From: Amphiscolops sp. MND2022
Lineage: Eukaryota
Assembly (NCBI GenBank): GCA_964187785.1
Contig: OZ076418.1
Coordinates: 24,862,001-24,926,000, forward strand
Direction of reading: 5' to 3'
Length of the DNA stretch: 64,000 bases
Position numbers and translations under genes: made by a program
Shown here: positions 1-64,000 of the stretch, piece by piece
Layout: the number at the start of each line of letters is the position of its first letter
Numbering within the stretch: position 1 is the first letter of the stretch
Notes under the pieces: generated by a model
Databases searched by the model: none
Told to the model about the DNA's origin: nothing
Seen by the model: only the letters and a program-made list of their open reading frames with translations

Positions 1-1019
1 AAATATGGAACAGGCGACCGCTTAGGTTGAAATTTTAATGATTATTCCTTATCTTTGTTCTTTTTTATCAGTAACTTCGTTGAAAAATATTATCTTTAGC
101 TGTAAAAAAACTGGTTGGCTTGCTGTTTTGATAATTGCATTACTTAAATGCTTCTGTGTCCGAAAGTTTAATGCAAAAATAAAACAATCAGCGCTGATGC
201 CGTTTCAGAAGTGAGAGATGAAGCAGAGTTTTGGGTTTTTTCAAAATCCGTTGCCCCACGGGCGTCTAAAGTTTGGTTTTCTTGAATGCAAAGAAGAGCT
301 CAGGGAAACCTAATTTGGAAATTTTTGATTAGGACATCTTTTCTGTCTACGCAATGTCTAACCTTTCTATGCAATGTTTGCTCAGTTTTTGAATAAGTTT
401 TGGGTTATATCATCCAAAAATATCGAAAAGAAGCAGCTGTTAAAAACAAATTTCTGAAAAGAAACCCAAAATTTTTTACCTCAATTTTTTGTCTCAAAAT
501 GCATTTACAAAAATTATCAAAACTCTCCAAATTTCGAATTTTTCCTAGCCGTTTTTCACTATCAAGTAAGTTTTCAGAAGGTAACGTTGTACTTTAGGTA
601 CACAAACAGCCCTTACAGCCCACAAGCAACCAACTTTTTCCCGATTCTGTGTTATGCACCTGATAACTTTGTGGTGGGTATGAATAATCACCGCATTCGA
701 GCACACCATGTTTGCCTCTGTAAGAGTTTTTAAACGAGTAAGCTGACTGACATTACTTGTTTGAAAGACACAAACTGCCCAATCAAGAGCCAAAATGGCC
801 GTTTCTGAAACATATTTCTATAGGAGAACTTTCATTCAGTTCACTGATTCGAAAACACGACTTACTTCTACCCAGCTTCACACACAATCCATCCGCCTCA
901 AGTGTCGTGAATATATTAAGTAATTTATTAAAGTGGACGTCTCGCGGTGGGCTAAAAAAAGAAGAAAACTAGCCATTGTTGAAAAAGCGCTGACCAAACA
1001 CCATCCATGATTGTTTCAG

Positions 1020-1085
1020 TTGAAATCGGAAGACGAGTACTCTGTAAACTCCAATGCGACGTGTTTGGAGCAGGAAGAGTTCCAG
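1020..1085 (+). CDS. Putative internal exon of a host gene (LKSEDEYSVNSNATCLEQEEFQ)
   Basis: Acceptor ttgtttcAG at 1018-1019, 66-nt open phase-0 frame, donor CAG|GTtggt at 1086. Joins in frame to the 3643 exon to give an ataxin-7-like N-terminal motif (see findings). Confidence 0.35.
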
Positions 1086-3207
1086 GTTGGTGAATTTTAA
1101 CAAAGATTGGTCATTTTCGCATTTTCAACAGAGACAGTTTCCGATAACACCAGTTTGTGAGAAAATTACACCAGTTTTCATTTACCACCCTGTAGGTAAT
1201 TAAGTGATCAACAAGATTAATTGTAGTTTTTTTAAAAAGGTTTAAAGTAATCATCTTGTATGATCTGTGTACTGGAATACAGAGCGGTAACTTTTCGTTT
1301 TCGACTCAGTTAAACTTCCCTTAGCTACTGATTAAGATGAGTTACTCAGTTTCTTGCTAGCATTTTTTCATGTTCATTAGTTGTTAGATTAGTCAATGTT
1401 ACAAAACTAGGAAGTATTTGTTGTATTCTAGACTAGTAGGCTGAAAACGGCTTTCCGGTTTTCTGAAATAGTTTCTTTATATATTATCGAACTATAGCGT
1501 AACAAAACATGGAGTGATATAGCAAAGTTTATACATATTGTTCTTGTTTATAAAAATAACTAGTATGTTTAAGACCGACACTCGGTAGAGGTTAAATGTT
1601 GACTACGGTGATTGATGGATGAACCGTATAACAGTTCCTCTTCTTTCTGCTTCTCTAGTACTGTGATGAGGGTGTCATTTTGCCCGCCAAAAATCTTGCG
1701 GCTTTTGTGCCATTTCCGACAATGGTTGGGGAGTGCCTTTTGTACCGCTCCAGACTGGTCCGGTAACAAAAACGAGTTGCCCGATATGGGATGCTACCGA
1801 AACAGATGTCGTGAGAGTCTTGAAATGTATCATAATTTGTATCCATAATTGAAGTCCTACTTACAAAGTAGTCAAGAAGAAGCATTCCACGAGGACTATC
1901 GAGAGCTTTATACTTATTGCCATAAAATGTACACAAGTAGCCCACATCAAATAGCTGCGGTAGTTTCAATTGTTCTTGTACTTGCAAAACCGTCGCCAAC
2001 AACGGCGTCAGAGAAGCATCGAGCTGAATCATTAGCCATTTTGGGCACTGGCCGCCGATTCTATGCAGTAATAAGGCTTCTGAAACATGCTCAAGAAAGG
2101 TGGAGATGTGATTTTACAAAAATTTCCGGATTTTCACCTGTTTCATTGTGTAACTTTCTGATAGTGACTCTGAACGTTTAAGAGCCTTTTTCTCCGTCTC
2201 TGGAATAGACAGGAGTGATAAATTACAAGTTTTGAAAAGCCCTTGAAATGAGCTTTCATTTGGTAAATTTGCATTTCTCAGTCTTAAACAGGTGAGGAGT
2301 TATTAGTATTCTCGTCAGAATTTTGGAAGTCAGAATACGTTATCTCATTTTTTTCGCACATTTTTGTATGCAAATTTATTTCAGCGGGTTGAAGCATTTT
2401 AATTGTGAAAACGAGTAGAAATAGTCGTTGTAGGGTGAAATTAGCCTTTAGATTGAGTCTCGGCTGCTTGTACCGAAGGTATAGTGTTTTTTACATTCTT
2501 AGAATTTTGTCCATCGTGACAAAAAAGATCTTGAAATATAGTATCATCTTAGTAAGATCTTAATAAGAATTTTGCCATGGGTTGCATGGTCGCCAAGATG
2601 TAGTATGAATTCGGTAAGATCTTGCCAAGACATCCAAGACGCTAGTAAGAGGGTCAACCCTGGTTACTATTTTCTTTTAAGTTAAAATTAGGTTTGTTGA
2701 TATTTTCCCTCTGATGAATGTTTGTGACTTTCAGAGTTTTATATTTCGCCACTATTAAGTCTGAGAGGGAAAGACTCTCATGCAATAGTTCTTTTGCCTT
2801 GTTCCACCCCAAGACATCCGCTGTGACCGCGTCGTCGCTTACTCGAACAAATGATTAGCGAGTTAATGTCTATGATTTGAGAGCGTGGCAAACTAGTAGT
2901 TAGTTCTTGTTAGATCATGTTCCGTTTCCTTTCATCGTCTGCTCTTGAGTTACGAGTTGAGGCTCGGCACAGATAAAGGAAATTTCTGTGAAGGTTGCAT
3001 TTGTCTTTTGGTTGCTCAAGTGCCCATGCAAACATTCACTGTCCACGGAATTGGTTGCTAAAAACGAACATGGTTAAATGCGATGCCCATATGCAATTGT
3101 TCGATTTGAACCGGTTGTTGTTGTGGGTGTTCATTCACGAAACACGAAGGATAATAAAATAAAACCAAAGTATTTAGGTTTTTTAAAAAGAACTTCTTTT
3201 GAGAAAA

Positions 3208-3530
3208 AGCTATGAGAAAAGGATTTAAAATGAAAGATCAAAAAACAATGAGCTCTGGGATTTGTTTTCTGAATGCGCTCAAATCGTTGTCCAGAGAATG
3301 ACGGACGTCACACTGTTTGTTTTGCAAAAACCCAAATCTCGGTCGATGATTTATATAATTCACTATTTGAAATAGTGAATTATATAAATCATCGACCGAG
3401 ATTTGGGTTTTTGCAAAACAAACAGTGTGACGTCCGTCATTCTCTGGACAACGATTTGAGCGCATTCAGAAAACAAATCCCAGAGCTCATTGTTTTTTGA
3501 TCTTTCATTTTAAATCCTTTTCTCGTAGCT
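3208..3530. repeat. Near-perfect 323-bp palindrome (161-bp arms, 1-nt centre), foldback/MITE-like
   Basis: Centre G3369 (cactattt-G-aaatagtg); arms pair out to agct at both ends with a single mismatch (T3213 opposite G3525). Explains the mirror-image ORFs 3238-3465(-) and 3273-3500(+). Confidence 0.97.
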
Positions 3531-3642
3531 CTCATGTTGCATCAAAGTTTCTTGCTTGCAACAAGAAAATGTAAAAGCCACGTGATCGACTGATTGTAAA
3601 CGGCAATGGCGAAGAACTCATTTATAAAAACCTTAATTCCAG

Positions 3643-3852
3643 GTACTTGCCTGTTACCCTGGAGAATTCAGTCTTTACTTCGTGGTCAAACCTCACTCCC
3701 TGATAAAGAACTACTACCAGAAGAACAAGACGACCACAATTGCATCCAGCAAATCAGAGAATGCCAGCAAAAATTCCTCCAATGAGGAGTCCAAACCCAT
3801 CAAACCCTCCTACGTCTCCCAGAAATGGGTCATTCAAATCACTAAACAATAA
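3643..3852 (+). CDS. Putative terminal exon (VLACYPGEFSLYFVVKPHSLIKNYYQKNK...QITKQ*)
   Basis: Acceptor ccttaattccAG at 3641-3642, 69 open codons in a locally GC-richer patch, TAA at 3850-3852 overlapping AATAAA. Not in the ORF track because it has no start codon. Confidence 0.4.
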   Translation, partial: VLACYPGEFSLYFVVKPHSLIKNYYQKNKTTTIASSKSENASKNSSNEESKPIKPSYVSQKWVIQITKQ

Positions 3853-6005
3853 AGAACTCAAAGAATTATGACGATAAATTTGATAAATTAGATGAGGCAA
3901 GAACGTACAAAGTATTGGAAATTAAATGTCAATAATTGCAGTGACAATAAAAGAAATTTCGAGCAGAACGATGTTTTTCTTCAAACATGAATTTTGGAAG
4001 GTGAATACATTTAGAAGCTTTTATTCATATCATTGGGAAAGCCAGAATAAACTTTCGATTAGACTCCAATAGTTTTATATCGAAAATGTTTTCAAATTTT
4101 TCCGCTTTTCTATTTTCACGTTTGCGTTGGAAACAGGAAAAAATGTTTGCTCCTTTGTTAGGTATCATGCTATGCCAAGCAAAATTTGACGCGTTCGAGT
4201 TTAACCATTACCAAAACTTCAAAACTTTTCAACAAGTTCAACAGCACTAAACGTACTTCAAACCAATACTGGATACAACAAATTTGGTTTAACGATTTTC
4301 AATTATTGCGACAATTAATTACAGCATTTTTTTCATGGAAAAACTCCAAGTTTTCGTAATCCCTGCATGTAACCTGTCTATTTACATTTTTCTTGCTTGG
4401 TCATTGAACTTGGAGACTAATAAAAACGCCTGGAATCGCCTTGCAGATTTTTATCCCTTGTTGAAACTGCTTGAACTTTTTACAAGTTTTTGTAGATTAG
4501 CAAGCTTAATTTTCATGATTTTCATAAAATTCTCAAGCAAACTTCCATGCAATAAAATTTCACTAACTCGATTTAATTCTATCAAGCTGCCTTTAAGATA
4601 CATCCTAAAGTCGGCGACAATTCCGAGCCGCGAAGTTTTGTAGGTTTCATAAAGACGCCGTTCTAATTTTGAAAGCAACAGACACCTCAGTGCTTATGAA
4701 ATGCAAACCCATGTTGAGCTTTCCTTCAGAATCTGTGCAGATCTGTGAGCCTAGTTTCCTTGAGGAAAGATCGTGCCACTGCTACGTAGGGACAACTGCG
4801 GATCTGCAAGGATCCTAGTAGATGTTCAAGATGTTCTGTACAGATAATTCAAGTAATTTTTTCCGGAGCTTCTGGGAAAACGATAGATTGCATTTTCTTG
4901 AATTTCTTCAACAAATTAACAAGTATTTTTTTAACCAAGGCTCAGTCAGTTGAAACTCTCCATCACTCAAAATTCTCGAGCAGGAAATTTTGCTGTATGG
5001 GAAATGAATGATCGGTATTGGTTATACACGGTAATCTATCCTTTTCACTAATTTTTCAGGAGTCGTTGTTCATTTTTCAGAGGCCCGTTTGCCATATTGA
5101 CTTCATTTTGACGGATGTAATTAGACACGTGACCGTGTGGATTGGTAGAGGTGTTGATAAAGTGATGTTGTTGTAATATTTTGGGTATTGGTTTGCTGGA
5201 GTAGTTTTAGTAATTGTTGGAATCTTCGAAGACAAAGTAATTTTTTGGTCATTATCGTAAGGCTAAGTTTTTGACATAACCTGGAACATCTGTCAGGATC
5301 TGTACAAGTCTGACCAGATTGTTACAGAATTACAGAAACGTTTTTAAGTTTCAATTACGATGCGTTTATCTCTTTTGGAGCACTTTTTAATCAACTAATT
5401 TCAATTTCAAAACTATTTATGACTGGTTTTCGATAAATCCTGGTCAATAGAATGCAATTAAACTTCAGTCACAATATAAGTTTCAAAGTAGCTGAATAAC
5501 TTTCATAATCAGCATGCTATTTGACTAACGGTGATTACATAAGGTAGGTACTGAGAAAACGAACGCGTGAAAACAAAGCGATTGGGGCGGTGAAGAAGTG
5601 AAAGCTGCCTGGTAATGCTACAAATTTCTCCATGCGTGGTTCTTCAACTTTTCATGTTTTGTAAAAAAACTAGCTTTCCTTTTTTCATGCAGCTTGTAAA
5701 AAGTTCAAGCAATCTCAAGTAGGTATTCCACTATAGCTTGAGACCTTGAATTAACTAAAAAGGTAAGAAATGAGCTGTTTTGGTGGAAAAATCAACGTGC
5801 GCTCTTCTGTTTAACACTTTAACGACGGACTTTAACCTTTTATGAATTTTTCTTTAATCAATAGAAATCAAGAAAGAATTTTCTTGTGAAATCTTGAAGT
5901 TTTGTTTGGTAAGTTATTGGTCTTTACATGACATAAGTCACGTTACTTGATACTTGACGGAACAGTGAATACAAAATTGACCTTTTTTAGTCGACACTTT
6001 TTGTT

Positions 6006-7058
6006 TAGCAAAAATGCCCCACTCTTACAGTGACTTTTTTCTTCAGGCCACAGACCTCACATTGAAATGTCCACTTTTTACAGAAACTACTAAAACTACT
6101 GAAGCCAAGTCCGGACAGCGGAAACTTAGTGCAAAGTGTCCCCGTTTCATTTTTCATTTTTGAAACTTTTTCAACGTAACCTACAAAACCGGACGAGACT
6201 AAAGGTTCCCCATTGTGCGACTTTTTTCGGAATTTTTTTATTGTCTCCAAAGTCCTGGGAATATTTCAAAAACTGCGCTTTTTGAGCCTTAGATACAGCG
6301 CCGACTTTAGATGTTCTCATCTTGTTCTAAACTTAAACTGCCACCGCCAAAAATGACTTTAACAAAATTACGGAAGAAATTTTTTGTTTTTCAATGACAG
6401 CAGACTAGAGAGTGTTGTCTTGTTTTTTTTAGTCGGCGCCTTTTCCCTTGAGGAAAAAAAGTCGACTAATACACCGGGTAATTTTTTCAGTTCACTCTGA
6501 TTGGTCCACTTTTTTGTTCATCTGCTCAACTTCATATAACGTTTCAACGTTGGGATACATGCAATGTTTTCAAAGTTCTGCTTAAGGTTTTCAAAGTTCA
6601 GATATAATGTTTTCAAAGATCGGATATAGCGTTTTCAAAGTTCGGATATAACGTTTTCAAAGTTCGGATATAACGTTTCCGGCACTATGAGACTGTTCGG
6701 AATTCTCGTTATTCGTTTCTTTCCGAAAATTTTTTAATGTTTGCAGAGCGTCTTCCTTCAAGTTTTTTTTGATATTTTGCAACAGAATGGTTGTTAAGAA
6801 GCCCAAAGGGCCCCCCTCTCAGTTTTTCTGGCATTGTGAGACTTTTTTCGAAAAAAAGTTTCTTGTCTTCAAAGGGTCCTTATTCAATTTTTTGATACTT
6901 TGCAACAGAATGGATCTTAAAAAATCCAAAAGGGCGCGCCAATTCGGTACAATTTTTGGGTTTTAGGGTACTGAAGAAAAGAATACTTGACACTTTGAAA
7001 CCTATCGCTATTTTTGAGCCTTAGATATGGCGCCGACTTGGGCCGTTCCCGGATTGTT
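6006..7058. repeat. Cluster of dispersed non-autonomous repeat family R1 (termini ...cgccgact...cttgtt; internal GGGGACCC-type motifs)
   Basis: Motif ttgagccttagata(c/t)(a/g)gcgccgactt...(c/a)ttgtt at 6282-6326 and 7014-7058; segments are reverse complements of 44365-45345 (e.g. tgtgcgacttttttcggaatttttt vs aaaaattccgaaaaaagtcgcaca). Confidence 0.8.
6566..6680 (+). repeat. 22-bp minisatellite, about 5 units (gttttcaaagttcggatataac)
   Basis: Units start at 6566, 6587, 6609, 6631, 6653; a related reverse-complement motif occurs near 25372-25400. Confidence 0.92.
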
Positions 7059-8014
7059 TCTGCTTTAAATAGCAAAAATCTTTGATCTAATGAGCGAACT
7101 TCGTAACAAATGAAAGAAAAAAACTGTTCAAACTGTTGTCTGGTACCCTAGCAAAGACTGTTTTCATAAATTGTTCACAGATTATCTTCAAATATCATTA
7201 ACTTTTCAACGCAATACTACTTCTTAATTCATGATAGTTTTGAGGGGAGCAAAAAAGCGCGCAAAAAACTGTATGAAAGTTTTGGGAGGCGGTTTACTTG
7301 GGGTTGAAAGTGTCTTCATGGGTTTTTGGCTACACGTACGTTCTAAATGCTTTGTTTGAGCTCACAAACAGAATGAAGCAGTTCGCCAAGCCTCTGGATG
7401 TACCCTCTGAGATGAACAGAAGTGCTAAAAAGCGCTTTCAATGATTTTTCAATCGGAGATTTTGTTTCCGGTTTCAATTTCTTCTGTTGAATTGTTGCTG
7501 TCTTGCGATAAAGTTGAACGAACGAAAATTTATGTCTTTCAACTTTTGAAAAAATCTGATTCAAGAGTTTCCAAGCGAAAACGAGATTCAATGTAAGTCA
7601 AGCGGCAACGGATTTCAATGTATTTTTTTCTACTTTTTCAGCCCTTCTTCAATGTCGTTCTGTTCGCTAGATAGCATTTCACCAGACCTCAGAAGTACTG
7701 CTTAGGGATGACTGATTTTCAAAACAAGTTTGGACCACTCAGTTTTCAGTCAAAACAACCTTTAATGTATAATATTCAGCTTTCTATTTGAGAAGCGGTG
7801 ACCCCATCAGATGGGTAGTTCAGAAAACAAAACGTTAATACAATGTGATTGTGTCGGTAATGAAGTGGGACTCGTTTTCAAGAAACAGGATATTTTATTT
7901 CAGATTTTAGAATGCCCGTTTCTGAGAGCAAAGGCAAATAGCTAATTAGAAAAATGAAGATGACATTCATATAGACTGAATAATGTTAGGACTAGTCCTT
8001 CCTTCGTTGAATAA

Positions 8015-10763
8015 TGATTTTAGACGTTATTCTACAAAAATACGGTAATTTTAGACATTATTCCAGTGGAATATAATGTTTTTAGATCTTATTCTACCAA
8101 AATAGAGTGATTTTAGACGTTATTCCACAAATATAGTGATTTTAGACATTATTCCCCAAAAAAGTGATTATAGACGTTATTCTGCAACAATAATGATTTT
8201 AGACGTTATTCTACAAGGATACGGTGATTTTAGACAATATTCCAGTGGAATATAATGTTTTTAGATCTTATTCTACCAAAATAGAGTGATTTTAGACGTT
8301 ATTCCACAAATATAGTGATTTTAGACGTTATTCCCCAAAAAAGTGATTATAGACGTTATTCTGCAACAATAATGATTTTAGACGTTATTCTACAAGGATA
8401 CGGTGATTTTAGACAATATTCCAGTGGAATATAGTGTTTTTAGATCTTATTCTACCAAAATTCAGTGATTTTAGACGTTATTCCACAAATATCGCGATTT
8501 TAGACGTTATTCCCCAAAAAAGTGATTTTAGACGTTATTCCACGAAAATAATGATTTTAGACGTTATTCTACAAAAATACGGTAATTTTAGACAATATTC
8601 CAGTGGAATATAATGTTTTTAGATCTTATTCTACCAAAATAGAGTGATTTTAGACGTTATTCCACAAATATAATGATTTTAGACGTTATTCCCCAAAAAA
8701 GTGATTATAGACGTTATTCTGCAACAATAATGATTTTAGACGTTATTCTACAAGGATACGGTGATTTTAGACAATATTCCAGTGGAATATAGTGTTTTTA
8801 GATCTTATTCTACCAAAATAGAGTGATTTTAGACGTTATTCCACAAATATCGCGATTTTAGACGTTATTCCCCAAAAAAGTGATTTTAGACGTTATTCCA
8901 CGAAAATAATGATTTTAGACGTTATTCTACAAGGATACGGTGATTATAGACAATATTCCAGTGGAATATAGTGTTTTTAGATCTTATTCTACCAAAATTC
9001 AGTGATTTTAGACGTTATTCCACAAATATCGCGATTTTAGACGTTATTCCCCAAAAAAGTGATTTTAGACGTTATTCCACGAAAATAATGATTTTAGACG
9101 TTATTCTACAAAAATACGGTAATTTTAGACATTATTCCAGTGGAATATAATGTTTTTAGATCTTATTCTACCAAAATAGAGTGATTTGAGACGTTATTCC
9201 ACAAATATAGTGATTTTAGACGTTATTCCCCAAAAAAGTGATTATAGACGTTATTCTGCAACAATAATGATTTTAGACGTTATTCTACAAGGATACGGTG
9301 ATTTTAGACAATATTCCAGTGGAATATAATGTTTTTAGATCTTATTCTACCAAAATAGAGTGATTTTAGACGTTATTCCACAAATATCGCGATTTTAGAC
9401 GTTATTCCCCAAAAAAGTGATTTTAGACGTTATTCCACGAAAATAATGATTTTAGACGTTATTCTACAAGGATACGGTGATTTTAGACATTATTCCAGTG
9501 GAATATAGTGTTTTTAGATCTTATTCTACCAAAATTCAGTGATTTTAGACGTTATTCCACAAATATCGCGATTTTAGACGTTATTCCCCAAAAAAGTGAT
9601 TTTAGACGTTATTCCACGAAAATAATGATTTTAGACGTTATTCTACAAAAATACGGTAATTTTAGACATTATTCCAGTGGAATATAATGTTTTTAGATCT
9701 TATTCTACCAAAATAGAGTGATTTTAGACGTTATTCCACAAATATAGTGATTTTAGACGTTATTCCCCAAAAAAGTGATTATAGACGTTATTCTGCAACA
9801 ATAATGATTTTAGACGTTATTCTACAAGGATACGGTGATTTTAGACAATATTCCAGTGGAATATAGTGTTTTTAGATCTTATTCTACCAAAATTCAGTGA
9901 TTTTAGACGTTATTCCACAAATATCGCGATTTTAGACGTTATTCCCCAAAAAAGTGATTTTAGACGTTATTCCACGAAAATAATGATTTTAGACGTTATT
10001 CTACAAAAATACGGTAATTTTAGACATTATTCCAGTGGAATATAATGTTTTTAGATCTTATTCTACCAAAATAGAGTGATTTTAGACGTTATTCCACGAA
10101 AATAATGATTTTAGACGTTATTCTACAAGGATACGGTGATTTTAGACAATATTCCAGTGGAATATAGTGTTTTTAGATCTTATTCTATTAAAATTCAGTG
10201 ATTTTAGACGTTATTCCACAAATATCGCGATTTTAGACGTTATTCCCCAAAAAAGTGATTTTAGACGTTATTCCACGAAAATAATGATTTTAGACGTTAT
10301 TCTACAAAAATACGGTAATTTTAGACATTATTCCAGTGGAATATAATGTTTTTAGATCTTATTCTACCAAAATAGAGTGATTTTAGACGTTATTCCACAA
10401 ATATAGTGATTTTAGACGTTATTCCCCAAAAAAGTGATTATAGACGTTATTCTGCAACAATAATGATTTTAGACGTTATTCTACAAGGATACGGTGATTT
10501 TAGACAATATTCCAGTGGAATATATTGTTTTTAGATCTTATTCTACCAAAATTCAGTGATTTTAGACGTTATTCCACAAATATCGCGATTTTAGACGTTA
10601 TTCCCAAAAAAAGTGATTTTAGACGTTATTCCACGAAAATAATGATTTTAGACGTTATTCTACAAAAATACGGTAATTTTAGACATTATTCCAGTGGAAT
10701 ACAGTGTTTTTAGATCTTATTCTACCAAAATAGAGTGATTTTAGACGTTATTCCATAAATATA
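8015..10763 (+). repeat. Satellite array 1: 179-bp higher-order repeat of six 28-31-bp monomers (core tgattttagacgttattc)
   Basis: Monomer lengths 31+31+31+29+28+29=179; equivalent monomers recur at 8015, 8194, 8373, 8552 etc.; one 57-bp (two-monomer) deletion near 10080. Confidence 0.98.
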
Positions 10764-11548
10764 ATATCAGAAATGAAATACATTGTCCAAAATTCAACTG
10801 AAATTTTTGGATTAGAATTTTTCATTTTCGAAAAATTTTTTGATTTTTGTTCTCGAAAAACACCTAAGTTTTCAACTCACGCGGAAAACTTCAACAGAAA
10901 TGCTCGCAAAAACCTTTAATAATCCTTCTTGTTAGTTTGTCATATTTTCTGAAAATATTTGACGCTGAAAAGGTTGAAAAAATAATTCAAACTTCAACCA
11001 ATCAAAACAGCCTAATTTTGATATTCCGTTCTAAAGTAGTCCCTAAAAATGCCGTCTAGAACTTTGTTATGGAATTGGTTTTGTTTCTCCTAACCCGAAA
11101 AGTGATAAATATTGTCTATTCCGACAGTATTCATGCAAGAAAAAAATTTTTACACCGAAAAAAATCCCAGTAATACGAAATTGTTTGCCACACTGGCACA
11201 CGTAAAAATTTTGTTTACATCATATGCACTCATAAAATTTGAGGTTTTCCCCGCAAAAACATGGAAAATTTCGCGGGGAATTTTTCTTGAACTTCCTTGA
11301 TGTTGCTCTGAAAACCCGCCAAATTGTATAGAAATTCTAATAAAAACCTGAAGAAATAGCATTGCATCAGGGAAATACTTTAGCATTAATGATTTTCCAT
11401 GAAACTCCCAAAATCATGCTAAAAGTGCTTGGTAGACTATAAAATCATGTAAAAGTTTCAAGCAGTTTCAACTAGGGCTACCTTCTTTCCGATAACTTTG
11501 CAAAGAGGCCAATACCTCAATACCTACTGCTTCATTGATATTCACCAA
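10764..11548. repeat. ~790-bp non-satellite spacer, copy 1
   Basis: Near-identical to 12114-12898 (offset 1350) and 15376-16161 (offset ~4612). Confidence 0.97.
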
Positions 11549-12113
11549 TGATTTTAGACGTTATTCCACAAATATCGCGATTTTAGACGTTATTCCCCAA
11601 AAAAGTGATTTTAGACGTTATTCCACGAAAATAATGATTTTAGACGTTATTCTACAAAAATACGGTAATTTTAGACATTATTCCAGTGGAATATAATGTA
11701 TTTAGATCTTATTCTACCAAAATAGAGTGATTTTAGACGTTATTCCACAAATATAGTGATTTTAGACGTTATTCCCCAAAAAAGTGATTATAGACGTTAT
11801 TCTGCAACAAAAATGATTTTAGACGTTATTCTACAAGGATACGGTGATTTTAGACAATATTCCAGTGGAATATAGTGTTTTTAGATCTTATTCTACCAAA
11901 ATTCAGTGATTTTAGACGTTATTCCACAAATATCGCGATTTTAGACGTTATTCCCCAAAAAAGTGATTTTAGACGTTATTCCACGAAAATAATGATTTTA
12001 GACGTTATTCTACAAAAATACGGTAATTTTAGACATTATTCCAGTGGAATACAGTGTTTTTAGATCTTATTCTACCAAAATAGAGTGATTTTAGACGTTA
12101 TTCCATAAATATA
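11549..12113 (+). repeat. Satellite array 2 (about 3 HOR units)
   Basis: Same monomers as array 1; begins at the junction caccaaTG|attttagacg. Confidence 0.98.
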
Positions 12114-12898
12114 ATATCAGAAATGAAATACATTGTCCAAAATTCAACTGAAATTTTTGGATTAGAATTTTTCATTTTCGAAAAATTTTTTGATTTTTAT
12201 TCTCGAAAAACACCTAAGTTTTCAACTCACGCGGAAAACTTCAACAGAAATGCTCGCAAAAACCTTTAATAATCCTTCTTGTTAGTTTGTCATATTTTCT
12301 GAAAATATTTGACGCTGAAAAGGTTGAAAAAATAATTCAAACTTCAACCAATCAAAACAGCCTAATTTTGATATTCCGTTCTAAAGTAGTCCCTAAAAAT
12401 GCCGTCTAGAACTTTGTTATGGAATTGGTTTTGTTTCTCCTAACCCGAAAAGTGATAAATATTGTCTATTCCGACAGTATTCATGCAAGAAAAAAATTTT
12501 TACACCGAAAAAAATCCCAGTAATACGAAATTGTTTGCCACACTGGCACACGTAAAAATTTTGTTTACATCATATGCACTCATAAAATTTGAGGTTTTCC
12601 CCGCAAAAACATGGAAAATTTCGCGGGGAATTTTTCTTGAACTTCCTTGATGTTGCTCTGAAAACCCGCCAAATTGTATAGAAATTCTAATAAAAACCTG
12701 AAGAAATAGCATTGCATCAGGGAAATACTTTAGCATTAATGATTTTCCATGAAACTCCCAAAATCATGCTAAAAGTGCTTGGTAGACTATAAAATCATGT
12801 AAAAGTTTCAAGCAGTTTCAACTAGGGCTACCTTCTTTCCGATAACTTTGCAAAGAGGCCAATACCTCAATACCTACTGCTTCATTGATATTCACCAA
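12114..12898. repeat. ~790-bp spacer, copy 2
   Basis: I found one substitution relative to copy 1 (12199). Confidence 0.97.
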
Positions 12899-15375
12899 TG
12901 ATTTTAGACGTTATTCCACAAATATCGCGATTTTAGACGTTATTCCCCAAAAAAGTGATTTTAGACGTTATTCCACGAAAATAATGATTTTAGACGTTAT
13001 TCTACAAAAATACGGTAATTTTAGACATTATTCCAGTGGAATATAATGTATTTAGATCTTATTCTACCAAAATAGAGTGATTTTAGACGTTATTCCACAA
13101 ATATAGTGATTTTAGACGTTATTCCCCAAAAAAGTGATTATAGACGTTATTCTGCAACAAAAATGATTTTAGACGTTATTCTACAAGGATACGGTGATTT
13201 TAGACAATATTCCAGTGGAATATAATGTTTTTAGATCTTATTCTACCAAAATAGAGTGATTTTAGACGTTATTCCACAAATATAATGATTTTAGACGTTA
13301 TTCCCCAAAAAAGTGATTATAGACGTTATTCTGCAACAAAAATGATTTTAGACGTTATTCTACAAGGATACGGTGATTTTAGACAATATTCCAGTGGAAT
13401 ATAGTGTTTTTAGATCTTATTCTACCAAAATAGAGTGATTTTAGACGTTATTCCACAAATATCGCGATTTTAGACGTTATTCCCCAAAAAAGTGATTTTA
13501 GACGTTATTCCACGAAAATAATGATTTTAGACGTTATTCTACAAGGATACGGTGATTTTAGACAATATTCCAGTGGAATATAGTGTTTTTAGATCTTATT
13601 CTACCAACATTCAGTGATTTTAGACGTTATTCCACAAATATCGCGATTTTAGACGTTATTCCCCAAAAAAGTGATTTTAGACGTTATTCCACGAAAATAA
13701 TAATTTTAGACGTTATTCTACAAAAATACGGTAATTTTAGACATTATTCCAGTGGAATATAATGTTTTTAGATCTTATTCTACCAAAATAGAGTGATTTT
13801 AGACGTTATTCCACAAATATAGTGATTTTAGACGTTATTCCCCAAAAAAGTGATTATAGACGTTATTCTGCAACAATAATGATTTTAGACGTTATTCTAC
13901 AAGGATACGGTGATTTTAGACAATATTCCAGTGGAATATAATGTTTTTAGATCTTATTCTACCAAAATAGAGTGATTTTAGACGTTATTCCACAAATATC
14001 GCGATTTTAGACGTTATTCCCCAAAAAAGTGATTTTAGACGTTATTCCACGAAAATAATGATTTTAGACGTTATTCTACAAGGATACGGTGATTTTAGAC
14101 ATTATTCCAGTGGAATATAGTGTTTTTAGATCTTATTCTACCAAAATTCAGTGATTTTAGACGTTATTCCACAAATATCGCGATTTTAGACGTTATTCCC
14201 CAAAAAAGTGATTTTAGACGTTATTCCACGAAAATAATGATTTTAGACGTTATTCTACAAAAATACGGTAATTTTAGACATTATTCCAGTGGAATATAAT
14301 GTTTTTAGATCTTATTCTACCAAAATAGAGTGATTTTAGACGTTATTCCACAAATATAGTGATTTTAGACGTTATTCCCCAAAAAAGTGATTATAGACGT
14401 TATTCTGCAACAATAATGATTTTAGACGTTATTCTACAAGGATACGGTGATTTTAGACAATATTCCAGTGGAATATAGTGTTTTTAGATCTTATTCTACC
14501 AAAATTCAGTGATTTTAGACGTTATTCCACAAATATCGCGATTTTAGACGTTATTCCCCAAAAAAGTGATTTTAGACGTTATTCCACGAAAATAATGATT
14601 TTAGACGTTATTCTACAAAAATACGGTAATTTTAGACATTATTCCAGTGGAATATAATGTTTTTAGATCTTATTCTACCAAAATAGAGTGATTTTAGACG
14701 TTATTCCACGAAAATAATGATTTTAGACGTTATTCTACAAGGATACGGTGATTTTAGACAATATTCCAGTGGAATATAGTGTTTTTAGATATTATTCTAC
14801 CAAAATTCAGTGATTTTAGACGTTATTCCACAAATATCGCGATTTTAGACGTTATTCCCCAAAAAAGTGATTTTAGACGTTATTCCACGAAAATAATGAT
14901 TTTAGACGTTATTCTACAAAAATACGGTAATTTTAGACATTATTCCAGTGGAATATAATGTTTTTAGATCTTATTCTACCAAAATAGAGTGATTTTAGAC
15001 GTTATTCCACAAATATAGTGATTTTAGACGTTATTCCCCAAAAAAGTGATTATAGACGTTATTCTGCAACAATAATGATTTTAGACGTTATTCTACAAGG
15101 ATACGGTGATTTTAGACAATATTCCAGTGGAATATATTGTTTTTAGATCTTATTCTACCAAAATTCAGTGATTTTAGACGTTATTCCACAAATATCGCGA
15201 TTTTAGACGTTATTCCCAAAAAAAGTGATTTTAGACGTTATTCCACGAAAATAATGATTTTAGACGTTATTCTACAAAAATACGGTAATTTTAGACATTA
15301 TTCCAGTGGAATACAGTGTTTTTAGATCTTATTCTACCAAAATAGAGTGATTTTAGACGTTGTTCCATAAATATA
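12899..15375 (+). repeat. Satellite array 3 (about 14 HOR units)
   Basis: Same 179-bp HOR; its 3' part repeats rare variants of array 1 (57-bp deletion near 14692, atatattg at 15133) at offset 4612. Confidence 0.98.
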
Positions 15376-16161
15376 ATATCAGAAATGAAATACATTGTCC
15401 AAAATTCAACTGAAATTTTTGGATTAGAATTTTTCATTTTCGAAAAATTTTTTGATTTTTGTTCTCGAAAAACACCTAAGTTTTCAACTCACGCGGAAAA
15501 CTTCAACAGAAATGCTCGCAAAAACCTTTAATAATCCTTCTTGTTAGTTTGTCATATTTTCTGAAAATATTTGACGCTGAAAAGGTTGAAAAAATAATTC
15601 AAACTTCAACCAATCAAAACAGCCTAATTTTGATATTCCGTTCTAAAGTAGTCCCTAAAAATGCCGTCTAGAACTTTGTTATGGAATTGGTTTTGTTTCT
15701 CCTAACCCGAAAAGTGATAAATATTGTCTATTCCGACAGTATTCATGCAAGAAAAAAATTTTTACACCGAAAAAAATCCCAGTAATACGAATTTGTTTGC
15801 CACACTGGCACACGTAAAAATTTTGTTTACATCATATGCACTCATAAAATTTGAGGTTTTCCCCGCAATAACATGGAAAATTTCGCGGGGAATTTTTCTT
15901 GAACTTCCTTGATGTTGCTCTGAAAACCCGCCAAATTGTATAGAAATTCTAATAAAAACCTGAAGAAATAGCATTGCATCAGGGAAATACTTTAGCATTA
16001 ATGATTTTCCATGAAACTCCCAAAATCATGCTAAAAGTGCTTGGTAGCCTATAAAATCATGTAAAAGTTTCAAGAGTTTCAACTAGGGCTACCTTCTTTC
16101 CGATAACTTTGCAAAGAGGCCAATACCTCAATACCTACTGCTTCATTGATATTCACCAATG
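15376..16161. repeat. ~790-bp spacer, copy 3 (continues into unique flank)
   Basis: I found 3 substitutions and a 1-nt deletion relative to copy 1; after caccaatg it runs into unique cctcaac... rather than satellite. Confidence 0.97.
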
Positions 16162-17596
16162 CCTCAACAATTTTTGACAACAGCGAAAATTGATTTCAAC
16201 GGTTACTTGCTTTCACGTGTTTACAAGTCAATACTGTAACTTCGGCTATTTCTTAATATAAAAATTGTTTTGCGAATATTTCGAATAAACCTCAATTGTT
16301 ATCACTATATACGGAACATCGTAAAACGGTTGAATTAAATGAGATCAATTTTCGAACAACCTGAAAATTCTGACAAATGGCGTTCGAATTTAAGTTTTCC
16401 GCTCAGAAGTTTCGCATTTCAATCGAGCTGAAAGGAGGTGTCTCTGGACTGCAGCTAGAAAATTTATGGAGAGTGCATAGAAAATTTTTGTTGGATTGAA
16501 TGCAGCTGCCACTATTTCAATTGAAGCTGAAAAAAAATCCACTTCTTCACCGTCGTGATCACTTTGATGTCACGCTTAAGTTTCTGAAGTAAAAAAAGTT
16601 CCCAGTGGAAATTGTCTTGAAACTCTTGACAAGTTTGTGCATACTTTTATATATTCCCGTTTACTCTTGAAAGCCTTAATCTTGTTTTTTCTTGCTTCAC
16701 ACAAATCTCTGGAATTTTCCAATAGGAATCTTGGTAAGAGCCTTATCACGAGTATCAAGAGATTGAATAACTTCCGAAACAAACAGCAATTTTGTATAAA
16801 AGTACTTTGCTATTGTTCGCACTACTAGCTACACTGTCATTCTTTGAAATATTAGCTATAGGACAACACCAAGTCCTATACAAATTGAAATTCGAATATT
16901 TGAAGAAAGTAGTTATATAATAATTTGATTATGCTTTAGAATTTCTGCCTCTCAAAAACTTGTTCTCTTCTCAAAAAATGTGTCTTCAACAGGAAAAAAA
17001 AATACGTCAGGTACAAGTTTGAGAAAGTCTATTATGTGAGAAAAACCAACACCTCCATTCCACAGAATGAGTATCTCGTGTCCAAAAAGACGAAGTGATT
17101 ACAAAAACGTCGATTTACAAGAAGTGAAGTTGTTCTGACAAAATAAACATCTCGGAACCTTCTTGGGTCAGCGTCCAGATTAAGGCACGAAAACGTGGCA
17201 TAATGCCAAACTTTCCATTAGGCCGAACTTTTTTATTTAAAAAAATGAACTCGACAAAAATTATTTTTTTTTGTGACTGAAAGGGTTTGTTGAACTCACC
17301 TAAGGCTTCAACCAAGGCGCCTTGACTCCAAAAAATGACAAACTGGACAATTTTTGAGTAATTTTGCGCTCTTTCCTTGAAAAATCTATTTTAATTCTTT
17401 AAACTGTCTACTAAGTAGTCCAATTGGTTTTTCTTTTCAGCTCTTTGAATTTTCTACCCACGGATTCGTTCCAACAAACATACAAAAATTGCAACGAAAA
17501 TGTCAGAAACTGAAACTTTTCTGGAAGGATTTAGTTCTTGTTGTTTTTTAAAGAGTATGCTAAGTAGCTACTTGTTTTGTTGTTGAAGACAGTCGA

Positions 17597-17966
17597 AACT
17601 TTTTTCCGACCCCACAAATAAATTTGGGGATGAAAATCATGATCTGTGATGCGTTTTTTCCAAATTCTGTCAAATCTCCTGCCGACCTCCCTTAGTTACT
17701 TGACTATTTTAGTAGCTAGAATAGTCAAGTAATTAAATATCTTAGAGTGTGGAATAAGATCTAAAATCAAAAACGGAATAAGATCTAACGGGGATAAAAT
17801 CAAAAATTTCAGGACGGGAATAAGATCTAAAGCGAATAAAATCTAAAATCACTAAATTTTAGAACTTATTCTTTAGATCCTTTTACCTCCTGCCAAAATA
17901 GCTATGGCTCAGTTGGTGAAAGCGAAAAGGGCGGAAAATATTTCGGTGCTTAGCGGGCGTCTTGTT
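17597..17966 (+). mobile_element. Dispersed non-autonomous element R2, copy 1 (ends ttagcgggcgtcttgtt; carries A-box-like TGGCTCAGTTGG and inverted satellite monomers)
   Basis: Shares gaaaatcat(g/a)atctgtg(a/t)tgcgtttttt, aaattctg(t/c)caaatctcc and the 3' end with 27978-28287. Confidence 0.75.
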
Positions 17967-18029
17967 CTCACAAGTACTTCTCACAGGGGCCGATGTCATC
18001 AATTAAACTCAAAGTTTCTCTAAAGCTAC

Positions 18030-18225
18030 TGTTGTATCTCTGTTCTAGCTAGTTAAAGAATGTAAGAGATCTAAGAATTAACTTGTTTCCACTGATGTCT
18101 TTTGTATCACTGAGTATAGACATTCATCTGCGCTTAAGTGGCAGGACTGGTATTTAATATAAATAACATAAAGAAAGCAGACTAATCAGTTTCTAAAGTT
18201 TGTGAGAGTTCGTCTGTCCTCTACA
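18030..18225 (-). repeat. G1 3' LTR
   Basis: Direct repeat of 23923-24118; followed on + by a pyrimidine tract (PPT on -). Confidence 0.98.
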
Positions 18226-18243
18226 TTCCCCCTTCTTCTACTA
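18226..18243 (-). promoter_or_regulatory. G1 polypurine tract
   Basis: AGTAGAAGAAGGGGGAA on the - strand abutting the 3' LTR. Confidence 0.9.
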
Positions 18244-18516
18244 TTGGCTGATATCTCTGCCAATGGGGATTCCTGCTTTCTGATGTGGCGGTTGTTGTTC
18301 CTCCACTGGTCCAGTTTGTGGCGGACGGTTGACCGTTCCTGGCTGTTTTGTTTGTCACGGTTGTTGTTTAGCCGTAACGTCAAGATTTTGTTTTGTGACC
18401 GGTTTACTGGTTGTTGCTCCCCTCCTTCGGTTTGGCTTTTTGTTGATCCGGTGTGGCTTCCGAATTCAGTCTGTTTACGGTGTTTCCTGTAATCATGACA
18501 AATTGGGTTATTATAC

Positions 18517-19077
18517 CTAAAAATAGGATTTTGTTTTTGTCAGTCTTTTCGATCTGCGTACAGGTTCTTTTTCTTCGGTTTCAATTTCGGTGCTTGAGCT
18601 CAGATTACTTGCTAGTTCTAATTCAGAGTTTTCCAGGTTCTCTGCTAACAATTTTGTGCTATTATCAGTAAGTACCTTACCGTTTTGGTCTCGGATGAAA
18701 ATTTCTTGCTCTGCGCTATTAGCGTCTTCTATGGCACGGTCTAATTCCGTGTCCGTCATGTTTGACGTTGTGATTGTCAGCGGGCCTATGTTGTTTCCCG
18801 GCATAGGTGTGTTGGCTGTATTTAGGCTGGCACGGTCTCTGATTAATTTTGGGCGTCCTCGTCCGAGTGTGCTCTTCTTGATGGTTGTGTCTATGGAGAG
18901 CTCTGGCGTCTTTGGGCTGTCTATTTCCATTGGTGGTGTTTCCGATTTGGTGTCCGAGTAGATTATCTTTGCCCGCTGATGTTTGGATGGTGATTTGACA
19001 AATCGGCCGTCCGGTCCGCGTGGCCCAATTCCTCTGTTGGTGTTTTCCTGGTTAAATTCAATAGGTTTACTTATCAT
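18517..19077 (-). pseudogene. G1 pol C-terminal tail (frameshifted) with AT-hook-like GRGRPK
   Basis: Continues the integrase reading direction; KKSTLGRGRPKLIR at 18847-18879, basic PVRRSKR near the end. Confidence 0.75.
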
Positions 19078-19088
19078 TTTTCGATGTA

Positions 19089-19955
19089 TTACCCTTCCGT
19101 TTGGGTGGTTACTGTATGATTTGTGCCCGATATTGCTAGCTGTGGTTTATCGGAATATGCACTTTCTAGTTTATTTCGTTGGTGTTTTTTCTCTAGAAAA
19201 AAGAAAGGACAACTTACTCCTTTTGAGTTTTTCTTCGGCTTCATGGGTAGCTGGTTAGACACACCGCCAGCTCCACTGAAAGAGTATACCTGTAAGGTAT
19301 CTGGTTTAGCTGAAACGGAACGTTTTGTTAGCTTTTCAATTTCATCCAGGTTTAGTAAGTTACTTATTTCCGTGTTCGGTTTTCTACCGTAGTGTAGTTC
19401 GAAAGCGGATTTTTTCAGTCGGGTGTGAGGCGTTTTTCTCATTACGTCTAGGGATATATCTAGGGCTTTCCCGAAACGTTCTCCGGCTTTATTGTTTGTT
19501 AGTAGGTTTTCTTTCAGAGTTCTTACTCCACGCTCTACCAGGCCGGTAGGTGTCTGTATATACGGTGTCCCGTATATTAATTTTATGTAGTGTTTCTTGC
19601 AGAAGTCTCTGAAGAGCCGTCCCGTAAACGCGGTGGCCTTATCGGTTCTAATTATTTTCGGTATGCCGTTTAGACGAATGTATTGGTCGACAATTTTTAC
19701 TGCCGTTTCAACGTCCGTTGAAGTGCAAAAACTGGCCGCTGGCCATTTACTGTACCGGTCCATGGACAATAAGATATATAATCGACGGTTGTTTTCCGTC
19801 ATTGGACCGATGAAATCCAGTTGAATTTCTTCGTTTGGATTATCCAATGGTGGAAGACTATTTATTTCCGTGCTAGGTATGTTAGGTTTTATGTTCTTAC
19901 CGGACATTTTGCAGAATAGACATGTTTCACATTTCTTTTGAATTGCCTCGGTCAC
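19089..19955 (-). pseudogene. G1 integrase
   Basis: HHCC half CxxC (CETCLFC region), QLDFIGP, IRTDKATAF, GLVERGVRTLK giving the D-D-E triad. Confidence 0.97.
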
Positions 19956-22135
19956 CAGAAATGTCGTGCTGCAAGGGACATTTTATTGATGGCTGGATGG
20001 CCTTTGTGCAGGAGGCTGATGATGGTCGCTCTTGAGTTTTTGAGGACAATAATTTTGTCTTCGATGAAAACCAGACCGAATCGGCTTGATAGCTTTCTTT
20101 TGTGCATTTGGTATTCTTCGGGAATCAACTCATGCTGCTGTCGTTCCAAGCTAACAAGTGTCTTCAGTAATGTGGGTTCATTGGTGGTCTCGTTCATCAA
20201 TAATTGTAAATCCGTTGAGAAATTCTTTTCGGTCTCTCGCACGGCTTGTTCAAGGTCCCAGGTGTTTTCGTCCAGTGCAGCTACTTTGGGGGCGTGCCCC
20301 ATTTTCACGTATTGCACGCTTTTCACTCCTACATAGCGTGCCCAATTCCATGCTGGTACTTCTAAGATGGACGGGTCTTGGTCCGTCTCTGACTCAATTT
20401 CGCCTTCTTCCATGGGTATTTGGGCGATTTGGTGTTCCGTGTTTGCTGTTGCCGATGATGGTCCTGGCTTGTCGTATTGGCTCTGGTCGTGTTGTTGTTG
20501 TTGGACCGGTGTTGGTCGGTCCATCTCCCAAAATGGATCTACTGTCCACTGTTCCGACCCTCTGGTTTCTGGCTGGAAGCCGCCACTTTGTTGCGGGCCA
20601 ATTCTTTGTCTCAGGTCTCCCTGATGTTGTTCTTTCATTATTTGTTGTAATCGCTCCTCGATTACTTTTCTCTCATTTCTGAGGATTTTTGGTTCGTGGT
20701 ATTTTTTCCACTTCCCCCCGGTTAAACGGTAAATGCCGGACTTTACTATGTTCCTCCACCGTTGAATTGATTGAGTGGTTTCGGGTGATGAGTCTGCTGC
20801 TTCGAGATTATCAATTGTTCGGGCGTCCATTGTTATTTTTGAATTTGATGAGTTTTTTAAGTGATGAATTTCACGTGTGGACGGTGAGTTGTTAAGGCAA
20901 TCAATGGCGTTTTGTTCACGCGTTTCTCGTGACCGCGGTTCGTTGTTTGTTTTGCGTTCGATATCCGTCAATCCGTTCTCTGATTGGTTAGTGTGGTTGC
21001 TAAGGCAACCATATTTGGAGATGAATTTGTAGTGCGGCAAGATGTTGTTAATTACGTATTCTTCGTCGTATACGTCATCCGATTGCGGCGGCACTGACGG
21101 ATTTCTGCTCAAGTAATCCGTGAGTGCTAGATGCTTGCCTGTGATATGGTTCACGTTTATTGTGAAATGTGCTAATCGTTCAAGCCATCTTGTTAGCCGT
21201 GCGCTGTACGTTTTATTGGATCGGTTTCGCTTTATCAGCGGTTCTAATGCTTGGTGGTCCGTGAGTAATTTAATCGGTTTGCCGTAAATATATAGTCGGA
21301 AGTGTTCTAGGCACCAAACTACTGCTAATAATTCGAGTTCGTTAATTGCGTATTTCTTTTCAGTGTCGGATAGAAATCGGCTTGCGAAACCGATCGGTTT
21401 TAAATTTCCGTCCGGTTGTTCTTGCCATAGCGTCGCATCGAGGCCTTTCGTACTGGCGTCGGTTGTTATCACGTTTTGGTAGTCTGAATTGTAATGAGCC
21501 AGACACGGTATTTCTGTGATCTTTTGTTTTAGATTTTCGAAGGCCCGTGTTTGTTCTTCCGTCCATAACCATTCGGTGTCTTTCTTTAATAGTTGTCTCA
21601 AACTGTCCGTCTGTGCTGATAAATTGTCCATGTATTTGGACAGGTTTTGGATGGCACCCAAGAATGATTTGAGTTCTTTCTCGTTGTTTGGCTGTTTCAA
21701 ATTTTTTATTGCCATTAGTTTGTCCTGTAACGGTCTGATACCGTTTTGGTCAATTTCGAGGCCAATCCATTCGATTTCCGTTTTAAAGAATTCGGATTTG
21801 CTTTCGCTCAGTCTGTATCCGGCGTTTTCTAGCCTGGTTAATACATCCACCAGTTCTTTTTTGTGTTGCTCTTTGGAGCTTTTTGTTACCACGATTATGT
21901 CGTCCAACCATGCTGGGTGTTTGTTTTCCAGTGTTTGGTCAATTTTTTCTCGAAAAATTGTTGGAATGTCCGCTAATCCGTAAAACCCTTTCAGGAAACG
22001 GTAGTAACCGGTAAAGTTTCCACCGGTTACGGCAAATATGCACAGGTTTCGGGCTTCTCTGGATAATAGTAGTTGACCGTATGCGTAATTCAGTCGAATT
22101 TTAGATCCATATTTCGTCTGCCGGTCTGTCCGCAA
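19952..22135 (-). pseudogene. G1 RT - RNase H - long linker - integrase N-terminus
   Basis: YAYGQ, GFYGL, WLDDIIVV (RT catalytic motif), ITTDASTKG and INELELLAVVW (RNase H), HKGHP (HH of the integrase zinc finger). Confidence 0.97.
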
Positions 22136-22203
22136 TTTTCCTGGAGATTCTGGAAATTAATTCCTCCATGTTAGGCATTTGTGCCTTTCTCTTGATGGTT
22201 ATC

Positions 22204-23882
22204 TCATTTAAATTTCCTTGAATCTAGGGCGATTTTTACCGATTTATCTTTCTTTACGGTGATGACTGCCGGGCTAACAAAACAATTCTCGTCGATGTTG
22301 TTTGCTTTTTCTATGTGGCCTTGTTTCATTACTTTGTTTATTTCCTTTTCAACCGATTGCTGTAAGTGAATCGGTATTGGTCTTCCTTTTTGTTGGATTA
22401 GTCTCGCGTCTTCTTTCAGCTGTATTTTTACTTCTAATCCTTCCACGGTGTGGTGTTCGTGAAAGAGTTTTTTGAATTTTCTTTTCAAGGAAGTAATATC
22501 CGGGTCTTCTGTGACGTGGTTTATCTGGGGACCGGTTCTACCGGTGTCCAGTGTGATTCCCAGTTTTTTCATCCAGTCCAATCCTAACAAGGGATTGGTT
22601 TTCTTCGTGGTTATCAAGATTTCCAGATTATTTTGTTGTCCGTTTATTTCTACTGTTGCGGTCGTTTTTCCTTCGAATCGGATTTTGTTGTCATTTACGT
22701 CTCTATATTCCGTTTTCAGCGGTTTCACCGGTGTAATCCTGTTGAAAAGTGATTTTGGTATTAGTGTCACCGGTGATCCGCTGTCTATTATGAACTTGAT
22801 TGGTCGGTTATTGACCAATGCGGTGAGAGTGAAAAAGTCTGGACCGTCTTTTTTCATTTGACGGGTTGAATGGACCTTCTGGTTGATGCAATGGATTGTG
22901 TTCGGTGACCAGTCGTCTTCCTCCGCACTACTGGTTTCTTGTTCCTGTATGCGGTTTATTTTCTTGTTTGTTCTGCAACATTTCCCGCAATGGCCGATCT
23001 GTTCGCATTTTGCACATTTCTTCCCTCTGGCCGGACATTCGTGCTGTCTCGACCAGTTTGGGGCTCCACATTTATTGTAGTCCATTTTCTTGAATTTGAT
23101 CGGTTTATCTGTTTGTTCTTTGAAACTTTTTGCTTTTCTTTTGTTGAGGTATCTGATCTTTTTTTCTTCTTCTGTTTCGGGTGAGTCATTTAGTTTCTCG
23201 TACATGTGTTCGTGTAGTGCATCAGTGATTGCTTCCACTGACATGTCACTTTTTCTGATTTTTTTCTTGAGGTCGTAATCGCCTGTCGATTTTCCAATTA
23301 CGGAGAGAAATTTTGATGCTAGTAATTCCGCTGCGGTTATTGTTTCGAATTCGCAGTTTCTTTCAATTGTCAGTATCCGTTTCCAGACATCTGCCGCTGA
23401 CTCTCCTTCTTCCCGTTTCAGTTCGAAGAAATCGGCTCTGCTGTGGTGAACATTCCGTTCTGGGGTGAAATGTAACCGGAACAGTGAGTACAGTTTGTGT
23501 AACGGTAATGAGCTTGGTTCTCTTTCTCTAACCGTTTTGGTCATTTCCGTGATAGCATTTTGTCCAATTGCCCACAGAAATATGTCCTTTATTTCTGCTT
23601 CTAATTGATCACGGTATTGTGGCAGTATCTCTTTGCTGTTTGTCATCGTTGATAGATCTAAATCTTTCGTCGTTTTATATACTGTGTGAACTTCCGCCAC
23701 CACATGTTTGCACTGGTGTAATCTTGTTTGTCCAATGTAGGAATGGTAAGTTTCTGTGTGCAGGTCCGTTCCGTGGTTCTATTCATTGTGTCGTTTGGTG
23801 GCGGTTGTCCGCGTTGGTGCGTTTCCGTCACCGTCCCGTTGGTACTTCCATTTATTGGAGAAGTATTTGTGCTGTCGTCCAT
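22204..23882 (-). pseudogene. G1 gag - protease - RT start (frameshift near 23690)
   Basis: Zinc knuckles (KCGAPNWSRQHEC; CAKCEQIGHCGKCC), protease FIIDSGSPVT, RT start SPAVITVKKDKSVKIALDSRK. Confidence 0.95.
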
Positions 23883-23904
23883 CAATCTTCAGTAACTTGT
23901 GAGG

Positions 23905-23922
23905 GTTACTCTAACTGCGCCA
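23905..23922 (-). promoter_or_regulatory. G1 primer-binding site TGGCGCAGTTAGAGTAAC (probably tRNA-Ser)
   Basis: Abuts the 5' LTR; TGGCGCAGT matches the 3' end of invertebrate tRNA-Ser (…ACUGCGCCA); tRNA identity is inferred. Confidence 0.8.
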
Positions 23923-24118
23923 TGTTGTATCTCTGTTCTAGCTAGTTAAAGAATGTAAGAGATCTAAGAATTAACTTGTTTTCACTGATGTCTTTTGTAT
24001 CACTGAGTATAGACATTCATCTGCGCTTAAGTGGCAGGACTGGTAATTAATATAAATAACATAAAGAAAGCAGACTAATTAGTTTCTAAAGTTTGTGAGA
24101 GTTCGTCTGTCCTCTACA
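23923..24118 (-). repeat. G1 5' LTR
   Basis: Direct repeat of 18030-18225. Confidence 0.98.
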
Positions 24119-25949
24119 GCTACATAGGTTACTGTTTGTCCTCCAACTTTGTAGCTGTTCATACGCACAAAACGTTTTAAAAATGTAGAACAAATGCTTT
24201 AAAAAATTTGGAATTTGAATTCGGTTCATTTTGAGGCCGAACAAAAAACCTCATGTTTTGAAGTTTGTTGTATATCTGTGTTTCGTCATTAAACGTCTTG
24301 GATCTTCCACTCCTTACAAACCTTTACAAAATGTCATAACGTGGTAAAACGTTTTGAGGTCATTTTCGGGGTTATTTAGGAGACAGTTTTCCCAAAAATG
24401 TTCAAATGAATCGACTAATACTTGTACGAACCTAATTTTATGGAAGTGAATATCTTTATAACTTCTATACTTTGGCTATTAAATCAGCATGCAAAGCAAA
24501 TTAAGGAGAAATACGCGGCTCATTCAAAAAATTTCGGTATCTTTCGGAAGTGTTGGCGGAAAATAATGATTTCAATTTGATTTTAAGTGAACACATTTTC
24601 GATATGATTTCAAGTAATCAAGGTTTGCTGCCTATCGAGAAATTGATCTCGTCTCATATTTGGGATAGGTGTCCTTTGGTAGAGAGAGAGATCCTCTGAT
24701 CTAATACTGAAACAATATAGGATTGTTTTCTCAATGAGGTATCGGATTTAGAACAAATTTCGCGTGCGTTTTTCATGGAAGTTGTCTAGCACCTCAATTA
24801 GATGGTATCTTCATGAAGTTCTTAACCAGAAACGTTGGTTAAGCAGTACTTCGAAACGTCATCTGCAGATACAACAGTTTGTTTGCGAGTATGGGCGATT
24901 CAATCGTTCTTATAAACGAATCGCTCTTTTTGCTCGCGGAAACTTCTAGTGAGCTTCGTGAGATCTTTTCACAGAATTAGTTTTCTCTGGCAAGTGAACC
25001 ATTGACTTAATTCGTAAGGCAGTAGAACATTTCACGCAAATGCAATTCTTTTTTTTCGATTAGATTACCTAAATTTCATAATCTGAATGCTTAGCATCCA
25101 TTGACAGAATTGTTGCTTGACAGGCGAAACAACAACCTTGACAGGTGGAGCAACAACGTGCACCAGAGTCTTGAAATGAAAGAGTCTCTGGTCTGTCCAC
25201 TCTTACGGAGTACAGATGGAGCAAATATTATTAATACGGTAGAGACCATTTGGCCAAGACAGCGAAATATATTCGAATTTGTCCCAGCATGCTATAGCCA
25301 CAATTTTGACGTTAAACCCGAAGCAAATTGCGTTTTACCAAGGAGGAAGCGGTGTTTCAAAATCAGTGCCCCATATCCGAACTTTGAAGCTATATCCGAA
25401 GTAAATTGTTTTACTAAGGAGGAGCCTGAGGTACAAGGAAGCGCACGCACGTGACCCAGCACTGACTGTATATTGCATTTTGCGAAAGTAGAGGGTCTCC
25501 GTTTGTCTCCGTTTCAGCATTATAAGACTTTTTCCAGAAGAAAAGTTTTGAAAATTGTTTTTTAACTTTCCTCAAAAATTGTTTGTTTTGACATTTCGAG
25601 TTAGGTGCGACTCTTTTGGAGAGAATTCATTGAATAAAGGTTCTCCCATGAGTTTTTTTAAGTGTTTTCGGCTTAAAAAATTGTTTAGTGAGCCTAAAGT
25701 TCCTTTTTCGGCAAGTCCTATGAGACTTGTTTCCAAATAGAAATATTTTTGGTAAAAAAATGAAGTTCGAAAATTTTCGTTTTGATGTTTCCCGTTGGGG
25801 AAAAGCGGTTTTTGAGTCTTTGGGTATTCCTTTCATTTTTGGTACTGTAAAGTCGATAAAAAGTTATGAGGCTGCGCGACTTCGCATATTCAAACCACTT
25901 TGCTTTCTCGAAACTTGAGCGGGACGCTGAGTTTGGCAGTTTCGTCTTG

Positions 25950-26310
25950 TTTTTCTATCCAAAAGAGTGATAAACAAAGACACAAATGTTGCAAAGGGTA
26001 TTTGTTTTCCAAGGATACTCCTTGCCGCGACAATAAGCATCCTTGAAAAACGTGCACCGGAGTCTTGAATTTAAACCAAGATTGGAATCTAGAGCTCAGT
26101 TAAAATTTCCGTACTATAGAATCATGGATAACTTCTGGATTCGCGGGTGTTACCGCAGTACTTGTATTTTTTCTCCAAAAACGTGTTAAAGACACATTTG
26201 TAGCAATATGTTTTTCAAGAATACTTATTTTCCGCGGCAATGAGTATCCTTGAAAAACAAATGCGAGTTGCTACTAAAGTGTCTTTAACAAACTTTTGGA
26301 GAGAAGAGCA
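25950..26310. repeat. Two related imperfect hairpin (MITE-like) units centred on ccgcg(a/g)
   Basis: Unit ~26170-26305: ttctccaaaaacgtgttaaagacacatttgtagcaa...ttgctactaaagtgtctttaacaaacttttggagagaa; related unit ~25950-26050. Confidence 0.7.
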
Positions 26311-26808
26311 AGATTCGACCAGTTGGACCGAAATCTTTGATTGCCACCAGTTGGTAAACCTCACAAACCAAATTGACGATCAAAATTCGTAAGCGAAGCT
26401 CAAACCTCGGTAAGTTCAAAATTATATTCCTTGCTCAATGAAAATTTTTTAGAAATTCCATTAACGGTGAGAAATTTAACGAAGGCGAAATTTCTATTCG
26501 AGTGTCTTGATTGTGAAGCTGATTTTTGTGTACAAAGGTATAAAATCTAGATGTATTTTGCCAATCGAATTTGAAATCAATTTTCACAGTGCTCAGAACT
26601 GTGATTTTTTTTTAAAAAAAAAGATCAAAACTGTTCTACATTTATAAAGCTAATATAAATAAGCTTGTATGTCTTTATGATCTCATCTCATTTTCCATTA
26701 CGCTAAGTCTTTCTTTCTCAATGATATTCTCAGCGCGGCTAGTGAAATGTTTGTGTATGTGTTGAAAAATTCGCTTTACTTCAGCAACGACTTAAAAGCT
26801 CGTGAAAA

Positions 26809-27515
26809 ATGTTGGCAATTCTTCTCCTGAACCTGTGGACGATTGGAGCATCAGAAGAAAGTAAGTTTCATTAAGTCATCTAATCTTCTGATAACTTCGA
26901 TGCTAGGTTCTTAACAGTGCCTGTTAAATTTCACTCGTGAAAACTTGTACTTTTTTCTACGTTCGAAAAAACTTCATGGGCGTCGAATTCGATGCAAACC
27001 AACAACCACCCGCACTACAACACCTGACATTCAAATTAATTCAAATCAATTGTCACTTGATACCATTTCAATGATCGGACCCAATTAAAAACTGAAAAAC
27101 CCATTATTAACTGTTTTTAACCTAATTGTTTTTGGAGAACTAACCTCAATTCAAACTCGAAAGTTATACTTACTCGAATAATACATCCAAAATCCTTCAG
27201 GACACGGCGTGAAATTTTCTCCCGCGCCATCAAAGCAACTTTCGCTACTCAAAAAGGAAGTTGAACAATTTCGCTGACTACAAAGCATGAGTTTTCCTTC
27301 CTTGCTTCTTTTCAGTTCTGAATTGTTCCTCCTGTGTGGACTATCACCGACTGTGCCCTGCTGTTAGAGACCCAAAATACCTGGAGAACTTTTTAGCCAA
27401 GCTCTCCACTTCCGATGCAGCACAGCTGGCCGAGGACAGTGTCATTGTGAAAGATGTCAACTGCTCTAACCCCGAGTATCTGCTTCGATGCCCGTTGTCA
27501 TGCGGAAGCTGTTAG
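26809..27515 (+). CDS. Spliced gene (coding exons 26809-26860 and 27316-27515) for an 83-aa secreted ShK-domain-like peptide
   Basis: ATG with A at -3; signal peptide MLAILLLNLWTIGA; phase-1 intron GTAAGT...ttttcAG with CTGAC branch-like site near 27275; exon 2 gives C-x6-C-x35-C-x8-C-x3-C-x2-C-stop. Probable 5' UTR intron 26410-26784 (GTAAGT...ttcAG). Confidence 0.82.
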
Positions 27516-27977
27516 TGATCTTTGAAGTCCTAAAAACTGTTTTTTTTTCAGAAACATTGCATCTAAAATTTTGAATTTCACAAAAACTTCCCTTGATGGC
27601 ATGATCATAAATTTTTTTCTCAATGCAGTACTCTTCAATCAGTCATTGTTCATCATGAACTACTTAACTTTCGAGCCTGCGTAAGAGTTCCACCATTTAT
27701 TGGGACACTTTCTACAAAATACACATCATCAAACAAACTTTCAATTGAATTGCCACATTCTATCTTCGAGTTGAAAGATCAATCGTTCTGAATTTCAGGC
27801 ACCCCTTGTTCAGGTAAGTTATTTCCTTATCTTTTTTTCTTCCCGAAAAGTAATGGTTTCAGTTTCAATCTATAGCCACGTCTGTGAATTGAATCAGTAT
27901 ACAAAGTTTTTTCGTCTTAAACCACTCGCTTAGGGACTACTCTTTCATCTATTGGTACTTACCCATCACTTATAACC

Positions 27978-28287
27978 AAACTTTTTTTTCCGCCCCCAGA
28001 AATTTATTTGTGAGTGAGGGAGGAAAATCATAATCTGTGTTGCGTTTTTTTTTCGAAATTCTGCCAAATCTCCACGATCTCCATCCACTTGACTACTTTA
28101 GTTACTTAACTATTTTAGTTACTCGACTAATTTAATTACTTGTTACTCCATTTTGTTATTAAAACCAAGGCACCATGGCACAGTTGGTTGTGCGTTTGCC
28201 TAGCAAACACGAGGTCGTGGGTTCGGAATTGTGCTGATGCGTTTCACTTTTACCGAAAACATCCGGGTTCTTAGCGGGCGTCTTGTT
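27978..28287 (+). mobile_element. Dispersed non-autonomous element R2, copy 2, with tRNA-Ala(AGC)-like cassette
   Basis: Homologous to 17597-17966; A box TGGCACAGTTGG, loop CTAGCAA, AGGTC variable region, B-box-like GGTTCGGAAT at 28169-28241. Confidence 0.75.
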
Positions 28288-28579
28288 GATATTTATCTGC
28301 ATTTATCAATCTATTTAGCTACATAGATTTCCCCCGACGCCAACTGCGGTGATAAAGCGTTTCAATTGAGACTGCATTTGATCAAAATAATATTTTCACG
28401 GTTTAAAACATGGTTCAACAGTTCGACTGTCTCATATGAAGCCCTCGACAAAAAACGTAGTGGAATTGCATTTTTGCATTATTCTACAACTGACCACTTC
28501 CAAGTGGGGACCTTTGAGGATTAAAAAAAGTTTGCCAATATCACAAAAATTTGTATTTGTGTTTTTTCTAAAAATTTTT

Positions 28580-31500
28580 AGTTAGAAAGAGTTACACACG
28601 GTTAACCGGGACCATTTAGGCCCAATGACTCATGTTCCAAACTGAAAACTTTATTTGATTGAGGTAAAAAACTTTTACTTAGAAAAATTCGTAAAAAGTT
28701 GGAGAGCCAAAACTACTTCCTCAGTTTTTGACGAACCTCTCACTAATCCCATAGGGCAGATAGACTTCACCCGTAAGGCTATTGCCTTCTCCACTGACTT
28801 TGTGAACGTGTGAGTTTTCTGGTTTTGCTGAAAAATAACCCGTGATTAATTAATTGGATTTGTATCTAACGTTTCACTCAGGTCTGTTTTCGGTTCTGCC
28901 GAAGTGTAGTTCGACTTTTTTAGTCTAGTGTGTGTGGGGTGGTTAGACTTACGTGAAAGCCAGTTCAAGCGCTTTTCCAACAAATGGTTCACTCGTTCTT
29001 ATGTTTGTTAGTAGATTTTCTTCTACCATTCGAACACCATTCTCTACTAGCCTTGAAGGGGTATGGATGCATGGTGTTCCTCATGCTAGTAAGATAAAAT
29101 GGGGAGCCCGTAAAAACCGACGCCTATTTGTTTTTGGGATTCCACTTACTTGAATGTTTTTACCGCCGTATTCTGCTCAATTTTTCTGGTGGCCATTTAC
29201 TTTGCATTTCAATGGAGAGTAGAATCTAAATTTTACGGTGGTGGTCTGTGACTGGTCCGATTAACTGGAACTATTTTATTTTCGAAAGAGGCCATACCGT
29301 GTTGACAGTTTTTTGTGTTGCCTGTAATCTTCCCGGAAGAATCTATGATTTTGTCTCTTCAGGCAGACTAGAGTTTTAGCAATTTGGGTTGTTTACTGTT
29401 TCTGTCTGCAACAATTGTCAGTCAATGGCGATTTCTTTTTCTTTTCTGGACGGTGCTTTCTAGATTCCAGCTGTTCATTTCCATGGAGTGTACTTCTAGA
29501 GCGTTGTCAATTTAAATGCAATGCACTCTCTTTTATCCGACGTAACTTGTCCAATTTATTGTCTGTACCTGTAGTACTGATGGTGGTTGTTACGAGTCAC
29601 TCGAAACTTCTTTTTCCAGTGGTGAGACTTCTGATTGTGTATTTGATGGGCCCGGTTGTTCTTGTTTTTGATTTGTGATAAAATTCTAACTCTTCTTTGT
29701 CGTGTGATAATGTTTCCTTGGGAATTTGACGGTGAAATGAACTGCTTGCAGGAAAAGAACTTTTATTGACTTTGCTGTGGCTGGATTTGGATTTAAACGG
29801 CCGCCTTTTCAAATATGCAAAGCGTTTTATCCTGGTATTTCCCCACGATTGTCCTTTCCTCACGAGGTAGGTTCGGATCTTGGTACTTCTTTATCTTTCA
29901 CAGGAGAATCGCCATGTTCTTGGCTCCACAAAGTTTCGCCAACGCTCTTGGAACTCTGTTGTTTACTGGGAAAAAATCCATTAATTCAAGACTTCCGATA
30001 GTTGTGCAATCTGAGTTGCTGCAGTTTACGGTGCATTTAAGGCAATGAAGACGGTTTGTTCACGCTTGCTGTTCGATGAGCGTTCGTTGTTTATTCTCGC
30101 AGTGTGCGGTTGCTTGCTGCTGGTCTGTTGTTAGTTGAAATGGTTCCTAAGACAACTGAACGTTGAACAAATAAACGCACAAAATGGAAGTACGGAGTTT
30201 GCTTCTTAGTTCATATATTTCCGTACATTTCATCTTTCTGTGCCGGTGCCATTGGAATTTTGTTGAGTTACTCTGTAAGTGTTAAATGCTTTCCCGCAAT
30301 TTGGTTGGCGGTAATTGTGAAGAGATCTAATCGGTCTAGCAAGGGATGTAATTGGGAGCTGCGTGCTCTATTTCATTGGTTTCATTTTGAAGTGGTTCCC
30401 GTGCATGCATTGTTAGTTTCTCGAATTACAGTCATGATGAGGCGGTAAACTTCTGGGCCCAAACCGTGAATAAATTTTCCAATTCAAAGTAGGGTTTATC
30501 GTTTCGGTGTGTTCAAAGTCAACGCTTGCGCTTCATTTTTTGCCAGAACGTGACCCCAGACACTTGGGTGCTTGCGTTCTATGTTGTTGTATTGCGACAA
30601 CTAGAATTGTAGTGGGCCGAGCACAGTATACAAGTGATTTGTTTTCAAGCTTTTAATTGCTTTCGAGTGTTGCTGTATCCAGTTTCAGTAGACTTTCTTT
30701 TTCAGACAAAAATCCTCAGTAGATCTGTTTGAACTAAAAGATGCTTCATACCTAGATCAAAACTGGATTGCTCCGAGAGAAAACTTTGATTATTTTCTCT
30801 TTTTCTGGGTTTTTCAGTCCTCGAATTGCATTTAGTGTGTCCTGTAACAATCTGAAATCGTTTTGGTCAGTTTTACGCTCCATCCAATTATATTAGGTTT
30901 TGACAAATACCGTTTTATTTTCACTATGTCTATAGCCTGAAATTTCATCATTCGATGGAGCGTCTAACAACTCACGCGAATGATGTCTTTAAATTTCTCT
31001 TTTGTTACCACAGGTAATTATTCGGACCACGTTGGATGTTTTTTCTCCATTGTTTGATCAATCGTCTCCATGATTATGGTTGGTATATCTGTCAGTCCAC
31101 GAAACTTTTTGGAAAACCTGTAATAGACAGTGAAGTTGCCTCCCGTGATTGCGAGTGTGCACAATAATCTTGCAGTTTTGGTTATTGGTAATTGAACGTA
31201 TGTGTAATCCAGATGAAAGTATGGAACTGAACTACTAAATTTTGTTCGTTGCCCTGTCCGTTTTTTTCTTGATTTTCGGGATATCGACTCCTCTATGTTC
31301 GGCATCTCTGCGTCCCTTTTTCCGGTTATTTCCTTGAGCCTGCGCAAATCTGAGGCTTTTCCATAAATTACGTCCTTGTGTACTACTGTGATCAACAGCA
31401 GAAATGGCGCAGTTCCGTTGAATTTGAATTTAAGTTTGAGTGTGACCGGTAACCCGCTCCCAAATACGAAGATGAATGAACGGTTGTTGACCAGTACAGC

Positions 31501-31900
31501 TGTTGTGAGGAACGGCTTTGGGTAGTTGTTTTGTGGCTTGGACAGTTTCTCAGGTGAGGTTTCTGGGAGGAGAGGTGGGTTTTGTCCTCTTCGGTATTTT
31601 GTGGTTCATGTTCTAGATGGACACGTCTTTTTAGACGCCGCATTTTCCCTCGAAGAAAAAAGCACGATTGTTACAGTGTCAAGTCGTTCTGTCAGTCTCA
31701 CTCTGAGTGATCGTTCTTTCCTTTTTTGTGCACTTCCTGCATTATCTCAGAAAGTATCTCCACAAGTATACTCAGTACTTTCTTTCAAACGCAACCAGAG
31801 CCGTTTAACACCAAGTACAAAATCAATCCAAAGCAGAAGGGTCACCTTTTCAATTTTTGTGGCGCGCTTAGGACTTTCCCTCTTTATCGCGGCTCTGTGA
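28580..31900 (-). mobile_element. Heavily decayed Gypsy element G2, same lineage as G1 (no LTRs recognised)
   Basis: Fragments: integrase (GTPCIHTPSRLVENGVRMVEENLLTN, ~28950-29100), linker (ERWRNFVEP...KKYQDP, ~29860-29950), RT (AITGGNFTVYYRF...KHPTW, 31018-31200); many stops and frameshifts. Confidence 0.88.
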
Positions 31901-34380
31901 AATTTTTAGGAACTTCTCCAAAGTAACCAAAGCGTACAGTTCAAATTTCTTGATGAATTGCCCGAGAATTTTTGTGAAACAATCCCAATCTGCACTATGA
32001 GACTGTTCGAAGAACTCTCATTTTGTCCTATAATAAGTTTTCTCAAAATAGATTGATCAAAAGTTTTTTCAATACTTTCCGAATTTTGGAGGTCGAGGTT
32101 CGGAAATATCACGCTTTATCCAAATTTATGATGTTATATCCGCACTACAACGTTTTTTCTACGAAAAATAAGGCGTTTCCAAAAACCAGCATTCCCATTT
32201 ATCACCGCACGCCACATCCGAACTTCTGAAGTTAAGTCCCAGGTAATTTGCGTTTTACAGAGGAGGACGCGTAGGATCGAAAATGCGCTCCAATGCCTCT
32301 CAGCACGCTTCGTGCATTTAGACATTCCCGTCTTGTTTCGTGCTCTGTTTTGATCAGCTAAGATTATCATAGTGCCCAATGTTTCCACAATGTGCGCACT
32401 TTCTTGTTTTTGCCGCACGATCCTGTTGTTCTGTACACTGCATCGTTGGCTGTCTACCTTTTTGCATTTGTTGAGCTTTTGATTTTCAGACCTTTGACAG
32501 GGTCTTTTTCTCTTCACGTGTCTGATTTTGGTTTTCCCCGTTCCGAATCTTGAGATACGTTCGTTTTTGCGTCCACGTACTCATGTGTTGTGTCGGTGAT
32601 CGCTTCTACTCACACTTCTCTTTTCTTTGTTTTTCTTCTTTAGCTCAAATTCACTAGTAGTCTTTCCTATTATTGGGGGGAAGTTAGATGCAAGCATTTC
32701 TGTGGCGCCTATACCTTCCAACATTCTCAAATTCGAGAATGCGATTTCAACGTTCAGCTGTTTATCCAGGTTCACGTTTTAGGTTGAAAAAATCCGTCGT
32801 GCCCTAATGTTTATTCCGTTCAGGATTGGAGTGAAGGCTAAATAAGGTGTGAAACTGGTGTATTTTTAGGGAATGATTGTCCAATTGTACAGACGAAGAT
32901 GAATATATCTTTTATTTCTTCTAGTTAGTCTGAGTGCCACACCAATGTTTCTTTTGAGTTTGTTTTTTTTGTTAAATCCACACTACGGTGTAATTCAATC
33001 TATTGAACGAATGTCCTCTAACACAGTTTTACACTGGTTTGATCGGTTTTTTGTAAGGTCTAAAAGGCAGTGTTTGGGTACGTGTCCCACGGATCTTGTC
33101 GTTGTGTCGTTGTCCTATCTAAACTGTGGATCATTTTTTCAAGGTGGAAAAGAATTTCATCTTGTGGAAAGAGTCCTAAATTTAATTCTGGTAGAATAAG
33201 GCTTCACTTACTTTTATGGTGTATTCAGGATCACATAGATCGTCTTGTTCTCCCAATTATTTGATCCTCAAGAATGGCGTACTTCAAGTTCTCAAATAAT
33301 TTTTGGCCATCTTCGCTTAAACTACACCCATTTCAAAAATGGGATTCAACGAGAAAGACCGTAGCTCTACACTAACTGATCTGAGCTATAATCAACAAAA
33401 TACCAAAACGTTATCGGTTTACATCCTTGAGCACAGAAAGCACTGAAAAAAGTGATAAAACTATTTTTGCGATACTTTGAAAAAAACGCTCGGCGTTAAT
33501 TTTTTATGAAAAGGCTATTTGTTCATGTTCCCGATTCTTATAATTTTGTCGTTTTTGATGATTTCATTCTGTTTTCAATTGAAGTTTTGTCTTATTTTTT
33601 CAGATTTAAATGGAACTTCGAGAGAATGGAAATGGTCTATTTGCTACTTTCATATTTTCTATTGATACGCTTCACAGACATCTCTAAGTTTACTCAAGTC
33701 GAACGATGCAACTTTTAAAAGAACTTTGTAAAGTTTAGGCATTTTTGAATCGGTTTTAGCAGAAATTTGCAAACCTTACAAGAATCGTATCGATAAGTAT
33801 TGTAATATCTTATCAATTTAAAAGATTTTACTGAATTATTTGTAAGATATTTTCAAAAATGTGTTTTTTGTAAAATAGTGATGGCGAACGATGAAGCAAA
33901 AAATGCACTACACAATGCACTTGAAAAAACTCAGGATGAAAAGAGAAACACGTAAAACGACGTACAAGAAGTGGTCACATTTTTTTATCTGAAGCTCACC
34001 TGTTGGTGGTTGTGGATTTTTGTTTCTGTTGTATGAAAGCTCTAAACTTTAAAAAAAGAATGGGTTACTTTCATTTTCCAAGAAAAGTGACACGTCTTTA
34101 TGTGGAAATTCTGGCCGTCTTCACGTTCTGTAGTTCAGGAAGGTTTTCAACCGAAGGTAAAAAAAACAAAGCTGCTAAGAATTCATTGATATCTTGCAAG
34201 AATCAATTTCGAAGTCTTGCAACATCGCCTTGCACGATTTCAGCAAAAATCCTTTTGACTTTCAAGAAAATAGCAAAACGGCTATTTTTGGTACGAACTT
34301 TTCTAGAAACTCTTTCATTACCAGGGTTGTCTCGAGAATCTTTCGACGCAAACTCGTAGTTGACCGTCAAAAATGTTTAG

Positions 34381-34605
34381 ATTCGATGAATGCTACATTC
34401 CAATACGAGCTCATTCCAATAAAATCTGCATCAGATCCAGGCGGGACGTTTAAAGGCTATGCCGGCGCAGACGCAGCCATTGACGGTGACGACACTCAAA
34501 CAGAAAACCAGTGTTTCTGTTCTGCTCTGGGCATGACTACAGAGTCGAGGTTTATTGCTAACATTCCCAAGTCCAGAGTGGATTCAATCGGTTTCAAGGG
34601 CCAAT
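34381..34605 (+). CDS. Putative internal exon encoding part of an F5/8 type C / fucolectin-like domain
   Basis: tttAG acceptor at 34379-34380, GT at 34606, symmetric phase 1-1, 225 nt; translation includes ADAAIDGDDTQTENQCFCS...IANIPKSRVDSI, resembling the AxxAxDG...C motif of this fold. Confidence 0.55.
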
Positions 34606-37600
34606 GTTAGCCATGTTTTACTTTTTAATTTCAGTAGAAATATCAAGTTTTTAAACAAGTGCGATGTCTCTAAACCCATTGTTTTTTGAACTTGTGGGTT
34701 TTTTGATTGCCAAGTTCATGTAGCATAACTGTGAGAACTTTTGAATTTTTTCATTTTTGCAAAAGTGTTCCTAAAGAAATGAAAATCTTCTCGTGATTCG
34801 ATCTATTTAGACAACGTGATTTTGAATGAATCAAAATTCTTTTTTCGTGAAACCATCTAGTCAACGTATTCAGTTTAGGAACTTAGCTGACCTTTGAAAT
34901 CACATTCATAATTTCTATCACTTTCATTTATGTAGCCCATTACTAATATGGCGAATAACACGAGATGCAGTGTCACTGCGATCTTTTAGTACATCATGTC
35001 AAAAGGCCTTCGGAACAAAACTGAGCACCTTCCAACCTCAATTCTTTGACAAAAAGAAGCGGAATGTTTTATATTTGAGAAGTCACTCCTGTTCTGAGCA
35101 CTAGTTCTTGCTTGAAAATTTCCATAAAGAAACCTCGGGAAGTTTTTGCTTCGGGCACCCAAACTTCGATGAAAATCAGGAACAACGTTGAAATAACGTA
35201 GAAATAGTGTATTTTGACCGCTTGAGTGTTATAACGAAAAACAGAAATAACATTGTTGAAACTGAAAACAATTCAGACAAATCCTAAACAGTCGTGTATC
35301 TTTTATAAGCACATTTTACTGAACAATATTTTGAAACACTTTGTTCGGGTGGAATAGCTGAATGAATTTGTTCTATCCGAAAACCTTAATTATTGAAAAC
35401 AAATAATTTGCATGAATGACTATCTACTACTGTGGTTCTCAATGCTATCAATGATTGACCGTTTCGTTTACTGGCAGCCGTCCACAAAAATAGTTTCCCA
35501 AATGAACAGGTCTTTCAACAATTGTTTAACCGTTCTTCTCCGCAGTCAAAGTGGCGGAAATGGTGTTCCATATACTATTACTTTGTTTCATTTCTCAGAT
35601 GCGTCCCTGAATTCTCTCGAAGACATTCAGTTTCTTTTTCAGTTAGTATGGTTCGTGGTACCACATTTGCTAAAACGTAATGTTTTGGTCAGAATCTCAT
35701 GACGTGCTTGGGTTGACAACGTTCAATGTGTTCTCTTCTCTTAAATGAGGGTATTGTTGTATTTCTAACTAATACTATGAAAAGAACAGGGTTTTCTAAA
35801 ATTACATCTCGTCTATACTCAAGCGTATGCTATGTATCAAGTAACACAAAGTGATGTATCAGTTTTACATCTAATGTTTGTAAACAATACGGCAGGTATG
35901 TCTATGACCGAAGTTCGGTAAAGGTCAGTTTCTTGATTGACGGGTGAACCGTATAACGCATTTCTTTCGGTGATACTTTTTTTAGTGGCAATGTGTTCAG
36001 TATGAACAAGGAATGTTCACTGTCTTGTCTGTTCATTTCTAAGAATCGCTGTTCGTTTCTAAGTCTTTCATTGTTCCCCTCTTGGTAACGGAAAGACTTT
36101 GCTTTTCTGTCACTACTTAACTGCTTGGGAAAACTTTCTGACGGCTAATTGGATCATCATCGCTGTAGGTACTCATTGTTATATTGAACTTCTGACTTGA
36201 AACTATTGCAAAATAGGACGTATGTAAGTAGGTATTGAAATGTTTTGTTTAAAACAGTAATAACGTGGTGAACAACAACGCATTAGTATACCAATTTTTC
36301 TTATTGCGCACTCGTTAGCAATCAATATCTAGTAATTTTGGGCACGTGACGACTTTTTTGGTGCTAGAGTTTATCTAAAAGTCATGAAAATAATCAGCTC
36401 ACTGATACACTGGCTATGATTGCTAAGTTAGTAAGGAAACGAAATACATGTACTGCCTTAAGAAGAATCACTGATGAATCACAAATGACGACTGGATATG
36501 CCAGTCGTTGATCATAAATTCTTCATTATTGTACAGAATATTTTAGTGGTTAACTTCATTGCTCTTTGCCAATTTTTGTGAGTACCTAGTTTCCACTCCT
36601 CCATGCAGTGTAGTCGACAGCGTCATAGTCATTCAGTTGTTCTTTCATGCTTACGATATGAGAGTTTTAGACATGTAGTTGCTGTTGTTTGGTCATCTAC
36701 GATATCGATCAATTGAAATAAGATAGCAAAACCCCCGGGGTTCGAATTTGATCAGTCCCATGAAATCTAGTTACATATCGCCGTCAACTATTTCACTTTG
36801 GTTTCGAAAAATAATTTCGGCCCTCTGTATCAGAGCTTGAGAACTTTTGCTTGACTTTTCTCATGGCAAGTGCTGTTCATAATGCTGTTGATTTTACATC
36901 TGTGTTCAGTTTTGGCCATCACGAACGTTGTCATGGTCTTCCACTGGGACTTGAGAAACGACTCCAAATGGAGTTGAGACATGTTTTCAGCGCTCTCCAA
37001 AATATTCGGCGGTTTGTTCATGGATTTGTTACTCTAAACATCAAGCGCTGTTCAGTTGTTTTTGATCGTTCCATGTCGCCCGAACCTGCTATTTCAGGTC
37101 TGCTGATTTTTCCAGTTTGCGTTTTTGAATATCCCAGTGCTGATCGAATCGAACAGCGCAAGCTTTTTTTACAATCAGTAAGTAGATAACCAAGCTCCTG
37201 CTGAGTATGTTTCATAAAAATTTTGTACTTTTCTTTCCGTCTTCGTGCGTTTCTGGTCGTCTTTTTTGTCTATCCCCGGTGTTGAAGTCTCTCGTTTTTT
37301 GTTCTGTGGTGTTGTTTGGTGATAAAGCTTGTGTCTTGTGATGGACTGTAAACAATTCTGCATAGTAACGTTGGTTATTTCCAATTCTCTGCCATAACAT
37401 GATTCTTTCATTGGCGAAGCTCCACTTTAATCTCTGTTCAACTCAGAATGGTCTCGTCGGCTTTCATTTTTTTCGTTTCACTGTGAAAATTGTTTGCAGA
37501 TAGTGGCAATTTATTCTATCTCATGGTAAGTCCAAGTTTTTCTGTACACTGCTGTCTCTTGATTTTGCTTTTGCATATTACTCGTCCAATCAGTTGTACC

Positions 37601-37607
37601 TGATAAT

Positions 37608-37826
37608 TGTAAAAGACCAATGGATAAATGAAGAAGTGAATTAAAAACTAAGATCTCTGAAGTAATGAGTTAGCACATATAGTGTGTCTTCAAAGTATCT
37701 AACACAATCAACTGAATCTATCGTTAGCACCGGCACTAAATGTTATACGATGAGAATGTTTCTTTGGCAGGTACTTCGAACTCAATGAACTTAAATGGCC
37801 ATGTGAATGGCATCTTCTTCTCTGCA
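37608..37826 (-). repeat. G3 3' LTR
   Basis: Direct repeat of 43343-43558; inner end approximate (small indel); no clear PPT survives. Confidence 0.92.
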
Positions 37827-38340
37827 GTTAGGGAAACCAGTCCTGATTCCCGGAGGGTTTCTTGTCGGATTGTTTGGCTTGCACTTTCTCTTTCTTCAAT
37901 TTTTGAAAGGGAGTTGTGAGGAATCTTCGAAGTGGGCTGGAGATGGTTCCTAAACGACCAATATTAATAATACTTTACCCCACCTAATTTCTCGGTCCGT
38001 CTAGCCCCCTTTATCCTATCTGATCTACGAAGATCGCTTGATTGTTCAAATGTTACCTTGTTATATTTTGTTTTATTTCTTTAATGTCAGCTTTACCTTT
38101 TTCTTTATTCGCTTTTTCGGTCTTAGTCGGTATTTCAGCGGTAACAGTTGCACGGATCGGGGTGGTTTGATCTGCGTCTTTCTGTGACGAGCATGGGCCG
38201 TGGCTGGTGCTACACTGAATCGGTGTTGTTGGCAACGGTGTATTCACTTCCGGTGTACCGTTTTCCTCTGGCTGAGTCTCTTCTGCGGCAGTGTTTTGTT
38301 CTTCGTGCTGTTGTGCCGTTGTTGTAACGGCTTGTGGTTC

Positions 38341-39568
38341 TTATATGTCCGTCTCTGTTTGAGTTGTAATGATGTCGCCGTAGGTGGATCGTTTCTGCGG
38401 CATCGTTGGTAAGGCGCGGCTGCTGCACGGTTCTTGTGGGCCCTTCCGAATTCCATACACTCTTTTATGTGTATCGCGGGAATCTCCTTGGCAGATTTTT
38501 CCACATCTGCAGCATTTGTTAGCTGGCCTCCGTTTTTCTTCCGGTTTTCTTGAAAGCTGAATTTTTACCGGTTTTGACGCTAGTCTTTTGTGTATTGTTT
38601 TCCCTTCAGACGTACTTATAGTATGTTTCGTTTCCTTTACTGCCGTTAGCAGTTTGTTAGTTTTGAATCTGCTTTTCAAAACGTTCGGTTGGTTTTCTTT
38701 TTCAAAAAAATGGTACTGTTTAAATTCCGACCTTAGTGATCTCGCTCTTTTCTTCGAATCGCTGAGGACAATATAGTCAGCCATCTCCCCTTCTGAGTCG
38801 TTTATTTTGAACATTTGGAGTTCCGTTGGCTGTGCTGAAATGTAATTGGTCAGTGTCGTTTTCCAATTAGATAAGAGGCATTCAGGTTGTTCGATTAAAT
38901 TAGTTCTCGCGGTGCGAGGTTTTTGTCCGAAATGCATCTGGAATGGCGTCATGTTTAATTTAGTGTGGGGAGTTTGTCTAATTGTTTTAATTGCTAAGTT
39001 AACACTCTCTTCGAATATTAATCCGTCTGCCATGTTTGCTCTAGCTAGCGATTTAATCGTCCGTATTTTTCTCTCAACTTGGTCAGTACCGGTGTGTAGA
39101 TTTGACGTGCATCTAATGCGTTTTATATTGTCTCGGTTACAAAACTCCTTGAACTCGTTACTTTTAAAACAACTGCCGTTGTCGGTGCGTACGCCCCGTT
39201 TCGTTCCGTTATCTGAACAGTACTTCGTTAAAAATTTTTAAACTGTCCGTGAGTCGGTATTTTTTACAAATTTGCGCCGTTGGCCATTTACTAAATCGGT
39301 CCACGGCCACCAGAATGTATACGTTACCACGAGTCTTCGATTTTATTGGTCCAGCGAAGTCCAATTGAATTTTTTGATTTGGTTCGGACAAAAATTTCAG
39401 TTTATTTTTTTCCGTGGACGCTAATTGTGTTACAAGATTTTTTCCTGACGCTCTGCAACTAGGGCAGTTTTCTGCTTTTTCTTGAATTTCTTGATGGATG
39501 CCAAGCCACCAAAAAGCTGCCGCTAGTTGGTCCATTTTTGTCGCAGATGGGTGTCCTTGGTGAAGCAT
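38341..39568 (-). pseudogene. G3 integrase (broken) with C-terminal extension
   Basis: HQGHP...CPSC, QLDFAGP, VRTDNG, tail containing CCRCGKICQGDSRDTH. Confidence 0.92.
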
Positions 39569-40459
39569 AGCTATGACTGTTGTCCGGATGTTTTCGGGAA
39601 TTATGATCCTGTCATTGTAAAAGAGAAGACCAAATCGGGTGGTTAGATGGTTTCTGTGTGACGATATGGGTCACATAGGGTGACGCATATGGGTGACGAC
39701 ATGGGTAGAATATATCTTTTGGTTGGTCTTTTTCTAGGGCGGCGATAGCACTTAAAAACTTCACGTCCCTCGCTGTTTCGTCCACAAGCATTGGAACTCA
39801 AGAGCGAAATCCTTCTCTGCCCTTTTGATTGTCGCCTCTGTGTGTTCGTTCTGGTCGTCGTCCATGGTGTTTGCTTTAACCGTCTGTTTCAGTCTGATTA
39901 GGTTGACAGTTTCGTGTTGCCGGAATTTCTTGAGTGCATTTATGGGACATTTCTCTTGTCTGACGTTGCTCACCTGGCTCTCGCTCGCTGTCTGATGAGT
40001 TTTGGATAATCCATGACTCGTGTTTGTTTTGTTGAAATTCTCTCATCGGTGTAGTTCCCAGAGTTTCACAATAATGAAAGAAACGGTTATAAATTAGGAT
40101 ATTTAGCTACACTATCCGCTTTCGTGCTTGTTGTGGGGGCCGATATTCTTGGAGTCGTTCGTGATCGCTTCCTTTTTTAACTATTCTCGTCTTCTCTGGT
40201 TTTAGAAGTCTTTTTCTCTCCGTCCAGAGTCGGTACGTGTCTGGGGAATGGCCTCTCTTTTTATAAATGAACTGCAAATCGTTTATTTTGGTATTTGGAG
40301 CAGATTGATCGAATTTTAACGGTTTTGAAGTTGGATTAACACCGTTCAATGGTAGTGAGGCTTCAAGCAAATGATTTTGTTTGCTTTGTTCACGCTTGCA
40401 TATGTCGTGCTGTGATTGGTCAATTTTTTGTCTCGGTTTTGTTCGTTCCGCGAATCTCT

Positions 40460-41801
40460 TTATGTTTCTGTCGTTTGGATGAAGTCGAATAAGCCGTGTA
40501 TTTGGTTTATCACGAATTCATCTTCGGATTCCGTTTCGGTTTGACCGCTTACGTCATTTTCCGTTTCGTTCCCAGCGGTGTTTACGATCGGAAAACGGCT
40601 TAGGCAATCCGTGAGCGGAATGTTTTTTCCAGTGGTATACTGTACATTTACATCGAAATGACTCAATCTATCTAACCACTGTGTTAACCTAGCGCTATAC
40701 TGCTTGTGCGCCCTATATCTTTTTAACAACGGCTGTAGTGCTTGGTGATCGGTTAACAAATTGACTGTTTTGCCGTAAACGTGGTATCTGAAATACTCTA
40801 ACCCCCATAACGCTCCTAGTAGTTCTAGTTCATTAATAGCGTGTTTCCTCTCACAGTCAATGAGGAATTTACTAGCGAATACGATCGGTCTGATTATTTC
40901 TCCTTCTCTTTGCCAGAGTGTTGCCCCGAGTCCCGTGTTGCAAGCGTCTGTTGTCACGTAGGTGTCCTTCTTTGGGTCGAAATGGGCGAGACATGGTGAT
41001 TCTGTAATCTCTTTCTTTAAATTTTCGAAATCACCATCTACTTCAGGCGTAACTCCCAACGTTTTTTTTTCAATAACTGTCTCATGGTGTCGGTTTTTTT
41101 GTACAAACTATTTATGAAATTTGACAAATGTGTTATGGAACCCAAGAAGGATTTTAATTCTTTGGGATTCTTTGGTGCGCTCAATTTCGTTATTGCTTCC
41201 GTCTTGTCTTTCATTGGTTTTACCCCGCTCTGGTTTATGTGGTAACCCACCCAAGTTATTTTTTGTTTGAGTGTTCAGTTTTCGTTTCGCTTGCTCTATA
41301 CCCAGCGTTTTGTAATTTGTTGAGTACTTCCCGTACTTCTTGTTCTTGTTCATCTATTGTTCCATTGGTTACACAGATGATGTCATCTAGCCACACTGGT
41401 GTTTTAAATTCTAGCACTTTGTCGATATGTTCTTAAAATACAGTTCGGATATCCGAAAGCCCATAAAAGCCTTTCTTGAATCGGTAATGGCGCGTGAAAT
41501 CTCCCCCAATTTTTGAGAATAAACAGTGTTTTGCTGCTTCTTTGGATAGTTTTGCCTGCCCATAAGCATAATCCAAGTCGATCTTTGAGATCCAAAGTTC
41601 TCCGTTTTTTTTCGTAATTTCTGCTGATACTGTGCTGATTAATTCTTCCATGTTTGGCATTGCTGCCTTTCTCTTGACACATGACTCATTTAGCTTTCTT
41701 GCGTCGAGGGCTATCTTCGCGGATTTGTCCTTTTTTATGGTGATGACAGCTGGTGAGATAAAACAGTTTTCCGTGGTTTTATCTGCTTTCTCCTTTTTCA
41801 A
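40460..41801 (-). pseudogene. G3 RT - RNase H fragments
   Basis: SPAVITIKKDKSAKIALDARKLN, KIDLDYAYGQ, TPVWLDDIICVT (41382-41393), VTTDACNTG, INELELLGALW. Confidence 0.95.
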
Positions 41802-41822
41802 TCAGCTTTTCCAGTTCATGTT

Positions 41823-43330
41823 TTACTGTTTTTGAAAATGTATTGGTACTGGTCGTCCCTTTTGTTGTATTGGTTTCGTATCTTTTTTGAGTTGGATGTC
41901 GGTTGTCAGATCTTTGATTGTGTGATTATTCTTGAATAGGTCTTCGTATTCGTTAATAATCTTCTGTCGTCTTCCGTCAGTTTCGATGTGTCGGATAAAA
42001 TTCGTGTTTTTGTTTCCTTGTAATCCGATTTCTAGTTTATCCAACCAATCCAATCCCAATAAAGGTTGATTGTTCTTGTTTTCGGTAAATATTATGGGTA
42101 AGATTTCTTCGCTTTTTTCAGTTTTCATTCCACCATGGCTTCGTCTTTGAATTTTATTGGGTTCTTGTTTACATCTACAAAGCATTTCGTAGCTTTGTGT
42201 ATTCCTGTTGGACTAATTATTGGCGGTATTATCGTCACTGGCGAGCCAGTGTCATTAATGAATTCTATTGGTTGTCCCTAGACCAATAGTATCGCTTTGT
42301 AGAAGTCTACTCGGTTAATGCCGTTGACGGATTGAATATGGTTCATGATTCGGTGTTGCTCTCCGTTGATGGTTCTTTCTGGATCCGACTGATGGTCTTG
42401 GATTTGCACACTTTGGCAAAGTGTCCCATTTTCTTGCAGTTGTTGCACTGTGGTCGCCGTACTGGGCAGATGTGTTCCAATGACCAATTTGGTTCGCGGC
42501 AAAAGCGGCAGTTGCTGTTCGATAGCTTCTTCTTCCCGATTTCTGTCATTGTTCCCGATTTACGTTTCCGTGCTGGGTGTTTGCGGGCGACTTGTGCTTG
42601 GCTTGACGAGCTGTCGGATGAGAGTTTTCTGTGTTTCTTGTTTGGCTTTTTGTCTCCGTATTTGCGATGGTAGTTGTCCTGTTCGATGGTTTCGAGGACC
42701 ATTTGAAGATTCAGTGACCCCTTTATGAAATTATCTCGGGCTTTTTTGTCATTGATAGTTGCTGCGAATTCGTAGGTGATAATCTCTTCTGGTGCAATTC
42801 TGCTGAATTCGCATTTTTTTCGATGTCGACCACTCTCTTCCAATATTCATCTAATGCTTCGTTATCTTCTTGTTTGATGTTAGGGAATTGGGCTCGACTG
42901 TGAAAAACATTTCGCGCAGGGATGAATGTTTTCTTGAATAGTTTCAAAAACTCTGATAGGTCCACATCTTTCAGCTCTCTGCCCCATTGACCCCTCATAA
43001 TTTCGTGTTTGGCTTTGGGGCCTAGTGCCCAGATAACATCTCCCTTTATGTGATACACGGTATGCAGGTCCATTTGATGGGTGCCTTGATCCATCATTTC
43101 GTCTAGATTTCGATTGTACGTGAGATGTATGTATGTACTCGGATATTTGTTCCCACCACATTCGTGGGTTTATTTTTGTCAAATCGGTTTCACTGTCCGA
43201 TAGGATTGGAATTTTGTATTTGTTCTTTTCCTTTCGGTCTGCTGTTGTCTGATTCATCAACTTTTGATTCGTGGCCGATTGAGCCGTTTGTACCCAAGTA
43301 TTTGGATCTGTTTGATTGTCCATTAGATTG
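41823..43330 (-). pseudogene. G3 gag - protease fragments
   Basis: Knuckles CRFCREPNWSLEHIC and CNNCKKMGHFAKVC; protease EFINDTGSPVT near 42235-42270. Confidence 0.92.
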
Positions 43331-43342
43331 CTGACTGTGCCA

Positions 43343-43558
43343 TGTAAAAGACCAATGGCTAAATGAAGAAATGAAATAAAAACTAAGATCTCTGAAGTAA
43401 TGAGATAGCACATATAGTGTGTCTTCACAGTATCTAACACAATCAACTGAATCTATCGTTAGCACCGGCACTAATTGTTCCACGATGAGACTGTTTCTTT
43501 GGCAGGTACTTCAAACTCAATTAACTTAAATGGCCATGTGAATGGCATCTTCTCTTCA
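43343..43558 (-). repeat. G3 5' LTR (PBS immediately inside, 43326-43342)
   Basis: TG...CA termini; PBS TGGCACAGTCAGCAATC on the - strand. Confidence 0.95.
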
Positions 43559-44364
43559 ATAATGAATTCAAGAAAACATTTAAAACAGTTTTTAGGTGCG
43601 CCTTGTCGAAACGTTTGAATGGGAGTATCTTTGATTTGGGATTCTTTTTGGGATTCTGCAGATGCTATTAGTCGTACCCAGGTGTTTGATGGTGATGTGA
43701 TTCATTTTAATATCAAAGTGAGCTTGTCCATATAACCGTTCGATTATTCTTGCAGTGTATATTTTTCACTTTCCTTATTTCAAAAATTCAAACGATGGTT
43801 GATAGCGTAATAGCTAATCGGTAATTCCGTATAGTGAGTGTATCGTAACATCCGTAGATTTAAAATCAACGAGACGGGATCGTCTCAAGTCGGCACTACA
43901 ATTAAGACTCAAAAAGTGCGAAGTTTACAAAGTATACTCAGGATGTTTTCCATCAAAAATTTACGAAAAAGCGTCGAAACTTCCAAAGGGAGTTTTTGTG
44001 CTCTGAAAAAACGCTTCAAGAGTTCGGATGTAACATGCTGCTTTTTTCGAACTTCGGCCTCCTCTTAGTAAAACGCAATTCACTTCGAATATAACGTAAA
44101 ATCTTGAAATGAGCGTACTAGGATACCGAACCTCTGCTTCTTCCTTAGCGAAACGCAGTATAGTTTGGAGACAACGTCAAAAATTCGGATATATCGCAAT
44201 ATTTTCAAAATCGACCTTCTTTCTTGTGGAACGGAAGTTCAACTGATATAACGTCGAAAATTGATCAATAGTATCACAAAATATTAGATACATATTGCGA
44301 AACAATATTGCCGAAAAATGCAAAAGATGGGCTTTTCTAACATCCAATTTGTTGCGAAATATCA

Positions 44365-45345
44365 TACAAGACGGGAACGTCTACAGTCAGCTCAAAATTT
44401 TCTAACTTGAAAAAGGGGACCCTTTGGGCTTTTTGAGAATCTAGTTTGTTGCACAATATCAAAACAATAAAAGGGACCCTTTGGAGACATTGAAATTTTT
44501 CGTTAAAAAACGAAAATTGAGAAAATGGAACAATCTCAGAGTGCCGAAAACTTGAAAGGGGAGACCTTTTGGGCTTTTTGAAACTTCTGTTTGCTGCAAA
44601 GTATCAAAAAACGTGAAGGAGGACCCTTTGGTGACAAAAAAGTAGCAGAGTGCCGAAAAAAAGTCATATTTGGGACCCTATAGTCTCGTCCAGTTAAAAA
44701 GTTACGTTAAAAATGGAGTAAATGAAAGGGGCACCCTTAACACTATCTTAGATGCGTTTCCGTTGGAGAAAAAAAATGAAGAAAAAACCACAAGAGGGCT
44801 CTTTGCACCAGTTTAGATGTGGTTCCGAGGCGTTGGTTTAGTTGAACAAACTGAACAAAAAATGTCCGTTCCAGTGGAAGTCTTGATAAGAACAAGACGG
44901 GAACGTCTCAAGTCGGCGCTATATCTAAGACTAAAAACAAATCGAAGGGTGACACTTTGGAGAGAAAAAATTTAGAGAAAAAGTCGCACAGTGCCGAAAA
45001 AAAACGAAAGGGGGACCCTGTACACTCATCCGGGGTTGTAGGCTATGATTAAAAAGTAAAACGTAAAAGGGGGACCCTTTGGAGACAGAAAAAATTCCGA
45101 AAAAAGTCGCACAATGCTGAAAAAAAACGAAAGGGGCCCGTCCATTTTTGTAGGTTACGTTTAACAAATATAAAAAAACAAAGGGGGGACCCTTTGGAAT
45201 AACTTAGATGCGTTTCCCTGGTGTTTAGTTTCCTTTAGTTGAACGTTAACGTTCGTCGCTTCGAGTCTGTCTTTAAAAAAGAAAAAAAGGAGTGACAGTA
45301 ATTGTCGGTGTCTTTTATTAAAAAAAGCGCCGACTAAAAACAATG
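44365..45345. repeat. Repeat family R1 cluster, inverted relative to 6006-7058
   Basis: AACAAGACGGGAACGTC termini at 44365 and 44891 (weaker copy at ~43868); repeated aaagggg(g)accctttgg motifs. Confidence 0.8.
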
Positions 45346-47344
45346 CCTAGAAAACGAGTGGGTTTTGATGCCATATTGATCTGATGAAGGTTTTACTCCG
45401 ATACTGTTAAGTTTTTAAAAAGTACTTGGCACTCCGCTGTCACAACACGCTCCCGGTTGGGGATGTTCATGCAGACGCATTGCATTCGGAAGAGGGCACG
45501 GCTGCAGTTTACACATTCCAAGATGGTAACTTAGTCACCAATTTTAAACTAATACTCATTTCCAAAATAAACTGTGACTGAAAATGCAAAATATACGTCT
45601 ACTTTGCGAAAGTTTCAATGAAAATGAAAACAGAGAACAAAATGAGCTAAAATGATTCACGATTTTCTCGCTCATCTCACGTCAGAACAGAAACATTCGT
45701 CACCTGAAAATTAAAATTAAGAGATGTCCTGGAACAAAAGATCACAGATCAATCTAAACAGAAACATTCCCAAATCTTGCTTGGAAAAAGACATCAATCA
45801 TATCTAAAACAGAAAATACATTGGGATGGCACGCCTAAAAAAATTAGGCTTTTTCTAAGAAAAGGCAACTCAATTGCACTTCGAACAGCAATTAATGTAG
45901 GATTAGGACAACGGTGCGTCGTTAAGTTAACAAATATAGGCGGTACTTGCAAATATTACTATACTTGTGACGTCAGTGCTACGTCACTACCTAGTCAACT
46001 AACTAGAAGTATTCCAAATTACTCGTGGGCGTGACGTCACTAGCTTGGCAGCTAGTCAGAAATTCATTCCAAAATATGCGTCAACAACTCGTCAAACTTG
46101 GCAGCTTGCCAAGCTAGCTGAGAAAACTTGTCGTTGTGTTGTCGCAAATCCATCAAAACAGCTGTTTCATTCCATCCAGAATAGCAAAATGAACGCTGAT
46201 TTTAGATGAAATGATGTAAAGGAAATCTTTAAATTGGACCAAATGTAGCTAGGATGAAAGTAAGATATGGCGAGTTGCGTCTATCCCTCGTCGACTAAAA
46301 TATTATTCGTTTAAAATTACACTAAGAAATAATCTAAATGAGAATTTTCCGCATCTAATGAACAAAGTCACGGTTTATATTTTAGTACTGAATAAACAAC
46401 TGTATTTTGTTACATGAGAATTTTTTCTATATTACCATAATTACGCGTGTACCCGTTGCTTGATAACAGTTTGTATTCTCAACTTGTCAGCCTATTTTTG
46501 TATGACGTTGTTTATTCACTGACATATATTGGAGAAACTCATGGACTTGTTAACTTTGATAGAAAACCTCCCTCTGTTGAATGTTATTTCCAAATGAGCT
46601 ACCAATACTAATGTGAATATCTCTTTACGGTGTTACTAAAAATCACTACTTGAAGTTTTCTGTTTTGTTTAGTTCTGATTTGTAAACTTGGCGCGCTTGT
46701 GTCGTCAGACTAAAATTATTGCCAAAGTGCTATTTAATGTAGTATTAATTGTAAACGCTAATTTATGTGGTAATCATAATTTTGGTCCAGTTTATCCAAA
46801 CACTTTCCTAGCATCGTTCAAATAACCAAAACTTGGAAATTAGTCATAACATTTTCTTGAGTGAAAATTCAAAATCAGGATTTAGTTGTTCACATCAACG
46901 TCATCTCCGCGTCAGTTTTCCTACAAACCAAAGCAGTAAAACAGGGAAATTAATTCCGGTTTGACAGACTGAAGTAATATCTACTTCCTGCTTGGGAGGA
47001 AGCAAAAGGACGCCGGAATGAAGTGATATGATCATGGCTGATGACTAATGTTAAATTAGAATTGCCGTGTTTCAAGATTTGACCAAATGTCGAAGCAAAT
47101 TTGGGATCATAATGATTTTTTCACTAAAAAACAGGATAACACTAATTGATCGAGGAAAATTAGGAATATATTCGTGATCAAATGATGCTAGTAGGGAATT
47201 GATACGATGCATTTTGTTGGTTGAGGGACTCGATCCTTTTGCACTTGTGAAAATCAGTTGCGCTATAATTCAATTGTCTCAACCTGTTTGTTCAATTTTG
47301 TTGAAAATACATCACAAAATTAAATTGAACTTCTCAAATCAAAC

Positions 47345-47880
47345 TTGCTTCATCCAAAAATGTTGACTACAAGGAGTCAAAAGAGAAGGAACAACCAACA
47401 GGAGAGCACTGAAAGTGTTAGTGAAGGTTTTGTTTCACCAATAGTAGTTGAAAATTCTTTTGCCTTAGATCAGGACGCAGTTGTTGCGGGACCTTCTGAA
47501 CCAGTGTTGAAACTGTTAAAACCTGAAACAAGAGGAAACATAAAGAAAAACATCGAAGAAGAAACAGAAAATGAAACTAGGAGTTTCTACACTCCTACAA
47601 AAGCTGTCGGATTAAACTCTACTCAAAACAACGACCCAAATGCAAGTCGTAACATGGTGACAGGAGTATTAACTGACTGCACCAATCAGCCTAAAATACA
47701 AAAAGTAAGGTCCCAAAGTCAACCGGCGTCAAAAGAGCGTCCTGCATAGGCCAGAACACTGTTTGCATCAGAAAAGAACGACGGCACTGCGCTGCCTAGG
47801 CCAAAAACCCTCACGGCATCACTCCTAACTTTTGATGGGAAATCTAAAAAGTTAGAGTTTTTTGAAGTCATTTTTCAACT
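47345..47880 (+). mobile_element. Fragment of another LTR element: candidate LTR end + PBS + gag N-terminus
   Basis: CGTAACA|TGGTGACAGGAGT at 47648-47667 (one mismatch from the tRNA-Leu-type PBS TGGTGTCAGGAGT); after one stop the frame reads LPRPKTLTASLLTFDGKSKKLEFFEVIFQ, a gag-like xxFDG motif. Confidence 0.6.
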
Positions 47881-50020
47881 GTCATTCCTCGAGTTCCAAT
47901 GTCAGCAGGATTCATTTTTCCTTCCACATGTCGCCATTGGTCTATAGTTGAGTTTTCGAGGATCTCTGCGACTCTGTTCGGTACAAAGACAGGTTGCTTG
48001 TTGTTGCTTGCGTGAAGCCATTGTAGGACCGTTGTTGAATCTGTCCAGTGCACGAATCGGTCTACTTCAATATCATGTTCTCCTAAAATGAGTTCACGCA
48101 GTCTTATTCCAAAGACTGCTGCCTGCATCTCCAACTTGGCCACTGTCATGTTCCTAAATGGAGCTACTCTACATTTTCCGATGACAAAGGTTACTTCGCC
48201 ATTGTCTTGCTTTCCCAAATAAGCAACCATACACATTGCTTCCAACGAAGCGTCTGAGAAGATATGTAGATCAACTTTGTTCACTCCGGACTCGAAGTAT
48301 GTCCTTTTAAGGACCATTTGATCACTTGAATCCGCTCTGATGCCCATTTCTTGAATGCATGTCGACTTTCTTCATTCAGTTCTTTATCCCACGATCCGTT
48401 CTCCTTCCATATTAATTTTAGTCGCAGTCGCATTCTAATAGTAAAAGGAGACACTATTCCCAGAGGCTCGTACACCGCTGAAACAAGGGATAACACCACT
48501 CGCTGAGTTATCTTCACCGGTATCTCCTTCTTCATGCCTCTGCAGACTTCCAGATTATCTCCATCAACGTTCCATTGCAGTCCCAAGATGGATGGAGAAG
48601 TCGGTTCAGCCTCGAAGGTTTTACTAGAAGACGGTGACTTGTCTTCTTGGTCGATAAATGCCATAGTCAGTTGCTAATCCATTTTGTCAACTGAAAGCCT
48701 CTCTTTGCCAACATTGCTCGTAACAATTTGTAGATTTCAATAGCCTGCTCAGCGCTGGAAACTGACTTGACAAAGTCATTCATGTAGAAGTTTCGCGCAA
48801 TCAGTTTAGTAATTTGTGGGGACTCCTGGGGGTTATCTCTTGCAACTTGTTGCAGAGCATAATTGGCGCAAGTTGACGAAATTTTGGCTCTGAAGATATG
48901 TCTTCCATACTCATACACTTTAACGGGCTCATTTGGATTGTCTGTTCATAGGAATCTCAACACTTTACAATGTTCCGGCGGTACTTTCAATTGTCGGAAC
49001 ATCGCTTCAATGTCAGCGGTGATGGCGATGTTTTGTTCTCTAAACCTGAAGGTTATTCCAATCAGATTCTGCAGTAGGTCCGGCCCCGTCAAAAGGTTAT
49101 TGTTCAAGGAAACTCCAGGGAATTTGGAGGCTGCGTTGCACATTCGCCTCACTTTTCCTGGTTTGTTTGGATTTTCTACTGGGTGATGTGGAACATACCA
49201 CTGTCTTTCCAATTTTGTAGCTTCTAATTCTTCCTCCTTTAGGATTCTGACGAATCTGTTTTCAACATCTACTTTGATAGAGTCTTGATAGAGTTTCTTC
49301 AACTCCGGTTTCTTTTCAAGTCTATACTCCAGAAGACTATAATGCAGAAGAATAATTGTTCGGCAAGAAGGTGTCAATTCTTTTCCAGAGAAGACCGACT
49401 TCGTATCTTTCACCATCGATTTTTGTGGTTTGTTCTAGCATCTGCAAGGTTTTCTCATCTTCCTTGGACCTTCCAGACTTATCGCAGCGAGATGCATGGG
49501 ATTCTATGTCCCACCACGTTTTTATCTGTTCTGCCAGTGCATCATCTTAAGAGGCTGTTAGGCAAGATGCAGTCATCTGCACAGCCTTTTGCTGTGGAAG
49601 TGGTCCACAGAGATTCCATCCAAGTTTCGTTTTCACCGCCCAAGGCTCACCATTCGCGCAGCTTTTATATTCTTCAGGCCGATGTATATGGTAGCAGTTT
49701 TGTCCCAATATCATTTTTACTTCTTTGAGTTTCAATGTTTCTTCGCTTAGAACCGACAGATGCGGATAGGCAAGTTTGAGCTCCTGATAGTTGTAGATCT
49801 TTGTTCCGGCGTCTCTGTTTGGATGAGTGTAAACTGTCATGTGGTGTGTGTCGCTCATTGCCTTGCCACGAATTCCCACAGTGAATCGTTCACATTTCAC
49901 TTCATTTGTCCCATGTATTCCAGCCACACTCAGATTAACTTCTTCACCGTGAGCATTTAATTTGTCAGCTAATTCCTTGTTTATGAACGATAGGCTCGCT
50001 CCAGAGTCACACAGAGCCAA
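47868..50020 (-). pseudogene. BEL protease - RT - RNase H (frameshifted)
   Basis: ORF pieces 49547-50020, 48946-49416, 48667-48918, 48281-48664, 47868-48347 carry consecutive BEL pol motifs. Confidence 0.95.
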
Positions 50021-50101
50021 GGTTGACTCTTGCCTTTTGCCAACTTGAATGATGACAGGTATAACTGGCAGAAATCCAATGCTCTTCAGTGAGCAAAATG
50101 C

Positions 50102-52539
50102 TTAATTTGCCTCCGCTTTCCGTTGTGGGTCTTCCACTCCACTTTCTTTCGGCCGTTCGTTTGCCTCGCGATGCAGCAATCGATGATGCCGCCTGCTACA
50201 GCCTTTGACTCCACACGCTTTGTAAGTGCAATCAATCACCACATGTTTTCCAGCCAAGCAACAAAAACAGAGTTTCATTTCTTTGGCTTTTTCATATCGT
50301 GCTTGACAGGTCATCTTCAGAAACTTCTCGCATTTCCACAAGGGATGTTTACCATCTTTCAATGGACAATCGTGACCAGTCTTCTTGTCGGCACTGTCGT
50401 CAGCAAAGGTTGAGAACGTAGAGTTCTTTGGCTTGTGTTCACTTGCCCATTTCGATTTGTCTGCGTTGGGATTGCCTGTCATGAGAACATTTTCCTGCAC
50501 TGCTGCTATCTCTTGCAACCATGCGCTGAACGCTTCCAGCGCCTTGTATTAGTTGGCATTTTGTCTCGTGTAAGTCAACAATTTTGTTTTCATGTTCAAT
50601 GGCAGTTTTCTGGTCGCACTATTCAGGACGCCTTCTGACTGCAAGTCTCCAACATAGTTCATCTGCGTCAGAACTTGTACACAACTTGAAACTATCCTTG
50701 AGTATTTCACTTAAGCTACAGAGTCGTACGCTTTCACTGGTGGAAAGGTGTAAATTCGTCTCAGTTGTGCGTTAACTACCACTTGTGGTCTCCCAAAGTG
50801 CGCAACCAAGGTATTCCATGCAATATCATACATGTCTCCAGTGTAGCCTAGTCCAGCTCTTACTTCCTTTGCCTTTCCAGTGACCAGCGTTTTGAGGTGA
50901 TTCATCTTCAGACTAGTGTCAATGTTCGCAGCATGGACAGTCGAGAGGAACAACCCTGACCACTCGGGCCATTCCAATGGGTCACTTGAGAATTCTGCTA
51001 ACTTCAGTTTCGGGAGACTGGCTGGTAGACTCATGTTTTCGATTCTCGTGGGTCCAAAATGACTATGTGGAGGTGCAGTGAGGTTAACGGGGGGTGCAAC
51101 ATGTGGCGGTACCGTATCATTTCTCATATTGTTATTCGTTGTTGGCTGATTCGGAGGTAAACCATTTCTAAACTGAACAGCCCGCTTCAGCGTTACAGGA
51201 GCTACCTTCGGGACAAAAAGATTTCCCAAGTTGCCCACGTTTGCTACTGTTGGCTGTGCCATCTTAGCAGCTGGTTGAAACAACTTCCTTGTATGCGGCA
51301 ATGCACCAGGTTGTTGTTGCATGGGTTCGTTGGCTAGGGCGATTCTGCATACATCATACCCATTCTTTGTTAACTTATCATCTACTTCGATTTGATCAAG
51401 CCAAGGAGGTACCTTTTTAATCGGATCGCATTGGATGGGTTAAGGGGAGACGCTTCGGAAACTTGTATTTGCTCGGCTACTACCCGCTCGAGCTATTTCT
51501 ATTTCCTTTTCTGATATTCGTAAGGCTCTTGCCTTCTCCCCTTGGAGCAATCTCTAGTTCTTCTGTGAGTTTATCCATTTCCTCATGCTTCTTTCGGATC
51601 TCGGCTTGACGTTTCTTTGCAGCTAGTTTTTCATCGATTTCTTCTTGTTTCTTCATTGCTTCCAGTTCTAGGAGCATCACGCGCTTTGTAGTAGTTGACT
51701 TTGAACTAACTGATGTTCTGTTGCCCTTCGAATGTGCCTTGCTTGCACACTGATCTCTTTCTTCAGGTAGCGATTTCACCTCATTAACACAACGATTCTC
51801 AAACGAATAGGGTCTATCGGTACCTTGTGCCACTTCTTCATTTGCATCCTTCTGAGGAGAAGTGTCACGGGACTTCAACTGTTGTTCTTGCCATTCCGCC
51901 CTGGCACGGGCCATGATTCCCTCCATATGATGCAATTCACGGTAGATTGAAGTATCTCCACTAGGCTTCAACAACTCATTCATTTTATCCACAATTTCAA
52001 CGCTCATTTTGAGGGTCTCTTCGTTGGTTTGTACCAATGTTTTGTAATCCTTTGAGTTGCAAAGAGTATTCTGATTTTTGTCTATTTCGTCTTCGTTTTT
52101 TTGAAGCATGACATTTCTCTTTGGATTTCTGAAGCTGTAGGAATTCTTTCATCTGTCCTTCATTCTTTAGGCTCCGCAACATTGTGAGCATCTGCCCAAT
52201 GATCGTTTGTCGTGTTTCTAAGGAATCTAATTCATCCCGATATCTGCAAAATCTGTTGCCTTTACCATCATCCTGTTCTGGTTGATACTTGGCTTTCAAG
52301 AGTGCTTTGTTCGCCGCGACGAGTCTCTTCCATCTGGTGAAAACGTCTTGTCGGTTCGGTAGGAGATCTGCGAGTTTCTCCTTTGTCACGTCTGCTTTGC
52401 GCAGCTCAACATGTATTTCATCCCATTTTTTCTCAAAGTTTTGAACTGCTCTGATGTTGCTCTCCCATTGTGGCTTGTCCATAGAACTCTTCAAATGGTT
52501 GTCAGTTCTCTCGTAATCAATTCTCTTGGGTTCAGCCAT
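50102..52539 (-). pseudogene. BEL gag with long coiled-coil N-terminus (frameshifted)
   Basis: ORF pieces 51997-52539, 51480-52109, 50711-51322, 50102-50518; knuckles CPLKDGKHPLWKC, CFCCLAGKHVVIDC, CGVKGCSRRHH. Confidence 0.9.
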
Positions 52540-52546
52540 TTTGAAC

Positions 52547-52790
52547 TAGCCCAAAACCCCTGAGTACACTAAATGAAGCAAAGAGTCAAATCATTCTACT
52601 GCGAATATAACTCCCAACAAGCTGACGAAGTAGCCCAAAACCCCAGAGTACACCTTATACCCAAGAGCGCCAGTAATACCACTTCGAATACAATCTCCCA
52701 GAGCCTACAGAAGTATCCCAAGCCCCAGAGTATACAATACTAAGAAAAGAGCCCAGACGATTCCACTTTTCAGCGCACTCAGCTTTGTAG
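52547..52790. repeat. Degenerate ~84-bp tandem repeat (about 2.6 units) in the BEL leader
   Basis: ta(g/t)ccca(aa)accccagagta(c/t)ac recurs at 52547, 52631, 52714. Confidence 0.75.
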
Positions 52791-52890
52791 GGTTCAACCA
52801 CAGTGGTTCAACAGCTGTCGTCCACTGTACACGTTCACTTGTTCGCACAGTGCTTCTCTGGCTGTGTAACAATCAGATGATCATCCAGTT

Positions 52891-52962
52891 GTCCGCCCAA
52901 TTGACGATGTCCGCCCAATTGATTATGTCCGCCCAATTGATTATGTCCGCCCAATTGATGAT
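52891..52962. repeat. Four 18-bp tandem repeats (gtccgcccaattga(c/t)(g/t)at) abutting the BEL PBS
   Basis: Units at 52891, 52909, 52927, 52945. Confidence 0.97.
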
Positions 52963-52980
52963 GTCCGGGTCGGCGGACCA
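52963..52980 (-). promoter_or_regulatory. BEL primer-binding site TGGTCCGCCGACCCGGAC (tRNA-Tyr type)
   Basis: 2 nt from the LTR end; 14 of 17 nt match the tRNA-Tyr-type PBS TGGTCCTTCGAGCCGGA used by many BEL elements. Confidence 0.8.
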
Positions 52981-52982
52981 AA

Positions 52983-53492
52983 TGTAACGGCTGCTTGATC
53001 CCTTCAGTTGACCAAACTTTACGCCCCTGAATTCGGTGCTCGGCACTGCGGATCGTTACCGAACACTGCTTGCTTCTTAGATTAAAAGGACTGTATCGTG
53101 ACTTAGTAGGATCCAATGATCCCGAATTGCACTTCTTCCTTGTCTCTTAACACGTCCGACTCTCCACAAGTAGAGAGTACCTAACTTAGCCGCCTTAAGT
53201 CTTTGGCGAAAAGTCAAAAAGAGGTGAAGAAATGAATTGAGAGTTGAAATGATCCTGAGACCCAACTTGAATACAGCTTTCCAATCAATTTGTGCCTATC
53301 TAACAATGGAATACATATCGTTTACAATTCTACAGTAAATAAAAGTCAAAATATAAAGTACAAATAAATGACATTTAGGTGAATTATTATTGGCTAAGTA
53401 AACAAACCATAGTGTGTGTATAGCATGTTGGTTAGGTGGGATCTAAAGCATGTTTACACAATGTAACAATCATTAATTTCAACAGAGTTACA
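52983..53492 (-). repeat. BEL 5' LTR (about 510 bp)
   Basis: Bounded by inverted TGTAAC...GTTACA; adjacent to the PBS; no second copy in the window, so the outer end is unconfirmed. Confidence 0.7.
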
Positions 53493-54129
53493 TTCTAATG
53501 TGTTCATAAAGGTAAATAACAATGTTTACATTATTGGCATAATGACCTTGAATATCACACATGTGAGGGTTAAAGGGGGTTATAGTGAGTGAATGGCCTT
53601 GAAACTTGGCCGGTGTGTTTGTGTTAGGTACTTGCTCATGTGTGCCAAGTTTCATGTCTCTAGGGTTAGTAGTTGTCGAGAAAACCCATTTGGGGGGTTT
53701 CCATTTTTCCCCCACGAGTTTTTATCAAAATTTCATTTAAGTTTTAATGAGTTTAATTTTTTGTTTCTCAACAACCATGATCCAAATCGAGTTTTTTTGC
53801 CTGCTGATGACTGGCGCCAATAGCATATAATAGACCACTCGAGGTTCTGAGCCTGAAGGGAGAGCAAAAATGATCGAGACAAGAATATTGAGACATCTTG
53901 ACAAAAGGTCAAAAGGACAGCATCACTGCCCGCCAACTGGACAGGAGATTCAGTTCAGCTGCAGTCTGGCGTACCACTTGTTGTGATCTTTTAATGAGCA
54001 CCCAGCAGAATTGGTTGTCTCTCCAGAATCGAATGTGCAGAAACAGGAAAATTCCTCTGTGGCTGAACGAATATGTGGTGGAATAGCACGTGCAAACACA
54101 ACGGTCTAAATAGGAGGAGTACCGAATAG

Positions 54130-55850
54130 AAATTTCCAATGCTATCAAGTTGTTTTAGTTCCACCTCAGCCGACAAACTTACTTACAAAAGCCGTACCCT
54201 GGGGCAATAAGACTAGGAGTTGTGCTATCACAATACTAGAAGTAGTAGAAAAGATTCTAACCGTGAGCCGCTCCTTCCCCCAGTTGAAGTCACAGAACAA
54301 CGCCTGGTGAATGAGCACGACCCCAAAATCTTTCCACACGCTGCGAAGTGATCCAATGTTGCCGAAGGATGGGCGGAAATGTTCAAGGATCGAAATTTGA
54401 ACCCGAACTCTGTTCTCAGTCGATGAGGTCATGTGGTCATTTCCGGCCATGTAATCATCGTAGAAGGGTACTTCCTTTCCTATGTCGACTATTGGCGCAT
54501 CTTTAAAATTAGGGTACTCCAAATCGAGGTCCTAAGGGGAAAGGATTTTACCTTCTCTGACCCTGACATGGTGACGTAGGGTATGAGTGATGGGCTCTTC
54601 TCTGGTCAGATGCTGATATCACCACCTCTGATCTTTTCGCAGGTGATGCTCAGTCGCATAGTGCCTAGTTATTTCTTTGGCACCTCGTCCGTAGATGGAG
54701 ATGATTTTCCCGCAATATTTTGCTAGATTTTCTTACTGCCTTATTGGATGTCTTTCCTTTGGATTTAGTCGTGGCCTTGAGACGTTTTTGCCTTTGTCTC
54801 GAATTTCTTCCTGTTTCAAATCCGCAAATGTCTGCGCCCCAGGACTAGTACAAGCTACTAGCGCAGAAGATGATGGCAGGTCTTCAGGACTGCAACCAGG
54901 TACTGGCGGACTGGGAACGTGTACACTGGTAGTCTGCTCGATGACCTTTGACGTGAGAGACTAGTGCTCCAGAAACTGCCTTCGCTTAGCTCTTTTCTTC
55001 GCGATTGCACTGACCATGGGTATCTGGCCCTGTGAAACCGGAGTCGGAGGTGAATGATTGTGTGGTGCATTCATGTTCCAGTTGTGACCTCTGATCGTCT
55101 CAAACTCAGTTGACTAGCTTTCATCGCCACGCTATTCAACATCTCGAACGCAGCCTTGGCCGTTTCATCGACGACAATTTCAAGCTGAGTTCCATCTGAT
55201 CTTGATTCAAGGCTATAAAAGGGTGTACCTCCGGTAGACAGATAGGAGAACTCTCACTAAAATATTTTGGGATGTTAATTAGTTCTCGGATAGCTCTCCT
55301 TTTTTGATTGATATCGCTGCTGGTCTGGTTCTTAAGAGATTCGTCGTCTGATGAGGTATAACTTGGGATGTGGCCAGAACGCTCAGTGAGCCTGTGGGTT
55401 GGAGCAGCTAACGCTTCGGCGAGAATTGATCTCCCTTCCCGATTCGACTCTTATTCGAGCGCGCCAAAATCGCCAATTTCGCTGCTAAAATCAGACGTGG
55501 CAGGTTCGAGACTTGTGCTACTGGCAGTCGGTAGGTCAGCTTGACCAGAGATTACAACGCCTCTGATAGAATGGTGTTCATACGCTGGTGAAAACTCAAA
55601 TTCTTCTACATCGCGGAGGCTGGAAGACAGGTTTGAAGGTTCAGGAAAGAAATTGGCAGAAACCTCAGCGGCGTTCTCGACGGGCGAATTGAATGACTCG
55701 AAGTTGGGGAAATCTTCCAATTTTCTACTTTTACTCTGTTTGACATCAAGGCGTGGGGCCTTGTTGGTGGAGTTTTCTTGAGAAGATTCCAGAGCCTGAA
55801 ATTTGCGGACAATGTAAGCACCGCAGTTTTCATCGGACCCGCTGCTGCTG
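54130..55850 (-). pseudogene. Decayed long ORF, probably transposon-derived, with BED-finger-like motif
   Basis: GC-richer block with broken frames; KYCGKIISIYGRGAKEITRHYATEHHLRKDQRW at ~54625-54720, continuing into ORF 54166-54522. Confidence 0.4.
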
Positions 55851-58800
55851 AGGGAAAATTCCCCCCTACCTGAATGATCTCTGAGTATAACTGGGACGTT
55901 GAGGCTTCTGCTTCTGGCTTGATTGCATTGAGATCACTTTGCTTGGTAATCGGCTCAGTAGGTTTTAGTGTGGGAGAGGAAATACTGCTATGACGCCACT
56001 TGAAGTGGTACTCAAGTTATCAGGGACGCCCAAATTCACAGGACTTGTGTCCCTCGCATCTCCAACTCTCGGTCCGGTTGGCAATCTGTTGCTCTATCTA
56101 AATGAAAAGATATGAACGTTCACGTTTCACTTCCTGCAAAAACTTCCATCTAGCCGCTTTAATGACTTCTGGAAGCAAGTAAAATATATACACACATCAT
56201 TTGATGTTTTCACGATAAAGAAAGTAGCTTATTTGAATGAAAACCTTGATCACGATCGAATAATAAAAAAAGTATTACCTTGAAGGATTTTCCATGACAA
56301 AAATTCTAGAATTGAGCTGTTGATATGAGATGAGTGGAATTTGTTGAATTGAAGGACTGATTAGAGACTGCCTCTCGGACGTACAGTATCCTCTTCACCA
56401 AACAAGCCTGATTGAGCTGCTTGAGGTTCGGAATATTTGCGTCAGGTATCAGCTGTCTAATTAATAATTTCGGGACTAAGAATTGTAAAAGGTGTACATT
56501 TGAAAAGAGGAAAGATATGTAAGTGTGTTATGATCAAAACTGAAGTAAAGCCAGAGACTGTAACGAAAAATTGTGGTAAAACAGTTATGACAAAACCCAA
56601 GGTCAGAGAGACTACACTGAAGTATGAGGGTAGATCACTTTACCTCAAGTGATGGTACTTGAAAGTTTGATATTGACTGCAATTAAACACAAGAATTAAC
56701 ACTAGACTGGATCAAACGATTACGTTCACAACTATGATATATAATTGAGAAACTATTCAACAGACCGCAACAGATTCGATATGACTGCAACAAATTACTG
56801 TTTGAGCCAGCTGACTTTGACACAAGTTTAGATTATTGATGTTACTCAGTTGGAGTAGCTGTCTAATTTAACGATTGTTGAAACTCATCAGCAGTTAAGA
56901 ATAAACAGAACGTCGTGGCTACCTTTACTTTGTTTAATCATCAACAAAAGCGTTTCTCAATATAAAATTATTACTTAATTACTACCGTGTTATGCAGCCT
57001 GCCAGCGAAATACAGATACTTTACGCTTGATTGTGCAATTACCTCCAGGAGTGTATGCCAATCACTATCACGACTATTATTCTTATAGTTATTGTTATTA
57101 AAAATATATTAGTTATCTTAAAGATTATTGGCAATGCCATTTTTACTACTACTTTTGCTTTACTACTTTTACTACTACTTTTGGTTTATTTTGCCATGTT
57201 TCATCAGTTAGCCAGCGCATCGCTTGTTGTCATTCATCGGAGGACGTGATTGGTTGTTTTCATTTACGCAGTCGAACAGACCGCAGGTCTTTGATGTGAA
57301 CTGTTGACAGAAAGTTAGTGGTGATAGCTCTTCTAGCGTGAAGTGACGCCGTTGAAGAAGTAAGCAAACTAAACTCAAGAGGCGATCTTTAAGCAAACAT
57401 TCAACACCAGCTGAGATTTTTTGATAATCACTAAGTTAGAATGAAGACCAAAAAAGGACAACTGCGGGCTTTTACTGCTGTATTTTTTCCGCAAAAATTG
57501 AAATAGGACTTAAGGTCAGTCAGACCGCATCAAATCACTTCATAGATTTCAACTTTCGCGATCGGCTGACTACCAAATTTGATACAAAATTGCGGCGATT
57601 ATCTTCACCTAACGCTATTTTGAAGAAATGTATCTCTAATTTAATATTGAAGAGTCAACTAGCCTTCTTTTAAGCCTATCGTGACAATCATCGGATGAGG
57701 CTATGGAAGTGGATTCCGTCTCGCAGACAATTCCGAAGATCACGATTCTGAGGATGACTTTCAAGTGCTTGACTTTTACCACGAATCAATTCCGTTTCCG
57801 CAACAACGGAGTTTACACAGTGTCTAAACGACTTGGGCTTCCCTAATGAGGATCTGGTTGACTCACTCAGTACCTCCTCTGAGCCTTTGCAAGACATAGT
57901 TGACTGGTATGTGGGTGGACCACCTGTCCATTCTTATGACAACTTTGACGTAAGCCACCCGATTGAACAATGCACCCAGATTGATCCGATCCCTGACTCA
58001 CTGCTGTCCCCCCACTAGAAGACGATTGGTGGATATCAATATCAGCAACAACAAGGCGACAACACAGACCATTGATACCAAACACTCACATCACTGGACT
58101 GGAAATCAGTGCTAACGGTATTTGTGGACAGCAAAACGAAGTTTTCCGCAGAGGCTGTGTGGTCTGTTGTAAATCATTTGCCGCGATTAAGGAGAGCTCA
58201 CGCTGGGACATCTCGAGCTGACACATACAGCAGGCGAAACCTACGACCAGACGCAAGACGCAACGCTTCTCAAGCTGGTTTGAAAGCTGGGTCTTTCATA
58301 CTAGTACCCACTAGTACCCAGGGGAGTGTTGCAGACTGCACCTGCGACGGTATTTCGTGCTAAAAGACCCCGGCGAACGATAACTCACTGCCCGGCCGAG
58401 GCGTCCTACAAATCTGAAATTAACCCTAGAAATCCTAACTTGAGATTAGCTTTTTATTTTAGTACCTAAAGTGTTCAGTTGCGGTGAATTTTACCTATTT
58501 CAGCCCAATTTCCAGCTAAAAAGTTTGACCTAAGGTCAAAACGACTGCAAGCAAAATACTCATTGGACCTTATCAATCAATCATTATGCTGTTTTATAGA
58601 ATAATGTATTTGATTTAGTGAATAATTGTGAACCTGTACTCAAGGTCTAAAGTGCAAAGAATAACAACGAATGTGAGGTCAGGTAAAGTTGCTTTCGAAA
58701 CAGTAAGGTATAGACTGAGGTGCTGGTAATTCAAAGAAGGAAATGCGTTCAACTGGTACAGTGATGCAGTCCGTTTGACGCGTTGTCACATTAGCAACTA

Positions 58801-59066
58801 CCCAATCAGATTGCGTGCTTTGAGTGCTATTACCGGGAAACCGGACTTCGAAGATGATAATTTTGCTACGATACCACTGCGCAGTCAACTTGTTCAATCT
58901 CAAACTCACAAACTCACTCTCATTCCTGTGGCGATTTTGTTGGTCTTCAATTTGATTCCTTTTTATACCTTAGATCTATTAGATCCTCAGATCCTCAGAT
59001 AACCTGACTTGAAACTCAGCAATTTTAACAAGAAGTTCAATCTTACCACTGAGTAATCTCTTTGCG

Positions 59067-59670
59067 ATGCCTTCAACTAGGAAGCAAAAGGCTAAAGAAA
59101 ACGCTCAAGGCAGTCTGACGTAATGTCAGATGTTGAGAAACTGGATATCATGTTAGGTAAATTCCCTGAGAAAGATGTCATAAAGGAGCTAGAAGCTGAC
59201 CTTGAGTCAGAGGGACTGCAAAGAGAGACTAGCCAAGCAGGCTAATACAAGTGTAAATAGTGAGATAACTGCCAAAACTAGTAGAGCAAGTAATTCAGAC
59301 ATTTCTTCCCAAATGTCTAGAAAGTTAGAAGAGGTCAAAATAAATTTAAATGTTCACGTTCTCGAAGCTATTAACTAAGCAATTGAGGAAAAAGTATTGT
59401 CAACCATCTAAAATGCCTCAAAGTCGCATGATGTTATTTCTAGTGAAAATTTGGACCTTCGGTCAGACGGGCCGCATCAGAGAAAAATTGGCCAAATGAC
59501 TCAGAAATGGGACCCTCGGTCAGACGGACCATATCAAAGTAAAAATGGAGGAATTAGCCGCAAAATACGTGTAGATTTTCCACCAAAGTGAATTCTACGA
59601 GGAGTAATTTCAATAGTTATCTAAGAGAGAAAGTTCAGTAGACCCTTGTGAGAGTTATGAAGGTTACTAC
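59067..59670 (+). pseudogene. Decayed ORF MPSTRKQKAK... probably of LTR-element origin
   Basis: N-terminus resembles MLTTRSQKRR at 47360; DLRSDGPH-type repeats also echoed near 57505; ends at GGTTACTACA, an LTR-end-like sequence. Confidence 0.4.
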
Positions 59671-59689
59671 ATGTCCGAAAAAAATTGCG

Positions 59690-59760
59690 TTTTACCGAGG
59701 ACGAGGTTGGGTTTCGAATTCCGTTTTCAAAGTATCCCGGTGCATGGCGGGCATCTTGTT
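59690..59760 (+). repeat. Truncated third copy of R2 (B-box-like part and 3' end)
   Basis: acgaggttgggtttcgaattcc...atcccggtgcatggcgggcatcttgtt matches the 3' half of 27978-28287. Confidence 0.6.
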
Positions 59761-60989
59761 TCGAGTTAGGACCAATTAGATCAATCTTTCAACGGTTTTC
59801 TCACATCCGTAACAACTGCTTCTCTAGATGCCCTGAAGAATGCTTTCTCATCTTTTCCATGGTTAACTTTGCCTTTCATTGTGAAAAAGGCTAAGTTTTT
59901 GGTAATATAAAGTTCGTATTTACGAGAAAGAGAGGGTTTAATATTGTATTAAGGGCCAAACGAACTGCATTTGATCACAAATCGAGGCAAGTGCCTATTC
60001 TATTATGTTCAAAATTATGCTTTTGGTAGGCAAAAGAGCAAAAAGAATTTAAAAAGTATTTATAAATGAACATCGAAAAATGACAAACGGTGTTAAACAA
60101 TGGCTAGCAAGACCTATTCAAAATATATTTTATGGAAAAAAGTTTTTTGTATATATTTTTATCGAAATACGGATTTTTGACGAACCCGCGGTGTCAAACA
60201 AGTCCCAATATAGCGAAATACCCTTTCCGCCAAACGGACTGGTTATTGGTTTACTTCAACAGTACTGCTGCGGCAACATTCATCATTTTGTAAATATATA
60301 CGACAAATCAAAAACGACTATCTTACCAATTGGCTTTGACAAGACCTAACCGAATACAGAAATAAAGTCAAAATATTTGATATATAGCTTTTATTATCAC
60401 TATATGCGTATTTACAAAAACGGTCTTTTTACTGTAGAGATGGAAAAAATGTTTGAACTCGTTTGGTTACAAACAGTCGTTCAAACGCGGTTTGCTGATT
60501 GTGCAATGTCAGAAAAATTCAACCAATACGTTTTGTTGAAACTTCATAATAAAAAACATCAGAACAAAAACTCAGAACAAAAATCAGAACTTCCGGTGGG
60601 ATAACAGTAATCAATAGTAAACGTACACTGCCGTTCATAGGTCCAAAAAGGAGATCCTATGGCCTGCAAACCTGAAATTTCTTTCTCACTTCTTTCTATG
60701 ATTAGTAGCGGTAGTTTCGTTGATTTGACTGTTGTTTTTTCTGTCTACCCACATTTTACCAAGAAAAAAATTTTTCGTTAACGTCTTGATATCTTTCTTT
60801 CATCGGCTGGAAATCTTCCGCGTTGTACAGTGTTGAGTTATTCGGCATGATGGTGACTCAAGTGCCCGAGGCGATCGCAAATTTTTTTACGAGGAGGCGA
60901 TCAAGCGATGAAGGAAAGATTCATCTCAACTTGAACACCGTAATGCTGTTGCTCTCTGGTATTCGTTGGTTTTATTTGTACAATGCGGT

Positions 60990-61700
60990 GGATTTTCTCT
61001 TTTTTAATTTTTTCTTCTTTTTCTCTTACTAAGAACCTTTTTCTCATAAAGAATTACTTTACCTCTTACAAAGTCCTTCACTTGAAATTTGGATTGTTTC
61101 GGGTTATTGGAAATACTAGGTGGATATATTGGTTCAATATTATTTTCAAAAGGTGTCATACGGGTTGTTCCATGGACACAATTATGATACTTTTCCAATG
61201 CAGCATCATGGTGTTTCAACCAACAAGCATTACTTTCAAAATACCTTGGTTCTTTTCAACAAAAACAGCTTTTATATCTGAATTGATTAAACAAGTTTAT
61301 ATTTCATATATTAAAACAAATACTAAAATGGTGTTTTATATAATTCTATCTCTATCGGAACACACTTTATTTGTTTTCTTCTCTCTTTTTCAATGAGAGT
61401 TTCAAAAGCTTGCGTAGTTGTCAAGCCAAATTTCTTAGGTAGAGGATTGCCCATGCATATTTGGTATCATTATCAGTTAGTGTAAAAACAAACTTGCTGT
61501 TTTTGTTTTTTGCTTAGAAAGATTTTTCTATAAGATCAACACACCAACAATCGTCTTTATATTGGGTTTGTATTTTGAAGTGTTCTAAGCTTTTGAATAC
61601 GGGAGACGATATTTCGTTAGCAAATTCTCTTTTAATACAATTCATTTGTTTAGGTTTGTAAGTATTTGCAAAGAGCTGCCTCTTAGTAATCTTAGTGAAT
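60990..61700 (-). pseudogene. Maverick/Polinton-type integrase remnant
   Basis: FANEISSP...DDCWCVDL...FTLTDNDTKYAWAI, SDRDRELY, KYHNCVHGTTRMTPFE...KFQVKDFVR, matching Polinton integrase motif order. Confidence 0.85.
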
Positions 61701-62186
61701 CATGTTTTTAGCAATATTACTAAGGGATGATTCTTAGTAATCTTAGTAATCTAATTGAATCGTTTCACTGAGGAATTCACTATGGGCTGACTTTAGTAAT
61801 CTCAATAGAATTCATAAATCTTTTTACGAAAAATTCTAAATAAATAAAGTGTTTAATTTGTGATGAAAACTCTGAACACTCAATTTGTTTTGACTGTAAG
61901 TTTTTATTAAGAAGTAAATAGTGCAACAATTTAAAATCACAATTCTGTAAAAAATGAGGATTCGTTCGGTAAGTGTATTGATTGTTTCAAAAACAAATAA
62001 AACTGTGAAATCTGCATTCGTGGAATCATCAAAACATTATTATCAAAACATATGAAAACCATTCGTACAAAGAAAATTGATTGAAATAAAAATGACATAC
62101 TTAAAAGTATTTCAAACGGAAGATTTGACGAAATAATGATCAAACTGATTAAAAAGATACAATTGAGGAATCTAATAATACAATAA

Positions 62187-62700
62187 AAATTATTAATGGT
62201 TGGTCCTTTATTTTGTAGTGAAAACTATTTGTTATTGAAGAAATTAAATCTAATACGCATGGATAACACTGAACAACAAATAAAAAGAATAACAAGATCT
62301 CCGGAACAATACAAAAACATACAACGAGAGGGAAATTCAGAAGACTAAGAAGGTTGAAGAATTTAAGATTTTCAGAATTGCTATGTTGTGTTTGATGTTG
62401 TGTTGGAAGTAACCAAAAATCAATTGATCTATTTTCTACTAAAGAAAGACATAATGATTTTGATGTTTATTATTTATCACAATTGTATTTCAATATAACT
62501 AAAAGAACAATTAGAAACAACAGTAACATTCTAATTTTGTTTCAACAAACGTTGAAATATGTAGACCTTACATACAGAGACATAGCTGGTTTTAATGTCT
62601 TCTGAAGAGTAAAAAAGTTGAGACAGTGAGGCATAGAAAGAAAAATACAACTATTGAATAATACACAGGCTAGAAGATGGAATTAAAAAGGAATTCAAAA
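62187..62700 (+). pseudogene. Maverick/Polinton packaging ATPase remnant
   Basis: Decayed Walker A (MVGPLFCSEN), ITRSPEQY, Walker B region YVVFDV, then FSTKERHNDFDVYYLSQLYFNITKRTIRNNSNILILFQQ. Confidence 0.85.
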
Positions 62701-64000
62701 TCCGTAATTAATCTATCAAACATTTGAAAATCTTCAAAAGCACACGGATCTTCTTTGAAGTAGAAAAAATAAACTTATAAGGCTTTCATTATTTTGAATT
62801 TGTCATAATTTCTTTCATTACCTTATATTTTTGCAAAACCTCCAAGTCTTTGAATATTTCCTCTCCTAGTTGTTCTAAACAGTACCACAATAAATCTGAT
62901 AGACTTTCCAGCTTTTATTTACGTTGAAAACTTTTTCTGTTAAATTCTTGCCCTTTTTCCAATTCATTGGATTAATCATCGAGTATTTATAGACAATTTT
63001 CAAAGTTAATCAAAGTTTATGAAGCTTTATTTAGAAACAGAAGTGTTTTGATGTTGATTTGTAATACACTCAAACTCTGATAAATTATCTGTAATTTCTA
63101 CGATTTAATAATCGAATTGAGAATAACCATTTTCTCCTTCTTTCTGGTTGTATTATAATTTAAAATGATCTACGATCTCCACTCAATCAGATGGGAAAAA
63201 TTTTTTTCCATTTCCGGAAATAGATTGGGTTTGAATTTCTGTTAAACGTTTACTGAAGTTGTGTCTGTCAGACCTCTTATCTCCTGCGTTGATTTTATAC
63301 TGCATGTCAGTTCAAAAAGTGTAAATTCAGCCCACGTTCTGCATTTCTCTGACACATTGTGTGTTATTTATAAAGTACGAAAGATGTTGACTATCTAATT
63401 TGTATGTGTTACCCTTGCTTAGAAAATTCATTGTTGACTTTTTGATTAGTACTTATTGAGGATTGGTGTTGTGAATTTGGAATAGGTTTGAACTTCTTGA
63501 CACAGGTTCTAAACCTAAATGACTTTGTTTTTGTCTTTGATATGGTTTTCACAATTGAACTTTTAACTTGGTTGGTATCACCAAAAAGAGTGAGAAGTTG
63601 ATTATTACATGCGGTAACTTCAACATCTTCTTGTATTCCATCTTCACTTGATCTTTGTAGATTTTAATCCAAAGCGTTACTAGATTCCTGTATTACATCA
63701 GTCTGACTTTCAATTGCTTGTGTTGTAGTTTGAGAAGAATCATGTAGTGCTTGTATTTGCTTTTCAGAAAATAGTTGTTGTTTAATTGGTTTTTTTGGTC
63801 AGTACTGGGTTCAAAAACTTCATGCATATCGTAATGAAAGTCTTGCTTCCCAAGTTTTTCGTTCAATCTGTCAGCTTTCGATAATGACTTTCCCTCTTGC
63901 AAATTTTTCATTTATCCAAATCATCACGATTATGAGAAAAATACCTTCTGTATTTATTACTAATTTTTGTTTTTAATTATAAAAGACAAAAAAAAAGATT

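Follow-up and report, generated by a model that had tools for sequence, protein, structure and literature searches.

A probable eight-cysteine, ShKT-like module gene of a small family of secreted animal proteins in Amphiscolops sp. MND2022

Within the 64,000-nt stretch of contig OZ076418.1 analysed here, which we call the window, positions 26809-27813 probably represent the 5' part of a gene belonging to a small, unnamed family of secreted animal proteins. The best explanation of this locus, and one that we consider probable as a whole, is a gene for a secreted eight-cysteine module with an accessory-domain role, in which an apparent stop codon, TAG, would lie within a splice donor and be followed by a micro-exon at 27799-27813. 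The features concerned are the following.

Exon 1, 26809..26860, plus strand: ATG and signal-peptide-like segment, 17 codons and 1 base, with a phase-1 donor.
Intron 1, 26861..27315, plus strand: 455 nt, GTAAGT...TTTTCAG.
Exon 2, 27316..27510, plus strand: symmetric phase 1-1 module exon with the seven-Cys core.
Proposed intron 2, 27511..27798, plus strand: 288 nt, with the donor GTTAGT inside the last Cys codon and containing the TAG at 27513-27515.
Proposed exon 3 (micro-exon), 27799..27813, plus strand: GC ACC CCT TGT TCA G, with acceptor TTTCAG and donor GTAAGT.
Weak candidate for a later exon, 34381..34605, plus strand: first half of an F-type-lectin-like domain, AIDG...NQCFCS, 6.6 kb downstream.

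The two exons, their splice sites and the 83-aa product can all be read in the sequence as the original prediction described them. Exon 1 runs from the start codon at 26809 to the donor AAA|GTAAGT, exon 2 opens at 27316 directly after CTTTTCAG, and the two join in frame in phase 1 to give an open reading frame closed by TGT TAG (27510-27515), whose product contains seven cysteines, a C-x-D on its N-terminal side and C-x3-C-x2-C at the C-terminus. Exon 2 itself encodes C-x2-C-x-DYHR-x-CPA, a predicted helical spacer of about 35 residues, and a ShKT-like end of the form C-x8-C-P-x2-C-x2-C. The pairing of a predicted signal-peptide exon with a cysteine-rich exon likewise holds up: signal-peptide-like first exons with a consensus phase-1 donor number just seven in 128 kb (the window, both strands), and exon 1 is the sole one within 3.5 kb upstream of exon 2. 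Its signal peptide is similar in style to those of the relatives P0005 and L007. An acceptor-like TTCAG, noted by eye about 25 nt 5' of the exon 1 ATG (window 26775-26808), could be a trans-splice or 5'UTR acceptor. Two details of the earlier description need amendment: it spoke of both introns, while its own model contains only one, and the gene is not entirely hidden from the ORF track, since exon 2 is partly listed there as a 59-aa ORF with a GTG start (27336-27515). A search for a second copy of the module within the window found none.

A phmmer search with the exon 2 translation against 1.84 billion representative proteins returned eight matches, six of them over the full length of the query (P0001 and P0003-P0007; residues 3-65 of 65, E 9e-8 to 2e-4), and full-length matches to six eukaryotic proteins indicate that exon 2 is no chance open reading frame. 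The other two were dropped from the family, P0002 being a bacterial-type repeat protein and P0008 a fourfold repeat protein that has only the N-terminal motif in common with the module. P0008 (335 aa, from an ENA contig) consists of four near-identical repeats without a ShKT-like end, each containing C-S-S-S-D-T-H-R-H-C-Q-S-V-x-D-P-N-F, a sequence similar to the family's N-terminal motif. One more relative, L007 (a 373-aa ORF), came from a scan of JGI metagenome contigs, and the family alignments A1 and A2 comprise eight members: the window, P0001, P0003-P0007 and L007. The same library of 1.84 billion representatives holds no protein more than 50% identical to the window product by phmmer. 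A length-limited word search gave nothing with exon 2 as query, P0001 only with alignment A1, and P0006 itself only with P0006 residues 25-96.

Thirteen columns are invariant across the eight members, namely the seven cysteines and D, Y, R, P, A and P, and the window exon keeps all 13. The family motif can be written as C-x(1-3)-C-x-D-Y-[HN]-R-x-C-P-A, a spacer of 33-36 residues, and then C-x8-C-P-x2-C-x2-C. The spacer between Cys2 and Cys3, which has 35 residues in the window and 33-36 in the relatives, had been regarded as a loop insertion peculiar to this gene; it is of about equal length in all eight members, and since both it and the seventh cysteine are kept throughout, they are hallmarks of the family rather than oddities of the window gene. 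By its 13 invariant residues and its spacer length the window copy belongs with the eight-cysteine module family.

Four of these relatives come from the genome of the window itself. A 230-aa retroelement ORF of the window recurs without a single difference on contig ctg179136_209x_l of ENA assembly ERZ25074608, and positions 28202-30894 of that contig correspond to window 40033-37341, 2693 nt at 100% identity. P0001, P0003, P0004 and P0007 were called as prokaryote-style ORFs on further contigs of this assembly (loci L001-L004), so that the four can be taken as paralogues within the genome of the window. The eukaryote is represented in this public long-read metagenome assembly at about 100-200x coverage. 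Identity between the window copy and its paralogues is 33-40%. The remaining relatives, P0005, P0006 and L007, come from other samples, on short contigs that lack introns and resemble transcripts. When the four paralogue loci are read directly, each has a phase-1 acceptor 2-5 residues ahead of the first cysteine, as in the window; all module exons, that of the window included, are symmetric phase 1-1, and the paralogue introns are up to 3.7 kb long.

Of central importance for the gene model is an eighth cysteine. In all three transcript-derived relatives it stands 1-2 residues past the last ShKT-type cysteine (C-TPC in P0005, C-TSC in P0006, and CGKC-S-C-stop at the end of L007). In all four genomic paralogues a donor GT[AG]AGT opens within the last Cys codon, at its second base, making the intron phase 1, and the next exon starts G[CT]-x-x-TG[CT], which finishes the Cys codon and adds x-x-Cys. 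The readings are C-TAC-stop in L001, C-KSC-stop in L003 and C-DVC-stop in L004, all three of which terminate directly after the module, and C-VPC-SKARADAL... in L002, with a lectin exon thereafter. In 219 kb, counting both strands of the window and of the loci, AG|G[CT]N6TG[CT] with a stop directly after it turns up only four times, three of them at the paralogue sites.

In the window, the last Cys codon reads T|GTTAGT at 27510|27511, which places a donor exactly where the paralogues have theirs; GTTAGT is also the donor with which the L002 lectin exon closes. The proposed exon 3 would complete the last ShKT cysteine codon and add T-P-C-S with the eighth cysteine, giving the same C-TPC as in P0005. 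The strict acceptor-plus-pattern motif is found three times in 128 kb of window (both strands) and the loose pattern at 0.16 per kb, and the 1.5 kb past the TAG contain no canonical AATAAA. From the donor position in the paralogues together with the micro-exon of the window, the TAG at 27513-27515 is probably intronic and the cysteine count probably even; we think it quite probable, judging from the sequence, that coding continues beyond this TAG and that the cysteines number eight, the last of them predicted to follow a phase-1 intron as in the rest of the family. A micro-exon of 15 nt is unusual, which counts against the extended model. The suggestion that the seventh cysteine is unpaired and forms a covalent dimer becomes unlikely, given that this cysteine is invariant, that an eighth accompanies it in every transcript-derived relative and in the next exon of every genomic paralogue, and that the window has a matching exon.

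The resemblance of the module to ShKT domains is, at the level of sequence, real but sub-threshold. The Pfam ShK profile (PF01549) scores 13.9 bits on the window against a cut-off of 20.9, aligning profile positions 15-37 with the last 18 residues, and on the relatives it gives either 13.9-15.6 bits, again in the C-terminal half only, or no match; N-terminal pieces of 27 residues did not match this profile at all. Pfam ShK, which the original prediction had proposed as a check, consequently falls short of its gathering threshold across the whole domain, both for the window and for those relatives that it matches at all. The six-cysteine pattern with its C-x-D start and C...C-x3-C-x2-C end is present, together with two further cysteines, while the module lacks the compactness of a ShKT domain, which spans about 35-40 residues (37 positions in the profile) and has few residues between Cys2 and Cys3. 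Among PDB sequences the family profile is closest, though not significantly so, to OspTx2b (6buc, E 0.12) and then to ShKT-Ts1 (8sed, E 1), in alignments that cover the C-terminal half only and in which the cysteine spacing is identical; the C-terminal half is indeed ShKT-like, as had been claimed, in that its C-x8-C-P-x2-C-x2-C has the spacing of these ShKT peptides. Two AlphaFold2 models built on shallow alignments (7 sequences) are of low confidence (pLDDT 53.6 and 59.1) and contain helices only, placed at DYHR-x-CPA, in the leading half of the spacer and ahead of CP-x2-C; a Foldseek search with these low-confidence models against the PDB gave 0 matches.

Binding of type I anemone toxins to Kv channels is described as requiring a Lys-Tyr dyad (PMC13608440). 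Across the eight members of the module family, the position ahead of the conserved aromatic is occupied by V, Q, F, E, E, F, F and F, and never by K, and only the window has the lysine of 'PKY' in its spacer. No member carries the conserved dyad; the KY of the spacer, to which attention had been drawn, is confined to the window, and nothing found indicates the toxin activity for which the gene had been put forward as a candidate.

The relatives suggest a different setting for the module. P0005 is laid out as signal peptide, module, linker and two F-type-lectin-like domains, which match the F-type lectins FBP32 (3cqo, E 4e-4) and eel agglutinin (1k12, E 1.5e-3) and pass Pfam F5_F8_type_C_2 (PF22633) at 35.4 bits, the only lectin domains among the relatives to pass the Pfam threshold. 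P0006 has one F-type-lectin-like domain, and L007 has two, ahead of the module. At the genomic loci, the module of L002 is followed after 1.1 kb by a lectin exon, and in L001 and L003 lectin-like exons precede the module (369-512 and 4085-4285 in L001; 3461-3658 and 4055-4249 in L003). Both domain orders thus occur in the same genome, with the lectin upstream in L001 and L003 and downstream in L002, the latter order being also that of the transcripts P0005 and P0006. Since the relatives are mosaic proteins with F-type-lectin-like domains, it is doubtful that the window holds a stand-alone single-domain gene. Mosaic and tandem FTLD architectures are described as common in a review of F-type lectins (PMC5712786), in which a ShK-type partner domain receives 0 mentions. 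A literature search for ShKT domains with lectins or with eight cysteines found nothing relevant.

Downstream of the micro-exon the picture is less clear. A profile of the relatives' lectin domain detects the controls in L001-L003 at 1e-7 to 1e-16 and finds nothing clear in the window. The weak candidate at 34381-34605 came out on top of 3373 six-frame pieces in an hmmsearch with a profile of the relatives' first half-domain (E 0.014) and is a weak match by hhalign (probability 17.8%, P 0.0014). It has a TTTAG acceptor in the phase required by the micro-exon and ends in T|GTTAG, and it matches nothing in Pfam or the PDB. A profile of the second half of the lectin domain found no such half in the window, and the linker exon of L002, whose linker is also present in P0005, has no counterpart there. 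Three other segments (37186-37338, 55014-55091 and 56461-56649) were inspected as lectin pieces and rejected, and the end of the upstream 'ECLDCEADFCVQR' ORF (about 26500-26540) does not match the lectin profile. Beyond the micro-exon, the gene may continue as a diverged or decayed lectin part or as a short tail.

The surroundings are rich in repeats. A large tandem satellite array occupies 8010-15375, with related copies to about 16161; in it a higher-order unit of 179 nt, itself made of subunits of some 29 nt, recurs about 41 times at 76% matches, and internal segmental duplicates, 8287-11550 and 12899-16161, are 98-99% identical. A Ty3/gypsy-type LTR retroelement lies at 18030-24118 on the minus strand, with 196-nt LTRs (18030-18225 and 23923-24118) that are 98.5% identical, and encodes aspartyl protease, RT, RNase H and integrase domains in several long ORFs. 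A second LTR retroelement, at 37608-43553 on the minus strand, has 211-nt LTRs that are 94.8% identical, and RNase H-like and integrase-zinc-finger-like pieces in shorter ORFs, which make it look older and more fragmented. Pieces of a BEL/Pao-type retroelement follow on the minus strand at about 47870-52540 (Peptidase_A17 at 47871-48347, an aspartyl-protease fragment at 49550-50020 and a DUF1759 gag-like segment at 50714-51322); a 'CKLSCGVC' match at 49828-49851 was dropped as it lies within this retroelement region. Elements of the BEL/Pao type are an indication of an animal genome. Closer to the gene, on the plus strand at about 28150-28290, is a tRNA-derived, SINE-like stretch with a GGTTCGGAAT box-B-like motif, for which ARAGORN and Rfam made no call. 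Rfam and tRNA scans of the window as a whole found nothing. That the gene sits in gene-poor DNA rich in transposable elements makes a decaying copy possible.

The model that we propose is of a module of about 70 residues, consisting of the N-terminal motif, a spacer of about 35 residues predicted to be helical, the ShKT-like end and one more cysteine. A phase-1 intron would cut the codon of the last ShKT cysteine, and the exon after it would supply the rest of that codon and x-x-Cys; in the window, the TAG would fall inside the donor T|GTTAGT and 27799-27813 would yield C-TPC-S. The six ShKT-type cysteines presumably pair 1-6, 2-4 and 3-5, as in ShKT, and the two extra ones, which adjoin Cys1 and Cys6, may form a fourth disulfide that staples the termini. 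Both the pairing and the stapled fold are inferred. Such a module would be a rigid extracellular domain rather than a dimerising peptide, and its likeliest role would be that of an accessory or adaptor domain in secreted carbohydrate-recognition proteins, because in the relatives it is preceded or followed by one or two F-type-lectin-like domains. The window copy would have the signal-peptide-first layout of P0005, P0006 and L002.

If instead the gene stops at the TAG of 27513-27515, it would encode a stand-alone precursor of 83 aa (about 66 aa when mature) with seven cysteines, giving a free ShK-like peptide that might be a toxin, an effector or a covalent dimer. The reading frame and its stop are certainly present as read, a weak variant of the poly(A) signal, CATAAA, lies about 90 nt past the stop, no lectin domain can be demonstrated downstream, and three paralogues end at the module, so that module-terminal proteins do exist in this genome. 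We nevertheless regard a free peptide as decidedly improbable: the TAG arises from the donor motif GTTAGT at the conserved intron position of the family, a fitting next exon with consensus splice sites begins 288 nt downstream, every relative whose end is known or can be inferred has the eighth cysteine, and the Lys-Tyr dyad is not conserved. Also unlikely, in our estimation, is a non-functional remnant that is no longer expressed as protein, its exons 1 and 2 intact and its linker and lectin exons lost through rearrangement or retroelement insertion. Such a history would agree with the position of the locus between LTR retroelements and the satellite array, in 64 kb that contain no further recognisable host gene, with the missing linker of L002 and P0005, and with a lectin candidate that resembles just half a domain and has no second half. 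Exon 2, however, shows no stop or frameshift and has kept its 13 invariant residues at only 33-40% identity to the paralogues, exons 1-3 all have consensus splice signals, and with paralogue introns of up to 3.7 kb a distant exon is conceivable.

A bolder and rather doubtful proposal is that the module represents an undescribed family of ShKT-derived domains, marked by the helical insertion of about 35 residues and the terminal fourth disulfide. On this view the family would define, in certain marine or aquatic animals, a novel class of mosaic F-type lectin, and the window copy, for which no lectin part can be demonstrated, would be secreted as the module alone and have its own function, perhaps as an effector, a channel modulator or a ligand. 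Under the explanation preferred here, a secreted eight-cysteine module gene with an accessory-domain role, the novelties first claimed for the locus (a unique insertion, an unpaired cysteine and a stand-alone toxin gene) mostly vanish in the light of the relatives and the next exon. Should the family hold, the ShKT scaffold would be seen to tolerate a doubling of its size through a helical insertion and an extra terminal disulfide, and the mosaic F-type lectins would gain a new partner domain; this would interest those who catalogue cysteine-rich domains and invertebrate lectins, and it opens no long-standing question. There is also a caution for the reading of genes at the level of exons, in that a stop created by a GTTAGT donor can let a module exon mimic the end of a gene and can convert an even cysteine count to an odd one.

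Compared with the type I anemone Kv toxins, the module differs in that the Lys-Tyr dyad is missing from all its members. Compared with the known mosaic F-type lectins (eel agglutinin 1k12, striped-bass FBP32 3cqo), six relatives (P0005, P0006, L007, L001, L002 and L003) pair the module with one or two lectin-like domains, and what sets them apart is a partner of ShK-like type; in the window itself the lectin profiles gave no more than the weak candidate at 34381-34605. The likeness to ShKT domains (ShK, OspTx2b, ShKT-Ts1, nematode SXC) lies in a secreted, cysteine-rich module, predicted to be all-helical, with a C-x-D start and a C-terminal C-x8-C-x3-C-x2-C spacing identical to that of OspTx2b. 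Many ShKT domains are encoded by a symmetric phase-1 exon and serve as accessory domains in larger proteins, and the module, too, sits on a symmetric phase-1 exon and is in its relatives an accessory domain of larger proteins. It departs from ShKT in having about 70 residues rather than about 36 and eight cysteines rather than six, in its family-conserved Cys2-Cys3 spacer of about 35 residues, and in an invariant DYHR-x-CPA motif of its own.
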